The notes beneath the pieces were generated by a model. That model saw nothing but the letters and a program-made list of their open reading frames with translations. It had not been told where the DNA came from and made no database searches. The translations under genes were made by a program, and so were the position numbers. From the NCBI GenBank assembly GCA_017609225.1, contig JAFCEK010000004.1:1-41322 (forward strand): a stretch of 41,322 nt of DNA. The letters are read 5' to 3'. This stretch comes from Candidatus Aenigmatarchaeota archaeon (GTDB lineage: Archaea; Aenigmatarchaeota; Aenigmatarchaeia; QMZP01). Shown piece by piece: positions 1-41,322 of the stretch. How positions within the stretch are numbered: position 1 is the stretch's first letter; every line of letters starts with the position of its first letter.

Positions 1-223
1 CCACAAGCGCTATCAGTTCCTGAAGCCAGCTGAACATGAGCTCCCCAGGGTTTCCTGCCTTCACATCCAGCATCCTGCTCTCTTTTCTTTCAACAGCATC
101 AATCTGGCAGATAATGCTGAACAATGCCTCTGCTGCATTTTCAAAAACCTCTTTCAGGTCCTTTCCGTATGCCTCAAACATCACATCAGATGTGAGGTCG
201 TCTATTATCTTGAATTTTTTCAT
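1..223 (-). CDS. archease (N-terminal part; gene runs off window start)
   Basis: Not in the ORF track. Manual translation from ATG at 223 gives MKKFKIIDDLTSDVMFEAYGKDLKEVFENAAEALFSIICQIDAVERKESRMLDVKAGNPGELMFSWLQELIALV. This matches the conserved archease N-terminus (..D..FEAYG..LeE.FenAA.Al ... WL.EL). Confidence 0.75.
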   Translation of the reverse strand, partial: MKKFKIIDDLTSDVMFEAYGKDLKEVFENAAEALFSIICQIDAVERKESRMLDVKAGNPGELMFSWLQELIALV

Positions 224-269
224 GTCCAGCCCCTATCGTGTGGACTTGGCCCGTAAAGGAACAGAGTTG

Positions 270-674
270 TCATACCTTTGGTATAACATGCCTTGCCCCG
301 CATGCATCGCACTTGAGGAACTCAAACCTTCCCTGCTTTACAATATGGGTGTCAGGCCTGTTGCATTCAGGGCATTTTATGTAGTTTTTTATGTAGATAT
401 CAATCTTGCTTTGGATCATGTTTGAGGAGAAGTTTCCAAGGACAACAAGCCTCTTTTTTTCCAGGCTTCCCTTGGTTGCAAGTTCCTTCAGGAGGAACTT
501 CAGAAGGTGTTTCGGGTCCCTTCTCAGGGCGCTGGCAATATCCAGAAAGTTTATTATTATGGTCCTGGCTCCGGCTATCTGAATCTCGGGTTTTGGAACA
601 ACAAACCTTGAGCCCGACTCTGCCTTCTTCGGGACTTTTTCAAGTCCCCTTTCCAGGAGCTTTTCATAATCCAT
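270..674 (-). CDS. eif2b: translation initiation factor aIF-2 beta subunit
   Basis: Track ORF 270..758. It has the eIF2-beta/aIF2-beta core and a C-terminal C4 zinc ribbon (CPECNRPDT...CDACG). I moved the start to the ATG at 674 (MDYEKLLERG), because the 28 codons upstream are AT-rich and non-conserved. Confidence 0.9.
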   Translation of the reverse strand: MDYEKLLERGLEKVPKKAESGSRFVVPKPEIQIAGARTIIINFLDIASALRRDPKHLLKFLLKELATKGSLEKKRLVVLGNFSSNMIQSKIDIYIKNYIKCPECNRPDTHIVKQGRFEFLKCDACGARHVIPKV

Positions 675-1041
675 AATAGAACCATCTCTAATCTCTAATG
701 GTATAATATAATATACTACTAACTTTGAATTAAAAACATTTATAAGCCAAAAAAACAATAAATATACGTAAAAAATTTTTACAATGTTTTAAAATCGCGC
801 AGAAATAGAAGCTTTTAATTCATTGGGGGATGAATTAAAGCTTGGGGAATTAAATTGGTTCTGTCAATATTAGTTCTGTATATATATTTGCAAAGCTTAC
901 TTAAAAAGCTTTCGGCAAAGGAGCATGACAGCTTATAATGACTGAATCAGGCTGTTTAAGCTTTAAAGTGGAGGTGTTAGAAAGCCCTCTCCACTTGCAT
1001 AGCAATGTGAGTGGATGGCTAAATAAGTGGAGGTGTGATAT

Positions 1042-2175
1042 ATGGATTCATTGGTCCAGGAAGTTTTTGAAAAAAGTTTTGGAGAATCTAAAGATGAGGG
1101 GGGGATAGAGGCCCAGGAAAATTCAGGCACAGGGATGGAGCAGACACTGAAAGATGAGTTTGGTGTTGAATTTAAGGGTGCAAAAATCCTTGTCCTTGGT
1201 GTGGGAGGTGCAGGCAACAACTGCATTAAAAGGCTGACTGACATGGGAATAAAAGGTGCCCAGACGGTTGCTATAAACACTGATGCAAAGCATTTGTCTG
1301 TTACAAACGCTGACATAAAGGTTCTGATTGGAAAAGAGCTGACCGGGGGGCTTGGAGCAGGAGGCTACCCAACAGTCGGCAGAAAGGCAGCTGAAGAAAG
1401 CGAAAGAGAGATTAGAAAGCTGCTTGACGGGGTGGACATGGTGTACATGGCTGCCGGACTTGGCGGGGGAACAGGAACAGGCGCAGGCCCTGTGATAGCA
1501 AAGATAGCAAAGGAAATGGGAGCAATCGTTATAGGATGCGTTACCATGCCGTTCAAGATTGAAGGAGCCAGGATAGGCAAGGCAGAGGATGGCCTGTGCC
1601 ATTTGAGGCAGGTATGTGACACTGTAATCGTGGTGGAGAATGACAGACTGCTTAAAATAGCAGGCGACCTTCCTGTGGAGCAGGCATTTGGGGTGGCAGA
1701 CAACCTCATATCAACAATAATAAAGGGGGTTACGGAAACCATAAGCATGCCAAGCCTTGTAAACCTGGACTATGCAGATGTAAAGGCAATAATGCATTCA
1801 GGCGGAGTGGCTGCTGTGGGGTTTGGTGAGTCAGACACAAAGAACAGGGCTGAAGAGGCAATCACAAAGGCAATGGCAAACCCGCTGCTTGAGGTGAACT
1901 ATGAAGGCGGGACAGGCGCCCTGATACACATAACAGGAGGCAGCGACCTGAAACTGGATGAAATAAACCAGATAGGAGAGTATGTCTCCAAAATGCTGGA
2001 CCCTGATGCCCAGGTTATCTGGGGCTCAAGGGTTGACCCTGAATTCAGCGGAAAGATTCGGGTGATAACAATAATAACAGGGGTCAAATCACCTTATATA
2101 CTCGGACCCCTGGAAGCCCAGCCGCAGGAGGAAAGGGACTTCAGGCAGGAGCTTGGCATACAGGTTTTGCATTGA
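1042..2175 (+). CDS. ftsZ: cell division GTPase FtsZ
   Basis: Tubulin/FtsZ signature GGGTGTGAGP, plus VLGVGGAGNN and NTDAKHL. GGAGGTG lies 7 nt upstream of the ATG. Confidence 0.95.
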   Translation: MDSLVQEVFEKSFGESKDEGGIEAQENSGTGMEQTLKDEFGVEFKGAKILVLGVGGAGNNCIKRLTDMGIKGAQTVAINTDAKHLSVTNADIKVLIGKELTGGLGAGGYPTVGRKAAEESEREIRKLLDGVDMVYMAAGLGGGTGTGAGPVIAKIAKEMGAIVIGCVTMPFKIEGARIGKAEDGLCHLRQVCDTVIVVENDRLLKIAGDLPVEQAFGVADNLISTIIKGVTETISMPSLVNLDYADVKAIMHSGGVAAVGFGESDTKNRAEEAITKAMANPLLEVNYEGGTGALIHITGGSDLKLDEINQIGEYVSKMLDPDAQVIWGSRVDPEFSGKIRVITIITGVKSPYILGPLEAQPQEERDFRQELGIQVLH

Positions 2176-2185
2176 ATCTTTCCTT

Positions 2186-2224
2186 ACCGGCTTTTTGTTT
2201 TAAGCCGGTTGTTATCTTTTTTTC
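2186..2224. terminator. hairpin plus T-tract between convergent ftsZ and rhomboid genes
   Basis: accggctt-tttgttt-aagccggt forms an 8-bp stem (2186-2209) followed by tcttttttt. Archaeal termination commonly uses oligo-T tracts. Confidence 0.35.
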
Positions 2225-2244
2225 AGATTTCTTATCCGGATTAT

Positions 2245-2973
2245 TTAAACCCATAAAAAAGACAAAAGCCCTGCAATATTGTACAAAAAGAATCCTGCCA
2301 CTGTTTCTATAATCCCGAGTATCATGCCCCCTATCCCTGTTATTAATGCAAAAACAGGGCCAAGGAACAGCAGGAGAAGAAGGCATATTATCAGCACTGC
2401 AATGCCTTTTAATGATTTCTTCCAGTCTGAAAGGAAGGCTGAGAATGCTCCAACAGCAATGCCTCCGAGATGCGCGGTATTTGCTATGTCTGCAAATTCA
2501 GCAGGCTGGAAGTAAACAACCAGGGTTTCAAATATCAGAAAGGTTATTGCTATCATTCCGAGAGGAAGAGGAAAAACATAGAGGTGAATCATTCTGGCAG
2601 GATTGAGGAGCATTGCGGCCCCGAGCACCCCGAACATTGCACCTGAAGCCCCCACAACAGGGCTTGCGGATGTCAGCATAAACACTATATTGCCTATAAT
2701 GCCGGCTGCAAAATAAATCAGAAGGAATTTTTTTCCTGAAACATCCTCTTCCAGCACCCTGCCGAAAAAATACAAACCAAGCATATTGAAAAAGAAATGG
2801 GAAGCGCTCACATGGAGAAAGAGAGATGTGAATATTCTCCAGAATTCAATCAGGGTTCCCTGTGAAAAGGAAAAGAGCAGGAACACGGATTCCCGCATGG
2901 ATTCAGGCATGGAAAAAACAAGAAGGAAAACCAGAAGGTTTGCCAGCAACAGAATGTTTGTGTATCTTCCCAT
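2245..2973 (-). CDS. rhomboid family intramembrane serine protease
   Basis: Polytopic membrane protein with the catalytic GASGAMFG motif and a downstream HLGGIAVG histidine motif. Confidence 0.85.
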   Translation of the reverse strand: MGRYTNILLLANLLVFLLVFSMPESMRESVFLLFSFSQGTLIEFWRIFTSLFLHVSASHFFFNMLGLYFFGRVLEEDVSGKKFLLIYFAAGIIGNIVFMLTSASPVVGASGAMFGVLGAAMLLNPARMIHLYVFPLPLGMIAITFLIFETLVVYFQPAEFADIANTAHLGGIAVGAFSAFLSDWKKSLKGIAVLIICLLLLLFLGPVFALITGIGGMILGIIETVAGFFLYNIAGLLSFLWV

Positions 2974-3006
2974 ATGTTTATTATTAATCCAGGTAAAATA
3001 ATAAGT

Positions 3007-3657
3007 ATGAAAAAGCTTGGGGAAAGGGAAACATGGTCTTTGCTGAAGAGATGGAAAATACCTGTTGCTGAATACTTTCTTGCAAAAAACCCTGAGCAGG
3101 CAGCGGGGTTTGCAGAGAGGGTTGGCTATCCTGTTGTGCTGAAGATTTCCTCAAGGGAGATTATCCACAAGACAGAGGCAGGCGGGGTTGAATCCTGCCT
3201 GAAAAATGAAAAAGATGTAAAGCATGCGTTTGAACGAATAATGAGAAATGCCGGAAAGGCATATCCAAAGGCAAAAATTGATGGTGTGCTTGTGCAGAAA
3301 ATGATGGAGGGGCATGAGATAATTCTGGGAAGCAAGACAGACCCCCAGTTCGGGCCTGTGCTGATGTTCGGAATGGGCGGGATTTTTGTGGAGGTGCTGA
3401 AGGATGTTACATTCAGGCTGATACCTGTTACAAGAAAGGATGTAAGGGAAATGATTCATGAGATAAAGGGATATAAAATCCTCAAGGGAACAAGGGGGCA
3501 GAGGCCTGTGAATTTCAGGATGCTGGAAAACATCCTGCTAAGGGTTTCTGACATGGTCTGGAAAACAGAAAAGCCAGAAATAAAGGAGCTTGACATCAAT
3601 CCCCTTTTTGTTAATTCCAGGGAAGCTGTGGCTGTGGATGTAAGGATTCTGGTCTGA
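3007..3657 (+). CDS. acdB: ADP-forming acetyl-CoA synthetase beta-subunit-like ATP-grasp protein
   Basis: Resembles the ACD beta/ATP-grasp domain (GYPVVLKISS..IHKTEAGGV, GPVLMFGMGGIFVE, ELDINPL). The start is taken at ATG 3007 (MKKLGE) rather than track position 2974. No alpha subunit is nearby. Confidence 0.7.
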   Translation: MKKLGERETWSLLKRWKIPVAEYFLAKNPEQAAGFAERVGYPVVLKISSREIIHKTEAGGVESCLKNEKDVKHAFERIMRNAGKAYPKAKIDGVLVQKMMEGHEIILGSKTDPQFGPVLMFGMGGIFVEVLKDVTFRLIPVTRKDVREMIHEIKGYKILKGTRGQRPVNFRMLENILLRVSDMVWKTEKPEIKELDINPLFVNSREAVAVDVRILV

Positions 3658-3689
3658 AAGAATAAAAAGCTTTTTATCAATAACTGAAT

Positions 3690-4364
3690 ATGAATGATAA
3701 ACCTTACTGGAAATTTAATATTTTCAAAGTATCTGATAATGAAGTGGGACCCCATATTCATTTTGGAGAGCCGGAAATTTACAAGCCTGATGAAATACAG
3801 CGCCTGGTGGGCACAGAGGTGTGCTATGTTATTGTGGATGATGATGATCCGGATAGCGGGTGTATAAGAAACTACAGGCAGGGCATGCTTGTTGGGTTTA
3901 ACAGTGAGTTTTCCTTTCTTACAATAAGGCCTGTTGTTTACAGGGGGATTGACTTTTTGGACATTGCTGATGGTATTGGTTTTGAAAGGCAAGTGACACA
4001 GGATGAGGAAATTTATCCATTCCTGCCTCAGGCAGGGGAATTCCCAGTATGCATTTTCCTTGCACCCTGTCCCCAGGAAATGATAGAGCATGACAGGAGA
4101 GAAAAGATTGGAATATTTAAGAAATGGGAAAGAGAAGGCCGCATAAAAAGGGGACCGTACGGCAGGATAGACTTTGGAACCAAGAATGATTTGTTATTGC
4201 ATGATATATGCACTGATCCCAGGATACAAGAAGAAAGTGTTGTTCTGCTTGCAAGGAATGCAACAACCCCTGCAAGATTTGGAGAGAGCAGGGTTGTTCC
4301 CCCTCACAGGTGGATGGGATACCCGGGAATATACATTGCTGCTCCGCCAGAAGATGATGAATAG
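3690..4364 (+). CDS. hypothetical protein (224 aa, acidic C-terminus)
   Basis: Long ORF in a coding-dense region. I recognise no family. Confidence 0.45.
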   Translation: MNDKPYWKFNIFKVSDNEVGPHIHFGEPEIYKPDEIQRLVGTEVCYVIVDDDDPDSGCIRNYRQGMLVGFNSEFSFLTIRPVVYRGIDFLDIADGIGFERQVTQDEEIYPFLPQAGEFPVCIFLAPCPQEMIEHDRREKIGIFKKWEREGRIKRGPYGRIDFGTKNDLLLHDICTDPRIQEESVVLLARNATTPARFGESRVVPPHRWMGYPGIYIAAPPEDDE

Positions 4365-4424
4365 AGAAATTACATTTTTAAATACATTATTCAATTTAAT
4401 TATACAGAATAGAAAAGTGGGAAT

Positions 4425-4550
4425 ATGGCCAGAAAGAAGGCAAAACAGAAAAAGAATGTAAGAACCGGGTTTCTTAGAAGAATAAAGAAAAAGATTCCGG
4501 GAGGTCCTTCCATAATTCACTACACAAAGAAAAGGGGCAGGAAGAGGTGA
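4425..4550 (+). CDS. rpl34e: very short ribosomal protein L34e-like ORF (41 aa)
   Basis: Manual ORF MARKKAKQKKNVRTGFLRRIKKKIPGGPSIIHYTKKRGRKR. It resembles the L34e N-terminal motif (R.v.vKTPGGr.v.HY.KK). It lies immediately upstream of rpl14e, which fits the known archaeal L34e...L14e neighbourhood. Confidence 0.55.
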   Translation: MARKKAKQKKNVRTGFLRRIKKKIPGGPSIIHYTKKRGRKR

Positions 4551-4554
4551 CACT

Positions 4555-4965
4555 ATGCTTGAAGTGGGAAGGATTTGCCTAAAGACAGCAGGAAGAGAGG
4601 CAGGAAGGCACTGCGTGATTGTCAAGAAGATAGATGATAATTTTGTAATGGTTACCGGTCCCAAACCAGCCACAAATGTAAAGAGGAGAAGATGCAACAT
4701 TCTTCATCTGGAGCCTCTTGAGGAGAAAATAAAAATAAAGCCTGATGCCAGCGATAATGAAATCTTAAATGAATACCAGAAGGCTGATCTGTTCTCAAAA
4801 CTTAACATAGAAAAGCCATCGCCCAGGAAGGCTGAAGAATGGAAAGCCAAAAAGAAAAAACAGGGAGAAAAGAAGGGGCTGAAGGAAAAGCTCAAAATAA
4901 GAAAGGCAGGCAAGGCGGAAAAAAGGCCTGAAAAGAAAGCCAAGGAAAAACCAAAAAAGAAATAG
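4555..4965 (+). CDS. rpl14e: ribosomal protein L14e with Lys-rich C-terminal tail
   Basis: KOW-type N-terminus VGRICLKTAGREAGRHCVIVKKIDDNFVMVTGP...VKRRRCNILHLEP. AGGTGA lies upstream of the ATG. The tail is roughly 40 aa, rich in K/E/A. Confidence 0.85.
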   Translation: MLEVGRICLKTAGREAGRHCVIVKKIDDNFVMVTGPKPATNVKRRRCNILHLEPLEEKIKIKPDASDNEILNEYQKADLFSKLNIEKPSPRKAEEWKAKKKKQGEKKGLKEKLKIRKAGKAEKRPEKKAKEKPKKK

Positions 4966-4966
4966 A

Positions 4967-5110
4967 TTATCTGAGGCAGGCAGGCATCTCATTATGGCTT
5001 CTGTGGTATGATATGCATTCGCAGCATATCCCATGCCTTGGGCAGTCATTGTAATCGCATGGGCATTCCTGCTCGTTCAGTTTTTTGTTTTTGCAGTCCT
5101 TTTTCTCCAT
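4967..5110 (-). CDS. small Cys-rich protein (47 aa)
   Basis: Manual ORF MEKKDCKNKKLNEQECPCDYNDCPRHGICCECISYHRSHNEMPACLR. It starts 5 nt after the aEF-1beta stop. The C..CPC.Y..C.R.G.CC.C..YH.....P.C pattern resembles a small conserved cysteine-rich family. Confidence 0.5.
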   Translation of the reverse strand: MEKKDCKNKKLNEQECPCDYNDCPRHGICCECISYHRSHNEMPACLR

Positions 5111-5115
5111 AGAAA

Positions 5116-5367
5116 TCATAAACTTCTTGATGCCCGGAGAACCTCAACCTCTCCAACACCATCTATCTGCCTTATTTTGTTCTCAATCTTGTCCTGCTCC
5201 CCTTCGGCATCAGGAACTATAACAGTGAGCTTTATTGCCTTAAGGCCGAATGCTATGGGCTCCTCCTCAATCCTCTGGGGATTCAGGTTTTCCAGCTGCT
5301 TCTTTATTTTTTCAAAGCCTTCGGGGCTTTTTGGAAGTATCTTGAAAACCAGGATAACCTCTCCCAT
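5116..5367 (-). CDS. ef1b: elongation factor 1-beta (aEF-1beta)
   Basis: MGEVILVFKILPKSPEGFEKIKKQLE...EEEPIAFGLKAIKLTVIVPDAEG...VGEVEVLRASRSL matches archaeal EF-1beta. The start is moved to ATG 5367. Confidence 0.85.
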   Translation of the reverse strand: MGEVILVFKILPKSPEGFEKIKKQLENLNPQRIEEEPIAFGLKAIKLTVIVPDAEGEQDKIENKIRQIDGVGEVEVLRASRSL

Positions 5368-5402
5368 GAACCAACACCCTGCACTCTGCAACAGCTGCTT
5401 TA

Positions 5403-5558
5403 TCATGGCCCTGTAAAGCCGCATTTGCATGTGTATGAATTTTCCAGTGCCTTGCACTTCTCACATCTGATTATTTCCTCTTTTCCGCATTTAGGACATT
5501 TGAATTTAATCCATTTGTCCTCTGTTTCAATTCTCTTTCCGCATGAAGTGCATTTCAT
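5403..5558 (-). CDS. Zn-ribbon protein (51 aa), the usual upstream partner of aEF-1beta
   Basis: Manual ORF MKCTSCGKRIETEDKWIKFKCPKCGKEEIIRCEKCKALENSYTCKCGFTGP with four CxxC-type pairs. A Zn-ribbon gene preceding ef1b is a common archaeal arrangement. Confidence 0.65.
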   Translation of the reverse strand: MKCTSCGKRIETEDKWIKFKCPKCGKEEIIRCEKCKALENSYTCKCGFTGP

Positions 5559-5621
5559 ATTATCAGATTAAACTTATTGGCATGAATGTATTTAAATGTT
5601 TGGAATTTTGAAAAAAAAGGC

Positions 5622-6224
5622 TCATTCCCATATGAACTCATAATCCCTGAATGCCGGTGCTCTGTGGGTTTTTTCCTTGTGATTCCAGTAAAACATCAGC
5701 GCTGCCCCTGTAGCTATGCCTCCAAGATGGCCAAAGTTTGCTATCCCAGGGTCAAGTCCTGTAAGTCCAAGGAAAAGCTCAAGCCCTGCAAAAAATATCA
5801 CTGCAAATCTTGCAGGCAGCGGAATTCCGGGGGGTATGAATATTATGTTTTTTGGATAAAGGAAGCCGTATGCTGTGAGCACCGCAAACACCGCGCCTGA
5901 TGCTCCCAGCATCAGGATTACTGATTCACCTGTAAATGCAATGTAAAGCAGGGATGACCCAATCCCTGACAGCAGGTAAAGGATGATGTACCTTTTCCAT
6001 CCCAGGATTCTCTCAACGCTGACACCAAAAATAAAAAGCACAAACATATTGAGCAGAATATGGCTCATACTGCCGTGCAGAAACATGTAAGTAAAGAACT
6101 GCCAGTAGGCGCCGTACATAGCCAGGACAGGCGTTAAAGCAAAGAATTCCGTGAAGCCGGGAAAGATGCCCTGGAGTATGAAAACCATCACATTAATCAG
6201 AACCAACGCCAGGGTTATTCTCAT
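5622..6224 (-). CDS. rhomboid family intramembrane serine protease (second paralogue)
   Basis: GASGAVFAVL and HLGGIATGA motifs. The track start at 6233 is TTG, so I prefer ATG 6224 (MRITLAL). Confidence 0.85.
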   Translation of the reverse strand: MRITLALVLINVMVFILQGIFPGFTEFFALTPVLAMYGAYWQFFTYMFLHGSMSHILLNMFVLFIFGVSVERILGWKRYIILYLLSGIGSSLLYIAFTGESVILMLGASGAVFAVLTAYGFLYPKNIIFIPPGIPLPARFAVIFFAGLELFLGLTGLDPGIANFGHLGGIATGAALMFYWNHKEKTHRAPAFRDYEFIWE

Positions 6225-6257
6225 ACTAATCAATCTTTACTATTGAATTAATATGTT

Positions 6258-7400
6258 TTATTTTTTCTTCCTGAATTTTCTCCAGAAAATGTATAATATC
6301 ACAAGAACAACTATAACTGCTGCTCCTGTAAGTGTTCCGTTTCCGCTTGAAGGTATTTCATAATTAAGTACAATTTCCTTTGAAACCTGGTTCTTTTCTA
6401 TGCCTGGCCCTATGTAATCCATCACAAGGTTTCCTGTGCCTTTCAGCACAAGAGGGAAGTCAAATGTTGTCTTCCTGTTCTCCTTCAGCTGGCTCACATA
6501 ATCTATATCAATTGTTTTGTTGCCGATAATCAGCTTTGCCTCCAGGCTTTTTGCCTCAGTTGTTCCCTTGTTGGCAACCTCTATCCTCAGTATGTTTCTT
6601 TCATAAAGCGGCTCTATCTTTATTATTTCGAGATTAATTGAACCTGATACTGAGAGACCTATTATTTTTGTGTCTGTTGCCAGGGCGTTGCCTTCATCCC
6701 TGTAGCTGATTGTTAATTCAGGCGTGTATGTTTCCTGTTCTGCAGAGCTGTCAATGCTTATGTCCATTTCCACATCCCTTGTTTCACCTGGCCCCAGCTC
6801 TTCTATATAAACCTCCCCTGTTGAAAGCACAGGCTTCAGATAGGTTGTGTTGGGAAACTGGATTTCAATGTCTTTTGCGCTTCCTGTGCCTACATTCTTT
6901 ATCCTGAATTTCAGCTGCACAACATCCCCTGGATTAAGCCTTCCGGGGTTGGTTGTCACATCTTCTATTATCAGGTTGGGGTTTCCCTGAACATTCAGCG
7001 ATATTTCATTCATTCTTTTTATGCTGGTGTCACCGCTCTGATAAGAAAAGAACTTTATCTTGTAATTGTCTGAAACAGCATGGCTGTCAACATGAAGCTT
7101 GTAGCTTGTCTTCACGGATTTGGATGCCCCTATTTTAACAAATGTTTTTGTCTGCTCCTCTCCGGGGAGCAGCATGAACGGATCTGTAACATTAATCTCT
7201 ACAACCAGGTTTTCAGCAGCTCCATAGCCGTTGTTCTGTACCTCAACCCCCAGCGTAACAACATCCCCCGGCTCAGCAGGGTATGGAGTCTGGTTTGTAA
7301 GAACAATGTCTATGCTTGGGGAGCCAACCAGCGCAGATGCATTTGCTGCTGCAAGCATAACAAATACAAAGCAGCTGAAAACTATTGTTTTTCCGTTCAT
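6258..7400 (-). CDS. secreted/anchored surface protein with three CARDB-like repeats
   Basis: N-terminal signal-like segment, repeated PGD.V.L...V.N.G...A modules, and a C-terminal TM segment plus KKK anchor. Its ATG overlaps the ABC ATPase stop (ATGA at 7397-7400). Confidence 0.6.
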   Translation of the reverse strand: MNGKTIVFSCFVFVMLAAANASALVGSPSIDIVLTNQTPYPAEPGDVVTLGVEVQNNGYGAAENLVVEINVTDPFMLLPGEEQTKTFVKIGASKSVKTSYKLHVDSHAVSDNYKIKFFSYQSGDTSIKRMNEISLNVQGNPNLIIEDVTTNPGRLNPGDVVQLKFRIKNVGTGSAKDIEIQFPNTTYLKPVLSTGEVYIEELGPGETRDVEMDISIDSSAEQETYTPELTISYRDEGNALATDTKIIGLSVSGSINLEIIKIEPLYERNILRIEVANKGTTEAKSLEAKLIIGNKTIDIDYVSQLKENRKTTFDFPLVLKGTGNLVMDYIGPGIEKNQVSKEIVLNYEIPSSGNGTLTGAAVIVVLVILYIFWRKFRKKK

Positions 7401-8110
7401 TTTCCTCTACCTTTTCTTTTTTTAATTATCTTGATTATTTCCCCGTCACGAATATTTATTACTGTGTTGGCAAATCCGCTTATTCTCTGGTCATGCGTTA
7501 CCAGTATTATAGTATATCCTTTTTCTTTGTTTAAATCTTTAAGAAGGTTTAGTATTTTCATGCCTGTTTTTGTGTCCAGGTTTCCTGTGGGCTCATCCCC
7601 AAGGATTATTTTCGGCTCGTTTGCCAGCGCCCTGGCAATTGCAACCCTCTGCTGTTCACCTCCTGAAAGCTGGGAGGGCAGATGCGTTAATCTTTCTCCA
7701 AGACCAACCATATGCAGAAGTTTCCTCGCCCTCTCTTCTGCTTCGTTTTTTGATTTACCGTTTATTCTCATTGTAAGCGCAACGTTCTCCAGCGCTGTTG
7801 AGGAGCTGATAAGATTATACTGCTGGAATATAAACCCTATCTTTTCTCCTCTTATTTTTGCAAGCTCCCTGTCATTCAGGTTGTTTGTTTCAATGCCGTC
7901 AATAACAACCTTGCCTGTTGTTGGCTTAAGGAGGCATCCTATTATATCCAGCAGCGTTGTTTTTCCGGAGCCTGAAGGCCCGAGAATGGAAACAAAGTCA
8001 CCCTTATTTATACTCAAATCTACATCTTTCAGAACCCTTACCTCTGATTCCATTCCTGGATTGTAAACCTTTGTTATGTTTTTTGCTTCAGCAATATGTT
8101 CCTTACTCAT
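7397..8110 (-). CDS. ABC transporter ATP-binding protein (MacB/LolD-like)
   Basis: Walker A GPSGSGKTT, signature LSGGEQQR, Walker B ILGDEPTGNLD. Confidence 0.9.
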   Translation of the reverse strand: MSKEHIAEAKNITKVYNPGMESEVRVLKDVDLSINKGDFVSILGPSGSGKTTLLDIIGCLLKPTTGKVVIDGIETNNLNDRELAKIRGEKIGFIFQQYNLISSSTALENVALTMRINGKSKNEAEERARKLLHMVGLGERLTHLPSQLSGGEQQRVAIARALANEPKIILGDEPTGNLDTKTGMKILNLLKDLNKEKGYTIILVTHDQRISGFANTVINIRDGEIIKIIKKRKGRGK

Positions 8111-9233
8111 ACCTCAATGCCTCCACAGGGTCCAGCTTTCCTGCCTTCCATGCAGGATACAATCCCCCGATTATTCCGAGCAGAAACGCAAATCCTATGG
8201 CTGTTGCAGCAAGCAGCGGCGTTACTGCTGCTGTTACAAACCCTCCCGTGAATCCTGTCATTCCAAAGCTTGCAAGCATGCCAAGGAAAAGGCCTATAAA
8301 TCCTCCAATAAGGCTGATTAGCGCTGATTCTGTAAGTATCTGCTGGAGAACCATTCTGTTTGTGGCGCCAACAGCCTTCATTACGCCTATCTCCCTTCTT
8401 CTTTCCATAACAGCCATAATCATGGTGTTCATTACGCCAAGACCGCCAACCACAGCAGCTATTGCACCTATGCCAAATGTCATTATCCTTATCTGGTCAA
8501 CCACCTGTGAAACCTCCCTGCTCATTTCCTTTTCTGTTACAGCGCTAAGCATTTCATCTTCATCCTCTATCTTTTCTGCAATGATTTCCGTTTCTCTTAC
8601 ATCTTCAGGTATCACAAAAACCATCTGGTATGTGTCTGTGTCAAGCAGGTTATGCATGTCTTCTATGGGCATTATAATTCCTGTATCCACATCCCCGACA
8701 TTTGTAAGTTCGTATATTCCTATTATTTCAAAGTCATCGTTTTTTACAGTAAAATAGTCGCCGACCTCCAGGTTATATCTGTCTGCTATGGTTTTGCCAA
8801 TGGTAACAACGCCTGTTTCCCCCTCAACAAAGTCCCTTCCATCATGCATCTCTATATTCTCTCCAACAAAATATCTGCCCTTTGTTATGTCAATCCCTAT
8901 CACAACCCATTCCGGGCCCCTCATGGGAACCATTTTGCCTATGTACATGCTCATTGGAACAACATCTTCCAGCCCTGCTATTGATTTTATGTTCTCAATC
9001 TGCTCATCTGTTATGTCAGAGCCCTGAAACCCTGTCATATAGCCGCCCGAACCCTTTTGTATGACCATTATTTTGCCTGCTATTGGTTCAAGCTCTTCCT
9101 GAACCATTATGTTTATGCCTTCAGCAAACGAGCCCAGTGCAACTATTGCAGCTATGCCTATCACTATCCCCAGAACTGTAAGAAATGTTCTTGTTTTCTG
9201 CCTCTTTATGTTTTTGAATGCCAAGTCAAGCAT
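8103..9233 (-). CDS. ABC transporter permease (FtsX/MacB-type)
   Basis: N-terminal TM segment, large extracytoplasmic domain and a C-terminal FtsX-like 3-TM bundle. It overlaps the ATPase gene by 8 nt. Confidence 0.85.
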   Translation of the reverse strand: MLDLAFKNIKRQKTRTFLTVLGIVIGIAAIVALGSFAEGINIMVQEELEPIAGKIMVIQKGSGGYMTGFQGSDITDEQIENIKSIAGLEDVVPMSMYIGKMVPMRGPEWVVIGIDITKGRYFVGENIEMHDGRDFVEGETGVVTIGKTIADRYNLEVGDYFTVKNDDFEIIGIYELTNVGDVDTGIIMPIEDMHNLLDTDTYQMVFVIPEDVRETEIIAEKIEDEDEMLSAVTEKEMSREVSQVVDQIRIMTFGIGAIAAVVGGLGVMNTMIMAVMERRREIGVMKAVGATNRMVLQQILTESALISLIGGFIGLFLGMLASFGMTGFTGGFVTAAVTPLLAATAIGFAFLLGIIGGLYPAWKAGKLDPVEALRYE

Positions 9234-9276
9234 ATATTAGAATAGAAGCATTAGGTTAAAATGCTTTATCCGGAGC

Positions 9277-10413
9277 TTACATTATCCATTCGGTTCCTTC
9301 AGAGCAGGATTTTATTTTTTTCATTACCATTTCAATATCATTCAGGGTAATGTCCCTGCCTCCAAGCCCTGCTATGAATCCTGATATTTTTGGCCTTTTC
9401 TCCAGGTCATAGAGCGCAGCCTTTACCTCATCATACAAAGCCCCGTTCGCACCGAATGAAATGTCCTTTTCCAGAACACCCAGGGATTTCAGATTCCTGC
9501 ATTTGTCTGCCAGCTCCTGTGCAGGAAAGGGTCTCAGGCTCTTAATCCTGATAAGGCCTGTATTCTCCTTTTCCAGGAGCTCCCTGACTGTGCCTGCAAC
9601 AGAACCAATGGTTATTACTGCATGCTCCTTCCCTTCCAGATTTGATGTTTCTATTATTCCATTGCCATAGCCCCTGCCTGAAATGCCTGCAAACTCCCTG
9701 TTCACTTTTTTTATAGCATCCCTTGCCTCTTCCATTGCATCCTGCTGCTGCTTTTTGAACTTAATATAATATTCAGGTGAGCCCACAGGGCCTATGGTTA
9801 CAGGCTTTGACGGGTTCAGGGTTACCCTGGGCCTGAAGTCAGGAAGGAATTTTTTAACCTCTGCAGAATCCAGAAAATTTACAGGCTCATATGTATGGGA
9901 AATAACAAAGCCGTCAAGGCAGACCATTACAGGCAGCATTATTTCTTCGGCAATCTTAAATGCCTGTATATGGGTGTCATATGCCTCCTGGGCATTTTCC
10001 ACATAAAGCTGAATCCATCCTGAATCCCTCTGGGCAAAGCTGTCCTGCTGGTCGTTCCATATATTCAGGGGAGAGTTAAGTGCCCTGTTTGCCACTCCCA
10101 TTACTATCGGCAGCCTCATGCCTGAGGCTGAGAAAAGCATCTCATGCATAAGGGCGATGCCCTGCGATGCTGTTGCAGTATATGTTCTGACTCCTGTTGC
10201 AGATGCGCCTATGCATGCTGCCATTGCAGACTGCTCTGACTCAACCCTCACATATTCGGCATCAATCTCCCCGTTGGCAGCCATCTCTGCCAGCGCTTCG
10301 CTTATAAGCGTCTGCGGGGTGATGGGATAGGCAGCAATAACCCCCGGCCTGCACTGCTTCACTGCCTCTGCAACTGCCTGCGCACCTGAAAACACCCTTT
10401 TCCCTTCCTTCAT
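9277..10413 (-). CDS. porA: pyruvate:ferredoxin oxidoreductase alpha subunit
   Basis: Strong similarity to PorA/2-oxoacid:ferredoxin oxidoreductase alpha (GAQAVAEA..AYPITPQT...). The start is at ATG 10413, which overlaps the cutA stop (ATGA) and is preceded by GAGGTGA. Confidence 0.9.
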   Translation of the reverse strand: MKEGKRVFSGAQAVAEAVKQCRPGVIAAYPITPQTLISEALAEMAANGEIDAEYVRVESEQSAMAACIGASATGVRTYTATASQGIALMHEMLFSASGMRLPIVMGVANRALNSPLNIWNDQQDSFAQRDSGWIQLYVENAQEAYDTHIQAFKIAEEIMLPVMVCLDGFVISHTYEPVNFLDSAEVKKFLPDFRPRVTLNPSKPVTIGPVGSPEYYIKFKKQQQDAMEEARDAIKKVNREFAGISGRGYGNGIIETSNLEGKEHAVITIGSVAGTVRELLEKENTGLIRIKSLRPFPAQELADKCRNLKSLGVLEKDISFGANGALYDEVKAALYDLEKRPKISGFIAGLGGRDITLNDIEMVMKKIKSCSEGTEWIM

Positions 10414-10842
10414 TTTGTCACCTCGGTTATCCAGTTCAGGAAATCCCTGCTGCCCTTTATTTTCCAGCTTACAATGCATGGGATTTCATAACTGTGCATT
10501 TCCTTTGTCCTTTTTATCAGTATGTTTTCCAGCTCCTGTTTTGTTTTGAGTATTATTCCTGCCTCCCTGCATTTCTCAATCTTTCCCTTCCAGGGAAACA
10601 ATGATTCTATTTCAGGTATGATGTTTGCACATGCTGCCAGCTTTTCCTCAAGCAGCGCACTGGCTATATTCTCTGCTTCTTTTTTTCCTTTTGCTGTTAT
10701 GTAAATAATGTTGCCTCCGTATATCCGCCGACTTAAAGTCGGCGGTTTTCTTGGCGAGGCAACAGCTGTTGAACCAAGCTATACATCCACTGTTTGAAAA
10801 CAATGGTTTTCTCTGGTTCAGCATAATGACATGCCCGCTCAT
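10410..10842 (-). CDS. cutA: divalent-cation tolerance protein CutA, interrupted after codon 6-7 by a 113-nt element
   Basis: The ATG at 10842 overlaps the porD stop and opens MSGHVI. Downstream of the insert, a frame with no ATG/GTG/TTG start before the TTG at 10601 encodes IIYITAKGKKEAENIASALLEEKLAACANIIPEIES.FPWKGKIEK...HSYEIPCIVSWKI..DFLNWI. Removing 118 nt restores a 104-aa CutA. Confidence 0.7.
10710..10822 (-). mobile_element. 113-nt structured insertion element, copy A (in cutA), flanked by ATAAT direct repeats at 10705-10709 and 10823-10827
   Basis: About 90% identical to 18989-19099. It contains two long hairpins: gttgcctc...gaggcaac enclosing ccgccgac-ttaaa-gtcggcgg, and tgaacca...tggttca. 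Confidence 0.8.
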
Positions 10843-11135
10843 TTTTTATCCCCCTTTCTCAGCACTATTGCCTTTACAGGGCATTCCTTTATGCATACAA
10901 GGCAGCCCTTGCAGTAATCATAATCTATTACCGCCCTTCTCTTTCCTTCTTTCTCAACAATCTTTATGCCCCCTTCAGGGCAAACCCAGACGCACATACC
11001 GCAGCCTGCACATTTTTCAGTAATCTCCGGTGTTGAGCTTCTCCATGAACCTGTTTTGTTCTTCCTTGCAGAGCCTGTTTCTGTTATAATGCCTGCTGTG
11101 CTTGCTTCTCTTTCCTTATTCTCCTTCCGTGGCAT
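10839..11135 (-). CDS. porD: pyruvate:ferredoxin oxidoreductase delta subunit (2x[4Fe-4S])
   Basis: Two ferredoxin cysteine clusters, CAGCGMCVWVCP and CKGCLVCIKECP. ATG 11135 is preceded by GGAGG. It overlaps the porG 3' end. Confidence 0.85.
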   Translation of the reverse strand: MPRKENKEREASTAGIITETGSARKNKTGSWRSSTPEITEKCAGCGMCVWVCPEGGIKIVEKEGKRRAVIDYDYCKGCLVCIKECPVKAIVLRKGDKK

Positions 11136-11652
11136 TGTATGCCTCCTCAACAAGTTTTTTGTTCATCTCTCCAATCTTTCCCGGAAATTTTTCCTCAACA
11201 ACGCTCAGAACAGACTGCAGGGAAACAATTCTTGTGATTTTCGCAAACACCCCGAGCATTGCTGTGTTCACAATGTTTTTGCCAATCATATCAAGGGCAA
11301 GTTTTGTTGCATCAAAACAGCAGATCCTCTGGTTGGGATTTCCTGTGCTTATCTGCTCTCCTGAATTGACGATTATGGTTGAGTCCTCTTTAAGGCCTTC
11401 CGAAACCTCGGGCAGGCCCAGCAGTCCGGAGTCAAGCACAATCACATAATCCGGATTGTATATCTGGCTTCTCAGGGTTATGGGATTTCCTGATATCCTG
11501 CAAAATGCCCTGACAGGCGCACCTCTCCTTTCAGGACCAAATGAAGGGAATGCCTGGGAATACTTGCCGTCATATCCTGCTGCCTTTGCCAGCAGCTCAA
11601 CAAGGGTGACTGCTCCCATTCCCCCTCTTCCATGAACCCTTATCTCAATCAT
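11116..11652 (-). CDS. porG: pyruvate:ferredoxin oxidoreductase gamma subunit
   Basis: MIEIRVHGRGGMGAVT...FPSFGPERRGAPV is typical PorG. The start is taken at ATG 11652. Confidence 0.9.
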   Translation of the reverse strand: MIEIRVHGRGGMGAVTLVELLAKAAGYDGKYSQAFPSFGPERRGAPVRAFCRISGNPITLRSQIYNPDYVIVLDSGLLGLPEVSEGLKEDSTIIVNSGEQISTGNPNQRICCFDATKLALDMIGKNIVNTAMLGVFAKITRIVSLQSVLSVVEEKFPGKIGEMNKKLVEEAYNATEGE

Positions 11653-11676
11653 AGATACCAATTCATTAAAGAAAGA

Positions 11677-11684
11677 TTTATAAA
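11677..11684 (-). promoter_or_regulatory. candidate TATA box for the por operon
   Basis: TTTATAAA lies 25-32 nt upstream of the porG ATG, implying a leaderless or short-leader transcript. Confidence 0.35.
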
Positions 11685-11713
11685 TAATACATCAAAGTTA
11701 GTTGAAAGACGAA

Positions 11714-12532
11714 TTAGCTAAACCTGTATCCCATTCCCTCCAGGATTTTTTTCATTTTCAGTGAGTCCTTCCATGTTACCGGACTCTCTGATATTATCGT
11801 GATATTAAGCCTTCTTTTCAGTATCTCCTTTGCAAATGCCCTGAAATCAGGGCTGTGGTCAAGAACAAGGTGCATCCTTTCTCCCTTGGCTGTATATTCT
11901 ATATTTGAAAAATGGCAGTGTAGATGCTTCAGCTTCAGTGGCTTCAGCCTGTCCAGAACCTCAGCAAAATCAATCTTTCCGTAATTTCTTGCATAGATAT
12001 GCGCAGGGTCAATGCACAGGGAGCATCCTGTTTCCTTTGCAAGCCTTATGGTTTCTTCAAGGCTTCCAAGGGCTGAATGCTTTCCTGTGGTTTCCGGGGA
12101 AAGCAGAACATTCCATTTTTTCTTTTCTATTGTTCTCAGCATATCAAGAATATGCTCCTTTGTTGTCTGATACACATCCTCTTTGTCATTTTTCCCGAAA
12201 TATGCAGGATGGAAAACAACATGCCTGGCACCCATGTAATGCCCTCTCTCGCAGGAATCCAGGATTCTTTTCTTGCTTTCCTCCTGCTTTCTTTTCTCAT
12301 CAGAGGCAAGGTTTATGTAATAGGGGGCATGCACCGAGAGCTCAATGCCTGTTCTTTCCCTTTCCTTTCCTATTTCTCTTGCCAGCCCATTACCCATCTT
12401 CACTCCCCTGACAAATTCAACTTCCATTGCCTGAAGTCCAAGTTCCCTGACCTTTGAAACGCCTTCAAGCGTAGAGTTCGCAGGGGAACCTGCAGGTCCC
12501 AGCTTTATGTCTGCTTTCATGTTATTTTCCAT
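11714..12532 (-). CDS. nfo: endonuclease IV-like AP endonuclease family 2 TIM-barrel protein
   Basis: SVHAPYYINLAS, VVFHPA, PETTG, CIDPAHIY and HLHCHFSN align with the Nfo metal-ligand motifs. Confidence 0.65.
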   Translation of the reverse strand: MENNMKADIKLGPAGSPANSTLEGVSKVRELGLQAMEVEFVRGVKMGNGLAREIGKERERTGIELSVHAPYYINLASDEKRKQEESKKRILDSCERGHYMGARHVVFHPAYFGKNDKEDVYQTTKEHILDMLRTIEKKKWNVLLSPETTGKHSALGSLEETIRLAKETGCSLCIDPAHIYARNYGKIDFAEVLDRLKPLKLKHLHCHFSNIEYTAKGERMHLVLDHSPDFRAFAKEILKRRLNITIISESPVTWKDSLKMKKILEGMGYRFS

Positions 12533-13323
12533 AGTTTCTTTACAAGGCGCAAAGATTCTTTCAGCACATCATTGCCTGTAAAAACCTCCAGGGTTATAGT
12601 GCCATTATAGCCTATTCTTTTGAGTTCCCTTACAACATCTTCATAGTCAATATTTCCCATGCCTAGGGCAAGATGCTCATCTTCCTCTCCATGATTGTCA
12701 TGAATATGTATATGCACGAGCTTTTTCCTGAATCTCCTTATGTATTTTGATATCTCATGCATGCCTCCCACTATAAACGCATGCCCAACATCAAGATGCA
12801 CATAAAGGTTTTTTGTATGCTCTATTATGTACCTGAAGTCATCAAACTCTCTTATCTCTCCCTTACCTGCTGTGTTTTCCAGCATTATCTTTACCCCAAA
12901 CCTTTTGCCGAGCTCCACAAGCTCCTTCATTGATTCAGAAAAATTTTTCAGCAGCTGTTTTTTTGATTTTTTGTTGCGCAGGAACATACCCATTGAATGG
13001 GCATGGAAATTTACAAGTTCTATGCCAAGCTCTGCAGAGGCCCATATTGCCTTCTTTGCCTCATTAAGCCATGCATCCCTTACCCCCTCATGCAGCGCGC
13101 CAAGCTCCATAAACCAGCTTGTATGCGCTATTGCATTCATTCCCTGCTTCTTCAGCAGATTCAGTATTTCCTTTTTCCTTTCAAGAACAATTTCAGGGAA
13201 TCCAAGAGGCCCCTCCATTCCAATTTCCACAAAATCAAACCCAAGTTTTTTTGCAAGCTTTATCTCCTTTAGTATGTCCCTGGTCGGGTTTGTAAGGTAT
13301 CCAAATTCTGGCATATATAACAT
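12517..13323 (-). CDS. xylose isomerase-like TIM-barrel protein (sugar phosphate isomerase/epimerase family)
   Basis: NFHAHS, MLENTAG, HLDVGHAF and HIHIHDN..EDEHLALG motifs. The start is taken at ATG 13323 (alternative 13314). It overlaps the nfo-like gene by 16 nt. Confidence 0.7.
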   Translation of the reverse strand: MLYMPEFGYLTNPTRDILKEIKLAKKLGFDFVEIGMEGPLGFPEIVLERKKEILNLLKKQGMNAIAHTSWFMELGALHEGVRDAWLNEAKKAIWASAELGIELVNFHAHSMGMFLRNKKSKKQLLKNFSESMKELVELGKRFGVKIMLENTAGKGEIREFDDFRYIIEHTKNLYVHLDVGHAFIVGGMHEISKYIRRFRKKLVHIHIHDNHGEEDEHLALGMGNIDYEDVVRELKRIGYNGTITLEVFTGNDVLKESLRLVKKLWKIT

Positions 13324-13363
13324 TTTTTTCTCTCTGCTATAAAAAAGGCTTGCAGTTTCCGTA

Positions 13364-13519
13364 TTAAACAAACCTTAAAAGAAGAAGCGCTCCTATTATC
13401 AAAACGCATACAGCAACAACATATTCCGGCTTTATCTTTATTGCTTCCTGGGACTCATCAAAATACCTGATAAGCCCTGCCGTGCTCTGTGGCATCTGAA
13501 TTCTGTCTTTTTTTGCCAT
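13364..13519 (-). CDS. secG: preprotein translocase subunit Sec61-beta (archaeal SecG)
   Basis: The 51-aa ORF MAKKDRIQMPQSTAGLIRYFDESQEAIKIKPEYVVAVCVLIIGALLLLRFV has the conserved SxAGLxRYFDE box and a C-terminal TM segment. The track's N-terminal extension overlaps the ncRNA and is rejected. Confidence 0.75.
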   Translation of the reverse strand: MAKKDRIQMPQSTAGLIRYFDESQEAIKIKPEYVVAVCVLIIGALLLLRFV

Positions 13520-13554
13520 AATAATCTTTTGGTTTTTGTCAAATTTAAGTGACT

Positions 13555-13919
13555 GGTGTGCTGTGCATAGCCCCCTTTTTGTCATCTCCTGGGATTTTAA
13601 TCCCAATGGAGGTGATAGCATTTGTCTCTGCACCTTTGCCCGGAACTGAATCCGGGTGTAGCTTGCACCCCGCAACACCAAGCATTTTCATCTGCCGTCT
13701 TTTTCTCAGCTCGCTGGTTTTACTCTGTTGCCAGAGGGTTCCCAGCTCAATGCTCCGAAGCCGGAGTTTTTTTCTGTTCTTGATGTAAGCTTCTCAGCTT
13801 CCGCCTTCCGGCGGTGCGTTGCCCATAAAGCAATGGACAGGTGAGGGGAGCTTCCTCTCCAGCCAGGAACCTGCCCGCAAGGAGCCGGACCGGAGGAGAA
13901 ACTATCTGCACAGCTCACC
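13555..13919 (-). ncRNA. rnpB: structured ncRNA of about 365 nt, probably RNase P RNA (alternative: SRP RNA)
   Basis: The 5' GGUGAGCUGUGC pairs with the 3' GCACAGCACACC. There is a CR-I-like GAGGAAGCUCC, a GGAA-capped hairpin CGCC-GGAA-GGCG and GCAACAGAGUAAAACC. AGAUGAAAA and a 3'-proximal GCAGAGACAAAUGCUAUCACC resemble the conserved RNase P motifs AGAUGAAU and ACAGAA..GGCUUAUC. Confidence 0.5.
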
Positions 13920-14032
13920 AATAAAAAAATTGTAAAGGGGGTTTATAAAGGTTATACGCATTGGCTGTCTTAAGTTAACAGTATGAATAGCAGCATGTCT
14001 AAACAAACTAAATTTTAGAAATAGAAAGATAA

Positions 14033-14046
14033 AGGCAGGTTATCCT
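14033..14046 (-). other. 3' strand of putative pre-23S processing helix
   Basis: aggcaggttatcct is complementary (13/14) to aggataacccgcct at 20508-20521. The two strands bracket the whole 23S gene. Confidence 0.4.
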
Positions 14047-14214
14047 ATTGGTCGCCTGTCTTTTTTTAGCTTTCGTAAAGAGAGGCTTTAACAAGGACAT
14101 GTCAGGGATTAGTAACCGTGGGTTGAATATCTCGCCGAAGCTTGATACTTACGCCCCGGTCCTATCAGCCCGTCGTCTACGGGACCTTCCTCTTCGCACC
14201 GCTAATGGCAGCAG

Positions 14215-14242
14215 AACTGCCTGTTAAATCAGCATTAGCAGT
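14215..14242 (-). repeat. mini-insertion family B copy (degenerate)
   Basis: aactgcctgttaaatcagcattagcagt is similar to the copies at 14556 and 16808. Confidence 0.5.
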
Positions 14243-14555
14243 ATCTGCAGTTGCCTAGCAGTTTGAAGAATGATTGCCTAGTTTTAGGGACGGCTTCAAG
14301 CTTAGTTAGGCCCGGAAGAAATATATATACCTATTCGTTCTGTATTCTTACCTTCTTCTGGTATGCCTTCAGCTTATGGACAGCAGACAACCCGTTAAAC
14401 CAGAGTTATGGCTGTCATGCTATTATCCGTTATGGCGTAGCTACCCGGCGATGCCTATGACAGCAAGACAGCTTATATATAACCAGGGTTGCTGTCAGGC
14501 TGTTTTCACAACCGGTACACCAGAGGCCACGATTCCTCGTTCCTTTTATACCGAG

Positions 14556-14585
14556 GACTGCCTTGTTAAACCAATATTAGCAGTC
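14556..14585 (-). repeat. mini-insertion family B copy
   Basis: gactgccttgttaaaccaatattagcagtc, with terminal stem GACTGC/GCAGTC. Confidence 0.6.
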
Positions 14586-14856
14586 ATACTCGTTCGTACT
14601 GAAGGAACCTTCCCCTCAGGCATTGTAGGCAGACTTAGGTCAGTATTCAATCGCATTTGACCTAAGTCAAGCTATCTACACCCCCAGCAGATAAAGACCA
14701 TACTGGCTTGTGCCGCGGCTTGGACATTTTTAGAGCTAATTCTAGTCGAATAGCTCTTAAAGACTGCAACATTTGGTGTTGTGTCCAAACCACGTTCGCA
14801 CCGTATTTAACCCAGTTAACGTGGCTCTTTGATGAGTGAACACCTCCACCCTTTCG

Positions 14857-15615
14857 TCAGTTTAAGCGACGAATAAAATTTAAAACATCAATTTGATTCT
14901 TGAATGATTTCCAAATATCCGGTTTCACTTGATATGTTTTTAGTAAAACATCCAAAACCTTGTTTTTTTCATAACCTTTCCAATAAAGACTCTTATCAGA
15001 AACTTTCAAATTGTTTACAAATCTTATTTCCTTGGCAAATTTGTATAAATCATTTTTTGTGTCTATTGCTATTGATGAATCCCATTCTTTTGTATTTATA
15101 TCAAGTTTTTGCTTGAGTAAATTTCTGTAAAATTTTCTCAAACCAGGATGAGAGCATTTTAGTATTACCCTTCTTGTTAATTCCCATTTGTTGAATCTTT
15201 TATGCCATTTTACGCCCAATACAACACCTCCATCAGCTGAAAACATCAATTTAAAGACTTCTTTCAGTTCATTTCTTGTTAATTCTTTAAAGATGTCAAG
15301 CTTTATTTTGGGGTATGTAATTGGATATGTTTGAAGTGATTTTGTTTTCAGTGTATTGCAGAGGTTTACTAAAATTTCTCCGGTTTCTTTAGAGGAATAT
15401 TGTGTAATCTTAACTCCTTTATTATCTATTCTTTCATAGAAATTCTTTAAACCGAATAGTCTTTTCATGAGATTTCTGAAGATTTTATGTAATTCCTCGG
15501 ATTTCCCTGCATATATTATTCTGTAAGTTCTACTTCCAAACCTGACGCTTCCGTCTGTCAATAAAAGTCCTATAAGATTTGCTAAATCCTGTTTATTGAA
15601 ATTTTTTAATTTCAT
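14857..15615 (-). CDS. LAGLIDADG homing endonuclease (double-motif)
   Basis: Motifs LIGLLLTDGSV and FKLMFSADGGV. The ORF lies inside the 23S gene. Confidence 0.9.
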   Translation of the reverse strand: MKLKNFNKQDLANLIGLLLTDGSVRFGSRTYRIIYAGKSEELHKIFRNLMKRLFGLKNFYERIDNKGVKITQYSSKETGEILVNLCNTLKTKSLQTYPITYPKIKLDIFKELTRNELKEVFKLMFSADGGVVLGVKWHKRFNKWELTRRVILKCSHPGLRKFYRNLLKQKLDINTKEWDSSIAIDTKNDLYKFAKEIRFVNNLKVSDKSLYWKGYEKNKVLDVLLKTYQVKPDIWKSFKNQIDVLNFIRRLN

Positions 15616-15728
15616 GTTTTATTTTTAGGGAAGCGGGCTTATCTGATTTTTAGGCGCAAGCCGACCTGCATTAGCAGGTAAAATCAGAATATGCCCGCTG
15701 ATTTTTCCTTACTTGTCGCTTAAACTTT
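14857..15728 (-). other. 23S rRNA intron 1 (about 870 nt) carrying a LAGLIDADG ORF, in domain V
   Basis: A 12-bp terminal helix (agtttaagcgac at 14859-14870 with gtcgcttaaact at 15715-15726) brings the ends together. Flanking exon sequence resumes as ..GGCUCUUCCUGGACGUGCAGCAGCGUCCAAAG and GACGAAAGGGUGGAGGUGUUCACUC. Confidence 0.6.
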
Positions 15729-15786
15729 GGACGCTGCTGCACGTCCAGGAAGAGCCGAACCGACGGCGGAGAAGCATTGTACTGAA

Positions 15787-15816
15787 GACGGCTTCTTTCA
15801 ATCTGCACAAGCCGTC
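15787..15816 (-). repeat. mini-insertion family A copy
   Basis: gacggcttctttcaatctgcacaagccgtc, with terminal stem GACGGC/GCCGTC. Confidence 0.6.
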
Positions 15817-15973
15817 ATACATATGTACGAGGTCGATTTATCCTGCCTCTCTACTAATTCATCCGAACATATAGTTCGCCATTAGCCAATACCTACTTCT
15901 ACCGACGAGAAGTGTGGCGTATGGACTCTCGCCCGCCACGACTCCATTATCCCCAGGATAGCTTTTTCAGACC

Positions 15974-16003
15974 AACGGCTTTTTTCAATCTATCCAAGCC
16001 GTC
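15974..16003 (-). repeat. mini-insertion family A copy
   Basis: aacggcttttttcaatctatccaagccgtc. The loop is homologous to the copy at 15787. Confidence 0.6.
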
Positions 16004-16807
16004 ATGTGTTTTCTGACAGAGCAGGCCCCCATTATCAGCATAACCGCTTTTTAAACCAGTGTAAACGGCCAAGCTATTAATGAGGCACTGCGGATCGCTA
16101 GGCCACGCTTTCGCGTCAGGATTTCTTACTTTCGGAAATCCTATCAGGCTGGCTTTTGCCCTTACACTCTCTTCGAGATTTCTGACCTCGATGAGCCAAC
16201 CTTAGGGCGCTCCTGATATTAAGCGGCTGCTAAAGCTACAAACAGAGGCTTTAGAAGACGTATCTTATTAGGAGCGTACCGCCCCAGTCAAACTACCCAT
16301 CTGCCGCTGTTTCCGGCCGAGGCCGGATGAGCGATAAAGAAACGATAGGTTGGTGTTACACTTACGAGAATGGACAGCTTTTTTCAGTCAATGGAAGCTG
16401 CCATACTTTTCGCATTCCCCAGACCTGACGACCTGGGTTCGGCGCTCCCAACTACTCTATACAACCATTTCTTTATCACAACAACAGACTGTAGTAAAGT
16501 TCCATGGGGTCTTCGAGTGCCTGACTGCTTATTTCATTCATTACAAACAATCTGGCTTTCTCGTCCCGCTGAGGGTCTCCTGAGTATGCACAGGACAGTT
16601 AATTTCACTGGGTATCAGCCCGAGACAGTGGGGATCTCGTTAAGCCATTGATGCAGGCCGACAATTTCGACCAGAAAGACGACTTTCATATGCTAGAACA
16701 AGTCGTCAAACTGATAATCGGCAAGGGATTGCGCAACGGCTTTCTTCATCCTTTTTGTCAGATGACCGTCATTACGCTACCTTAAGACGGTCAGAGTCTG
16801 CGGCACA

Positions 16808-16835
16808 GACTGCCTTTAAACCAATGTTAGCAGTC
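16808..16835 (-). repeat. mini-insertion family B copy
   Basis: gactgcctttaaaccaatgttagcagtc. Confidence 0.6.
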
Positions 16836-18007
16836 ATGTGATACCGCCGGCGTTTATCAGGGCTTCATCCGGTTGAATCCGGACTTAACACACTGACACT
16901 GGCCAGGCCTCAAGAGCCATACAAGGCATTTCTGCTTAGCGGCTCCCTAAGTTTTTATTAAACAGTCGGACCCCCCTTGTTACTGAGACCTACCCTTCCC
17001 AACTTAGTCAGGAGAGTAGGCATCCCTTCTACCAAAGATACAGGACCAATTTGCCGAATTCCTTGGGCTGATTTCTCCCATTCACCTTCCCCCTAAAGGC
17101 CAATACAGCCTAACGGCTGGTTCTGGCTGTCTGACTTTCTCAGGGAGGGCACCATTCGCCGAAACCTTTCCCTTTTACATATTTCTTTCCAGAGATTTTT
17201 GAGAAAGGTTTAGTGACGGTTCTCGGTACGGATGAAAGAAATCCTTACCAGTTCCCTTTGTGCAGAACAACAGCCTGCGCTATTGAATCGGCTGTCATAA
17301 CCTTTTCACGGGTTCCAGGAATCAACCAAACCTCCTAAGGGAGGCCCTCACAACTTCACCTGTTTTGAGGCCCACGGCATTTATTCAGTAAACCAATGCC
17401 GGAAGCTTTCTCGCCATTATGGCACTCCACAGGCTTGATTGCTAGGATACAGCGAACTGTACAAGGTCTATCCCGAAACGTCAGGAACTGGTCCTGCGTT
17501 GCCGCACGTATTCTTTCAGGGCAGGAATATTAACCTGCTTCCCTTTCGGCAAACTCCATTCCTAAACCAACTGCTAGTTGCATTAACAGTGGGTTTGTTA
17601 GGGTTTGCCTTAGGACCGCCTTAGGCTGGCAATAGGAATTTATTTACTCTGGTAACATAAGCTTCCTAGAGCCATTAACCCTCAGCTGAATCGACCAGAA
17701 GCGACATATAAAAATAGTCGCCATGCTGTTAATCGTTGCTGAGGAACCCTGGCCCTGTACCTTCAAAGACGGCTTTGTTCAGCCAGCGTTAGCCGTCAAT
17801 TGATTTAGGTGGCTGAGATTTTCACCCAGCTTTCGCTGCTACTATCAACAAGATTCTTGTTTTCATGAGGTCTACCCGAACTCACATTCAGGCTTCTGCC
17901 CCCATGAAACACCTCCCTACAATATTCCGGACACAGTCCGGAATTCAGGGTCTCGGTAGCGCATTTAGTCCCATCCATTCTCAAGGCTCCCAACCTCGGC
18001 GGGTGAG

Positions 18008-18634
18008 CTATTTTGCGGCCAAGATGCCGATTTTTCTTTTTTTGGAGGGATTGAAAATTGGTATATTTTTTATGAAATTTTTATTGTCTTTTTTTGATAC
18101 CCTAAGAACAAATCTTGGATAATTCCCATTTTTATTTTTATATATTCCAACATTTCCTGAGCTTATATTTAATTTCCTAAGAAGCCTTTTTATATCATTT
18201 AAAGGTGGACATTCTAAACCATTCCAGGACAGATGAAATCTTATCTGATGTGTTCTTATATCAAATCCACCCTCAGCATCCCAAAAACCGCCTATGTACC
18301 ATTTAATAATTTCTTTATTTCCCGTATCCATTAAAATCTTCGGGGTTTTCCAGGTAATTTGTGATTTCAATGGATGATCAAATTCTTTCTGTATTTGTAT
18401 TGCTATTTTTTTGGAGTAAATTCTTAGATATGGCGTTCCTTTTCTAGGTTTACAAAATATTTGATTTCCGCTGAACGTTTTTTTCAATAGTTTTGATAAA
18501 AAATTCAGCCATTTTGTGTCTTTACTGTAGAAAGTTATATAATGGTGAATTTTTCCTTGTTTGTCACTATATCTAAGAACTGAACCATCTCTAAGTGCTC
18601 CAAGCAAATAGGCCAAATTTTTGGTGAGCTCCAT
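18008..18634 (-). CDS. LAGLIDADG homing endonuclease (double-motif)
   Basis: Motifs LAYLLGALRDGSV and IGGFWDAEGGF. The stop TAG is formed by the first exon nucleotides (UAGCUCAC). Confidence 0.9.
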   Translation of the reverse strand: MELTKNLAYLLGALRDGSVLRYSDKQGKIHHYITFYSKDTKWLNFLSKLLKKTFSGNQIFCKPRKGTPYLRIYSKKIAIQIQKEFDHPLKSQITWKTPKILMDTGNKEIIKWYIGGFWDAEGGFDIRTHQIRFHLSWNGLECPPLNDIKRLLRKLNISSGNVGIYKNKNGNYPRFVLRVSKKDNKNFIKNIPIFNPSKKRKIGILAAK

Positions 18635-18679
18635 AGTACTATTTTATTTGATTACTTAAATGTTTAACGGCATCCTGAC
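18011..18679 (-). other. 23S rRNA intron 2 (about 670 nt) carrying a LAGLIDADG ORF, in domain II
   Basis: It splits ..GCAGCCAUCAUAUAAUGAGUGCGUAA | UAGCUCACCCGCCGAGG (compare E. coli AGCGUAAUAGCUCACUGG). The ends carry an inverted repeat, ggatgccg/cggcatc. Confidence 0.6.
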
Positions 18680-18988
18680 TTACGCACTCATTATATGATG
18701 GCTGCCTCTAAGCCAACGTTCCCGCTGTCTGAGGTTGAAAACGCTTTTCCTCACTTAATACGCAATCCTAAAACGACTGCTAAAACTGTTGCAAGTCTGC
18801 TTTGCTAACAAAGCAGTCCTTTCACTGAATTAGCAGACGCTTTTTTAGGGACCTTAACCCTGATCTGGGTTTTCACCCTTTCGGAAAACGAGCTTACCCC
18901 GTTTCCGCACTCCCAGCTTCTGTGATGGTAAGGTATTCAGAGTTTGACAAGGCAACTGGGGAATGAGAGCTTGACGGCTTAAAATAAT

Positions 18989-19099
18989 GTTGCCTCCGTG
19001 TATCCGCCTACTAAAGCCGGCGGTTTTCTTGGCGAGGCAACAGCTGTTGAACCAGAACCATACATCCACTGTTTGAAAACAATGGTTTTCTGGTTCAAC
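18989..19099 (-). mobile_element. 111-nt structured insertion element, copy B (in 23S), flanked by ATAAT direct repeats at 18984-18988 and 19100-19104
   Basis: About 90% identical to 10710-10822, in the same orientation relative to the host transcript. It is nested in the loop of a GACGGCTT...AAGCCGTC mini-insertion (18973-19118). Confidence 0.8.
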
Positions 19100-20507
19100 A
19101 TAATTTATGCAAGCCGTCGGAGCCTTTTCTCCCCTTGGTTACCTAATCAGTAGCTCTACCCCCTTACCTGTCTCAGCTGAGGCTGAACTTAGGTTCATTT
19201 CGGGAGGAACCAGCTATCACCCCACTCGATTAGCCTCAAAACCAGCTGCTCCTGCTGTCTGGTGCAAGCAGCATGGTATTTTTACCCCTAGTCCCAGGTC
19301 ACGCAAGCGATTTGCCCACCGGCTGCCAATGCTTGGCTTTAGCAGCCGGTTTTGAATCTCAGCAATGCTTCGGGCCTCCATCCCGGTTTCCCGGGACTTC
19401 ACCCTGCCCAGGACTAGATCGTGGGGTTTCGGGTCTCATCCCTGTGACTCGGGCGCTTTCACACCCAACCGCCTTGCCGAAGCTGCGCGGTCTTTGCTTT
19501 CGCTACGACTGGTTTCCTTAGTCTCGCCACAGAAATGAACTCCTTGTCGCGTGTTTCAAAACGGACGATATAACCCGACAACCGGCTCTCGTACCAGGCC
19601 CTTGCGGGCTTTCCTTGAACCGGATTTCTGCAGGCCATATCTACCTGTAGCTGCATGGTTTCAGGTTCTTTTAATGTCGCAAAGCGATATTGCTGACACA
19701 GCTCGTAAACTATCGCTTTCCGATTTCATCTCCTGTTAAGGATGCTTTTCAGCTTTCCCTCACGGTACTAGTGCGCTATCGGACTCAAATTATATTTAGG
19801 ATTGGGAGTTATTGTCTCCCGTATTCCTGCTGGATATCCGACCAGCAGTACTCTGGCACTTAGTAAGGTTGCCTGATTACAGTCACAACAAATTCTTTAT
19901 GACTATAACTATTTGGCCTTACTAAGTGATACATGGTATCATCCTTCTTCCGTTCTCCTACGGGGCTGTCACCCTCTATGGCACTGCTTTCCAGCAGACC
20001 TCGGATTGGGAAGTTAGGAAGAGCCCAGTTCCAAACCCCACATCCGCACAGGCTTTCGCCAGCGCGTTCGGTTTGTCCTGTTCCCTTTTCGGTCGCCCCT
20101 ACTAAGGGAATCGCAATACATAACCATTAAATGGCTATGTACTGTTTTGCTTTCTTTTCCTGCGGTTACTAAGATGTTTCAGTTCACCGCGTGCTCGCTT
20201 GCTGATGCAAGCGTCCAAAAGGACGGGAAGTCCTATCCGAACTGACTGCTAATATTACGAAGTTTTATCTGTATTAGAAGTCAGTTATTCGGTAATCCCG
20301 GGTTCAATGCATGCCTGCGGCTACCCCGGGCTTACTGCAGCTTGCCACAACCTTAAAGAGCAAGACAGCCAACTGGAGTTAATTGCATAGTAACCCAAGC
20401 TGTCATGCCTTTCTTCGATATTTGAGCCAAGCCATCCACCATACAGCCTTGCTGTCCTTATAACTAACCCCTGCCTTACTCAGTTTGTAAAGAAAGGGTT
20501 TTTTGTC

Positions 20508-20521
20508 AGGATAACCCGCCT
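20508..20521 (-). other. 5' strand of putative pre-23S processing helix
   Basis: Complementary to 14033-14046. Confidence 0.4.
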
Positions 20522-20955
20522 ATGAATATCATATGAAAGAGCCCTTTGCAGTCATCTGCAAAGTTGTCATTTGGTGTTCTCAGCATTCACCGCCTCTGGG
20601 CAAGGCTCATACTGGGACAGTAATAATGCACAAGACCACTATTCCAGCAAACTATCAGCTTGCTATTTAAGTGGCCAGGCGCTTCAATCATCCACAGCTC
20701 CTTCTCATATCCTTCCACCATCTGAAATGGTGAAGTTCATATGCAGTGCATACAGTGAGCATTACAATATTGAACTTCAACTGCCCAGAATCAGAACTCC
20801 ATATAGAGTTTGTTTTGGAATCGCTTCCTAGCTGCTAACCACACATTCTGCCACAATGCATGACCGACTCTGAACAGCTGTTGCCTCTGATAAGCGTTTG
20901 CACGCTGTCAGACCGCTAAACAGGTGTTAACGGCCTGTAAGGAACCTTTGTTGAA

Positions 20956-21103
20956 TGGACTGGGTGGGATGCCCATACCAATCTTGGCTGGTTCCTTTCA
21001 GGTTAAGATTGGTATTTTGAACCCACGGCCTCTGCCTTGCAAGGGCAGCGATCTTTAATGGCACCCGGCAGTCACAGGGAAACCACCACTGATCTACCAG
21101 CCC
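20956..21103 (-). tRNA. tRNA-Ala(UGC) in the 16S-23S spacer, with two non-canonical introns
   Basis: Exons assemble to GGGCUGG UA GAUC AGUGGU..AAA GAUC G CUGCC CUUGCAA GGCAG AGGCC GUGGG UUCAAAU CCCAC CCAGUCC A. The G3:U70 Ala identity pair is present. There is a D-loop intron at about 21057-21084 and a 59/60 intron at 20970-21015 with an 11-bp internal stem. Confidence 0.85.
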
Positions 21104-21160
21104 GTAAAAGGGTTTAGACCATCTGATACAGCCAGTATAGTGGTCATACCTTTGGTATTA

Positions 21161-21175
21161 TGTGGTTATTGAGAC
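21161..21175 (-). other. 3' strand of putative pre-16S processing helix
   Basis: tgtgg-ttattgagac pairs with gtctcaataa-ttt-ccaca at 24595-24612, giving 15 bp with one 3-nt bulge. The two strands bracket the 16S gene. Confidence 0.45.
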
Positions 21176-21194
21176 TTAAATATTTAAGGTTTAT

Positions 21195-21237
<43 letters not shown>

Positions 21238-21809
21238 TATCGGACAACGAGATGATTATAGATTCTCCTGAATGGTTTGTGTGTTGCACTTTTATGTCAT
21301 TCTATAGCAAAGCTATAGTCATATTGCCCATCTCGCCGTCTTACGACTTAGCCCACCTTGCAGAACCATGACTTGATCTCACCAAAATGGTGAGAGCTCG
21401 CCAAAACTGCAGACCGGCTGCTAATACCATCAAGCAGTTTTTGCTTGTTTTAGCAGTCAGTTTTCCACTCGGTTGGCTTGACGGGCAGTGTGTGCAAGGA
21501 GCAGGAACATATTCGCCGCTAGATTCCACAGATAGACCGCTTAGAACAAAAAATGCAGTCAACCTATGATGACCAGCGACTATTCCCCAGAAAGACTGCT
21601 TTGCCAAATCAGAATCAGCAGTCAATCTACTAGGGATTTCGGCTTCATGAGGGCGGGTTACAGCCCTCAATCTGGACTGGGGTTGGTTTTGAGGATTAGC
21701 TTCCCTTTCTGCGAAGCAGGCAGCCTGAACAATCATTATAAGCTGCCATGTCTTTCAGGGTCGCATCCCATTCCACAGCAAGATGGCTTTGTTTAGCCGG
21801 AATTAGCCG

Positions 21810-22520
21810 TCATGCTTTTGTACCAACCATTGTAGGCCGCGTCTGGACCCAAATTGGCAAATTTTGGGCTTTCCTGATTTTATCAGGGTGATTAAATCCG
21901 ACATTCTCCAAGTATTTTTTGACTTTTTTAAATCCAATAATTTGAAAACCAAACATGTTTTTATATTTCCAGATGCTTGGATTTACCCCAAATCTTTGCA
22001 ATAGTTTGACAATATCATCTCTTATAATTTTATTTGAAACATGGAATCCAATTCTTGGATATGTATAAGTTTTATTGGTTCGTTTAACCTTTTTGATAGT
22101 TATCCAACCTTCTGAATCCATCCATCCTCTTAAATATTCTTTTATTGTATCATTTGATGAACTGAAGATTGGTTTCGGCGTCTTCATAAAAAAGGTCTTA
22201 TCTTTTGTTGGAATTTGTAATTTTTTGTAAATTTCAACGGCTTGTTTTGAGCAAAGTCTTGTCCTGTAAGTTATTTTTCCTTTCTTTGTTTTCAAACTAG
22301 AAATCACTATCCTGCCTTGAAATAATTTCTCTAATCTTGGTTTAATTATTTTTTGATGGAACTCAAGGCATTTGTCAGTTATTGAAATCCTATATTCTCT
22401 TGATTTTGGATTTTCTGTAATTGCTCCATCACCACCAATAAGACCTATTGTATATGCAAAGATTGGAGTAATTGCGGTTTCGGTTTCGTTTTTATCAAAT
22501 TTTAATTTCATTTGAATCAC
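21810..22520 (-). CDS. LAGLIDADG homing endonuclease (double-motif)
   Basis: Motifs AYTIGLIGGDGAI and LRGWMDSEGWI. The last roughly 14 codons read through into 16S exon sequence. Confidence 0.9.
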   Translation of the reverse strand: MIQMKLKFDKNETETAITPIFAYTIGLIGGDGAITENPKSREYRISITDKCLEFHQKIIKPRLEKLFQGRIVISSLKTKKGKITYRTRLCSKQAVEIYKKLQIPTKDKTFFMKTPKPIFSSSNDTIKEYLRGWMDSEGWITIKKVKRTNKTYTYPRIGFHVSNKIIRDDIVKLLQRFGVNPSIWKYKNMFGFQIIGFKKVKKYLENVGFNHPDKIRKAQNLPIWVQTRPTMVGTKA

Positions 22521-22705
22521 CGATTAAGCTAGCAAATTTTCCCCTGTTCTTTTATGTATTGATTTTGGAAGATAAAAGAACAATAGGGATGGGCTGTATT
22601 GGGCGATTCAATATGCTGGTGTTTAAAACGAAACCGTTTACCCATTTGCCAATCTGGTGTATCCCAGCGGATTCAGAGCATTGCCGATCTTCACTGATAT
22701 AATCA
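21851..22705 (-). other. 16S rRNA intron (about 855 nt) carrying a LAGLIDADG ORF, just 5' of the GGGCUACACGCG..CUACAAUGG block (around E. coli position 1200-1215)
   Basis: Upstream exon is ..GACGGCAGGUCCGUAAAUCUUUAC and downstream exon is GGGUCCAGACGCGGCCUACAAUGG. The boundaries are approximate. Confidence 0.5.
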
Positions 22706-24141
22706 GTAAAGATTTACGGACCTGCCGTCGACCGCTCCTTCCTCTGGCTCATCGCCAGCGGTCCCCTATGAGTACTGGACCTCAAAAGAAGCCCGTGGTA
22801 ACATAGGGCGCGGGTCTTGTTCGTTACGACACTTAAGTCGACACCTTTACCGAAACCTTTTCTTCGGCTTTTCGCTAAAAAGGCTTTCACGGCACGAACT
22901 CTATCGTCCTGAAAGGACTCAGCTTCTGAAAGTTCCTTTCAAGATGACGACGGCCATGCACCACCTCTCAGCTTGTTTGGTAAGACCATCAGCCTGACCT
23001 TCAGTTCAGGTTGACTGCCAATGCAGTGTGCAGTCTGCTATGATAACACAGCAGTCTTATAACCGCATCAGCAGACAAACTTTCTGCTGTCGCCGCTGGT
23101 AAGGTTAAAGGCCGACTGCTAAGACAATACACGAACTGCTTTAATACCAAGCAGTCCCTTAGCCGTTTTAGCAGTCAGACTTTCCTCGCGTTGAATCGAA
23201 TTAAACCGCAGCCTCCACCCCTTGTGTGCTCCCCCGCCAATTCCCTTAAGTTTGATGCCTTAGGCATAACTCTCCGGCTATGCTGAAGATTCATCCTTGC
23301 GAACGTACTCCCCAGGTGGCCCGCTTAACGGTTTTCCTAGGACTCTGGCAACCCCCTTAAGATTGCCAATGTCTAGCGGGCATTGTATCCGCAGACTGAC
23401 GACTATATATAAGTCGTCTGTCTTTTACGGCTGGGACTACGCGGGTATCTAATCCGCTTCGCTCCCCCAGCTTTCATCCCTCACCGTCAGATCCGTTCTA
23501 GTCGAGCGCCTTCGCCACTCGCCTGAAAAGAGCTGTCTGGCTTGTTTCCGGTAAATCATGCAGCTCAAATCATCAGGCGGTCTTCCAGGGATTATAAGAA
23601 TATAAGCCTGTTCTTTTCTTCCCCTAAAGGGTTTCTTTAGAAAAGAGGGCTTTTTACCCTTACCCCTGGAATACCCTCGACCTCTCCCGGTCTCAAGTCC
23701 TGCAGTATCCCCAACAAGCTCCATAGTTAGCTATGGAATTTCATTAGGAACTTGCAGGACCGGCTACGAATGCTTCAAACCCAATAAAAATGGTCACCAC
23801 TTGCGGCGCGGGTATTACCGCGGCGGCTGGCACCCGTTTGGTAGCCCTGCTGCTTATATAACGATTCAAGCAGTTAAGGACTCTTACCCACCGCTTATTC
23901 GCTGAGCTTTTTGGACTCAGCAAAAGCTCCCTCAAAAAATGAGAAAGCACTCCAAATCCCTCCATCACGCTTTTACACCACCCCGGCTTTGTTTTCATTA
24001 TAACATATTGCATCTATCAAGCCGAAAGTGCTCGCGCATTGTGGAATTTTCGCGCTTGCTGCGCCCCGTAGGACCTGGATTCATGTCTCAGAATCCAACT
24101 CCGGGCTTCCTCTCTCAAGGCCCGTACTGAATCTATAGCAC

Positions 24142-24171
24142 AACTGCTTATTTCAATCTGCCAAAGCAGCC
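24142..24171 (-). repeat. mini-insertion family A-like copy in 16S
   Basis: aactgcttatttcaatctgccaaagcagcc shares the ttcaatct loop core with the 23S copies. Confidence 0.5.
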
Positions 24172-24442
24172 ATGTTTTATAGCCTCGCCAGGAATGTAAA
24201 AGAACAGCCCATTCAATATATACGGGCTGTATGCTCTCTTTACCCTGGCAACAAGCTAATCAGCCGCAGTCTTATCCTTGGGCGCCGAAGCTTTGGGTAA
24301 TAAAACATTCCAGTATTTATTACCTGTCTGGTATTAGCCCCAGTTTCCCGGGAATGGACAGAAAGACGGCATTATACAATTAAAAGCCGTCAGACTTTTA
24401 TCCCAGACCCAAGGGCAAATTAACTACGTGTATCCAGCAGAA

Positions 24443-24471
24443 GACAGCCTGTTCAATCAAAAAAAACCGTC
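24443..24471 (-). repeat. mini-insertion family A-like copy in 16S
   Basis: gacagcctgttcaatcaaaaaaaaccgtc. Confidence 0.45.
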
Positions 24472-24594
24472 ATCTGTTACTGAGCGATTCGCCGAGCTTG
24501 CGCTCTGACTTGCATAGCTTAGTCGGATTCGGATAGCAGTGACCTCCGGCGGGATCAACCGGAATTTGTGGCGGGTTTGTCCTCCTTAGAAGGA

Positions 24595-24612
24595 GTCTCA
24601 ATAATTTCCACA
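24595..24612 (-). other. 5' strand of putative pre-16S processing helix
   Basis: Complementary to 21161-21175 with a 3-nt bulge. Confidence 0.45.
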
Positions 24613-24812
24613 CAAGGTCAACAAAGGTTCCTATTTCAAACTTGACCTTTTCCTCAAGTTCACACCCCTGTCATCCCTTCACCCAGGGGTAGCACCCTTG
24701 GGCAAGGTCTAAAACAAGTTACTCATAATGGTTGCCCTTCGTAACTTAAACAACAGCATGGAATATTGTTCCATGGCTGGTCCATGCTGTTAACTCTTAT
24801 ATGTCACAATAA

Positions 24813-24838
24813 TTATATAAAGGTTTCTTATATTTAAA
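24813..24838 (-). promoter_or_regulatory. candidate rRNA operon promoter (two TATA-like boxes)
   Basis: The minus strand reads TTTAAATA...TTTATATAA, about 250-270 nt upstream of the 16S 5' end and downstream of tRNA-His. Confidence 0.3.
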
Positions 24839-24890
24839 GATTGCTGGGTGCTGTGCTTGCATGTTTTTGGGTATTTATTCAGTACAAAAG

Positions 24891-25113
24891 GGCCGCGACT
24901 GGGATTTCCATTTCACCCGTTGCCTTTGAATATGCCTTTCTTGGGTGAGACCTGGACCTTCTTTCGCGAAAGAAGGGGTCGGTTTTCGAACCCAGCTCAA
25001 GGGATGTCTGCCAGGCCTTTATTTGGAAGCCTTAGCTCCTTTTTGCCTTCAGGCTTTTTCAAGAAAAAGCCTGACCACAGTCCCTTATGTTAACCAGCTA
25101 CACCATCGCGGCC
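24891..25113 (-). tRNA. tRNA-His(GUG) with encoded G-1 and two introns
   Basis: Exons assemble to G(-1) GCCGCGA UG GUGU AGCUGGUUA ACAU A AGGGA CUGUGGA UCCCU UGAG CUGGG UUCGAAU CCCAG UCGCGGC C73. There is a canonical 37/38 intron at 25006-25074 (69 nt) and a 59/60 intron at 24905-24984 (80 nt). Confidence 0.85.
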
Positions 25114-25140
25114 ATAGCTGTCAATATAGTTATTTTATCT

Positions 25141-25148
25141 TTTATAAA
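25141..25148. promoter_or_regulatory. palindromic TATA box TTTATAAA centred between divergent tRNA-His and tRNA-Leu
   Basis: Its centre (25144.5) coincides with the midpoint (25144) of the two mature 5' ends at 25113 and 25175, about 27-34 nt from each. Confidence 0.35.
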
Positions 25149-25174
25149 GTATAAAGAATTATTAAAGATACTGT

Positions 25175-25461
25175 GCGGGGGTACCCAAGCGCCTTTTTCC
25201 ATGCGAATATGCAAGCGCCAGGAAAAGAATTGGGAATGGCCAAAGCCCTGCGGCTACAGGGGCAGGACTTAAGCTGCTGGCTTAAGTGCTTTGAGAAACC
25301 TCTGGGTTTCAGTGAAGAAACAATGCCCTAAGAAATCCTGTGGCTTAGAGGCTCCCTCATGTAAATGAGGCTGCCAGGCAATGCCTTCGCGAGTTCGAAA
25401 GGCTGACGGCTGGCACTGGCTGAACAAGGCCGTAGCAGTTCCGGTTGTCTCGCCCCCCGCA
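25175..25461 (+). tRNA. tRNA-Leu(UAA), class II, apparently with four introns
   Basis: Acceptor GCGGGGG/CCCCCGC plus A73. D-stem CCC/GGG (25184-86/25259-61). Anticodon arm CAGGA CUUAAG..A UCCUG, variable arm GGC-AAU-GCC UUC, T-arm GCGAG UUCGAAU CUCGC. The extra sequence lies at four sites: the D-loop (about 25191-25248), 37/38 (25274-25334), the variable region (about 25342-25376) and 59/60 (25400-25447). Confidence 0.75.
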
Positions 25462-25496
25462 TAAGATTTATTTGGCCTAAAGCAAAGGATGAGAGC

Positions 25497-26222
25497 ATGA
25501 AAATCGGAATAAAGATATACAGGCCCGAAAGGGATTATCTGAACAGAATCCTGAAGCATGTGGATTTTATAGAGGTTATGGCTGTTGAGGGGGAAAGCTA
25601 CAGGCTTCTTGAGGGAATTGATATCCCTTTTGTAATACATATGGAGCATTATAATTTTGGTGTGAATCCTGCAAACCCTTCCCTGGAAAAGAGGAACAGG
25701 AAGGCACTGGATTTTGCCTTGTCCCTGGCGGACAGGCTCAACTCGGAAACTGTGATAATGCATCCCGGATTTCTGGAAAACAAAAACTGCTCTGAATCCC
25801 ATTCATTAGATTTCATAAGAAACATCCTGGACAGCAGGATAATTGTTGAAAACATGCCCTGCAGGTCGCTGGGCATTGGCTTAAGGATTCTTGCCAGCAC
25901 ACCAGAGGATATGAAAAGAATGATGAAAGAAACAGGCAAGGGCTTCTGCTTTGACTTTGGCCATGCAGGCGCTGCTGCATGCTTCCTGAAGAAAGACCAT
26001 GTAAAATTTGCAGGGGAATTCATGAAGCTGAAGCCAAGGCATTTCCATGTTTCTGATGGAAAAACAAATATTCCAAAGGATATGCACCTGCATCTTGGCG
26101 ATGGCAACCTGAACCTTGCAGCATTCAGAAGAATGCTGCCAAAAAATGCATGGGTCACGGTGGAAACAGGAAAGGAAAGCATTGAGAAGCAGATAAGGGA
26201 TATTGAATTTATGAGGGGTTAA
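25497..26222 (+). CDS. xylose isomerase-like / AP endonuclease 2 family TIM-barrel protein
   Basis: VIHMEH, VIMHPGF, IVENMP, CFDFGHA and HFHVSDG motifs. Its 3' end overlaps the convergent sigma gene by 14 nt. Confidence 0.65.
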
Positions 26223-27264
26223 CGGCTTCTGATGGCTGGAAATCTATAAACCCTTTCAGCTTTCCTGCTCTTTCAGGATGCCTCAGCCTTTCCAGCGCCT
26301 TTATCTCTATCTGCCTTATCCTCTCTCTTGAAAGGCCAAAAATTTCTCCTATTTCTTTTAATGTGTATCTTTCCCCTGTATAACAGCCATCATCACCAAA
26401 GGTGAGGCCGTATCTGAGCCTTATTATCATTTCCTCCATTGGGCTGAGTGTAGGCAAAATGCCTTCTATGGTCTCTCGGGTCATGTTTCCATGCGCTTCT
26501 TCTGGTGGACTTGGAGATTTTTTATTTTCAACAAACTCGCCGAATGGGGACTCATCATCTCCTCCATGCATATCCAAGTTTATAGGATGTTTCATTATTC
26601 TTCTTAATCCCGCTACTTCACTTACAGGTATTCCCATCTCTCTTGCGATGTTCTCATCAGTTGCTCTGCCCTCCACAGCCAGTTCCCTTTCAGTTCTTCT
26701 TAACATGAAAAATTTTTCTATTATATGAGAAGGTATCCTTACTGTTCTTGCATTGTCTGATAATGCCTTGGTAATTGCATTCCATATCCAGTGTGCAGCA
26801 TATGTGCTGAATTTGTATCCTGTTTCCGGCTTGTATCTCTCCACTGCCAGGATAAGGCCTGTATTTCCCTCAGCTATAAGGTCAAGAAAATCCAGTCCTT
26901 TGCCTCTGTATTTTTTTGCTATTGAAACCACAAGCCTTTGGTTTGATTCTATCATTACTTTGTAAAAAATTTCATATTCATCAAACAATTCCCTGATGTT
27001 ATCATATGCCTCAAGGAAATGTTCGGGAAAATCCCCCAAATCCGGAAGCAGTTTTTTGTATAGTTCCATGGCTTCCTGCATATCTTTTAATTGCCTGCAT
27101 CCTTTTAGCGAATCAGCATAAGAGCCAAATTCCGGGTCATTATAAATCATGCGGAGAAGCATGGATGTTGGATTGAAATCTTCCATTAAACCCCTTAGTT
27201 CTTTCTGGCTTTTCTTTATTTCTTTCCTTTTCTTCTTTGCTCTTTCTGTATCTCCACTCTCCAA
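26209..27264 (-). CDS. bacterial-type RNA polymerase sigma-70 family protein, regions 2-4 (the frame is open upstream to 27390)
   Basis: Close to RpoD across its length. Region 2: [61 protein letters not shown]. Region 3 start: [13 protein letters not shown]. Region 4.2: [31 protein letters not shown]. The track start is TTG. Confidence 0.85.
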
Positions 27265-27347
27265 GCTTTTCAGATAATCCCTGATGCCCTCCCTGCCGGC
27301 TTTTATTAACTTTCTGCCTTCTTCCGCCTTTTCGCCTGACCTGCCTC

Positions 27348-27704
27348 TTATTTCTCCCCATTCTTTGAACCATGATTGCCAAGTGCAGCATCAATTATCC
27401 TTTCATCAACATATCCTATAACAAGCATATGACTGTAAATTTTATCCAGCAGTTTTTGCATTTCCTGCGTATAAAGAATCTCTTCCTCACATGTAAGGAG
27501 AGGATGGCTGCATGCTGTTCTTAAATAAAATCCTATATCATCTTCTTTTCCTCTTCTTTTTTTAAGTTCCATGTCTGTTTCTGGAGGCTCTTCGTCAGGA
27601 GGATATTTTCCTCCTGGATTTCCCATTCCTATTTTTAATAAAGCAGAAAAAATATTTTCATCTTCTTCCCCATTATAATCAGGCAATGTGCTTTTTTCCG
27701 GCAT
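27348..27704 (-). CDS. sigma-70 N-terminal fragment (acidic region plus region 1.2)
   Basis: [29 protein letters not shown] aligns with sigma-70 region 1.2 (DPVRMYLREMG..PLLTREEE..LAKRI). It ends at a stop inside the open upstream part of the regions 2-4 frame. Confidence 0.65.
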
Positions 27705-27763
27705 AGTTAATTTTTGCTCATAAAATTTATTAAGGCCATTGTGTTTTGGTTTGTAAAAACTAT

Positions 27764-28582
27764 TTATATGGTTTCAGCTTGGACCTTTTCAACAAATTCC
27801 AAAACTTTGAATAATAGATATCCTTCCTTTCCATTTGTTCCGGTAACAGGATTACCAAGAATTTTTTTATATTTTGCTATTTTTGCCATGGTTACTCCTT
27901 TTTCTCCATATTTTTCTAATATATCTTCTACACTTAAAACTTCTTCTTTTGCTACTGGTCTTGATACTACTGGTTTATGTTCTCTTTCATCAGGCATTGC
28001 TGGAGGGTTTGCTTCTGGTTGTTGATTTAATAATTTCTTGGCTATTCTTCTGAGTTTTTCCACGTCTTCTTTTCTAACCCTGTATCCTCTGGTCCTTCCC
28101 TTTTCTATCAATCCGGATGCTTCAGGGTGTTCTAATAGTCGTTCTAATATTCCTGGTTTGGTATACCGACGTGAAACATGGGATAATGGTATATAATCTC
28201 CCGGCTCATGATCTTTAGAGATGCCCTGCTCTCCAGGATTTACAACAGCAACAATTCTATTGGTTCTGGTATATTCGGGTTCTCTGCCTGATTCGCAGGC
28301 ATGCGGTCCATCAGCAAGCATCAGGTGTTCAGGGGTTAAACCTTCAGGCAAAACATTTTCAATTTCATCTGGACCCATCCCAAAAAAATCATTAAGAGCA
28401 GGTATTTCTTCCGTGTATTTTCCCATTTTTTCCAGTTTTTCTTCAGGGGTTAAATTAGAAGATAGAATTCCATAAATCTCCAATAAAGCAGCCTTAAGAA
28501 GGTTTTCTCCATATTTTCCTTTTAGTTCTCCATAAATGCCTTTGCCTTTTCCTTCTACCTCCAGACCACCAAACTTTCCCAT
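27764..28582 (-). CDS. hypothetical protein with two excisionase/MerR-like HTH-type modules
   Basis: Two segments end in G(Y)xxRxxDVEKL-like strings typical of excisionase-family HTH domains: HVSRRYTKPGILERLLEHPEASGLIEKGRTRGYRVRKEDVEKL and VTMAKIAKYKKILGNPVTGTNGKEGYLLFKVLEFVEKV. The assignment is tentative. The start is taken at ATG 28582. Confidence 0.45.
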   Translation of the reverse strand: MGKFGGLEVEGKGKGIYGELKGKYGENLLKAALLEIYGILSSNLTPEEKLEKMGKYTEEIPALNDFFGMGPDEIENVLPEGLTPEHLMLADGPHACESGREPEYTRTNRIVAVVNPGEQGISKDHEPGDYIPLSHVSRRYTKPGILERLLEHPEASGLIEKGRTRGYRVRKEDVEKLRRIAKKLLNQQPEANPPAMPDEREHKPVVSRPVAKEEVLSVEDILEKYGEKGVTMAKIAKYKKILGNPVTGTNGKEGYLLFKVLEFVEKVQAETI

Positions 28583-28665
28583 CAAGTCCCCCCAGGTTTT
28601 TATTTGTTCATTGTGAAAATATTAATTATGTTTTGTTCCATTTTTTGTCCCCTGATATTCCAGAA

Positions 28666-29838
28666 CTAATCCTTCAGGAACCTCGGCACAAGCCTTCTTG
28701 CCTTTTCTCTTTTTTTTCTGTGCTCCTCAAGAAATTCGTTTATCTTTTCAATTGCTATCTGCTTCAGCTCGCCTGTGAGCATTCTGCCTGAGCTGTACTC
28801 ATCCCTTATTTTTTTTATCTTCCTGTCATCCGGCTCAAACATGAAGTAAAGCATCTGGTAGGCAACATCAACATCCGGATTGCCTCCATGCTTTCTGTGC
28901 TCCTCTATTGAGTTGCCACCCCCGGAGAATGCATATTTCATTATCTTTTCCTTTACGGTTTTCGGGCCATCTGTCAGGGCAATGTATGAATAGGGGTCAG
29001 AGGAGCTCATCTTGCCTCCCTTAAGGCCCGGCATGAACTCATGGTAAAAGGAGCTTGGGGGAATGAAATCAAACTCCCTGTTGCCTTTCATCCTTGATGC
29101 AATGTCCCTGGTAAGCCTTATGTGGGGGTCCTGGTCCACCCCAACAGGAACCACAACAGGGCATGCCCCCTCAAACTCCGGGAGCTGCGGGTGCAGGATG
29201 TCAGCAACCTGTGTGAAAACAGAAACAATCTTGCCGGGTGAGAGTTCCCCGTATATTGCCTTCATCTCGTTCATGGTTGTTCTGTTTGAAACCATACCTA
29301 TTAGTCTGTAATAGGCATTGGACCTTTCCGGGTCATTGGAGCGCTGGCTCTGGAAATAGAAATCGCAGTTTTTCGGCTTCAGGCCCAGCGCAATATAGTT
29401 TATCAGATACTCCTCTATTGCTGTTTTCCTGAGCTGCTCAAGGGGCTGGTTCCTCATATTGTATGCCTCAATATCAGCCACGCAGACATAGGTTCTGGCC
29501 CCCTGCTCCTGGAGATAGATTATCTCATCAGCAACCATCTTGTGGCCTATATGGAATTTGCCTGAAGGCATCAGGCCTGTAAGCATCACAAACTTTTTTT
29601 TCTTTCTGATTGCATCAGCAACCCTTCCGAAATCCCTGTGTCCGAATATTATGCCTCTTCTCATCTGGAGCATTGGGCTGGAGATTCTGCTAAGCATGGA
29701 TCCAAAGTCCTCTATTCCGAACTCTTCCCTGATTTTCTGGTAGTCCTTTACCTTTATGTCCTGGCTCCATGGGTCTATTTTTTCAGGCATAGCATCACTT
29801 AATATTTGTATCGGCTGGTTATATTTTTGCCTGTGCAT
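28666..29838 (-). CDS. trpS: tryptophanyl-tRNA synthetase (archaeal/eukaryotic type)
   Basis: Class I motifs: HIGH-like GKFHIGH and KMSKS-like KMSSS. Overall TrpRS similarity. Confidence 0.9.
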   Translation of the reverse strand: MHRQKYNQPIQILSDAMPEKIDPWSQDIKVKDYQKIREEFGIEDFGSMLSRISSPMLQMRRGIIFGHRDFGRVADAIRKKKKFVMLTGLMPSGKFHIGHKMVADEIIYLQEQGARTYVCVADIEAYNMRNQPLEQLRKTAIEEYLINYIALGLKPKNCDFYFQSQRSNDPERSNAYYRLIGMVSNRTTMNEMKAIYGELSPGKIVSVFTQVADILHPQLPEFEGACPVVVPVGVDQDPHIRLTRDIASRMKGNREFDFIPPSSFYHEFMPGLKGGKMSSSDPYSYIALTDGPKTVKEKIMKYAFSGGGNSIEEHRKHGGNPDVDVAYQMLYFMFEPDDRKIKKIRDEYSSGRMLTGELKQIAIEKINEFLEEHRKKREKARRLVPRFLKD

Positions 29839-29879
29839 GGAAAGGTTAAATTTCTTTCTTTTTTATATTTTTTGAGAAC

Positions 29880-30467
29880 ATGGCTATAGATAAAATATAC
29901 ATGAGGCGTTCGGCTGTAAGGAATATTGCGCTTTCAGCTATTGGTGCATATCCAAAGGAAACAACTGGCCTTGTGCTGCTTGAAGACCTTGGAGATAGAA
30001 ATATACTTCTTGATGATGTGCTGGTTATACCCGGAGCAAGAATAAATGAAAAAGAGTCATCCTTCAGCGAAAGGCATCTCAAAGAGGTATTAAAGGCTCT
30101 GAAAGCCGGAGGTCATGATTTTATAAGGAGCTTTCACAGCCATACAGCCTTTGACGGGAAAAGAAAAACATATTTAAGCGATTATCCGGATGACACAGGT
30201 GATATACCCTATATTCAGGGATATATCAAACATGTATGGGATGAGGAAGAGCTTGAGAGCAACCCATGGATAGAGTTTCTGCTCTGGATAGAGGGAAAGA
30301 GTTATAAAACCAGAAGGAAGCCATACTGGTCTTTTTCTGAAAAGGAAAATGGATTTAGCATATCAGTAATTACCGAACAAACAGGCTACAGAATGCTTCT
30401 CAGGGTGTTTGAGTTCTATGATGACGGGTCGCTGTATTTTGATCATCCAATGGAACTTGTAGACTGA
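29880..30467 (+). CDS. JAB/MPN-like domain protein (degenerate JAMM spacing)
   Basis: PKETTG...FHSHTAFDGKRKTYLSDYPDD resembles E...HxH...S..D of JAMM metalloproteases, but the spacing is atypical. Confidence 0.4.
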   Translation: MAIDKIYMRRSAVRNIALSAIGAYPKETTGLVLLEDLGDRNILLDDVLVIPGARINEKESSFSERHLKEVLKALKAGGHDFIRSFHSHTAFDGKRKTYLSDYPDDTGDIPYIQGYIKHVWDEEELESNPWIEFLLWIEGKSYKTRRKPYWSFSEKENGFSISVITEQTGYRMLLRVFEFYDDGSLYFDHPMELVD

Positions 30468-30468
30468 T

Positions 30469-31482
30469 TCACAAAAAATTCTCCCCCAGCTCTTTCAGCA
30501 TATCCCTTCTTTTTTCATAGTATTTTCTTACCCTGGAGAATATCCCTATCAGCTCCCTTGCCACAGCATCCTTTAAATCAGCAGGATGGAGTTCTTTCCC
30601 TGTAAATGCATTCTTCAGGGATTCAAATGAATCAAAGGTTATGTCCCCGCCAAACTTCTTCTCCCTTTCTATCTTCATTCCGCCCTTTACGGGAAATATA
30701 AGATACTGGCACAGCTGTATTATTGGATTTTCCTCAACAACCCCATGGGGGCAGTATGCTCCCTTTACCTTTGCAGCTATATCCTGCTCTGAGTCATAGA
30801 CCTTTATGTGCGAGCCAGGCTCTGATGCACTCATCTTGGTTCCAGGGCCCTTGAGGGATGCCACAAGAGGCGTCATTATTTCGATCCTTTTCCTGTATCC
30901 GAGTTTCGGAAGGTATTCCCTGGCAAAGCCCATTATATGCCTCTGGTCTATTCCGCCCAACTGTATGTCAACCTTCAGGTACTCCTCATCCAGCGACTGC
31001 ATTATGGGATATATAAGCTCTGAAACCTTTGGTGTTTTCATTCTGCAAACTTCAGAGGATGCCCTGGTTGCCCTGGAAACCGTTGATATGCTTGAAAGCT
31101 TCAGCACATCATGCATGTAATCTTTCTGGAACTGGAAATCGCTTCCCTTTACGAATTTCGGTTTCTCCTTCCAGGGAAATCCGAGCTCAACGCATTTCCT
31201 GAAATATTCTGCCCTCTTCTCCAGCTCCTCCCAGGGTGCCTTGAGGTCATCCAGCGCGGAATGTATGTCAGCTATGAGTATCATGTTTTTTATGCCTGCC
31301 TTTTCAAAATCCAGCATCTTTCCAAAGGGAATCAGATAGCCCATATGGAAGGGTCCTGTTACTGTTATGCCTATATAGGCAGAGGGGCTTCTTTTTGTCC
31401 TGAGAAGCTCTTCAAGCTCCTGCTCTGTAAGAATCTCTGCCGCGTGCCTTCTTGCCAGTTCAAGCCTTTTTTCCGGCTTCAT
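30469..31482 (-). CDS. tyrS: tyrosyl-tRNA synthetase (archaeal type)
   Basis: Aligns along its length with the archaeal TyrRS pattern (..AYIGITVTGPFHMGY.., LIADIHSALD, YPIMQSLDEEYL, KMSAS, ELHPADLKDAVA). Confidence 0.9.
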   Translation of the reverse strand: MKPEKRLELARRHAAEILTEQELEELLRTKRSPSAYIGITVTGPFHMGYLIPFGKMLDFEKAGIKNMILIADIHSALDDLKAPWEELEKRAEYFRKCVELGFPWKEKPKFVKGSDFQFQKDYMHDVLKLSSISTVSRATRASSEVCRMKTPKVSELIYPIMQSLDEEYLKVDIQLGGIDQRHIMGFAREYLPKLGYRKRIEIMTPLVASLKGPGTKMSASEPGSHIKVYDSEQDIAAKVKGAYCPHGVVEENPIIQLCQYLIFPVKGGMKIEREKKFGGDITFDSFESLKNAFTGKELHPADLKDAVARELIGIFSRVRKYYEKRRDMLKELGENFL

Positions 31483-31601
31483 AATCTATCCTTTAATTTT
31501 TGTTTTTTTATGCTTAAATTGTATTCAATTCCTTTTCTGTTTCAAGAACCACTGGTAAATCGCATTTATAAAATTTACTGAAAACTAATTCTGGGAGAAG
31601 C

Positions 31602-32861
31602 ATGAAAATAGGGATTCTGGGTGCAGGTCCTGTAGGAAGCTGCTTTGCAGAGATGCTGCCGAGGTACGGGCATGAAGTTCATATTTATGACACGGACAAT
31701 GAAAAAACAAAAGGGTTAGGCAATGCAAACATATGCACATGCGAGGGGGAGGTGGGCGAGAAATCTGATTTTCTTTTGTGCTGCACTGATATGCTGAGCA
31801 GCGATGCCCTGACAAAGGCAGCAGATGCCATGAAGCCCGGAGGCAGGCACAGAAAGGTTGTTTCCGGTGATTTCTCTGCAAAAATCCCGGAGTATGAGGC
31901 GTTCAGGAAATCCAGAAATGCTGGAAAGCATGCATACTGGACTATACATACAATGGGCTCCCCAAAAATGGGATTCAAAAATATGCTGGTTATAGAAATT
32001 CCTGTGGAGAACTGCACAGACAATGGAAGGGAAAATCCCTATATATCAGAGTTCAGGAAAACCCTGGCAATGGCTGGCTCCAGGTTCAGGGTGATATGGA
32101 CGCCTGAGGAGCATGACAGGATAATGGGCAGGATACAGGGAGCAACAAGCGCTGAAAACATATGCACTGCAAAAACGCTTGCTGACCTTGAAATCAATCC
32201 CCTGGAAAGGGGAAACATATATTCAAATAAGTTTGACAGGATAAAGTTTCTCATGTCTCTCAGGGCTGTGGGAAAAAAGGGAAGCTCAAACCACAGGGTT
32301 TATGGCCTTATTGCAACAATGAATCCATACTCCCTGGAAAACATACAGAAATATCTTGAGGTTCTGGAGGGATTTACAGAAAGCAATGAGGCATATGCAA
32401 TGGCTGAAGATGCTGTCCGCAGGCTTGGAAAAGAAAGGATTAAAAGAGCAGCATGGCTCTGGGATTCAAAGTTTGGTACTGTTTCCAGAACAGAAAACTC
32501 ATATTCAAGCCATATTGCAGAGGCAATTCTCTGGTCACAGGAAGGTGAATATCCCCTTGGCATATTTCAGGAAACACCCTCCCCGCCTTACAGGATGAGA
32601 GAGCTTATGGCGCTGAAGGCGCTAAGCATGCACAGGCAGTGCATTGAGAATATGCACAGCAGGGAAACGAATGACAGGGATTTCCTGGAGGTTGTCAGGG
32701 CATTCAGGGAATGGGCAGAAAAATCCCGGCATGCAGGAGGCTGGGAAGCACTTGATGGGTTTGAGAGGGAATTTTTTGAGCCCGTGAGAGAAAGATTTCC
32801 GGAAGAACTGGAAACAATCACTGAAAAAACCAACCAGCTTATAGGAATGCTTCAGGAATAA
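31602..32861 (+). CDS. prephenate dehydrogenase (TyrA)-like NAD-binding protein with long C-terminal extension
   Basis: Rossmann fold GILGAGPVG. IHTMGSP and TPEEHDRIMGRIQG resemble the TyrA HPM.GP and ..EHD...A.IQ motifs. Confidence 0.45.
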   Translation: MKIGILGAGPVGSCFAEMLPRYGHEVHIYDTDNEKTKGLGNANICTCEGEVGEKSDFLLCCTDMLSSDALTKAADAMKPGGRHRKVVSGDFSAKIPEYEAFRKSRNAGKHAYWTIHTMGSPKMGFKNMLVIEIPVENCTDNGRENPYISEFRKTLAMAGSRFRVIWTPEEHDRIMGRIQGATSAENICTAKTLADLEINPLERGNIYSNKFDRIKFLMSLRAVGKKGSSNHRVYGLIATMNPYSLENIQKYLEVLEGFTESNEAYAMAEDAVRRLGKERIKRAAWLWDSKFGTVSRTENSYSSHIAEAILWSQEGEYPLGIFQETPSPPYRMRELMALKALSMHRQCIENMHSRETNDRDFLEVVRAFREWAEKSRHAGGWEALDGFEREFFEPVRERFPEELETITEKTNQLIGMLQE

Positions 32862-32889
32862 ACTTAAATCCCTGAGACAAAAATTACCC

Positions 32890-33594
32890 ATGGATATAAA
32901 CCTGCAGGAGCCCATAAGCTCCCTGCTCAGAAAAATTGAAAACAAGGCTTTGACAAATTTTTACGGCGGGCCCGGAACAGGCAAGACAAACCTTTGCCTT
33001 TTGGCTGCCATTGAATGCGCAAGGAAAGGGGGAAATGTTGTTTTCATTGACACTGAAGGCGGATTCTCGCTGGAGAGGCTAAAGCAGCTTGCCCCGGATT
33101 ACAGGAAAATCCTGGAGAGGATAAAGCTTGTGGAACCAAAAACATTTGAGGAGCAGGGCAGGGCAATAAAAATGCTTGAAAGGGAAAGGGCTGATCTTAT
33201 AATACTGGATTCTGCTGTGGCGCTGTACAGGCTGCACAATGCTGAAAGCGTGGACAACAAAACAAAAAAATGCGTTCCTGATTTGTTCAAGATTGAGGCA
33301 AACAGAGAGCTTTCAAAGCAGCTCTCCATACTTTCCAATCTGGCAAGGGAAAGAAACATCCCTGTGCTGATAACCGCACACTCATTCAAAAAATGGGAAA
33401 ACGGCTCAATAGACATGGTTGGAGGGGACAGCATCAAATACTGGAGCAAGGCAATAGTTTTCCTGGAAAAAACAGGGAAAACCTCTGAGAGAAAGGCCAT
33501 GCTGGTAAAGCACAGGCACATGCCTGAGGGCAAGGAAGCAAAGTTCATGATTGTGCAGGAAGGCATAAAGCCAAGCGGCTTCAAACTTTTCTAG
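32890..33594 (+). CDS. radB: DNA repair/recombination protein RadB
   Basis: RecA-fold without the RadA N-terminal domain. Walker A GGPGTGKTN, Walker B LIILDS. About 234 aa. Confidence 0.8.
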   Translation: MDINLQEPISSLLRKIENKALTNFYGGPGTGKTNLCLLAAIECARKGGNVVFIDTEGGFSLERLKQLAPDYRKILERIKLVEPKTFEEQGRAIKMLERERADLIILDSAVALYRLHNAESVDNKTKKCVPDLFKIEANRELSKQLSILSNLARERNIPVLITAHSFKKWENGSIDMVGGDSIKYWSKAIVFLEKTGKTSERKAMLVKHRHMPEGKEAKFMIVQEGIKPSGFKLF

Positions 33595-34156
33595 GCTCCT
33601 TCTCAGAGAAAATTTCTGACCGGAATTTGTATATTTTTGTGTCAGGCTCAAGCCACTCTGTATCAGGCAGGCCAGCCTTCTGGCATGTGTGTGAAAGGAA
33701 TTCCTCCTCTGAGAAGTTCCATTCAACAGCTACCTGCGGCAGGAGAAGGCCTGAGAACATGCCTTTCCTCACAATCAGGCCGTCCGTTCCAATCTTTATC
33801 TGTTTCGGGTAATCCTCCGGGTTTTCCGCCTTTATTAGCTCTGGTTTTGTCAGAATGGAAACCTCAACAACAATCCTGTCCAGCTCATTTGCCTGGACAG
33901 GGGGAAACCTTGGGTCCTCTGCTGCTGCGCATGCTGAATCAATTATTGCCTTTATAAGTGGCATAACAGGTTCAGGGAATCCTATGCAGCCCCTCAGCTG
34001 CCTTTCGGGCCATGTGTGCAGCGTTACAAAAACCCCTCTTTTCTCTCCCAGGGGCTTGGGGTATTTTTTCGGCTCGAGTTTTTTGCCTTTCCTTACCCAT
34101 AATTCCAGGGCCTGCCTGGCTGTTTTGACAGCAGCCATCCCATTCCTGATATTCAT
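33581..34156 (-). CDS. AMMECR1 domain protein
   Basis: LRGCIGFPEP and DPRFPPV motifs. Confidence 0.8.
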   Translation of the reverse strand: MNIRNGMAAVKTARQALELWVRKGKKLEPKKYPKPLGEKRGVFVTLHTWPERQLRGCIGFPEPVMPLIKAIIDSACAAAEDPRFPPVQANELDRIVVEVSILTKPELIKAENPEDYPKQIKIGTDGLIVRKGMFSGLLLPQVAVEWNFSEEEFLSHTCQKAGLPDTEWLEPDTKIYKFRSEIFSEKEPRKV

Positions 34157-34280
34157 GTTAATTAATTATTGGAGCTGCTTTAAGTGAGTTAGCAGCAATT
34201 GGCTCTGAACAGCAACTTTATAAGTAATCCGGAACAAAGAATAATCTTTCAGGTGTAAAACTGACAGGCAGAGGTTTCAT

Positions 34281-35345
34281 ATGCACTGGGTGACAAAAAA
34301 AGAAACAGAGAAGCTTGAGGAATTTTTAGCCGGAACGGGAAAGAAGATATTATTTTACCACAGGGATGCGGACGGGGTTTGCTCAGCCGCCCTGTTCCTG
34401 AAATTTTTCCCTGACTTTAAGGCAGTGCCAAGGGAGGGCCCGAGAATAGAGGACAGCTTTGTAAAAGAGATTACAAAAGAGAAACCTGATTTAATTGTAT
34501 TTCTTGACCTGCCTGTATGCCAGGAATGGAAAAGCATCAGCAGGATTAAAAAGAAGCTTCCGAAGCTGAAGATAATTGTGATAGACCATCACATCATAGA
34601 GAAAAACCTGAACTCCGGGGATATTATACACCTGAATCCGAAATTCCGGAGGGATGTGTACTGGCCTGTAAGCTATCTGGTTTTTGATTTGCTGGAGAGG
34701 ATGGGCAGGAATGTTTCCGGTCTGATTTGGATTGCTGCAATGGGTGTTATAGGTGATTACGGGTTTAAGGACTGCAGGAAATTTCTGGAGAGATGCGCAG
34801 GGGAATATCCAGGGCTGCTGGAAAGGGATATAAGCAATTCAAAACTTGCAAACGGCTCTGAGCTTATTTCAGCAGCAATAACCATGAAAGGCCTGAGGGG
34901 TGCGAAAAAGGCGCTGGAAATCCTGCTTGAATCAAACACATACAGCAGGTTTGAGAAATCTTCTGTGCTGAAGAGATGGAAAAATGCTGTTGGGCAGGAG
35001 ATGGAGAACGTGATAAGGGATTTTGAATATGAAAGGGAGGAATATCCGGAACTGAACCTGATAATCTACCAGATACACAGCAAACTCAATCTTGTGTCTG
35101 CCACAGCAACATATTTTTCCGAAAGGTATCCTGAAAAGATAATAATGATTGTGAAAAAGGGCAGGGACAACTGGAAGATATCAGCAAGAAACCAGTCAGG
35201 AAAAATCAACATGGGAAATCTTGTTAAAAAATGCATGAAGGGAATCGGCTCAGGAGGAGGTCATATCAAGGCAGCAGGGGGCATGACTGAAAACTTTGAA
35301 AAATTCAGGAAAAGGTTTTTGAAGGAGCTTGCTAAAGCTGCTTAA
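34281..35345 (+). CDS. DHH/DHHA1 family phosphoesterase (RecJ/NrnA-like)
   Basis: HRDADGVCSAA, VIDHH and GSGGGHIKAAG motifs. Confidence 0.75.
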   Translation: MHWVTKKETEKLEEFLAGTGKKILFYHRDADGVCSAALFLKFFPDFKAVPREGPRIEDSFVKEITKEKPDLIVFLDLPVCQEWKSISRIKKKLPKLKIIVIDHHIIEKNLNSGDIIHLNPKFRRDVYWPVSYLVFDLLERMGRNVSGLIWIAAMGVIGDYGFKDCRKFLERCAGEYPGLLERDISNSKLANGSELISAAITMKGLRGAKKALEILLESNTYSRFEKSSVLKRWKNAVGQEMENVIRDFEYEREEYPELNLIIYQIHSKLNLVSATATYFSERYPEKIIMIVKKGRDNWKISARNQSGKINMGNLVKKCMKGIGSGGGHIKAAGGMTENFEKFRKRFLKELAKAA

Positions 35346-35991
35346 TTTTCAGCAGAAAAAACATATGGTCCTTTTCAAACGGGTCAAGCTCTTTTTTGTC
35401 CAGGATTTTAAAAACACGGGACAGCTTTTTTTCCTCCTGGGTGTATATCTGCCTTGGGTTTTTTGTGACATCAATGCTTCTGGATTTTATTGCAATCATT
35501 GCAAAGCCGGAAGGTTTAAGGAAGGCATTGCAGTTCCTTATCAGGATTTCGCTCTGGTCATTTGTGGCAACATCCTGGTAAACAATATCCACCTGCTCAA
35601 TCCATCTGTAATCTTCAGGCCTTCTGGCATTGGCAAGAACAGGGACAATGTTGCCCCTTTTTTCTGCAACAGGGTTCAGGTCTCTTATTGAACGCTCTGA
35701 AATTTCCACACCATAAATTATGCCTTCAGAGCCTATAATATCAGAAAAAAAGCTGGATGTGTAGCCATTGGCTATTCCAAGATAAAGGATTTTCATGCCT
35801 TGCCGCAGAGGGAAACCCTTAAGCCCCTTTGCTATTGCAGCGCATGCCTTGCTTCTGGAAGGGTCCCATACCCTGTATTCCTCTCCCTTTATTTTCAGGG
35901 TTTCCTCAGTAAAGCTCCTGAAGCCCGGGACAATGTTTTTTGTAAGGATTTTGTTCTTTTGCTTCCATACACCCGGAAATATCTGGTTCAT
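35332..35991 (-). CDS. flpA: fibrillarin-like rRNA/tRNA 2'-O-methyltransferase
   Basis: YRVWDPSRSKACAAI, ILYLGIANGYTSSFFSDI and VDIVYQDVA are typical of archaeal fibrillarin. Confidence 0.9.
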   Translation of the reverse strand: MNQIFPGVWKQKNKILTKNIVPGFRSFTEETLKIKGEEYRVWDPSRSKACAAIAKGLKGFPLRQGMKILYLGIANGYTSSFFSDIIGSEGIIYGVEISERSIRDLNPVAEKRGNIVPVLANARRPEDYRWIEQVDIVYQDVATNDQSEILIRNCNAFLKPSGFAMIAIKSRSIDVTKNPRQIYTQEEKKLSRVFKILDKKELDPFEKDHMFFLLKIKQL

Positions 35992-36002
35992 GTTTTTCTC
36001 CT
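35972..36002. repeat. 31-nt direct repeat, copy 1 (covers the flpA RBS, start and first 6 codons)
   Basis: cccggaaatatctggttcatgtttttctcct matches 36046-36076 at 30 of 31 positions. Confidence 0.9.
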
Positions 36003-36045
36003 GAAGGTCTTTTTGAGGAAGCGGAAGCTCCTGTAAAAAGAGCTT

Positions 36046-36076
36046 CCCGGGAATATCTGGTTCATGTTTTTCTCCT
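36046..36076. repeat. 31-nt direct repeat, copy 2 (creates a 25-codon upstream ORF at 35988-36065)
   Basis: cccgggaatatctggttcatgtttttctcct. Confidence 0.9.
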
Positions 36077-36083
36077 TCCGGAT

Positions 36084-36491
36084 TTATTTTATCATATCCA
36101 GAATTTTTCTTTTTATTGCAAATGTCTTTTTTATAATTTCCTTTCCTTGGTCAAATTCAATTTTTTCACCATAGTAGTTAATGCTGTTTCTTATCCATCT
36201 TATCCTGTCAAATTCTTCATAATCAAAATCATGAAGCATGCTATTCAAAAGTTCACCAATACAGATATGTGATAAAACCTTGTAGCCATTCATGATACAG
36301 AGAGCCTCCAGAACCTCCCTTAACGAGTCATAGGCAAGGGACACATAGGCAGATATATTAATCTCATTTATATCTGCGGTTTTTACTGTGTTCTCTTTGA
36401 TATATGACATTTCAACAAGCGATTTAACCAGCTCCCTGTTTATCTCTGTTTTCTTTATTAAACCCTTTCTCAGGCATTCCTCTAGATCCAT
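36084..36491 (-). CDS. HEPN domain protein (putative toxin of a HEPN/MNT pair)
   Basis: All-helical, about 135 aa, with a C-terminal IRWIRNSINYYG box. It overlaps the upstream MNT gene by 10 nt. Confidence 0.6.
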   Translation of the reverse strand: MDLEECLRKGLIKKTEINRELVKSLVEMSYIKENTVKTADINEINISAYVSLAYDSLREVLEALCIMNGYKVLSHICIGELLNSMLHDFDYEEFDRIRWIRNSINYYGEKIEFDQGKEIIKKTFAIKRKILDMIK

Positions 36492-37006
36492 CTTATCTTC
36501 CCCTGAATATTAATACCATTAAGAACATTGTTTATGAGGTGTATGTTCTTAAGATCTTTAATATCCTTAACCGGAAGGATGTGTATTCTTCTTTTTAATT
36601 TTTTTTCAAATTTTCTGGTATATGGAAATTCCACTGCTTTTTCTGAAATAACAAGGATGTCAAAATCGCTTGTTTCTGTATCCATTCCTGAAGCGGCTGA
36701 ACCAAAAAGTATTACTACCGGTTTCATGTAGAATCTGTTTATCTCCTCAAGCAGGCCGGAATCCTTGATTTTTCTTATGTTGTAGAAAACCTTTAAATCC
36801 CTGTAAAAATCATTTTCAGGGTTGGCTTTATACAGCTTTAACATCCTTTCTTTTCTTTTCTTTAGAAGGCCTTTTTTTACCATATTCTTTAATTCCTTGC
36901 TTGCTGTAGCAGGGGAAATTCCCAAGAGCCTTGCCACTTCCCTGACATTGAATTCTCTTGTTGTTTCTTCAAAAAACAATTTCAAAATGTTTATTTTTTT
37001 GAACAT
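36482..37006 (-). CDS. winged-HTH fused to minimal nucleotidyltransferase (MNT) domain
   Basis: N-terminal HTH NVREVARLLGISPATASKELKNMVKKGLL. MNT signature ILFGSAASGMDTETSDFDILV (GSxxxG...SDxD). Confidence 0.7.
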   Translation of the reverse strand: MFKKINILKLFFEETTREFNVREVARLLGISPATASKELKNMVKKGLLKKRKERMLKLYKANPENDFYRDLKVFYNIRKIKDSGLLEEINRFYMKPVVILFGSAASGMDTETSDFDILVISEKAVEFPYTRKFEKKLKRRIHILPVKDIKDLKNIHLINNVLNGINIQGKIRWI

Positions 37007-37322
37007 GTGTTTATTTTTATGAACACTTATTTAAATATTTTATTAAATCCGTCTCATATTAGCTCTAAAAATGCTGCGAAAAGCTTTTAAATCCTAATGT
37101 TAATGAAATATTGAATTATCCCACATTTCCCACAAATTAACGAGGGGTGGATTGGTATGGCCGGAACAATGAAAAAAGACATTGAAAGAAGATTAAGGGA
37201 ATTAAGATGGGACCATGAATACGATTACTTCTAATGGATTACAATAGGAGTACAGCAGTAGGTCCTTTTTGCAGCTGTTTCTGCATCAATGGTTTTTTAA
37301 TCAGGGAAGCAAAAAATAAAGC

Positions 37323-39047
37323 ATGAAGTATTCAAAGCTTGTTGAGGTTTATGAATATCTGGAAAAAACCTCTGCAAGGCTCAAAAAAACAAAGGCAATG
37401 GCAAATCTCCTGAAGGAGACACCAGCAGATCTTCTTCCAAAGGTTGCCCTGCTTCTCCAGGGAAGGATTTTTCCCTCATGGGATGAAAGGGAAATCGGCA
37501 TAGCAAATCTTCTTATGGTTAAGATAATTTCAACAGCAACAGGGTTTTCCCAGAAGGATATAGCAGCAAGGTTCAGTAAAACAGGGGATTTCGGACTGGT
37601 TATTGAGGAGCTTGTGAGCAGGAAAAGGCAGAGAACCCTGTTCCAGAAGGAGCTGACAGTGGAAAAGGTTTTTGAAAACCTCCAGAAGCTTGCAAGCATT
37701 ACGGGTTCCGGCTCACAGGAAAGAAAGTTTCATCTTGTTTCAGAGCTCATAAGCTCTGCAAAGCCAAAGGAAGCAAAGTATATTGTCAGAACAACCCTTG
37801 GTGATCTGAGAATTGGCGTGGCTGCAGGGGTTATAAGGGATGCTATAGCAATGGCCTTCCTGGGCAGGGGAAAGGAGCTCAAGGAAATGAAGGAGGAGGT
37901 CAGGGTTCTGGAATGGGCATGGTTTTTGAGACCTGATTACGGGGAGATTGCAAGAATAGCAAAGGAGAAGGGACTTCCCGGCCTGAAAAAAGTCAGGCTG
38001 GAGGTCGGAAAGCCGTATCATGTGCTGCTTGCAGAAAAGTCACCTGGACTGAAGGAAGCGCTTGAGGAGTTTGAACATCCTATCATGGAATACAAGTATG
38101 ATGGGGCAAGAATCGTGATACACAAAAAAGGCAGCAGGCTGTGGTTTTACACAAGGAGGCTGGAAAATGTTACAAGGCAGTTTCCCGAGCTGAGGGATTT
38201 TGTTATGAGGGCTGTAAAGGCAAGGGAATGCATAATAGAGGGGGAGATGCTTGGATTCAACAAAGAAACAGGAAAGCCCATGCCTTTTCAGTTCCTGAGC
38301 CAGAGGATAAAGAGAAAATACGACATTGAGAAAATGGAAAAGGAAATACCTATACAGGTTAATCTGTTTGACATCACATACCTGAACGGCAAAGAGCTTT
38401 TTGACATGCCTTTATCCGAAAGGAGGAAGCTTCTGGAGAAAATAATAAAGCCCATACCCGGAAAGTTTCTGCTTGCCAAATCCCTTGTTACAAAGGACCT
38501 GAAGAAGGCAGAGAGGTTTTACAGGGAGGCACTGGAGGCAAGCCAGGAAGGCCTTATTGTAAAGAATCTGGATGCAAAATACCAGCCGGGAAGAAGGGTT
38601 GCAGGCGGCTGGCTCAAGGTTAAGCCTGTTATGGAAACCCTGGACCTTGTTATAACAGGGGCCACATGGGGAACAGGAAAAAGGGCAGGCTGGTTTGGCT
38701 CTTTTATTCTCGGCTGCAGGGATCCTGATTCAGGCAGATTTCTGGAATGCGGAATGATTGGAACAGGAATAAAGGAAAAGGAGGAGGCAGGCGGTGTGAC
38801 CTTCAGGGAGCTTACAAGGCTTCTGAAGCCGAATATCATGGAGGAACATGGAAGCAGAATTGTGCTGAAGCCTGATGTTGTTGTGGAGGTTGCATATGAG
38901 GAGATACAGAAAAGTCCAAACTACAGCTCTGGTTTTGCCCTGAGGTTTCCAAGGGTGCTGAAAATAAGGCCTGACAAGGCATTAAGCGAAGTGGACACAA
39001 AGGAGAGGATAGAAAGGCTTTTCAGGATGCAGAAGGGAAAAAGATAG
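37323..39047 (+). CDS. lig: ATP-dependent DNA ligase
   Basis: Adenylation motif EYKYDGARI, plus EGEMLG and LIVKNLDAKYQPGRR...WLKVK. Confidence 0.9.
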   Translation: MKYSKLVEVYEYLEKTSARLKKTKAMANLLKETPADLLPKVALLLQGRIFPSWDEREIGIANLLMVKIISTATGFSQKDIAARFSKTGDFGLVIEELVSRKRQRTLFQKELTVEKVFENLQKLASITGSGSQERKFHLVSELISSAKPKEAKYIVRTTLGDLRIGVAAGVIRDAIAMAFLGRGKELKEMKEEVRVLEWAWFLRPDYGEIARIAKEKGLPGLKKVRLEVGKPYHVLLAEKSPGLKEALEEFEHPIMEYKYDGARIVIHKKGSRLWFYTRRLENVTRQFPELRDFVMRAVKARECIIEGEMLGFNKETGKPMPFQFLSQRIKRKYDIEKMEKEIPIQVNLFDITYLNGKELFDMPLSERRKLLEKIIKPIPGKFLLAKSLVTKDLKKAERFYREALEASQEGLIVKNLDAKYQPGRRVAGGWLKVKPVMETLDLVITGATWGTGKRAGWFGSFILGCRDPDSGRFLECGMIGTGIKEKEEAGGVTFRELTRLLKPNIMEEHGSRIVLKPDVVVEVAYEEIQKSPNYSSGFALRFPRVLKIRPDKALSEVDTKERIERLFRMQKGKR

Positions 39048-39220
39048 TTTCCGGGAACAATGCTGGAACAAAAAGTTATTTAAATGTTACCTCCTTGAAG
39101 TGACAAATAAGAAGAAAGGTTTATAAATCTTATGGTCATATTATCTTTACCGGAAAGTACTGATAACAACTAAAGTTTATAAAGAGGCTAACAGAATATT
39201 AAATTAATAATAGTGATTAT

Positions 39221-40012
39221 ATGGTGGCAACAACCGAGGTGCTTGATGCATTAAAAAGCATCGGCCTGAACCTGTATGAAAGGAAGATTTTTGTAGCACT
39301 GCTAGCCAAGGGTGTGGCAACTGCTGCTGAGGTTTCCGAGATAGCAGGCGTTCCAAGGTCAAGGAGCTATGATGTTCTTGAGAGCCTGGCTGAGAAGGGA
39401 TTTGTTGTTGTGCAGCCCTCAAAGCCAATAAAGTATGTGGCTCTTAAGCCATCCGAGGCGCTGGAAAGGACAAAGGAGAACCTTAAGAAAAAGCATGATG
39501 AGATGCTTGAAAGGATTGACAAGATGAAGAATTCGAAAATCCTTAAAGAGCTTGAGAATTTGTACTCGGAGGGTTTCAATCTTGTGCAGCCGTCTGAAAT
39601 GACAGGCACAATGAAGGGAAGCTTCATAATAAACAGGCAGCTGAGAAGCATATTCAAGGCCGCCAAGAAAAACATAAACATAATGACAACAGAGAAGGGG
39701 CTTAATGATTTGTATTCAAATCACTTCAGGGTTCTGAAAAAGATCGCAAAATCCGGTGTGAAGCTCAGGATACTTGCACCAAACAAGAACAATGAAGCTG
39801 CCAAGGCGCTGAGCCAGATTGCTGAGATAAGGGCTGCGCAGGGACCTCTCGGAAGGTTTACTATAATTGACAATGAGCATGTTGTGATGGCATTAACAGA
39901 TGACAGCAGGGTGCATGAAAGCCAGGATGTGGCTCTCTGGGCATCTTCTTCCCATGCTGCGCAGAGCATTGCAGAGCCGCTGTTTAACAGGCTCTGGAGT
40001 TCTGCAAAATAA
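39221..40012 (+). CDS. TrmB family transcriptional regulator
   Basis: N-terminal wHTH LGLNLYERKIFVALLAKGVATAAEVSEIAGVPRSRSYDVLESLAEKGFV plus a TrmB C-terminal domain. Confidence 0.8.
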   Translation: MVATTEVLDALKSIGLNLYERKIFVALLAKGVATAAEVSEIAGVPRSRSYDVLESLAEKGFVVVQPSKPIKYVALKPSEALERTKENLKKKHDEMLERIDKMKNSKILKELENLYSEGFNLVQPSEMTGTMKGSFIINRQLRSIFKAAKKNINIMTTEKGLNDLYSNHFRVLKKIAKSGVKLRILAPNKNNEAAKALSQIAEIRAAQGPLGRFTIIDNEHVVMALTDDSRVHESQDVALWASSSHAAQSIAEPLFNRLWSSAK

Positions 40013-40026
40013 TATTATAACTTGTT

Positions 40027-40929
40027 CTAAGCAAGCAGGCATTCATGTTTTTCCCAGTTTTCCAGTCTCTGGTATTCTGAATCCACATGCTTCTGGATTT
40101 TCTCTGTTTCCTTTTCTGTAAGATGTTTGAACCTTCCCTGGAGTTTCAGGTATTCCTGAACCGGCTTCCTTTCCTGGATTCTTTTTGTGATTCTGAAAAC
40201 CCCGTTTTCAATTTCATACAAAACCCACATGCCTGTTTCCACAGCAAGCCTTGCTATATTTATTGTATCAGCAGAATCAAACTTCCAGCCCGGGGGGCAT
40301 GGGCAGTGTATATGAACAAAGCTTGGCTGCATCTCAAATGCCTTTTTGACCTTGTTTATGAGATCTGTGGGGTATGCAACAGATGCAGAGGCAACATATG
40401 GTATTTTGTGCGCGGCAACAATTTCCCCTATTGCCTTTTTCTGCTCGGTTTTTCCTATTGATTTGCTTCCAGCAGGGCTTGTTGTGGTCCAGGCACCATA
40501 TGGCGTAGCGCCTGACCTCTGGACACCTGTGTTTGCATAGCATTCATTGTCAACACATATCTGGGTTACCTTGTGCCCCCTTTCCAGCATGCCTGAAAGT
40601 GCCTGCAGCCCTATATCAAAGGTTCCGCCATCGCCTGCTATGGCCATAACCTTCCAGTCCTTTCCCAGATGCTTTATGGCTGCCTCTATGCCGGAAGCAA
40701 CAGAGGATGCTGTTTCAAAGGCGTTATGAATCCAGGGAACATTCCAGGCAGTGTTTGGGTACATTGTGGTGGTGACTTCAAGGCATGATGTTGCGCAGGA
40801 AACTATAACATTCCTTGGCGTTCCTTTTGATAACAGGTTAAGCGCTATGGCTACACCGCATCCCGGGCACATGCTGTGGCCGGGAGAAATCAGCCTGAAA
40901 TCCCCTTCCTGGCTGGTTTTTTCTGTCAT
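40027..40929 (-). CDS. porB: pyruvate:ferredoxin oxidoreductase beta subunit (TPP-binding)
   Basis: CPGCG, the GDGG TPP motif (IAGDGGTFDIG), and NECYANTGVQRSGATP. Confidence 0.9.
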   Translation of the reverse strand: MTEKTSQEGDFRLISPGHSMCPGCGVAIALNLLSKGTPRNVIVSCATSCLEVTTTMYPNTAWNVPWIHNAFETASSVASGIEAAIKHLGKDWKVMAIAGDGGTFDIGLQALSGMLERGHKVTQICVDNECYANTGVQRSGATPYGAWTTTSPAGSKSIGKTEQKKAIGEIVAAHKIPYVASASVAYPTDLINKVKKAFEMQPSFVHIHCPCPPGWKFDSADTINIARLAVETGMWVLYEIENGVFRITKRIQERKPVQEYLKLQGRFKHLTEKETEKIQKHVDSEYQRLENWEKHECLLA

Positions 40930-41048
40930 ATATTATCCCAATAATCAGTTCTTTTGAACAGTTTTTAAACTTACCTAGAAATCTTCGTCAATATCAAATC
41001 CCAATATGCAATCCCGGATTATTGATCCACTTGGGGAGGCTTTCTGCC

Positions 41049-41306
41049 CTATTTCTTTTTCTTTTTTTCCTCTTTTGCAAGCTCTTTCTGTGCCTTGAGT
41101 TCGTCAACCTCAAGCCATAGCACAAAGAGCCCCAGCACTATAAGGAATATCGGTATAATTCCTGTAAGCACTATTATGAAGTTTCCTATCCAGTCAATTC
41201 CGAATGTTCCTTCAACTCCTGAGATTGGTATCACGGAATCAATGAAAAGTCCCAGCCCTATCAGAAGTATTATGAGGCCGATTATTATTTTTACTGCAGC
41301 ATGCAT
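41049..41306 (-). CDS. small membrane protein (2 TM, Lys/Glu-rich tail)
   Basis: Hydrophobic 85-aa ORF. I recognise no family. Confidence 0.45.
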   Translation of the reverse strand: MHAAVKIIIGLIILLIGLGLFIDSVIPISGVEGTFGIDWIGNFIIVLTGIIPIFLIVLGLFVLWLEVDELKAQKELAKEEKKKKK

Positions 41307-41322
41307 GAAAAAAGCACCTCCA

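Follow-up and report, generated by a model that had tools for sequence, protein, structure and literature searches.

The window analysed here is an entire 41-kb contig (41,322 nt) of a Candidatus Aenigmatarchaeota archaeon. The Aenigmatarchaeota are members of the DPANN archaea, and the closest named relatives of the PorA protein encoded in the window belong to the same group (69–73% identity). The gene order of the region (LSU rRNA, RNase P RNA, Sec61-beta, two AP-endonuclease-like genes, porG, porD, cutA where present, porA, and a MacB permease) is conserved in relatives. The por genes and the split cutA gene are arranged as follows:

11116–11661, minus strand: porG
10839–11153, minus strand: porD, coding for a protein with two 4Fe-4S clusters, upstream of cutA
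10410–10842, minus strand: split cutA, between porD and porA
10823–10842, minus strand: cutA 5' segment, ATG AGC GGG CAT GTC ATT AT
10410–10704, minus strand: cutA 3' segment, T TAC ATA ... AAA TGA
9277–10413, minus strand: porA, downstream of cutA

The porD stop codon overlaps the cutA start codon (ATGA at 10839–10842), where the frame opens as MSGHVI, and the cutA stop codon in turn overlaps the porA ATG at 10410–10413. Both overlaps were described in the initial annotation and agree with a check of the sequence, as does the report of a 113-nt insert (10710–10822) lying between ATTAT at 10823–10827 and ATTAT at 10705–10709. Counted with one repeat the insert is 118 nt long (3n+1), such that the frame shifts after cutA codon 7 and ends at an out-of-frame stop at 10648–10650. 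In silico removal of the 118 nt leaves the DNA junction GTCATTAT|TTACAT, within a site that would read GTCATTATTTAC if uninterrupted, and yields the intact 104-aa CutA that had been predicted (MSGHVIIYITAKG...), with MSGHVIIYITAK as the peptide across the rejoined segments. The restored protein covers positions 2–98 of the 99 in Pfam family CutA1 (PF03091; E = 9.1e-32, 109.2 bits), its rebuilt N-terminus VIIYIT forms the conserved first strand of the family and agrees with the consensus of the homologues (xxxxIIYIT), and all of the invariant columns in the homologue alignment are kept (13/13). Neither a stop codon nor another frameshift was found in the gene, in agreement with the view that the insert is its sole lesion. 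Within the 3' segment of cutA, GAGGTGA is found 4 nt ahead of the ATG of porA, and porA retains its own Shine-Dalgarno sequence despite the insert.

Element architecture and family copies

The ends of the inserted element are defined by comparison with the other members of its family (see below), and its features are as follows:

10705–10822, minus strand: inserted element, 118 nt, running from 5'-GCTGAACC to GGCAAC-ATTAT-3'; its removal restores cutA exactly
10823–10826, minus strand: TTAT target motif directly 5' of the element, within the cutA codons ATT AT
10768–10822, minus strand: hairpin module 1, with outer stem GYTGAACC/GGTTCAAC, conserved AGAAAACC, an inner hairpin, and then GGATGTAT
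10760–10771, minus strand: central 12-nt palindrome CAACAGCTGTTG, linking both modules and invariant in the family
10710–10763, minus strand: hairpin module 2, homologous to module 1 (GTTGCCTC..AAGAAAACC-hairpin-GGATATAC..GGAGGCAAC)
10705–10709, minus strand: the element's own 3' terminal ATTAT, constant in all copies whatever the next base

The insert had been folded by eye into two long hairpins, and computed folds support this, both being compound hairpins with z = -4.6 for the RNA with its flanks and z = -5.6 for the DNA; across all tests against shuffled controls z ranges from -4.6 to -6.0. The two hairpins are self-contained and the element ends pair with each other in no fold. The two halves are homologous, each with the order GTTG-stem-AGAAAACC-hairpin-GGATRYAY-stem-CAAC, and are joined by the central palindrome. 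The outer hairpin begins 1 nt from the left boundary of the element, each inner hairpin has an invariant GAAAAC on its 5' side (~14 nt from the left TTAT), and the right TTAT lies ~16 nt past the second hairpin. The sole inverted match between the termini as drawn is GTTG/CAAC (4 bp). The element matches no Rfam family.

Searches with exact 24-mers and 20-mers and with terminus-anchored patterns gave no match in GTDB genomes, JGI metagenomes, or IMG/VR. A block pattern derived from the homologous modules, which specifies the conserved blocks only and allows the stems to vary, likewise has no match in GTDB genomes, and has 28 matches at 25 loci in the JGI metagenomes Ga0180431/33/34, where nhmmer finds 33 copies. 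The copies belong to related archaea, in which one aminoacyl-tRNA synthetase shares 77% identity with that of the window, and the neighbouring genes at these loci include those coding for proteasome, exosome, and RadA proteins. Most copies are intergenic, 10–80 nt from genes, and copies are often found at contig or scaffold breaks in the metagenomes. Among those between co-directional genes, four are antisense (L031, L017, L024, L027) and one is sense (L030); the two copies in the window, in cutA and in the 23S rRNA gene, are both sense to their transcripts.

All 23 distinct left junctions have the form N-TTAT|GTTGAACC, also written TTAT|G(T/C)TGAACC, and the base preceding TTAT varies (A in ten, C in seven, T in four, and G in two). 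The right ends are all GGCAAC-ATTAT followed by any base, no copy among the 23 junctions has the reverse polarity (with ATAA flanks), and the upstream flanks are unrelated to each other. The ATTAT repeat that brackets the cutA insert is not the 5-bp target duplication for which it had been taken, since the repeat is the constant TTAT target and the right-hand A belongs to the element at these 23 junctions. Head-to-tail tandems with one common ATTAT are present at three loci (L014, L026, L024), and there are longer multi-hairpin variants of 190 nt and 337 nt with identical termini. The termini and outer stems are invariant across the family, and the inner hairpins covary, with compensatory changes at 9 of 36 pairs. 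Among the related loci examined, an empty site was recovered for no copy. The family is mobile and multi-copy, with TTAT targeting, a fixed polarity, and a conserved structure. To judge from these searches it is a previously undescribed family of Aenigmatarchaeota-like DPANN archaea, and it adds a strongly structured, TTAT-targeting element to a group with tiny genomes in which mobile elements have been little described.

The 23S rRNA copy and splice motifs

A copy about 90% identical had been noted in the 23S rRNA gene, in the same orientation relative to its transcript, and blastn gives 92% identity over 126 nt (E = 1.5e-46). Two nested features are present in the LSU rRNA gene:

18984–19099, minus strand: second copy of the element, 116 nt, preceded by TTAT (19100–19103)
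18964–19126, minus strand: host BHB mini-intron, 163 nt, made up of a ~47-nt mini-intron and the 116-nt passenger

The Rfam model places the 23S copy within a 164-nt insertion at a hairpin tip. The host intron has the central helix GGAG/CUCU with 4/4 pairs and the bulges AAA and CAU; its predicted splicing gives the junction GGGGAGAA|UUCCCC and leaves GGGGA-GAAU-UCCCC, the tetraloop hairpin that the Rfam model expects. Without the element, the remaining ~47 nt carry the hallmark hairpin of the mini-introns (GACGGCUU-loop-AAGCCGUC), which covaries among copies, and the element is inserted at TTAT in the AU-rich loop. This second copy lies nested within a BHB intron without being an intron itself, unlike the related rRNA intron envisaged in one of the two initial readings; it is presumably tolerated in the rRNA gene because it is removed along with the spliced host intron. 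The proposed link between rRNA-gene and protein-gene insertions holds, with the simple explanation that the rRNA copy lies inside a spliced mini-intron, and the case shows how an element can survive in an essential rRNA gene by being hidden in the loop of such an intron.

Owing to the ATTAT repeat, six splice registers fit the 118-nt deletion at cutA. Over these the central helix has 1, 3, 1, 0, 1, and 2 of 4 pairs, with no flanking helices, and about 0.6 of six-register trials would reach 3/4 by chance. A BHB is absent from the cutA junctions. As a control for this test, the last third of the window LSU gene was aligned to the partial LSU gene of a relative (L006, 83% identity), which was taken instead of a haloarchaeal rRNA operon that proved too distant for mapping the inserts. 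The window gene has 15 extra short inserts, 13 of them 43–51 nt long and the other two 83 and 88 nt, which lie in the universally conserved core (e.g. GGUAGCGUAA|UCCCUUGCCGAUUA|AUUGUCGG). In 13 of the 15, the register giving exactly the L006 sequence has a 4/4 central helix and A-rich 3-nt bulges, the chance of a perfect central helix being about 0.02 per register. By the same test, a 30-nt insert in the porA gene of another relative (L001) has a canonical BHB with 4/4 pairs and is a candidate BHB intron.

These tests at alignment-fixed junctions replaced a BHB pattern scan of the whole window, which returned hundreds of chance motifs. A BHB-like motif in the first hairpin of the cutA copy, which would define a 43-nt 'intron' and leave an in-frame 25-codon insert after its removal, was set aside because the stem at this place is perfect in the 23S copy and across the family. 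A hairpin at 25404–25433 was also considered as a mini-intron of an AP-endonuclease gene (25497–26222) and rejected, the open reading frame appearing complete; the hairpin is part of a probable tRNA gene lying upstream.

We note that the rRNA genes are packed with BHB mini-introns of about 46 nt and that the surroundings of the element also include a probable multi-intron tRNA gene. These intron-laden surroundings, which include the rRNA mini-introns, the tRNA gene, and the porA gene of L001, are more unusual than the element, and the lineage is a good one in which to study the spread of archaeal introns, protein genes included.

Origin of the insert and fate of cutA

We consider it probable, at roughly 60%, that the 118-nt insert is mobile DNA of the PATE kind, a non-autonomous element moved by IS200/IS605-type transposition, and that its arrival knocked out cutA. 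The fixed TTAT target, the single polarity, the hairpin ends, the terminal ATTAT, and the lack of real inverted repeats point to targeting of the IS200/IS605 style. The mobile unit would be a chain of two homologous hairpin modules, inserted always directly 3' of TTAT in one polarity and ending in ATTAT, and would move by a single-stranded, hairpin-guided 'peel-and-paste' transposition with a transposase encoded elsewhere and supplied in trans. In cutA, a landing 3' of TTAT would have shifted the frame after codon 7 and left the Shine-Dalgarno sequence of porA in place; in the 23S rRNA gene, the TTAT used would be that in the loop of the ~47-nt BHB mini-intron, and the element would leave the rRNA with the splicing of its host.

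We infer the enzyme class and the lack of a true target duplication; with a TTAT target and an ATTAT end, no duplication and a 3–4-bp duplication of TTA or TTAT predict an identical sequence. No TnpA, TnpB, or other transposase is encoded in the 41-kb window, and none is present among the 25 commonest Pfam families of 150 open reading frames in 182 kb of related loci. The sequences of the inner hairpins differ between copies, which is a point against this assignment, as TnpA enzymes usually read a conserved hairpin. By analogy to IS608, the GAAAA(C) 5' of the inner hairpins may act as a guide that pairs with TTAT. The layout of GAAAAC, hairpin, and TTAT is that of the left and right ends of IS200/IS605 elements with their guide sequences (PMC10055086).

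Several known systems resemble the element in part. PATEs are non-autonomous IS200/IS605 derivatives, as in Haloquadratum and Geobacillus. They are short and non-coding with hairpin ends and no inverted terminal repeats, are inserted in fixed polarity 3' of a short conserved motif, have a related motif at the 3' end, are expected to excise scarlessly, and can be present in many copies per genome (PMC10055086). The element shares with them its short non-coding nature, hairpins at both ends, a fixed polarity 3' of TTAT, and a related 3' motif. It differs in that no partner tnpA or tnpB was found in the window or related loci, the target and end motif are the same (TTAT), the whole body consists of homologous hairpin modules (from two to about six), the outer hairpin abuts the left boundary more closely than in IS608, and the inner stems vary by compensatory change. 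Classical MITEs (Correia/NEMIS, RUP, the Sulfolobus SM elements, and the Thiomargarita MITEs) are similar in being about 120 nt long, strongly folded, multi-copy, and mostly intergenic with occasional gene disruption, but have clear inverted repeats and randomly oriented duplications, whereas the element has a fixed polarity and a repeat of 4–5 bp. The Thiomargarita MITEs disrupt both rRNA and protein genes, and one lies inside a group I intron (PMC4853749). Likenesses to K-turns, integron attC sites, REP/BIME, and IS91/Helitron elements were dismissed on motif order or target.

A conventional MITE of the Tourist/PIF-like or IS5-like sort, mobilised by a DDE-type transposase, with TGTTG...CAACA ends and a duplicated TTA (or TTAT), would also have knocked out cutA, and is a possibility that we take seriously while judging it unlikely. 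Redrawing the boundary by one base gives a perfect 5-bp TGTTG/CAACA repeat flanked by TTA...TTA, the size, copy number, and intergenic habit are MITE-like, and no HUH transposase was found in the window or related loci. This inverted repeat is nonetheless at best 5 bp, very short for a DDE terminal repeat and short of the about 10 bp or more of a classical MITE. The base following the right TTA is always T, and symmetric cut-and-paste should yield both polarities, whereas the target is asymmetric and one polarity is seen in 23/23; tandems with a single ATTAT would be expected to arise when the element inserts 3' of its own terminal TTAT. The initial annotation had offered a MITE disrupting cutA as one of two readings, and the kind of event it proposed is upheld, without the ordinary 5-bp duplication or a clear terminal inverted repeat.

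The other reading offered was that of an RNA-level intron in an mRNA, akin to an rRNA intron, which would be removed by the archaeal splicing endonuclease and a ligase, or by another activity, such that CutA is made from a gene with a transposon-born intron. As with archaeal BHB introns, including the cbf5 mRNA intron, a protein gene is split in a lineage with BHB splicing, one extraordinarily rich in mini-introns; exact removal restores the frame and gives full-length CutA with no other lesion. The L001 porA insert with its canonical BHB is a further point in its favour, and DPANN endonucleases often accept relaxed motifs (PMC5829648); register 1 of cutA has a 3/4 central helix and CAU/CAU bulges. 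However, the cutA junctions have a 4-bp central helix or flanking helices in no register and 3/4 is expected by chance, the hairpins are self-contained with the element ends unpaired with each other, and the 23S copy needs a separate host intron for its removal. Copies extend beyond transcripts and the sense strand, with many in intergenic DNA and in both orientations to the neighbouring genes, a distribution named in the initial annotation as counting against an intron; selection for splicing does not act on a family whose copies are intergenic, often antisense, and unrelated in their upstream flanks. The restored CutA also scores 15–25 bits below its homologues. We consider splicing of the cutA mRNA very unlikely, and the apparent second kind of archaeal mRNA intron is better read as a mobile DNA insertion, a correction that is the main value of this analysis.

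There is a somewhat similar, small chance that the mobile element doubles as a transposon-born intron (through a relaxed endonuclease acting on the 3/4 AUGU/GCAA helix with CAU/CAU bulges) or as a reversible switch, excised by TnpA acting in trans in part of the population; RNA-level rescue and reversible scarless excision keep this slight share because cutA has no second lesion. If either were true, the element would be an archaeal counterpart of the eukaryotic 'introner' elements, or a transposon on/off switch in a central metabolic operon. Misthreading of a repeat into cutA during assembly is highly improbable: family copies do often lie at contig or scaffold breaks in metagenome assemblies, but here unique cutA sequence is present on both sides in the correct order, the junctions are the exact TTAT and ATTAT of the family, and the copy has private substitutions absent from the 23S copy. 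Programmed translational bypass, with take-off at ATT (10825–10827) and landing at the matching ATT 118 nt downstream, is scarcely credible. Identical in-frame ATT codons flank the insert and a stable hairpin begins right past the take-off codon, but no stop codon follows that codon, and TTAT targeting accounts for the repeat at 23/23 junctions, most of them non-coding. Known bypass gaps do not exceed 55 nt and depend on specific signals, which are absent from the element; the gap here, at 118 nt, is more than twice as long as any of them. The bypass inserts (T4 gene 60 and the yeast mitochondrial byps) and the Rickettsia palindromic elements (RPEs) resemble it as small structured inserts in coding sequence with short flanking repeats, but RPEs are in frame and translated, whereas the element is 118 nt long (3n+1) and leads to an out-of-frame stop.

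With the insert read as an IS200/IS605-type element, cutA would be knocked out by the frameshift, with a probable loss of function; a young pseudogene is the most probable status of the gene, and it should be annotated here as disrupted. In relatives L006 and L001 an intact cutA separates porD from porA; in relative L004/L005 porD is directly coupled to porA without cutA, and the gene is therefore dispensable at the por position in this clade. The insertion had been thought very recent; the disruption stands, and its recency is doubtful. The gene also looks slightly decayed: the restored CutA scores 109.2 bits, compared with 124–134 bits for its nine nearest homologues, whereas PorA, PorG, and the AP-endonuclease of the window, used as controls, score like their orthologues. 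The cutA copy of the element also has private changes, which together with these scores suggest that the knock-out is not brand-new: a T to C change at element position 2, otherwise near-invariant in the family, and private indels that weaken stem 1.

Short inserts in the rRNA genes

The LSU rRNA gene has a true span of about 6.4 kb, compared with 2987 nt for the Rfam LSU model, whose call ends at 15630. Relative to the 83% identical partial LSU of L006, a metagenome locus of a related archaeon, the last third of the gene alone contains 15 short extra inserts, 13 of them 43–51 nt long and the remaining two 83 and 88 nt, all placed within universally conserved core sequence. Bulge-helix-bulge (BHB) splicing motifs of canonical form are present in 13 of the 15, and a covarying hairpin, GACGGCUU...AAGCCGUC, recurs in many of the inserts. 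The inserts look like a burst of mini-introns of about 46 nt, and the papers searched contained no comparable case. The SSU gene (3370 nt vs a 1478-nt model) presents a similar picture. Large rRNA introns enclose three LAGLIDADG homing-endonuclease ORFs, of which the LSU gene holds two and the SSU gene one, and a strong BHB-like motif (15713-14867; 7-bp outer and 6-bp inner helices) is present in the LSU intron of about 875 nt.

rRNA features of the window
14090-20463 (-), LSU rRNA gene
16731-16773, 16667-16715, 16515-16560, 16364-16409, 16220-16263, 16032-16075, 15967-16012 (-), example LSU inserts
15777-15822, 14623-14673, 14547-14594, 14458-14506, 14376-14422, 14205-14249 (-), further example LSU inserts
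14856-15730, 18008-18634, 21810-22520 (-), LAGLIDADG ORFs

Candidate introns outside the rRNA genes

The closest CutA relative, L001, has a 30-nt insert in porA containing an in-frame TAA, and its deletion gives back ...AAYPITPQ|THIVEKIAE.... The junctions form an exact canonical BHB, with a CCAC/GUGG central helix, AAU and AUA bulges, and a 4-bp inner helix; the insert is a candidate mRNA mini-intron outside cbf5. In the window, 25176-25462 is probably a tRNA gene broken by several mini-introns: the 3' CCCCCGC-A is complementary to the 5' GCGGGGG, and a hairpin at 25404-25433, belonging to the mini-intron family, splits the T-arm (GCGAG-UUCGAA...UCUCGC); ARAGORN and Rfam make no call there. 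Upstream of the SSU gene is a very strong BHB-like motif with a 7-bp outer helix, central CUGU/GCAG, a 9-bp inner helix and an 'intron' of 69 nt.

Features outside the rRNA genes
L001 832-861 (JGI 3300038440, contig Ga0394677_29217), 30-nt porA insert
Window 25176-25462 (+), probable tRNA gene with several mini-introns
Window 25006-25075 (-), BHB-like motif

The element family and a neighboring endonuclease

Some relatives of the element, the 118-nt hairpin insert that splits the window cutA, are arranged in head-to-tail tandems in related metagenome contigs, and longer versions of 190 nt and 337 nt have extra hairpin modules between unchanged termini. Different copies carry module variants in shuffled combinations, which suggests that elements recombine with one another. 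In L009, one of these related contigs, a tRNA-splicing endonuclease of 402 aa with N-terminal and catalytic domains, far exceeding an alpha subunit in length, lies 25 nt upstream of one copy. This protein may be the enzyme that handles the relaxed mini-introns of this clade.

Element loci
L024 4355-4815; L030 4632-4972; L014 4254-4499; L026 10280-10521, tandems or longer versions
L009 3158-4363 (+), tRNA-splicing endonuclease
L009 4391-4515 (-), element copy

Other genes and RNAs of the window

The only porB-like gene (40027-40929, -; TPP_enzyme_C domain) is 29 kb away from porGDA (9277-11661, -). What comes after porA, both in the window and among its relatives, is a MacB/ABC transporter instead of porB. 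A bacterial-type sigma-70 factor with regions 2, 3 and 4 all present (26209-27264, -) is encoded on this otherwise archaeal contig, alongside fibrillarin, Sec61-beta, RadB and an ATP-dependent ligase. The long ORF predicted for Sec61-beta overlaps at its 5' end with an archaeal RNase P RNA (13616-13865, -; 52 bits, under the Rfam gathering threshold of 84); at the equivalent place in L006, the RNase P RNA scores in full.

What the first reader, a model, noticed from the sequence alone, without database searches (positions are those of the whole stretch)
14088..24565. Extremely insertion-laden rRNA operon: 16S about 3.37 kb and 23S about 6.4 kb
Conserved 16S and 23S blocks are all present and in order, but they are separated by far more sequence than normal. 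The excess is about 1.9 kb in 16S and about 3.4 kb in 23S. Three LAGLIDADG introns account for about 2.4 kb; the rest is at least 25 short insertions of 28-150 nt.

Several of these split universally conserved, functionally critical strings:
- The 1492R site UACCUUGUU|ACGACUU is interrupted by 105 nt (21238-21342).
- CACGGCACGA(G)C|UGACGACGGCCAUGC is interrupted by about 45 nt (22900-22944).
- The 23S GACGG.AAGACCCC (A2058 region) appears split by about 46 nt (about 16515-16561).
- GGUAAGGUU|CCUCGCGUUGAAUC carries about 75 nt with nested hairpins (about 23108-23183).

Insertions at such positions are very unlikely to be tolerated in a mature ribosome, so most are probably spliced. Intron-rich rRNA genes are known in Thermoproteales and some DPANN/CPR lineages, but this density is at the extreme end.
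Basis: partly seen in the sequence, partly recalled or inferred. Interest (0 to 1): 0.7.

Follow-up and report, generated by a model that had tools for sequence, protein, structure and literature searches.

The report
rRNA operon packed with mini-introns
One archaeal (DPANN, Aenigmatarchaeota-like) ribosomal RNA operon carries at least 53 predicted introns of the archaeal protein-spliced type, far above the roughly two per 16S gene reported for the best-known intron-rich archaea, which makes it a natural case of runaway intron spread in essential RNA genes.

Summary
The 16S gene spans 24565-21196 (3370 nt) and the 23S gene 20462-14090 (6373 nt), both on the minus strand.

I count at least 20 inserts in 16S and 33 in 23S that fit the archaeal bulge-helix-bulge (BHB) intron geometry. 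Fifty are short (34-163 nt, mode 44-48 nt). Three are long (816, 669 and 875 nt) and carry LAGLIDADG ORFs.

- **Better than chance:** the strict BHB register fits 25 of 58 inserts, against 0.36 expected at random places in the window.
- **Restores conserved sequence:** predicted splicing rebuilds universal strings (1492R site, h34, GTPase centre, A2058 region, sarcin-ricin loop).
- **Checked in relatives:** in five pairs of related metagenome 16S genes, with and without inserts, 30 of 30 inserts have a perfect central helix in exactly the register the insert-free copy dictates.
- **A shared hairpin:** about 22 short inserts share one consensus. The same hairpin forms a textbook BHB intron in the T-loop of a relative's tRNA-Ala.
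- **Fast turnover:** relatives carry 0 to 22 inserts per 23S gene, mostly at other sites.

Splicing itself is inferred, not shown. This is a known mechanism at a scale I did not find described, in a lineage where I found no report of it.

The parts
21196..24565 (-). 16S rRNA gene, 3370 nt; about 1545 nt after removal of 20 predicted introns
   Evidence: Rfam SSU_rRNA_archaea, model 1-1478, 609.9 bits; long-gap alignment to H. mukohataei SSU; spliced length
14090..20462 (-). 23S rRNA gene, 6373 nt; about 3117 nt after removal of 33 predicted introns
   Evidence: Rfam LSU_rRNA_archaea (its 3' end is misplaced); alignment to L008 LSU gives ends 20462/14090; 3' part read and aligned
24432..24477 (-). 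SSU intron, 46 nt, about E. coli 119; H/H' UCAG/CUGG; hairpin family
   Evidence: strict BHB; R1 hit 19.9 bits
24354..24397 (-). SSU intron, 44 nt, about Ec152; GGAU/GUCC; family
   Evidence: strict BHB; R1 24.7 bits
24194..24237 (-). SSU intron, 44 nt, about Ec265; GUAA/UUAC; family (weak)
   Evidence: parsed by hand from the sequence, coordinates; R1 14.6 bits
24132..24176 (-). SSU intron, 45 nt, about Ec282; 11-bp inner helix, one extra nt next to H'; family
   Evidence: parsed by hand; R1 40 bits
23973..24031 (-). SSU intron, 59 nt, about Ec381; GCGC/GUGU
   Evidence: strict BHB
23838..23882 (-). SSU intron, 45 nt, about Ec511, just 5' of the intact 515F/530-loop string; GGUA/UACC
   Evidence: strict BHB; 515F string intact at 23833-23815
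23600..23651 (-). SSU intron, 52 nt, about Ec696; GUAA/UUAU; same site occupied in L120, L098, L086, L149
   Evidence: strict BHB; relatives
23518..23573 (-). SSU intron, 56 nt, about Ec722; CGCC/GGCG; relatives have CACC/GGUG, a compensatory change
23252..23289 (-). SSU intron, 38 nt, about Ec908; GAUG/CAUC
   Evidence: strict BHB; 908 is a listed Thermoproteales intron locus (PMC4496867)
23105..23181 (-). SSU intron, 77 nt with two hairpins, about Ec978; GAGG/CUUU
   Evidence: parse; junction ACGCGAGGAA|CCUUACC matches E. coli; R1 18.4 bits
23004..23081 (-). SSU intron, 78 nt with two hairpins, about Ec1008; central helix 3 of 4 pairs; 73% identical over 64 nt to the LSU intron at 18765-18843
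   Evidence: relaxed BHB; repeat D6
22901..22945 (-). SSU intron, 45 nt, about Ec1066; GUCG/CGAU; 11-bp inner helix
   Evidence: strict BHB
22847..22887 (-). SSU intron, 41 nt, about Ec1079; GCCG/CGGU; 10-bp inner helix
   Evidence: strict BHB
22681..22714 (-). SSU intron, 34 nt, about Ec1204; central helix 3 of 4 pairs, 12-bp inner helix
   Evidence: relaxed BHB; adjacent to Thermoproteales locus 1205 (PMC4496867)
21843..22658 (-). SSU intron, 816 nt, about Ec1226, with LAGLIDADG ORF (21810-22520); GGAU/GUCC; 14-bp inner helix; L008 has a 791-nt intron at the same site
   Evidence: strict BHB; Pfam LAGLIDADG_3, E 2.1e-13; L008
21771..21817 (-). SSU intron, 47 nt, about Ec1251; family
   Evidence: relaxed BHB, 3 of 4 pairs; R1 45.2 bits
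21582..21630 (-). SSU intron, 47-49 nt, about Ec1346; family
   Evidence: central helix 4 of 4, inner helix 4 bp; R1 44.1 bits
21524..21566 (-). SSU intron, 43 nt, about Ec1363; UCAU/GUGG; same site occupied in L008, L120, L149, L098, L086, L124
   Evidence: strict BHB; relatives
21401..21461 (-). SSU intron, 61 nt, about Ec1430 (helix 44)
   Evidence: relaxed BHB, 3 of 4 pairs
21237..21341 (-). SSU intron, 105 nt, about Ec1499; splits AAGUCGUA|ACAAGGUA; GUCG/CGAU; 13-bp inner helix
   Evidence: strict BHB
21706..21751 (-). unresolved SSU insert, about 46 nt, family hairpin; the BHB register would leave 4 extra nt
   Evidence: R1 17.2 bits
20956..21103 (-). tRNA-Ala(UGC) in the 16S-23S spacer. 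It has a 27-nt D-loop insert (about 21055-21081) and a 46-nt T-loop intron at position 59/60 (20970-21015) with canonical hBHBh': GUGGG-UUCA-AA|A ... UGGG-CA|U-CCCAC
   Evidence: alignment to L008 tRNA-Ala exons and the sequence itself; not found by ARAGORN
20353..20410 (-). LSU intron, 58 nt, about Ec53; GAAG/CUUU
   Evidence: strict BHB; R1 14.6 bits
19854..19926 (-). LSU intron, 73 nt, about Ec369
   Evidence: central helix 4 of 4, inner helix 9 bp
19671..19724 (-). LSU intron, 54 nt, about Ec503; GAUG/CAUU
   Evidence: strict BHB
19313..19350 (-). LSU intron, 38 nt, about Ec751
   Evidence: central helix 4 of 4, inner helix 11 bp
19235..19278 (-). LSU intron, 44 nt, about Ec784; UAAA/UUUG
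   Evidence: strict BHB
18963..19125 (-). LSU intron, 163 nt, about Ec886; GAGA/UCUC
   Evidence: central helix 4 of 4 at the exact alignment boundaries
18765..18843 (-). LSU intron, 79 nt with two hairpins, about Ec1011; CCUA/UAGG
   Evidence: strict BHB; paralogue of the SSU intron at 23004-23081
18012..18680 (-). LSU intron, 669 nt, about Ec1095 (GTPase-centre loop GCGUA|AUAGCUCAC), with LAGLIDADG ORF 18008-18634; UGCG/CGCA; 12-bp inner helix
   Evidence: strict BHB; Pfam E 2.5e-11
17757..17804 (-). LSU intron, 48 nt, about Ec1301; ACCU/AGGU; family
   Evidence: strict BHB; R1 44.6 bits
17690..17729 (-). LSU intron, 40 nt, about Ec1328; CGAU/GUCG
   Evidence: strict BHB
17621..17675 (-). 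LSU intron, 55 nt, about Ec1342; GGGU/GCCU
   Evidence: strict BHB
17559..17596 (-). LSU intron, 38 nt, about Ec1366; CCUA/UAGG
   Evidence: strict BHB
17364..17407 (-). LSU intron, 44 nt, about Ec1531
   Evidence: relaxed BHB, 3 of 4 pairs, inner helix 4 bp
17155..17212 (-). LSU intron, 58 nt, about Ec1617; CGUC/GGCG
   Evidence: central helix 4 of 4, inner helix 11 bp, one extra nt
17093..17136 (-). LSU intron, 44 nt, about Ec1635
   Evidence: relaxed BHB, 3 of 4 pairs, inner helix 5 bp
16798..16841 (-). LSU intron, 44 nt, about Ec1912 (H69 region); GCGG/CCGC; family
   Evidence: strict BHB; R1 26.8 bits
16729..16771 (-). LSU intron, 43 nt, about Ec1932; GCGU/GCGC; site also occupied in L008, L088, L127, L149
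   Evidence: central helix 4 of 4, inner helix 6 bp; relatives
16666..16714 (-). LSU intron, 49 nt, about Ec1952; CGAU/GUCG; family
   Evidence: strict BHB; R1 41.8 bits
16512..16557 (-). LSU intron, 46 nt, about Ec2060; splits GACGAGAA|GACCCC (A2058 region); CGAG/CUCG
   Evidence: central helix 4 of 4
16363..16408 (-). LSU intron, 46 nt, about Ec2164 (L1-stalk region); family
   Evidence: relaxed BHB; R1 42.7 bits
16225..16268 (-). LSU intron, 44 nt, about Ec2266
   Evidence: relaxed BHB, 3 of 4 pairs, inner helix 4 bp; boundaries least certain
16032..16075 (-). LSU intron, 44 nt, about Ec2407; AUUA/UGAU; family
   Evidence: strict BHB; R1 26.8 bits
15965..16010 (-). LSU intron, 46 nt, about Ec2433; UCAG/CUGA; family
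   Evidence: strict BHB; R1 42.7 bits
15838..15920 (-). LSU intron, 83 nt, about Ec2477 (H89); GUCC/GGAU; L008 has 108 nt at the same site
   Evidence: splicing gives GAGAGUCCAU|AUCGACC, as in E. coli and the haloarchaeon
15777..15822 (-). LSU intron, 46 nt, about Ec2504 (peptidyl-transferase centre); GUAC/GUAC; family
   Evidence: strict BHB; R1 45.7 bits
14853..15727 (-). LSU intron, 875 nt, about Ec2541, with LAGLIDADG ORF 14857-15615; CGUC/GACG; 12-bp inner helix
   Evidence: strict BHB; Pfam E 1.9e-07
14708..14795 (-). LSU intron, 88 nt, about Ec2598; GUGC/GCAC; 13-bp inner helix; L006 has a 777-nt intron at the same site
   Evidence: strict BHB; L006
14623..14673 (-). LSU intron, 51 nt, about Ec2632; GUAG/CUAC
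   Evidence: strict BHB
14546..14593 (-). LSU intron, 48 nt, about Ec2660, inside the sarcin-ricin loop (AGUACGA|AAGGAAC); GUAC/GUAU; family
   Evidence: strict BHB; the spliced loop equals that of L008 and L006; R1 42.8 bits
14455..14503 (-). LSU intron, 49 nt, about Ec2706; GUGA/UCAU; family
   Evidence: central helix 4 of 4, inner helix 4 bp; R1 19.1 bits
14376..14422 (-). LSU intron, 47 nt, about Ec2726; GGAU/GUCC; family
   Evidence: strict BHB; R1 15.8 bits
14306..14362 (-). LSU intron, 57 nt, about Ec2754; AGGC/GCCU; splicing gives GCUGAAGGCAU|CUAAGC; L008 has 37 nt here
14205..14249 (-). LSU intron, 45 nt, about Ec2802; GGCA/UGCC; family
   Evidence: strict BHB; R1 19.3 bits
20224..20282 (-). 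unresolved LSU insert, about 59 nt, hairpin, no clean BHB register
17249..17294 (-). unresolved LSU insert, about 46 nt, family-like hairpin
   Evidence: R1 15.9 bits
25174..25472 (+). heavily interrupted class II tRNA gene. Acceptor and T arms are perfect. A weak match to the hairpin family sits as a roughly 48-nt insert in the T-loop (25400-25447)
   Evidence: sequence; R1 23.8 bits; ARAGORN calls a tRNA (Ser-GCU or Leu) only after 4-5 BHB-register segments are removed

Best explanation
The extra sequence is a very large set of archaeal bulge-helix-bulge (BHB) introns: at least 20 in the 16S gene and at least 33 in the 23S gene.

**Structure (shown).** At each intron, four nucleotides of the 5' exon pair with four nucleotides near the intron's 3' end. 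This central helix is flanked by two three-nucleotide, mostly A-rich bulges on opposite strands. The rest of the intron folds into a hairpin (the inner helix). An outer exon-exon helix is usually weak or absent, so most copies are the 'relaxed' form of the motif.

**Splicing (inferred).** The tRNA splicing endonuclease cuts after the second nucleotide of each bulge. An RtcB-type ligase then joins the exons and circularises the intron. This gives mature rRNAs of about 1.5 kb and 3.1 kb with intact functional centres.

**Long introns.** Three introns still carry LAGLIDADG homing-endonuclease genes.

**Short introns.** The other 50 are hairpin-only introns. About 22 of them share one consensus: AUGAC(G/U)GCUU, about 14 nt, AAGC(C/A)GUCUU. 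The same consensus is a T-loop intron in a relative's tRNA-Ala.

**Origin (inferred).** Relatives have very different intron sets at mostly different sites. I infer that these mini-introns spread and are lost quickly in this lineage, and that this genome sits at the high end of the range. The way they spread is not known.
For: **Shown**
1. Sizes and insert map.
2. BHB register beyond chance. A 4/4 central helix, an inner helix of at least 3 bp starting right after the bulge, and exact insert length fit 25 of 58 inserts. The expectation from 200 random placements elsewhere in the window is 0.36 (maximum 2). With loose tolerance the figures are 37 of 58 against 6.3. Thirty-two fit with an inner helix of at least 2 bp, and 19 more fit in relaxed form or at sites shared with L008.
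3. Predicted junctions restore conserved sequence. Examples are AAGUCGUA|ACAAGGUA, GGCCGUCGUC|AGUUCGUGCCGUG|AGGUGU, GCGUA|AUAGCUCAC, GAGAA|GACCCC and GAGUCCAU|AUCGACC. The sarcin-ricin loop becomes AGUACGA|AAGGAAC, identical to that of relatives L008 and L006.
4. Independent check in relatives. Five pairs of 16S genes at 94-98% exon identity, one with inserts and one without, give 30 inserts. All 30 have a 4/4 central helix in the register fixed by the insert-free copy, with only 1-5 shifts allowed. Twenty-nine also have an inner helix.
5. Compensatory change between exon and intron at site 722: CGCC/GGCG here, CACC/GGUG in relatives.
6. tRNA T-loops. The family hairpin is the inner helix of a canonical hBHBh' intron at position 59/60 of L008's tRNA-Ala. 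The window's spacer tRNA-Ala has a canonical 59/60 intron with a different hairpin, and its second tRNA a weak family match in a relaxed, 3-of-4-pair motif.
7. All 22 hits of model R1 on the RNA strand inside the operon coincide end to end with inserts delimited independently.
8. Exons are not decaying. Unusual bases at 'universal' positions (SSU C1400U, GAAA sarcin-ricin loop, PTC changes) are shared with L008, whose LSU is nearly insert-free.
9. Presence and absence vary. L008 has about 5 introns. Metagenome relatives have 0 to 22 per LSU and 0 to 14 per SSU. They share only 5-10 of this window's sites.
10. No group I or II intron match at Rfam gathering thresholds.

**From the literature**
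- Short (<50 nt) hairpin BHB introns and LAGLIDADG introns in 16S genes, about 230 introns in about 115 genes at 13 loci: PMC4496867.
- Excision by the endonuclease and ligation by RtcB: PMC4496867.
Against: - No RNA data. Splicing, ligation and circular introns are inferred.
- The splicing endonuclease and ligase genes are not on this contig, so the enzyme type is unknown.
- The outer exon-exon helix is 0-1 bp in most copies, so most are not canonical hBHBh'. They would need a broad-specificity enzyme.
- About 16 introns fit only with 3 of 4 central pairs or with one or two extra nucleotides. Four further inserts (21751-21706, 20282-20224, 20145-20116, 17294-17249) could not be given a junction.
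- Sequence relatedness among introns is modest. BLAST finds only 3 significant pairs. The shared hairpin could reflect a constraint from the splicing machinery rather than common descent.
- Whether the genome has a second, cleaner rRNA operon cannot be told from one 41-kb contig.
Confidence: 0.87

Rival explanations
1. The inserts are expansion segments that stay in the mature rRNA as extra helices on the ribosome surface, as in eukaryotes and some Asgard archaea.
For: - Every insert folds as a hairpin projecting from its host site.
- A few small inserts have no convincing BHB and lie where length varies between organisms: 23946-23934, the 23421-23346 region, 20145-20116 and 14336-14317.
Against: - Inserts lie inside the sarcin-ricin GNRA loop, the 1095 loop, the 2060 and 2504 regions of the peptidyl-transferase centre, h34, and the h44/h45 junction. 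Extra hairpins there would be expected to block factor and tRNA binding.
- The BHB register is far above chance.
- Close relatives have insert-free copies.
- The same element interrupts tRNA T-loops.
Confidence: 0.04
2. This is a dead rRNA operon (pseudogene) that has been colonised by a miniature repeat element. A working operon lies elsewhere in the genome.
For: - Several 'universal' rRNA positions are changed.
- A hairpin repeat family is present, also outside the rRNA at 922-962.
- Only one contig is available.
Against: - The unusual bases are shared with L008, whose LSU scores 2502 bits and is nearly insert-free.
- After splicing, the exons align with L008 end to end at 78% identity with few indels.
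- Inserts keep exon-complementary helices, which random insertions would not.
- The same pattern recurs in many independent metagenome contigs.
- The operon keeps its position next to the PFOR genes and RNase P RNA, as in relatives.
Confidence: 0.04
3. The inserts are cut out but the exons are not rejoined. The ribosome would then hold fragmented rRNA, as with bacterial intervening sequences removed by RNase III.
For: Fragmented rRNAs exist in bacteria and organelles (general knowledge). Nothing here shows ligation.
Against: - Fifty-three cuts would leave about 55 pieces, many of 13-30 nt between neighbouring introns (for example 22901/22887 and 17690/17675). Such pieces are unlikely to assemble.
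- The geometry is that of the endonuclease-plus-ligase pathway, which rejoins exons in all known archaeal rRNA and tRNA introns (PMC4496867).
- tRNAs with the same introns must be ligated to work.
Confidence: 0.04
4. The structure is an assembly artefact or chimera of a metagenome assembly.
For: rRNA operons are often misassembled in metagenomes (general knowledge).
Against: - Exon order is perfectly colinear with reference rRNAs.
- Each insert has precise, structured boundaries.
- Many contigs from the metagenome collection show the same kind of inserts.
Confidence: 0.01

Closest known systems
BHB introns of Thermoproteales rRNA genes, including the short (<50 nt) 'hairpin' introns and the LAGLIDADG-encoding ones (PMC4496867)
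   Same: - BHB motif at the exon-intron junctions.
- A mixture of homing-endonuclease introns and hairpin-only introns.
- Location in conserved cores.
- Several shared or adjacent sites (16S 722, 908, 978, 1204/1205).
- A short intron sits close to an endonuclease intron (1204 next to 1226), as in the co-conversion case described for Pyrobaculum oguniense.
   Different: - **Density:** about 2 introns per 16S gene at 13 loci in the whole order, against at least 20 in this single 16S and at least 33 in this 23S.
- **Host:** a moderate-GC (about 43%) DPANN archaeon, not a hyperthermophilic crenarchaeote.
- **Relatedness:** introns at different sites share a recognisable consensus here, whereas in Thermoproteales introns at different loci were reported as too different to compare.
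Transposed tRNA intron families of Thermoproteales (Fujishima et al. 2010, as summarised in PMC4090602)
   Same: - Very similar BHB introns at many different positions in different genes of one genome.
- The pattern suggests intron gain by transposition.
- Non-canonical tRNA positions such as the T-loop are used.
   Different: - There the family is confined to tRNA genes. Here the main targets are the two large rRNAs, with tRNAs also hit.
- The mechanism of spread is unknown in both cases.
Insertion sequences in rRNA genes of CPR bacteria (PMC11270868)
   Same: - Ultrasmall, probably symbiotic lineage.
- rRNA genes lengthened by inserts in conserved regions, some encoding LAGLIDADG endonucleases.
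   Different: Those hosts are bacteria, which are not known to have the archaeal BHB splicing system (general knowledge). I did not read the paper for numbers or mechanism.
Group I introns in archaeal rRNA genes (PMC6125680)
   Same: - Found in DPANN rRNA genes, including one Aenigmarchaeota LSU.
- Often carry LAGLIDADG genes.
- Use sites such as LSU 1931 and SSU 1498, close to sites used here.
   Different: - No group I model matches this window at Rfam gathering thresholds.
- The three long introns have BHB junctions with 12-14 bp inner helices.
- The short ones are far too small to be ribozymes.

Membership tests
Archaeal BHB introns | Central 4-bp helix flanked by two 3-nt bulges on opposite strands, with cleavage positions that give the correct exon junction | tested here: met
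   - 32 of 58 inserts fit strictly at the alignment-defined length.
- 25 fit at the tightest setting, against 0.36 expected by chance.
- 30 of 30 fit in relatives where the junction is fixed by an insert-free copy.
Archaeal BHB introns | Inner helix (h') formed within the intron directly next to the 5' bulge | tested here: met
   Inner helices of 2-14 bp start at intron nucleotide 2 in the strict set. Some copies need an offset of one or two nucleotides.
Archaeal BHB introns | Outer helix (h) between the two exons next to the 3' bulge (needed for the strict hBHBh' form) | tested here: not met
   - In the strict set of 32, 24 have 0-1 outer pairs, 4 have two, and 4 have three or more.
- The tRNA T-loop introns do have it, as the T stem.
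- Most rRNA copies are therefore the relaxed HBh' form.
Archaeal BHB introns | Removal restores a functional, conserved mature RNA | tested here: met
   Junction sequences match E. coli, haloarchaeal and L008 rRNA. Spliced lengths are about 1545 and 3117 nt.
Archaeal BHB introns | Cleavage by the tRNA splicing endonuclease, ligation by RtcB, circular intron product | not testable with these tools
   No RNA data are available, and the enzymes are not encoded on this contig.
LAGLIDADG homing-endonuclease introns | Intron-encoded ORF with LAGLIDADG domain(s) | tested here: met
   Pfam LAGLIDADG_3 hits for all three ORFs, with E from 2e-7 to 2e-13. Activity was not tested. No close relative of the 16S ORF was found in the metagenome collection.
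Group I introns | Match to the group I ribozyme fold | tested here: not met
   No Intron_gpI hit at Rfam gathering thresholds anywhere in the window.
rRNA expansion segments | Extra helices at variable, surface-exposed sites | tested here: not met
   Most inserts are in universally conserved strings. A handful of small inserts of 13-30 nt do fit this description.
rRNA expansion segments | Retained in mature rRNA | not testable with these tools
   No transcript data are available.
Intragenomic mobile intron family (Thermoproteales tRNA type) | Introns at different sites of one genome are clearly related in sequence | tested here: inconclusive
   - A covariance model built from 9 copies finds 13 more in the operon, each matching one insert end to end, plus 2 outside it.
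- One 64-nt pair is 73% identical between SSU and LSU.
- BLAST finds only 3 significant pairs, against 0 in shuffles.
- Common descent and shared structural constraint cannot be separated.

The most novel reading that the evidence does not exclude
The short introns are an actively spreading 'introner-like' family of BHB mini-introns. A hairpin of about 46 nt copies itself into new sites in rRNA, tRNA and perhaps other transcripts of this DPANN lineage. Each copy gains or is selected for four nucleotides complementary to its new 5' exon. The result is dozens of lineage-specific gains and losses over short evolutionary distances. The tRNA splicing endonuclease would then be a high-throughput, essential rRNA maturation enzyme. 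The conserved hairpin (AUGACGGCUU...AAGCCGUCUU) would be a functional module for mobility or recognition rather than a passive stem.
Probability: 0.4. Interest if true: 0.88.

Novelty: new variant of a known kind. Interest (0 to 1): 0.78.

Why it matters
**Scale.** BHB introns are usually seen as rare passengers: one in some tRNAs, a few in the rRNA of some hyperthermophiles. Here a single operon would need more than 50 precise cut-and-join events, several inside the catalytic and factor-binding centres, before a ribosome can be made.

**If the splicing is real, three things follow:**
- It sets a new upper bound for intron load in prokaryotic RNA genes.
- Related genomes with 0 to more than 20 introns per gene at different sites form a natural series. 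That makes archaeal intron gain, whose mechanism is unknown, open to comparative and experimental study.
- Standard tools missed or mis-delimited features here. ARAGORN found none of the tRNAs, Rfam put the 23S 3' end in the wrong place, and the RNase P RNA fell below Rfam's threshold.

**Practical consequence.** The 1492R primer site and several other conserved strings of this gene are split by introns, so primers placed across them would be expected to fail on genomic DNA. The 515F string itself is intact.

Tried and rejected
- **Rfam alignment as the insert map.** Not reliable. It placed a 57-nt insert inside the intact 515F string. It also forced the LSU 3' end to 15630. I replaced it with long-gap pairwise alignments to L008, a haloarchaeon and E. 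coli.
- **First reading of the hairpin.** I considered a K-turn or box C/D-like protein site, or a miniature repeat element, and could not see a BHB by eye. This was dropped once the L008 tRNA-Ala intron gave the correct register.
- **Exact-protein look-ups of window proteins.** Nothing on record.
- **Homologues of the sigma-70-like protein, sought for relatives' contigs.** Only distant bacterial RpoD came back, so it was no help for finding relatives.
- **Metagenome scan with the 16S LAGLIDADG protein.** No relative found.
- **Bulge-size scan.** A generic scan of bulge sizes was too noisy to use. The random-placement control and the relative-pair test replaced it.
- **Full parse of the tRNA at 25174-25472.** It remains ambiguous between Ser-GCU and Leu.
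- **Hairpin upstream of ftsZ (922-962).** No clean BHB.
- **Rfam on metagenome loci.** The tool failed, so I used local alignments instead.
- **Literature.** Five searches found no description of such intron loads in DPANN rRNA. The library does not cover subscription journals.

Full report
**1. What is there**

Rfam finds one archaeal rRNA operon on the minus strand. The SSU is at 24565-21196 (3370 nt for a 1478-position model, 610 bits). The LSU starts at 20463.

The Rfam LSU end at 15630 is an artefact. The model loses the alignment at an 875-nt intron. The last 340 or so model positions lie beyond it (sequence, failed alignment). A long-gap alignment to the LSU of relative L008 puts the gene at 20462-14090, 6373 nt.

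The inserts, by comparison:
- Against L008's 3153-nt LSU there are 35 inserts of at least 8 nt, totalling 3236 nt.
- Against a 1474-nt haloarchaeal SSU there are 24 inserts, totalling 1926 nt.
- Insert lengths peak sharply at 44-48 nt.
- Three ORFs inside the three long inserts hit Pfam LAGLIDADG_3.

**2. Whose genome**

The contig carries ordinary archaeal genes: ftsZ, pyruvate:ferredoxin oxidoreductase (PFOR) subunits, an ATP-dependent DNA ligase and two class I aminoacyl-tRNA synthetases.

The PFOR alpha subunit is closest (64-72% identity) to MAGs labelled Candidatus Aenigmatarchaeota, and 65% to a 'Nanoarchaeota archaeon' MAG, L008. Gene order is kept. L008 and L006 have the rRNA operon upstream of PFOR, and L006 has an RNase P RNA gene between them. 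The window also has an RNase P RNA at 13918-13556, below Rfam's cut-off. So this is a DPANN archaeon.

**3. Not a decaying gene**

Several 'universal' positions are changed:
- SSU C1400U.
- A GAAA instead of GAGA sarcin-ricin tetraloop.
- CUCCGCCGUCGG in place of CUCGAUGUCGG in the peptidyl-transferase centre.
- An altered A-loop region.

L008, whose LSU is nearly insert-free and scores 2502 bits, has the same changes. L006 has the same sarcin-ricin loop. These are lineage traits.

**4. The short inserts share a hairpin**

The repeat finder shows 8 copies of a 33-nt unit. On the RNA strand the consensus is AUGAC(G/U)GCUU, about 14 nt, AAGC(C/A)GUCUU. That is an 8-bp stem whose middle pair covaries (GACGGCU/AGCCGUC, GACUGCU/AGCAGUC, GGCAGCU/AGCUGUC).

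A covariance model built from 9 copies (R1) gives these results:
- It finds 13 more copies on the RNA strand of the operon at E < 0.1.
- Each of the 22 hits coincides end to end with an insert delimited independently by alignment.
- It finds two copies outside the rRNA. One is upstream of ftsZ (922-962). The other is inside an unannotated tRNA gene (25400-25440).

By BLAST the relatedness is weaker: 3 significant pairs, against none in shuffles. One 64-nt stretch is 73% identical between an SSU and an LSU intron.

**5. The key to the geometry**

In L008's 16S-23S spacer, tRNA-Ala(UGC) carries a family member in its T-loop. Written out, it is a textbook hBHBh' motif:

GUGGG (T stem) - UUCG - AA|A - [AGCA U GACGGCUU ... 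AAGCCGUC UGUU] - UGAA - AC|U - CCCAC (T stem)

Cutting after the second bulge nucleotide gives the normal 7-nt loop UUCGAAU. The family hairpin is therefore the inner helix of a BHB intron.

The window's own spacer tRNA-Ala (21103-20956, missed by ARAGORN) has a canonical 59/60 intron as well: GUGGG-UUCA-AA|A ... UGGG-CA|U-CCCAC.

**6. Applying that rule to the rRNA inserts**

The rule is as follows. The four exon nucleotides at positions -6 to -3 pair with the four intron nucleotides at -6 to -3 from the intron's 3' end. Each of these is followed by a 3-nt bulge that is cut after its second nucleotide. The inner helix starts at intron nucleotide 2.

Results:
- With at most 2 nt of positional tolerance and no length tolerance, 25 of 58 inserts have a 4/4 central helix and at least 3 inner pairs. 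Random placements of the same lengths elsewhere in the window give 0.36 on average, with a maximum of 2 in 200 trials.
- Thirty-two fit with at least 2 inner pairs.
- Sixteen more fit with 3 of 4 pairs or a one- or two-nucleotide irregularity.
- Two were parsed by hand.
- Three lie at sites that L008 also has occupied.
- Total: 20 in SSU and 33 in LSU.
- The three LAGLIDADG inserts have perfect central helices and 12-14 bp inner helices, and no group I model matches at Rfam gathering thresholds.
- Bulges are A-rich. AA|A is the commonest on both sides.
- The outer exon-exon helix is mostly missing. In the strict set of 32, 24 have 0-1 outer pairs. Most copies are therefore the relaxed form, which known narrow-specificity endonucleases do not cut (PMC5829648).

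**7. What splicing would produce**

The spliced SSU is about 1545 nt and the LSU about 3117 nt. The spliced LSU aligns with L008 at 78% identity with few gaps.

Junctions rebuild conserved strings:

| Site (E. coli) | Spliced junction |
|---|---|
| SSU 1499 | AAGUCGUA\|ACAAGGUA |
| SSU 1066 and 1079 | GGCCGUCGUC\|AGUUCGUGCCGUG\|AGGUGU |
| SSU 978 | ACGCGAGGAA\|CCUUACC |
| LSU 1095 | GCGUA\|AUAGCUCAC |
| LSU 2060 | GACGAGAA\|GACCCC |
| LSU 2477 | GAGUCCAU\|AUCGACC |
| LSU 2660 | AGUACGA\|AAGGAAC |
| LSU 2754 | GCUGAAGGCAU\|CUAAGC |

E. coli positions are approximate to a few nucleotides.

**8. Independent validation in relatives**

A 24-nt signature around C1400U retrieved 111 metagenome stretches. 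Their insert load, measured against this window's spliced rRNAs, ranges widely:
- None at all in some, for example L150.
- Fourteen in one SSU (L088) and 22 in one LSU (L089, L107).
- One LSU spans 6.5 kb (L120) and one SSU spans 4.4 kb (L143).
- Model R1 finds the family in L088, L127, L149, L141, L116, L098 and others.

Five pairs of 16S genes, one with inserts and one without, share 94-98% exon identity. There the insert-free copy fixes the junction to within 1-5 equivalent shifts. All 30 inserts have a 4/4 central helix in that register, and 29 also have an inner helix.

At site 722 the exon strand differs between this window (CGCC) and relatives (CACC), and the intron strand follows (GGCG against GGUG). 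That is a compensatory change.

**9. Turnover**

- L008 has only about five introns, three of them at sites also used here.
- L006 has a 777-nt intron where this window has an 88-nt one.
- The six intron-rich relatives examined share only 5-10 of this window's sites, yet carry many introns at sites that are empty here.
- Intron positions are therefore gained and lost quickly in this clade. How is unknown.
- Co-conversion with a neighbouring homing-endonuclease intron, as described in PMC4496867, could explain the few short introns next to long ones. It cannot explain most of them.

**10. Comparison and novelty**

Short hairpin BHB introns and LAGLIDADG introns in rRNA are known from Thermoproteales. 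There, about 230 introns were catalogued in about 115 16S genes at 13 loci (PMC4496867). Families of similar introns at different tRNA positions are also known there (Fujishima 2010, via PMC4090602).

What I did not find described:
- At least 53 introns in one operon.
- This happening in DPANN.
- One hairpin consensus shared by rRNA and tRNA introns.
- A clade-wide spread of loads from 0 to dozens.

The mechanism is a known kind. The scale and dynamics are a new variant.

**11. Limits**

- Splicing, ligation and the enzyme type are inferred.
- About a third of the junctions are relaxed fits.
- Four inserts are unresolved.
- A second operon cannot be excluded.
- Descent and constraint cannot be separated as causes of the shared hairpin.

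Noticed in passing
window 26209-27264 (-): A bacterial-type sigma-70 factor gene (Pfam regions 2, 3 and 4; 351 aa, no region 1) lies in this archaeal contig, 1.6 kb from the 16S gene. Its best database matches are bacterial RpoD at 52% identity or less (names: Planctomycetes), and there is no close archaeal relative.
   Followed up: partly
window 13556-13918 (-): An RNase P RNA gene lies just downstream of the 23S gene, in the same position as in relatives L006 and L011. It scores 76 bits (E 1.6e-21), below Rfam's gathering cut-off of 84, and has extra blocks of 27-32 nt that were not examined for introns.
   Followed up: partly
window 25174-25472 (+): A roughly 300-nt tRNA gene has perfect acceptor and T arms and several inserts, including a weak match to the hairpin family in the T-loop. 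ARAGORN misses it. After 4-5 BHB-register segments are removed it is called tRNA-Ser(GCU) or tRNA-Leu, so its identity is unresolved.
   Followed up: partly
window 20956-21103 (-): The spacer tRNA-Ala(UGC) has a 27-nt D-loop insert and a 46-nt canonical BHB intron at position 59/60. ARAGORN does not find it.
   Followed up: yes
window 922-962 (+): A copy of the intron-family hairpin (31 bits) sits between a TATA-like box near 880 and the ftsZ start at 1042, in the same orientation as ftsZ. No clean BHB was found, so it may be a 5'-leader element or a stray copy.
   Followed up: partly
window 21810-22520 and 18008-18634 (-): Two LAGLIDADG ORFs run past the predicted 3' splice site, by 33 nt and 4 nt. 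Their last codons or stop codon are supplied by exon sequence.
   Followed up: no
window 21479-21497, 15740-15775, 14700-14830, 14540-14600 (-); L008; L006 (sarcin-ricin loop only): Lineage-specific changes at rRNA positions usually called universal are shared with the nearly insert-free relative L008 (L006 shares the sarcin-ricin loop). They are SSU C1400U, a GAAA sarcin-ricin tetraloop (G2661A), A2503/U2504-region changes in the peptidyl-transferase centre, and a divergent A-loop/H92-93 region.
   Followed up: partly
window 21104-21150 (-); L008 2330-2370: A family-like hairpin lies immediately upstream of the spacer tRNA-Ala in both this window and L008. It may be part of a processing site rather than an intron.
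   Followed up: no
loci L093, L096, L113, L114, L125, L152 and others (OBAT/OBEP records): Many 1.3-1.4 kb records cover 16S positions 2 to 1512 exactly and have no inserts. Some are 96-98% identical in exons to insert-rich genes. Whether they come from RNA, PCR or insert-free genomes is unknown.
   Followed up: no

Follow-up and report, generated by a model that had tools for sequence, protein, structure and literature searches.

Five BHB introns probably interrupt the tRNA-Leu(UAA) gene of an Aenigmatarchaeota archaeon

The window analysed here, a stretch of 41,322 nucleotides of contig JAFCEK010000004.1 (assembly GCA_017609225.1), comes from a tiny uncultured archaeon of the Aenigmatarchaeota (DPANN) and carries at 25175-25461, on the forward strand, a tRNA-Leu(UAA) gene of 287 nt that divides into six exons (84 nt) and five introns (203 nt). 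The ends of the gene are exact: GCGGGGG (25175-25181) pairs with CCCCCGC (25454-25460) to form the 7-bp acceptor stem, A73 lies at 25461, both as the original prediction had them, and CCA is not encoded. Once the five inserts are taken out, ARAGORN recognises a clean 84-nt tRNA-Leu(taa) in which 23 of 23 cloverleaf pairs are intact; the predicted class II gene with several introns is thereby confirmed, along with its CUUAAG.A anticodon loop, GCGAG/CUCGC T-stem and UUCGAAU T-loop. The variable arm, which had been read as GGC-AAU-GCC, is instead GGC-UUAGU-GCC, identical in every orthologue. Inserts of 61 nt at 37/38 and 48 nt at 59/60 are found where they were expected, and that in the variable region is likewise present, with a size of 33 nt and not about 35 nt. 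The D-loop insert of about 58 nt, in contrast, is not a single unit; the suspicion that it might hold two introns proved right, as introns of 47 and 14 nt lie on either side of TGGCCAA. Since the orthologue junctions and a fully paired central helix (4/4) set each of these two introns apart, the count of four introns given in the original prediction becomes five (Table 1).

Table 1. Features of the tRNA-Leu(UAA) locus, in positions of the window.
Feature	Coordinates	Strand	Remarks
TATA-like box TTTATAAA	25141..25148	+	probably an archaeal promoter, lying 27-34 nt before tRNA position 1
Exon 1, 15 nt	25175..25189	+	acceptor 5' strand, U8 A9, D-stem 5' strand CCC, A13 A14 G15
Intron 1, 47 nt	25190..25236	+	D-loop, about Sprinzl 15/16; central helix CCCA/TGGG; bulges AG|C, AA|T
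Exon 2, 7 nt, TGGCCAA	25237..25243	+	carries D-loop G18 G19
Intron 2, 14 nt	25244..25257	+	D-loop, about Sprinzl 21/22; central helix GGCC/GGCT; bulges AA|A, AC|A
Exon 3, 16 nt	25258..25273	+	A22, D-stem 3' strand GGG, G26, anticodon stem 5' strand CAGGA, C32-G37, anticodon UAA
Intron 3, 61 nt	25274..25334	+	canonical 37/38; central helix CTTA/TAAG; bulges AG|C, AA|A
Exon 4, 14 nt	25335..25348	+	A38, anticodon stem 3' strand, variable arm first half (TGGCTTAG)
Intron 4, 33 nt	25349..25381	+	variable-arm loop; central helix GCTT/AGGC; bulges AG|A, AA|T
Exon 5, 18 nt	25382..25399	+	variable arm second half, T-stem 5' strand GCGAG, T-loop TTCGAA
Intron 5, 48 nt	25400..25447	+	T-loop 59/60; central helix 3/4 pairs (one T.T); bulges AA|A, TG|T
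Exon 6, 14 nt	25448..25461	+	U60, T-stem 3' strand CTCGC, acceptor 3' strand CCCCCGC, discriminator A73

In the raw DNA of the locus, no tRNA is found by ARAGORN, with or without its intron mode, or by Rfam, either at the gathering threshold or at E<=10. When subsets of the inserts were tried, ARAGORN never called a tRNA with intron 1 or intron 2 left in place, and with intron 3 or intron 4 left in it read one long anticodon-region intron. The six exons follow in tRNA order on a single strand within 287 nt, which does not correspond to a split or circularly permuted layout. Group I or group II self-splicing introns find no match among the Rfam intron families at either threshold, and the inserts measure only 14-61 nt. 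Upstream, 75 nt fall within a 79%-identical match, and the CTTTTATAAA motif also precedes the orthologue in G015. TTA makes up 8.7% of the leucine codons in the long open frames of this genome, and a search for another Leu(UAA) locus in the assembly, which is 78% complete, found none; the present locus is probably the decoder of UUA codons. A further ARAGORN call of 'tRNA-Leu(taa)', at C77:5161-5247, belongs in fact to a tRNA-Ala(CGC) that has G3.U70 and carries an intron of about 15 nt.

Fifteen orthologues in related genomes, our gene included, form a series with one intron (G055, G037, G060 and G001), two (G009 and G044), three (G028), four (G015, G005 and G017) or five (G020, G013, G008, G048 and the present gene), and the uninterrupted stretches of members at each of these levels were used to set the junctions. 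With the gene's own mature sequence as the alignment template the two D-loop introns separate, whereas the template from G001 had merged them. Spliced in silico, 14 of the 15 orthologues are called tRNA-Leu(taa); the product of G020 is not, because its last junction was misaligned. The 37/38 intron occurs in all 15, and each of the four non-canonical inserts is missing from at least one member. Intron 1 is absent in L007 and L013, to whose start exon 1 is identical, and in L002 and L005 an intron occupies the same site with a 4/4 central helix; the copy in G015 is 71% identical to ours. Intron 2 recurs in G015, again with 14 nt, and in G008, with 16 nt. Intron 3 can be aligned across families, and intron 4 is precisely absent in the closest relative, G015, where TGGCTTAGTGCC runs uninterrupted. 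The 59/60 site is occupied in 10 of the 15 genes, mostly with a 4/4 central helix and a 5-bp outer helix.

The original prediction had proposed folding the exon-intron junctions in search of BHB or relaxed motifs, and these are indeed found. At the orthologue-defined junctions the central 4-bp BHB helix of introns 1 to 5 forms 4, 4, 4, 4 and 3 of its 4 pairs, while among 804 neighbouring register pairs, taken as the control, 4/4 is reached in 1.4% and at least 3/4 in 13.4%. No shift of the register by 1-6 nt yields 4/4 at any of the five junction pairs; for intron 1, the neighbouring shifts give at most 2/4. The motifs are relaxed (hBH or HBh' forms), in that the flanking helices are partly absent: introns 1 and 4 lack the outer helix and intron 3 lacks the inner one, and the flanking helices of intron 1 are weak. 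Elsewhere, the outer helix of intron 3 is the anticodon stem extended by one pair (6 bp), that of intron 5 is the 5-bp T-stem, and inner helices are formed by GC/GC with a 3-nt loop in intron 2, by GGC/GCC (3 bp) followed by a CCTCAT/ATGAGG hairpin in intron 4, and by a long stem with ACGGC/GCCGT in intron 5. Because of the gaps in the flanks of introns 1, 3 and 4 and the T.T mismatch in intron 5, only an enzyme of broad specificity would be expected to cut at these motifs. A single nested fold of -92 kcal/mol accommodates all five motifs together with the acceptor stem. The unconstrained optimum of the naked precursor reaches -114.7 kcal/mol, with a z-score of only -2.0, and leaves out most of the BHB motifs; such a naked-RNA fold is no guide to protein-assisted splicing. 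A BHB-like pairing that brackets the whole gene (25150/25476; central helix 4/4, outer helix 5, inner helix 4) was treated as chance, since it lies in AT-rich promoter and terminator sequence that is probably outside the transcript. That the locus is a genuine class II gene, which matures only if several BHB introns at canonical and non-canonical sites are removed, is supported, and we consider it likely that a functional tRNA-Leu(UAA) gene is here interrupted by five BHB introns, the splicing itself being predicted from the sequence.

The count of five could be lower if the D-loop held a single intron of about 60 nt (25190-25249) and GCGGCTACA (25250-25258) were the true 3' half of the D-loop, so that the mature loop would read AAGGCGGCUACA rather than AAGUGGCCAAA. 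This arrangement is the one chosen by spliced alignment to the G001 template, its product is still called tRNA-Leu(taa) by ARAGORN, and GCGGCTAC does resemble the D-loop of G001, CGGTCAAC. Its junctions, however, pair at only 1/4 of the central helix and have no flanking helix, where the two-intron solution reaches 4/4 twice. Moreover, L005, L007, L008 and L013, in which intron 2 is absent, have the heptamer TGGCCAA contiguous with its flanks as TGGCCAA(A/C)GGGG, without the GCGGCTACA piece, and the 16-nt intron 2 of G008 keeps the motif with a longer inner helix of 3 bp, its H3 strand GGTT still pairing. The exon-like look of the intron strand (GGCT, GGTT) follows from its need to pair with the palindrome GGCC in the exon heptamer. 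We consider four introns improbable and retain two introns in the D-loop.

The count could also be higher, if the 47-nt intron 1 or the 61-nt intron 3 were a nested pair removed in two steps. A direct repeat, AAGCGCC, at 25187-25193 and 25213-25219 lies inside or adjoins intron 1, several alternative registers within this intron reach 4/4 (25203/25236, for example), and the length of the D-loop inserts in G013 and G048 (74-123 nt) points to accretion. Against this, the inner candidates have weak flanks and are unnecessary to explain the structure, and the intron 1 copies of G015 and G020 align over their full length as one unit; although nested introns cannot be counted from sequence alone, we regard their presence here as quite improbable, and keep to five introns. 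That the locus is instead a decaying, insertion-riddled relic, with a working Leu(UAA) gene in the unassembled 22% of the genome, is very improbable: the incomplete assembly (78%) and the invisibility of the locus to standard tRNA finders would fit such a pseudogene, but the cloverleaf is fully paired after splicing, identity to G015 is 94% in the exons but 57-79% in the introns, each insert has an intact splice motif at its register, nearly all the tRNA genes recovered from this genome are similarly interrupted, and the five-intron orthologues of four other genomes show compensatory T-stem changes. The pairs concerned are 60:76, 61:75, 62:74 and 63:73 (gene numbering), at which both sides change and pairing is kept in 14 of 14 orthologues, in most of them across a 59/60 intron. 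The conservation of the exons and the compensatory changes in the T-stem indicate selection on the tRNA.

The gene does not stand alone in its genome. Rfam-grade tRNAs number only 5 in 0.88 Mb, and standard tRNA finders recover 3-5 genes here and 4 in the nearest relative, G015. Genome-wide spliced alignment of 44 templates from the intron-poor G001 allowed the reconstruction of at least 12 further tRNA genes, which contain 1-4 introns each; as this method also yields spurious 'introns' of 200-800 nt by joining far-off acceptor halves, only compact, ARAGORN-confirmed genes were counted. On these reconstructions, multi-intron tRNA genes are the rule in this genome, nearly all those found resembling tRNA-Leu(UAA). 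Since standard finders recover almost nothing, automated annotations of the phylum understate its tRNA sets; a tRNA annotation gap in DPANN genomes has been flagged before (PMC5829648).

A candidate for the enzyme that would process these transcripts is encoded at G000:C27:4959-6140. This splicing endonuclease of 394 aa aligns over residues 10-394 with residues 12-387 of PDB 4FZ2 chain A (E 1.8e-99), the epsilon2 endonuclease of ARMAN-2 (Ca. Micrarchaeum; PMC3239211, PMC3488258, PMC12397907), and consists of an N-terminal PF02778 domain and two PF01974 stretches. The HMMER alignment shows that it keeps both the Y160/K161 specificity loop (GIYK) and the catalytic triad Y236/H251/K282 (FRIY, VHSKH, GVKKT), the roles of these residues having been assigned in the ARMAN-2 enzyme (PMC12397907). 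We classify it as a full-length ARMAN-2-type (epsilon2) endonuclease of predicted activity. In the literature consulted, the epsilon2 type is described only from Micrarchaeota (PMC5829648), and full-length homologues of the present enzyme, at 43-47% identity, come from records titled Micrarchaeota, whereas here the type is found in Aenigmatarchaeota, in 57 of the 60 relatives searched. No epsilon2 gene was found in G024 and G007, two assemblies of 74-80% completeness whose tRNA counts, 19 and 21, are intermediate, and G001, with 47 tRNA hits, gave only a short alpha-like endonuclease match. The link between endonuclease type and tRNA disruption is suggestive only, G001 being the clear case. 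An RtcB ligase is encoded on C11 (E 2.5e-158).

We envision that the 287-nt precursor would be transcribed from the AT-rich promoter directly upstream, after which each exon-intron pair would fold into a 3-nt bulge, a 4-bp helix and a second 3-nt bulge. The epsilon2-type endonuclease would cut between the second and third bulge nucleotides at ten sites, RtcB would join the six exons (15, 7, 16, 14, 18 and 14 nt) into the 84-nt tRNA, and CCA would be added after ligation. This order of transcription, cleavage and ligation is a proposal; under it, one tRNA for a common codon would need ten precise cuts and five ligations.

The introns themselves look like small mobile cassettes, a reading that draws on their variable site occupancy among relatives, on unrelated sequences at the same site and on one cassette common to the 23S rRNA gene. 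When each intron was compared with the genome by BLAST at E<=0.05, only the introns themselves matched; at a looser threshold, the 30-nt hairpin core of intron 5 agrees with an insert in the 23S gene at 26 of 30 positions, which confirms the resemblance of the 59/60 intron stem to rRNA mini-insertions that had been pointed out in the original prediction.

Arrangements of this kind have precedents. In Thermoproteales (Pyrobaculum, Thermofilum, Caldivirga), tRNA genes can carry several BHB introns each, up to three (Sugahara et al. 2007, 2008, cited in PMC4090602). These share with the present gene the combination of canonical and non-canonical sites (D-loop, variable region, T-loop), the relaxed motifs, an endonuclease of broad specificity and mobile-like introns; they differ in having an (alpha-beta)2 endonuclease and at most three introns, where the gene described here has an epsilon2 enzyme, five introns and a 7-nt internal exon, in a DPANN host. 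Three per gene, quoted in the original prediction as the reported maximum, is still the figure in reviews (PMC4090602, PMC3728597) but has been overtaken by PMC11291895. In the Asgard groups Atabeyarchaeia and Freyarchaeia, 92-95% of tRNA genes are interrupted and more than half have multiple introns (Valentin-Alvarado et al. 2024, PMC11291895), and Supplementary Data 4 of that work lists four observed introns in four genes, Trp-CCA, Arg-TCT, Ile2-CAT and Leu-GAG. There the phylum is a different one and the tabulated maximum is four, as against five here, with five-intron orthologues in at least four further genomes. Nuclear tRNA genes of the red alga Cyanidioschyzon merolae also hold as many as three BHB-type introns each, in the D-loop, variable arm and T-loop, and RT-PCR showed that these are removed stepwise (PMC3728597); that system belongs to a eukaryotic nucleus and its splicing is experimentally verified, while ours is archaeal and its splicing is predicted. 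Literature searches on tRNA introns in Aenigmatarchaeota, and on archaeal tRNA genes with four or five introns, returned no report of five. Five introns are one above any count found in the literature, and four would be no record. The gene is not new in kind, as BHB introns, the epsilon2 endonuclease and RtcB are already known; an RNA of 84 nt with five introns and an exon of 7 nt would nevertheless push BHB splicing beyond its documented limits. Together, the series from one to five introns, the unrelated cassettes at the same site, the cassette common to the 23S gene, and a sister genus with ordinary tRNA genes, where a short alpha-like endonuclease was the only one found, form a natural experiment that bears on intron spread and on the co-evolution of endonuclease specificity with introns.

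Intron 3, at the canonical site, has features of its own. It holds a second, conserved CUUAAGU that pairs with the anticodon loop in an 8-bp helix with a covarying closing pair, and downstream of this element come NUGA, a covarying hairpin and RUGA, a succession reminiscent of an internal D'/C' motif. Neither a terminal C box nor a terminal D box is present, and no Rfam C/D family matches the (+) strand at the locus. The guide-like element and NUGA are separated by 2 or 4 nt, and with this variable spacing the predicted target would not be constant. In Euryarchaeota, the tRNA-Trp intron reportedly works as a box C/D guide that directs the 2'-O-methylation of C34 and U39 (Clouet d'Orval et al. 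2001). Intron 3 likewise combines anticodon-loop pairing with a D'/C'-like motif, a likeness that goes no further than resemblance, and it differs in lacking both the terminal C/D boxes and a fixed spacing. It is conceivable, though in our view unlikely, that intron 3, with its D'/C'-like kink-loop, is more than a passive insert and directs the 2'-O-methylation of U34 or C32 in the anticodon loop ahead of splicing, serving in cis either as a half-mer box C/D guide or as a chaperone that binds L7Ae; if it did, such a role would explain why intron 3 is never lost while the other four introns vary.

The tRNA-Leu(UAA) gene escapes standard searches of the unspliced DNA: ARAGORN called no tRNA in the whole window, and Rfam returned two rRNA genes and nothing else there at the gathering score, with no tRNA-like match around the locus even at E ≤ 10. 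The cloverleaf is therefore visible only once sequence is removed, as the original prediction had held. Read from the sequence, the gene begins with GCGGGGG and ends with CCCCCGC-A. Fourteen orthologues were recovered by DNA search of 60 relatives and extraction of full genes, and a fifteenth came from genome G001; four of them (G055, G037, G060 and G001) carry the canonical 37/38 intron alone and define the mature sequence. Compared with these, the window gene contains five inserts (I1–I5; table) instead of the four initially proposed, two of them in the D-loop, where they are separated by a 7-nt exon bearing G18 and G19. In four relatives (G009, G020, G013 and G028) this exon is joined directly to its flanks. 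G015, the closest relative (79% identical over the 5′ part), carries I1, I2, I3 and a 59/60 intron; it reads TGGCTTAGTGCC without a break, so that I4 is precisely absent there. The same G015 sequence corrects the variable arm, first given as GGC-AAU-GCC, to GGC-UUAGU-GCC.

Features of the window and related loci elsewhere in its genome. In the bulge column a slash marks the splice junction.
Feature	Position	Strand	Length (nt)	Site or location	Central helix	Bulges
tRNA-Leu(UAA) gene	25175-25461	+	287			
I1	25190-25236	+	47	D-loop, about 15/16	CCCA/TGGG, 4/4	AG/C-AA/T
Exon TGGCCAA	25237-25243	+	7	between I1 and I2		
I2	25244-25257	+	14	D-loop, about 21/22	GGCC/GGCT, 4/4	AA/A-AC/A
I3	25274-25334	+	61	37/38	CTTA/TAAG, 4/4	AG/C-AA/A
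I4	25349-25381	+	33	loop of variable arm	GCTT/AGGC, 4/4	AG/A-AA/T
I5	25400-25447	+	48	59/60	TTCG/CGGT, 3/4	AA/A-TG/T
LSU gene	15630-20463	-	4834 (Rfam model, 2987 positions)			
Candidate intron in 23S gene	17757-17804	-	48	23S gene	4/4; outer 2, inner 4	
tRNA-Ala(UGC) gene	20956-21103	-		16S-23S spacer		
SSU gene	21196-24565	-	3370 (Rfam model, 1478 positions)			
tRNA-His(GUG) gene	24890-25112	-		divergent from Leu gene, upstream of 16S gene		
Pairing around tRNA-Leu gene	25145-25160 with 25465-25485			junctions 25150/25476	4/4; outer 5, inner 4	
tRNA-Leu(UAG) gene	contig C75, about 10640-10916	-				
Third Leu-like gene	contig C58, about 2900-3131	-				

Removing all five introns in silico leaves 84 nt that ARAGORN reads as a clean class II tRNA-Leu(taa). 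Among the partial removals tried, no tRNA was called whenever I1 or I2 stayed, and with I3 or I4 left unspliced ARAGORN read one long intron. The bulge–helix–bulge (BHB) motifs were laid on the orthologue-defined junctions in a register in which the final 6 exon nt form 4 helix and 2 bulge positions, and likewise at the intron 3′ end. Shifting both junctions jointly by 1–6 nt never reached 4/4 central-helix pairs, and of 804 neighbouring register pairs, 1.4% reached 4/4 and 13.4% reached 3/4 or better; as the product of these control-register rates, the chance expectation for all five junctions is about 1e-8. The outer helix is the anticodon stem (6 bp) for I3 and the T-stem (5 bp) for I5, the inner helices of I2 and I4 have 2 and 3 bp, and I1 has almost no flanking helix beside its bulges; with the flanking helices incomplete, the motifs are therefore relaxed forms. 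At -92 kcal/mol, a single nested structure accommodates all five together with the acceptor stem. Most of them are absent from the optimal fold of the unconstrained precursor (-114.7 kcal/mol), as is to be expected of motifs that depend on a protein. Orthologue introns gave 4/4 at nearly every junction in the same test, and the in-silico products of 14 of the 15 orthologues were called tRNA-Leu(taa); that of G020 was missed because the aligner misplaced its last junction. The locus is a real tRNA-Leu(UAA) gene, interrupted by five BHB introns and very probably functional, its splicing being predicted from sequence.

The D-loop could instead lose a single 60-nt intron, which would leave four in the gene, and ARAGORN also accepts that product; however, the central helix would then form only 1 of 4 pairs and the resulting D-loop is unlike that of the orthologues. 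The supposed D-loop piece mimics the exon solely through the palindrome GGCC at the exon core, and we consider this arrangement unlikely. Introns nested within one another, which would take the count beyond five, we regard as very unlikely. A pseudogene is at odds with the pattern of conservation and highly improbable. Selection acts on the five-intron gene as a tRNA: its exons match those of G015 at 79/84 positions, the introns common to both are 71%, 79% and 74% identical, and the two 59/60 introns, at 57%, are effectively unrelated. Every pair of the acceptor, D and anticodon stems and of the variable arm is preserved in 14 orthologues, and 4/5 T-stem pairs vary on both sides yet stay paired (61:75 occurs as CG, AT, TA and GC). 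In long open frames 8.7% of the leucine codons are TTA, and no further Leu(UAA) locus was found in the 78% complete assembly of the window's genome (G000). A second ARAGORN "Leu(taa)" there was rejected, as it is actually tRNA-Ala(CGC).

I3 is the only intron kept in 15/15 orthologues and is conserved across families (orthologue loci L002-L018 and L063). It always carries a second CUUAAGU that pairs with A31–G37 of the anticodon loop in an 8-bp helix, whose eighth, closing pair is altered on both sides in 6/14 sequences. There follow NUGA, a hairpin whose stem varies between genomes and stays paired, and RUGA. These elements resemble an internal D′/C′ kink-loop with an anticodon-loop guide, which we offer as a lead only; the missing terminal C box and the variable spacing of the guide-like element both count against a guide reading.

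A cassette of CCCTTTT, a hairpin and AAAAGCGTTCACGGAAAA occupies the D-loop, variable-loop or T-loop site depending on the genome (loci L002, L005, L009, L011, L013, L014, L017 and L018), occurs twice in the G015 gene (D-loop and T-loop), and looks like a mobile intron family. The I5 hairpin differs from it; the 30-nt core of this hairpin is 26/30 identical to an insert in the 23S gene, which the 48-nt BHB candidate there can bracket. Judging by this match, one cassette appears to sit in both a tRNA and an rRNA gene. Both rRNA genes greatly exceed their Rfam models in length (table), and their low bit scores are consistent with many insertions.

Genome-wide (0.88 Mb, 79 contigs, the window being contig C53), ARAGORN found three tRNAs and Rfam five above cut-off. 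Spliced alignment of G001 tRNA templates, counting compact genes with ARAGORN-confirmed products, rebuilt at least 12 further interrupted tRNA genes: Arg-UCU with about four introns; Pro-UGG, Trp-CCA, Ser-GGA and a Tyr-GUA with three each; Met, Ala-UGC, Thr-GGU and Val-CAC with two each; and three more with one each. Leu(UAA), with five, has the highest count found in this genome. Orthologues with five introns are likewise present in G020, G013, G008 and G048, and the 15 orthologues use seven sites: 15/16, 21/22, 30/31, 37/38, two in the variable arm, and 59/60.

The genome encodes the RNA ligase RtcB and, on contig C27, a splicing endonuclease of 394 aa, in which an N-terminal domain accompanies two stretches of the catalytic domain. 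Residues 10-394 align (E 1.8e-99) with PDB 4FZ2, the epsilon2-type enzyme of ARMAN-2, which is documented to act on a broad range of substrates (PMC3239211, PMC3488258). The alignment retains Tyr160-Lys161 of the ARMAN-type specificity loop and the catalytic Tyr236, His251 and Lys282, whose roles were shown in PMC12397907. Full-length homologues occur in 57 of the 60 relatives searched. Among sequence records, the nearest full-length homologues (55-74% identity) are titled Candidatus Aenigmatarchaeota; Micrarchaeota, the only group from which the surveyed literature describes the epsilon2 type, have them at 43-47%. In G001 (same family, 88% complete, 6 contigs) no epsilon2-type gene was found, a short alpha-like homologue (E 1.9e-15, residues 158-286) being the sole match. 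G001 has 47 Rfam tRNA matches, mostly uninterrupted or single-intron; the other relatives tested have 2-28. That ordinary tRNA genes go with only a short alpha-like match here is suggestive, but it is the case of a single lineage.

For Crenarchaeota, algal nucleomorphs and Cyanidioschyzon, the reviews and primary papers surveyed put the highest count at three introns per gene (PMC4090602, PMC3728597), and three had been taken as the reported maximum. That premise is outdated, since four observed introns are tabulated for Trp-CCA of Atabeyarchaeia-2 and for each of Arg-TCT, Ile2-CAT and Leu-GAG of Freyarchaeia (Valentin-Alvarado et al. 2024, Supplementary Data 4, PMC11291895). The window gene, with five, differs from the first set (at most three) and from the second (up to four). 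Within the literature searched we found no report of five introns in one tRNA gene, nor of tRNA introns in Aenigmatarchaeota; incomplete DPANN tRNA sets point to undetected disrupted genes (PMC5829648). The five-intron gene belongs to a known class, of which it is an extreme case, and the literature searched contains no description of this class from its lineage.

Several neighbouring and related loci were also noted. tRNA-His(GUG) carries two introns: one of 69 nt at 37/38, whose central helix pairs 4/4 between an outer helix of 7 and an inner helix of 9, and one of 80 nt at 59/60, also 4/4, with an outer helix of 6. Its in-silico product is tRNA-His(gtg) by ARAGORN; the His–Leu pair is found in G015 too. 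The spacer tRNA-Ala(UGC) has introns of 30 and 46 nt, both 4/4, and ARAGORN confirms its product. The BHB-like pairing around the whole tRNA-Leu gene falls within AT-rich flanks and probably reflects chance. tRNA-Leu(UAG) shows four introns by eye, in the D-loop (61 nt), at 37/38, in the variable loop and at 59/60; the first opens with AAG/CGCCTTTT, as does I1. The third Leu-like gene is interrupted three times, twice in the D-loop, at both of the sites used by the window gene, and once in the variable loop; its apparent anticodon loop, CUAAGGA, would give the anticodon AAG, and an archaeal tRNA with A34 would be unusual.

Follow-up and report, generated by a model that had tools for sequence, protein, structure and literature searches.

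Transcription initiation in archaea depends on TBP, TFB and TFE, and we know of no partner for a bacterial sigma factor in these organisms. The window analysed here, a stretch of 41,322 nucleotides of archaeal DNA, contains two ORFs that were described in an earlier note as a bacterial primary-type sigma-70 homologue, which raises the questions of how such a gene reached an archaeal chromosome, whether it could still act as a sigma factor there and what has become of it. The locus is a genuine bacterial group-1 (RpoD/SigA-type) sigma-70 descendant and is part of the chromosome of an Aenigmatarchaeota-related DPANN archaeon.

Architecture and bacterial ancestry

The two adjacent minus-strand ORFs, found where the earlier note had placed them and with the motifs that it quoted, are the halves of one bacterial group-1 sigma-70 gene (Table 1). 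The joined product is aligned end to end by BLASTP with a 543-aa bacterial RpoD (P0002), with 35% identity over 98% of the query. On a custom profile constructed from 98 full-length RpoDs, residues 45-105 of ORF1 fall on positions 86-146 and residues 93-384 of the ORF2 frame on positions 260-548, and this successive placement shows the halves to be colinear. The best solved-structure matches are SigA/RpoD proteins (190-212 bits, to 1.5e-61), followed by RpoS (143) and RpoH (87). Together with the Pfam matches to regions 2, 3 and 4, all of which exceed their gathering scores, this ranking bears out the primary-type assignment, and the profile searches thus recovered strong sigma-70 regions rather than just a region-4-like helix-turn-helix (HTH). 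The gene stays below the RpoD equivalog cut-offs of NCBIfam (NF004208, 270 vs 555; TIGR02393 RpoD_Cterm, 251 vs 354).

Table 1. Features of the sigma-70 locus and its flanks in window coordinates (NCR, non-conserved region)
Feature	Position	Strand	Description
trpS, archaeal	28666..29838	-	upstream syntenic anchor; NCBIfam TrpRS; 63-76% identity to Aenigmatarchaeota MAG genes
ORFan gene	27764..28585	-	273 aa; directly upstream of ORF1, co-directional
Spacer upstream of ORF1	27705..27763	-	59 nt; TATA-like A/T-rich box TTAATAAATTTTAT ~20-33 nt before the ATG
ORF1	27348..27704	-	118 aa, ATG to TAA; acidic N-terminus with last region 1.1 helix, degenerate region 1.2, start of NCR
Degenerate region 1.2	27450..27530	-	PF00140, 15 bits vs gathering 22, E=0.025, residues 59-85
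Frame-overlap zone	27348..27390	-	ORF1 and ORF2 frames both open; three-frame translations and sequence
ORF2 frame	26209..27390	-	393 codons open; rest of NCR and regions 2, 3, 4
Sigma-70 region 2 (2.1-2.4)	26743..26955	-	PF04542, 70.3 bits vs gathering 24, E=1.2e-19, profile positions 1-71/71
H-W-I-W-N codons	26779..26793	-	replace near-invariant W433-W434-I-R436-Q437; residue comparison
Sigma-70 region 3	26500..26706	-	PF04539, 40.4 bits vs gathering 25.3, E=3.2e-10
Sigma-70 region 4 with 4.2 HTH	26278..26457	-	PF04545, 65 bits vs gathering 24.1, E=4.2e-18
AP_endonuc_2 (xylose-isomerase-like TIM barrel) gene	25497..26222	+	convergent; shares 14 nt with the sigma gene at its stop codon; GC3 0.496, host-like
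16S rRNA gene, archaeal	21196..24565	-	downstream syntenic anchor; Rfam RF01959; first gene of the 16S-23S operon

The likeness to RpoD/SigA extends through the end of region 1.1, a degenerate candidate for region 1.2, the NCR and regions 2, 3 and 4 in the same order, with an identical sigma4.2 HTH, including its -35 residues, and a mostly conserved sigma2.1/2.2 motif; the archaeal copy differs by its truncated region 1.1 and interrupted frame. No Pfam match to region 1.1 (PF03979) was obtained even at E<=10, and its last helix alone aligns to P0002; an in-frame stop lies about 23 codons before the ATG of ORF1, and therefore no additional part of region 1.1 is encoded. Region 1.2 occupies the colinear position, where it aligns to DPVRMYLTQMGEIPLLTREQEI of P0002 and to the corresponding segment of the custom profile. 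The complete sigma-70 architecture proposed earlier consequently stands for regions 2, 3 and 4 and for the colinearity of the halves, but not for region 1.1 or for the reading frame, and at most tentatively for region 1.2, which scores below the gathering threshold.

The best named matches belong to the Planctomycetota (Gemmataceae, Pirellulaceae, Isosphaera), and the planctomycete-type RpoDs (~550 aa) possess an NCR of similar length. This donor assignment is based on nine named Planctomycetota matches, one Acidobacteriota match and a neighbour-joining tree, crude and lacking support values, in which the archaeal sigma sits on a long branch. The bacterial homologue P0004 adjoins dnaG, whereas the archaeal gene does not and is located in an archaeal genome. 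Over regions 2-4 the identity to the best bacterial matches is 50.6% (those matches being 77% identical among themselves), while over region 1.2 and the NCR the identity to bacterial RpoD decreases to ~19%. No close relative was recovered among 5.8 billion proteins, where the best hits were bacterial RpoDs with ~35-53% identity, nor in IMG/VR or in JGI metagenome contigs. A phage origin was considered and rejected: the phage records, in part host-derived, reach 44-47% over regions 2-4 and come no nearer to the archaeal gene than cellular sigmas do.

Reading frame and residue changes

According to the three-frame translations, the ORF2 frame is -1 relative to ORF1, and the two overlap by 43 nt (27390-27348). 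Since the TAA at 27350-27348 terminates ORF1 and regions 2-4 are located in the -1 frame, no single uninterrupted coding sequence exists. Judging by these translations, the overlap zone must contain one -1 frame change, equivalent to the loss of 1 nt from an intact ancestor; this one frameshift parts region 1.2 from the remaining sigma regions in an otherwise open stretch of 499 codons. The sequence across the junction, AALGN/QSWFKEW, is similar to the bacterial VSVGELPFDR in the BLASTP alignment with P0002. Programmed -1 frameshifting was rejected, as no slippery heptamer of the type X XXY YYZ is present in the 43-nt zone. The frameshift might also stem from an error in assembly or consensus calling, or reflect a minority variant. 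No other split gene was seen among the ~33 genes of the window, which argues against a generally error-prone assembly.

The earliest start codons in the ORF2 frame are a TTG at 27264 and an ATG at 27186, the latter preceded by a weak Shine-Dalgarno-like AAGGGG 5 nt upstream; the version of the gene caller (P0001) comprises 325 aa. The spacer before ORF1 contains no Shine-Dalgarno sequence, a trait shared with native leaderless-type genes of the window, and the TATA-like box there could be a chance motif in an A/T-rich spacer.

The most conspicuous changes fall in region 2, where H-W-I-W-N replaces W433-W434-I-R436-Q437, which we take to be promoter melting and -12 recognition positions of sigma-70. 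The E. coli numbering is assumed from a reference segment and agrees with that of the solved-structure matches. The substitutions pointed out in the earlier note (WW to HW, RQ to WN) are real: W433H, R436W and Q437N affect positions with 95% conservation or more among 239 bacterial homologues, so that the canonical -10/-12 residues are lost, and open-complex formation requires the three original residues. Altogether, 13-14 of the 65 positions conserved to this degree are altered (W433H, R436W, Q437N, Q406A and ten more), whereas the bacterial homologues have 0.65 such changes on average and 10 at most. Together with the broken frame, the truncated region 1.1 and the sub-threshold region 1.2, this count makes the earlier description of the gene as well preserved too strong. 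In addition, region 4 carries a 7-residue insertion (GDDGCYTGE) ahead of the HTH.

Other functional positions have been kept, namely the core-binding residues L402, D403, E407 and N409, the extended -10 residues H455 and E458 and, as the residue table indicates, all of the -35 residues R584, E585, R586, R588 and Q589 in region 4.2, a pattern that is compatible with continued selection. In a simulation, neutral drift altering 20% of the residues introduced about six in-frame stops, with a probability of ~0.002-0.004 for none, and the archaeal sigma contains none; neutral decay alone is therefore not a sufficient explanation. The near-invariant changes therefore arose while the ORF was maintained open, so that selection unrelated to canonical sigma function acted at some point in the history of the gene.

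Archaeal setting and insertion site

The host contig is archaeal and belongs to the DPANN, with Aenigmatarchaeota MAGs as its closest relatives. Archaeal LSU and SSU rRNA genes and a set of archaeal markers (aIF-2beta, L14e, RadB, fibrillarin, an ATP-dependent ligase and archaeal TrpRS/TyrRS) are present in the window, in agreement with the archaeal context on both sides and the co-direction with trpS that had been noticed before. The gene order fibrillarin...radB-tyrS-trpS followed by 16S-23S is common to the Aenigmatarchaeota relatives, and at seven such loci (L002, L004, L012 and L022-L025) trpS is followed by an rRNA operon with which the 16S rRNA gene is colinear. The gap between trpS and 16S measures 4.1 kb here versus 0.6-3.3 kb in the relatives, where it is filled with unrelated cargo. 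Neither the sigma gene nor the ORFan was found at 79 other DPANN trpS loci, apart from an unrelated sigma in L064. Sigma and the upstream ORFan are thus a lineage-specific insertion in a hypervariable trpS-rRNA spacer, and the locus offers a clean, synteny-anchored example of the entry of sigma-70 into archaeal chromosomes via a variable hotspot beside the rRNA operon.

By eye, the composition of the gene had not appeared foreign, an impression that the computed values contradict. Compared with a third-position GC content (GC3) of 0.466 +/- 0.055 in 28 other genes, ORF1 has 0.229 (z=-4.3), ORF2 0.386 (z=-1.4) and the ORFan 0.231 (z=-4.3), and the atypical composition spans 27.3-28.6 kb, which suggests, as far as sequence can tell, a recent arrival of sigma and ORFan. 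The latter probably belongs to the same inserted cassette. Homologues of the ORFan were found neither in 5.8 billion proteins nor in 1.84 billion cluster representatives, it has no Pfam, NCBIfam or PADLOC match, and its single-sequence AlphaFold model (pLDDT 52.5) is too poor for a fold search. No integrase or transposase was detected in the window, no convincing direct or inverted repeats flank the insertion, and viral homologues were not found; the idea of a mobile element draws solely on the atypical composition, on the adjacent ORFan and on the position in a hotspot.

Role, fate and comparable archaeal genes

Four observations lead us to infer that the gene cannot act as a canonical sigma factor in this host: there is no sign of a bacterial core RNAP, region 1.1 is cut short, the melting/-12 residues W433, R436 and Q437 have been replaced, and the frame is broken just past region 1.2. 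As had been remarked earlier, no partner is visible, since neither bacterial RNAP core genes nor anti-sigma genes occur in the 41-kb window. Likewise, target signals are not enriched in the window, with 25 TTGACA sites observed versus 25.4 expected and 30 sigma70-like promoters versus 30.5 expected.

Against this background, the account that we hold to be the likeliest, with modest confidence, is that an RpoD descendant was inserted recently together with the ORFan, is non-canonical in this host and is now decaying cargo. The cassette would have come from a low-GC donor, with a GC3 of 0.23-0.39 not yet adjusted to the 0.47 of the host; the donor could be, for example, another DPANN archaeon or a DPANN mobile element or virus, in which the sigma would long have evolved under non-canonical constraints. 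The locus would now represent cargo under loss, a very young pseudogene, and any remaining activity would derive from the ORF2 product, which comprises part of the NCR together with sigma2, sigma3 and sigma4. We propose that this product, lacking the autoinhibitory region 1.1 and retaining an intact sigma4.2 HTH, could for that reason bind -35-like DNA on its own in the manner of an ordinary HTH regulator; sigma70 shortened at its N-terminus binds promoter DNA without core, as Dombroski and colleagues reportedly found in 1992/1993. The sigma product is thus possibly a core-independent DNA-binding protein, while the gene is probably mobile-element cargo in decay, a disrupted newcomer among the known DPANN sigmas. 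Of the three roles suggested in the earlier note, a mobile or viral remnant accordingly fits best and a DNA-binding regulator is possible, whereas a factor directed at a bacterial RNAP finds no support.

The strongest competitor to decaying cargo, which we nonetheless regard as doubtful, is a functional, neofunctionalised sigma in the archaeon, acting either as a regulator with sequence-specific DNA binding, by way of sigma4.2 and a remodelled sigma2, or by docking on the clamp coiled-coil of the archaeal RNAP, with the frameshift being an assembly error or ORF2 being expressed alone. This archaeal coiled-coil and the clamp helices of beta-prime, to which sigma2 binds, are homologues. Such a function would agree with an ORF that stayed open while near-invariant residues changed, with the preservation of the -35 HTH residues and of most sigma2.2 core-binding residues, with the loss of the autoinhibitory region 1.1, with the archaeal-type signals upstream of ORF1, and with the recurrence of sigma-70 in DPANN, including the intact native example L064. 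However, the gene is a singleton: none of the close relatives carries it at the corresponding site, and a search of 5.8 billion proteins yielded no orthologue. Moreover, its reading frame is broken, and the window shows no excess of TTGACA or of sigma70-type sites; in addition, its composition is unadjusted, and the selection that preserved the ORF would therefore probably have acted in the donor and not in this host. Still less probable, in our estimation, is an RpoD descendant retooled within DPANN or their mobile elements as a core-free promoter-type DNA binder, which would have lost the autoinhibitory region 1.1 and exchanged its melting residues but still read -35 sequences, or as an archaeal RNAP clamp-docking factor. 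The frameshift would then be a tolerated split or a mistake of the assembly, and such a retooled protein, if true, would constitute the first sigma-derived regulation inside a TBP/TFB transcription system.

Phage-encoded sigma factors redirect the core RNAP of their hosts, and a comparable redirection of the core in a bacterial partner or host, by an effector or by a factor of viral or mobile-element origin, might be imagined from the mostly kept core-binding residues, the intact -35 recognition residues and the foreign-looking cassette paired with an ORFan. We regard this as improbable, given that no signal peptide or secretion-system context is seen in the window, the phage and IMG/VR homologues are no closer than cellular RpoDs, W433, R436 and Q437 are replaced and the gene is frameshifted; to our knowledge, moreover, those DPANN archaea whose hosts have been characterised live with other archaea.

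A bacterial fragment mis-joined into the archaeal contig, by chimeric assembly or contamination, could account for the atypical composition over 27.3-28.6 kb. It is nevertheless very unlikely, because the order tyrS-trpS and then 16S-23S is conserved in the relatives: both flanks lie in one Aenigmatarchaeota order, and two precise mis-joins within one spacer would be needed. The 3' end of sigma also shares 14 nt with a host-like gene, and, with a sigma no more than ~53% identical to any bacterial protein in the 5.8 billion searched and an ORFan without any match, an ordinary co-assembled bacterium is not the source. The suspicion that the contig might be chimeric at 25.5-28.7 kb was thus not borne out. 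Least credible of all is a canonical sigma working with a bacterial-type RNAP core whose genes lie in another part of the genome, a reading for which the group-1 architecture is the sole hint, since the informational genes of the window are archaeal only, the RpoD cut-offs of NCBIfam are not reached (270 vs 555 and 251 vs 354), key melting residues are replaced and only archaeal TBP, TFB and TFE have been reported alongside DPANN sigma genes (Castelle et al. 2021, PMC8204110).

Similarity to the MzaA component of the MZA anti-phage system was also followed up, as the PHROG 351 and MzaA profiles match the sigma product from region 1.2 to region 4 (phrog_351 225 bits, NCBIfam MzaA 247 bits, PADLOC MzaA 158 bits). 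A defence role of this kind was rejected: the similarity is generic to sigma factors, the MzaA score of 247 compares with a cut-off of 800, and no MzaB-E genes lie nearby. The neighbours have no significant PADLOC match, the TIM-barrel gene giving a weak one to PDC-M70B at E=0.005, and no phage genes were found near sigma.

The novelty implied by the earlier note is lowered by an earlier report of sigma-70 genes from DPANN archaea, which gave their mechanism as unknown and noted no accompanying anti-sigma factors; these genes (fam00359) are most prevalent in Woesearchaeota (Castelle et al. 2021, Front Microbiol, PMC8204110). The present gene, too, is of the sigma-70 class, lies among archaeal markers on its contig and has no anti-sigma nearby. 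It differs in its Aenigmatarchaeota-related host, the likeness to fam00359 being one of description, and in being long, with an NCR, frameshifted, compositionally foreign and a singleton. The role of the sigma-70 genes scattered across DPANN genomes is a question raised in the same report, and for this question the present copy is a weak experimental entry point because it is disrupted and has no orthologues, while intact native copies such as L064 are better suited to functional tests.

The L064 gene (L064:11126-11956), the one other DPANN sigma compared here and a woesearchaeotal sigma that also adjoins trpS, encodes 276 aa and is intact and native in composition. It shares 35% identity with the Aenigmatarchaeota-related sigma and grouped with different bacterial sigmas in a tree without support values, which suggests independent acquisitions from different bacterial sources. 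When it was used as a query, only bacterial RpoDs with ~41% identity were retrieved, and no DPANN clade was recovered. Given this intact, compositionally native copy and the recurrence of sigmas in DPANN, some archaeal sigma genes appear to be maintained.

Stand-alone sigma4-like HTH regulators of archaea (Tfx, LuxR-type and HTH_10 proteins), for which a census of archaeal LuxR/sigma-region-4 domains is available (PMC5413776), contain a region-4-like domain only, whereas the sigma described here has full sigma2, sigma3 and sigma4 and a clear RpoD ancestry. If its sigma4.2 HTH alone were used, the ORF2 product would by analogy resemble these regulators as a core-independent HTH DNA binder.

Architecture and archaeal setting of the sigma-70 homologue

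The two adjacent minus-strand frames in which the earlier note had recognized a sigma-70 homologue, ORF1 and ORF2, are present as read, and they are tabulated below with the other features of the region. In the frame of ORF2, Pfam searches detected Sigma70_r2 (E=1.2e-19), Sigma70_r3 (3.2e-10) and Sigma70_r4 (4.2e-18), all well over their gathering scores, and ORF1 by itself gave zero matches at E<=0.01. In the joined 499-aa product, region 1.2 was located at its expected position (residues 59-85) with 15 bits, under the gathering score of 22, and region 1.1 was not detected by Pfam. The full sigma-70 architecture claimed previously thus stands for regions 2, 3 and 4, is weak for region 1.2 and reaches region 1.1 in its last helix alone.

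The joined product was aligned end to end with the 543-aa bacterial RpoD P0002 (35% identity, 98% of the query). This alignment takes in region 1.1 (its final helix), region 1.2, regions 2-4 and a non-conserved region whose length matches. A custom profile constructed from 98 full-length bacterial RpoDs placed ORF1 residues 45-105 at positions 86-146 and ORF2-frame residues 93-384 at positions 260-548, leaving an unaligned middle of 113 profile positions versus ~95 residues. Because of this alignment and profile placement, ORF1 and ORF2 are colinear halves of a single rpoD-type gene, and they are split by a single -1 frame change confined to 27390-27348. A programmed frameshift is unlikely, because that zone contains no slippery heptamer. 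Among solved structures, SigA/RpoD ranked top (190-212 bits), followed by RpoS (143) and RpoH (87), and RpoD models also ranked first in NCBIfam with scores under every curated cut-off (270 vs 555; 251 vs 354 for RpoD_Cterm). Matches to MzaA and PHROG 351 were dismissed as generic sigma similarity, the partner genes of the system being absent nearby.

Features of the window and of the Woesearchaeota locus L064
Feature	Coordinates	Strand	Remarks
ORF1	27704..27348	-	118 aa
ORF2 frame	27390 to 26209	-	393 open codons; first start codons TTG 27264, ATG 27186
ORFan	27764..28585	- (same as sigma)	273 aa; 59 nt upstream of sigma gene
Archaeal 16S, complete	21196..24565	-	Rfam
Archaeal 23S, complete	15630..20463	same as 16S	Rfam
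LAGLIDADG ORF in 16S insertion	21810-22511	-	low GC, GC3 ~0.26
LAGLIDADG ORF in 23S insertion	18008-18634	-	low GC, GC3 ~0.26
LAGLIDADG ORF, 3' end region of 23S	14857-15615	-	low GC, GC3 ~0.26
Archaeal RNase P RNA (RF00373), full-length match	13556-13878	-	65.9 bits, E=1.7e-17, under gathering 84
L064 sigma-70 gene	L064:11126-11956		276 aa, intact; starts 31 nt after trpS stop codon

The surroundings of the sigma gene are solidly archaeal, as had been asserted, on the evidence of rRNA, marker genes and synteny with Aenigmatarchaeota. NCBIfam identified aIF-2beta, L14e, RadB, fibrillarin, an ATP-dependent DNA ligase, archaeal-type TrpRS and TyrRS, and PorA in the window. A TrpRS scan over one genome per GTDB species yielded 80 DPANN loci, the nearest of which belong to Candidatus Aenigmatarchaeota MAGs (63-76% identity). 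The order fibrillarin - DHH protein - AMMECR1 - radB - tyrS - trpS is kept in Aenigmatarchaeota relatives, where the 16S-23S operon comes after trpS in the same orientation (L002, L004, L012, L022-L025 and others). The trpS-16S spacer measures 4.1 kb in the window vs 0.6-3.3 kb in the relatives, whose spacers (L003, L004, L005, L007, L008, L012 and L022-L025 were inspected) hold unrelated contents, among them LAGLIDADG ORFs, transporters and an exonuclease of the DEDD type. Since trpS followed by 16S-23S is kept and the spacer cargo varies, the window sigma sits in a hypervariable spacer within conserved archaeal gene order, and this spacer is a variable-cargo hotspot across Aenigmatarchaeota. 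The exonuclease (MIVVDIETTGMEP...) is conserved in L003 and L022-L025; L012 and L024 carry LAGLIDADG-like ORFs, and L005 and L008 carry membrane proteins or a transporter. In another Aenigmatarchaeota MAG (L075:10016-11084, WVZE01000038.1), trpS matches in two overlapping pieces in different frames, which points to a frameshift there or to an indel introduced during assembly.

Divergence, composition and probable decay

Among 5.8 billion proteins, the only match above 245 bits was the window's own gene, and the following 119 were bacterial primary sigmas in a flat range of 245-221 bits. Two of the nearest matches lie in ordinary bacterial settings: P0002 adjoins enolase and thioredoxin genes, and P0004 stands in a dnaG-rpoD arrangement beside flagellin genes. 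Over regions 2-4, the window protein averages 50.6% identity to its best matches, which share 77% among themselves, and a crude neighbour-joining tree placed it on a long branch as sister to Planctomycetota RpoDs. At 65 near-invariant alignment columns (>=95% conserved in 239 bacterial sigmas), the window sigma departs at 13-14, compared with a bacterial mean of 0.65 and maximum of 10. The changed residues include W433H, R436W, Q437N and Q406A, in an E. coli numbering that agrees with the solved-structure match. Those kept include L402, D403, E407, N409, Y430, W434, T440, H455 and E458, together with all the -35 readers (R584, E585, R586, R588 and Q589).

Neutral substitutions were simulated on the joined coding sequence. 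At ~20% of residues changed (the observed 13/65), equivalent to ~0.1 substitutions/site, a mean of ~6 in-frame stops arose with P(0 stops) ~0.002-0.004; at ~11% (the lower 95% bound), ~0.05 substitutions/site gave ~3 stops and P(0 stops) ~0.035. The sigma gene contains 0 in-frame stops and one frameshift; therefore, the ORF was held open by something when the non-canonical residues emerged, and compared with that divergence the break in the frame is a recent event. GC3 is 0.466 +/- 0.055 across 28 other window genes, 0.229 in ORF1 and 0.231 in the upstream ORFan (z=-4.3 for each), and 0.386 in ORF2 overall, falling to 0.34 in region 2 and 0.30 in region 3. Because a gene that diverged for so long in this host would be expected to have taken on the host's composition, we infer that the sigma arrived recently from a low-GC donor in which it was already atypical.

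The ORFan returned zero homologues in 5.8 billion proteins and zero in 1.84 billion cluster representatives, as is typical for mobile or viral dark matter; integrase, terminal repeats and viral homologues were not found, so that a mobile or viral origin is without direct support. Its middle (residues ~131-187) is weakly predicted as strand-helix-helix-helix-strand-helix and might represent a DNA-binding fold of the winged-helix or excisionase-like kind, model confidence being too low to say.

Readings of the locus and a second archaeal sigma

In our best reading, which we regard as slightly on the probable side, the sigma locus would be cargo that was lately integrated and is now in the course of loss. 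A sigma-derived protein that still works is the main rival and a tentative one: the autoinhibitory region 1.1 is missing from ORF2 and sigma4.2 is intact, so that ORF2 might bind -35-like DNA free of core, by analogy with N-terminally truncated sigma70, which reportedly binds promoter DNA in this way (Dombroski et al.). An archaeal-style TATA-like box at ORF1 and an SD-like motif at ATG 27186, both weak signals, would also fit such a protein. An effector for bacterial RNAP is unlikely, and so is a canonical sigma paired with a hidden bacterial core. The chimeric contig that the earlier note had guarded against is not borne out and is very unlikely, since synteny is kept, two exact mis-joins would be required inside conserved gene order, and the insert does not look like DNA of any ordinary bacterium. 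A canonical sigma role in the window archaeon is not credible: neither bacterial core RNAP genes nor an anti-sigma gene lies within the 41-kb window, no excess of TTGACA (25 observed vs 25.4 expected) or sigma70-type promoters (30 vs 30.5) exists there, other residues stand at the melting and -12 positions, and both the truncated region 1.1 and the broken frame count against it.

One of the 79 other DPANN trpS-centred loci, L064 from a Woesearchaeota MAG (CAYFGV010000001.1), also carries a sigma gene. Its regions 1.2, 2 and 4 exceed the Pfam thresholds, region 3 falls just under (23.7 bits, gathering 25.3), WWIRQ is kept, and its composition is native (GC3 0.152 vs 0.186 +/- 0.034 for the locus). 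It departs at 11/65 near-invariant positions, shares only 35% identity with the window sigma and clusters with another set of bacterial sigmas, which fits repeated, independent acquisition of DPANN sigma genes, some copies being apparently maintained. The common trpS neighbour is noteworthy and may reflect coincidence or an insertion preference beside trpS. Sigma-70 genes in DPANN are not new as a general phenomenon, because Castelle et al. 2021 (Front Microbiol, PMC8204110) reported such genes (fam00359), especially prevalent in Woesearchaeota, excluded mis-binning as their source, detected no anti-sigma factors and called the mechanism unclear; a sigma-70 account particular to Aenigmatarchaeota was not found in the literature. 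The sigma observation is real, and the window copy is a new, disrupted case of an oddity already reported. A better route to the role of DPANN sigma factors is offered by copies that are intact and native in composition, for example L064:11126-11956.

The interrupted rRNA operon and neighbouring genes

The rRNA operon (14857-24565, minus strand) is heavily interrupted, the 16S spanning 3.37 kb (model 1478 nt, 610 bits) and the 23S 4.83 kb (model 2987 nt, 1299 bits). The insertions that house the three tabulated LAGLIDADG ORFs are large. Relative to L004 and L012, the window 16S has at least 6 additional insertions of 60-155 nt. Past the annotated 23S end, short non-coding blocks (14109-14312 and 14796-14853) recur with 78-93% identity in L004, L012 and L024. 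From the direct adjacency of block 14796-14853 and 23S block 15727-15782 in L012, the 23S probably continues across the LAGLIDADG insertion, past the Rfam end at 15630. Neither 5S rRNA nor tRNA was detected in the window. The RNase P RNA match sits downstream of the operon and is missed when the gathering threshold is applied, a failure that probably reflects divergence of the RNA in this DPANN lineage. Three distantly related AP_endonuc_2 TIM-barrel genes (11714-13323, 25497-26222) flank the rRNA/RNase P region on both sides, the copy beside sigma being only 22% identical to 11714-12532, and two rhomboid protease paralogues lie at 2245-2973 and 5622-6224.
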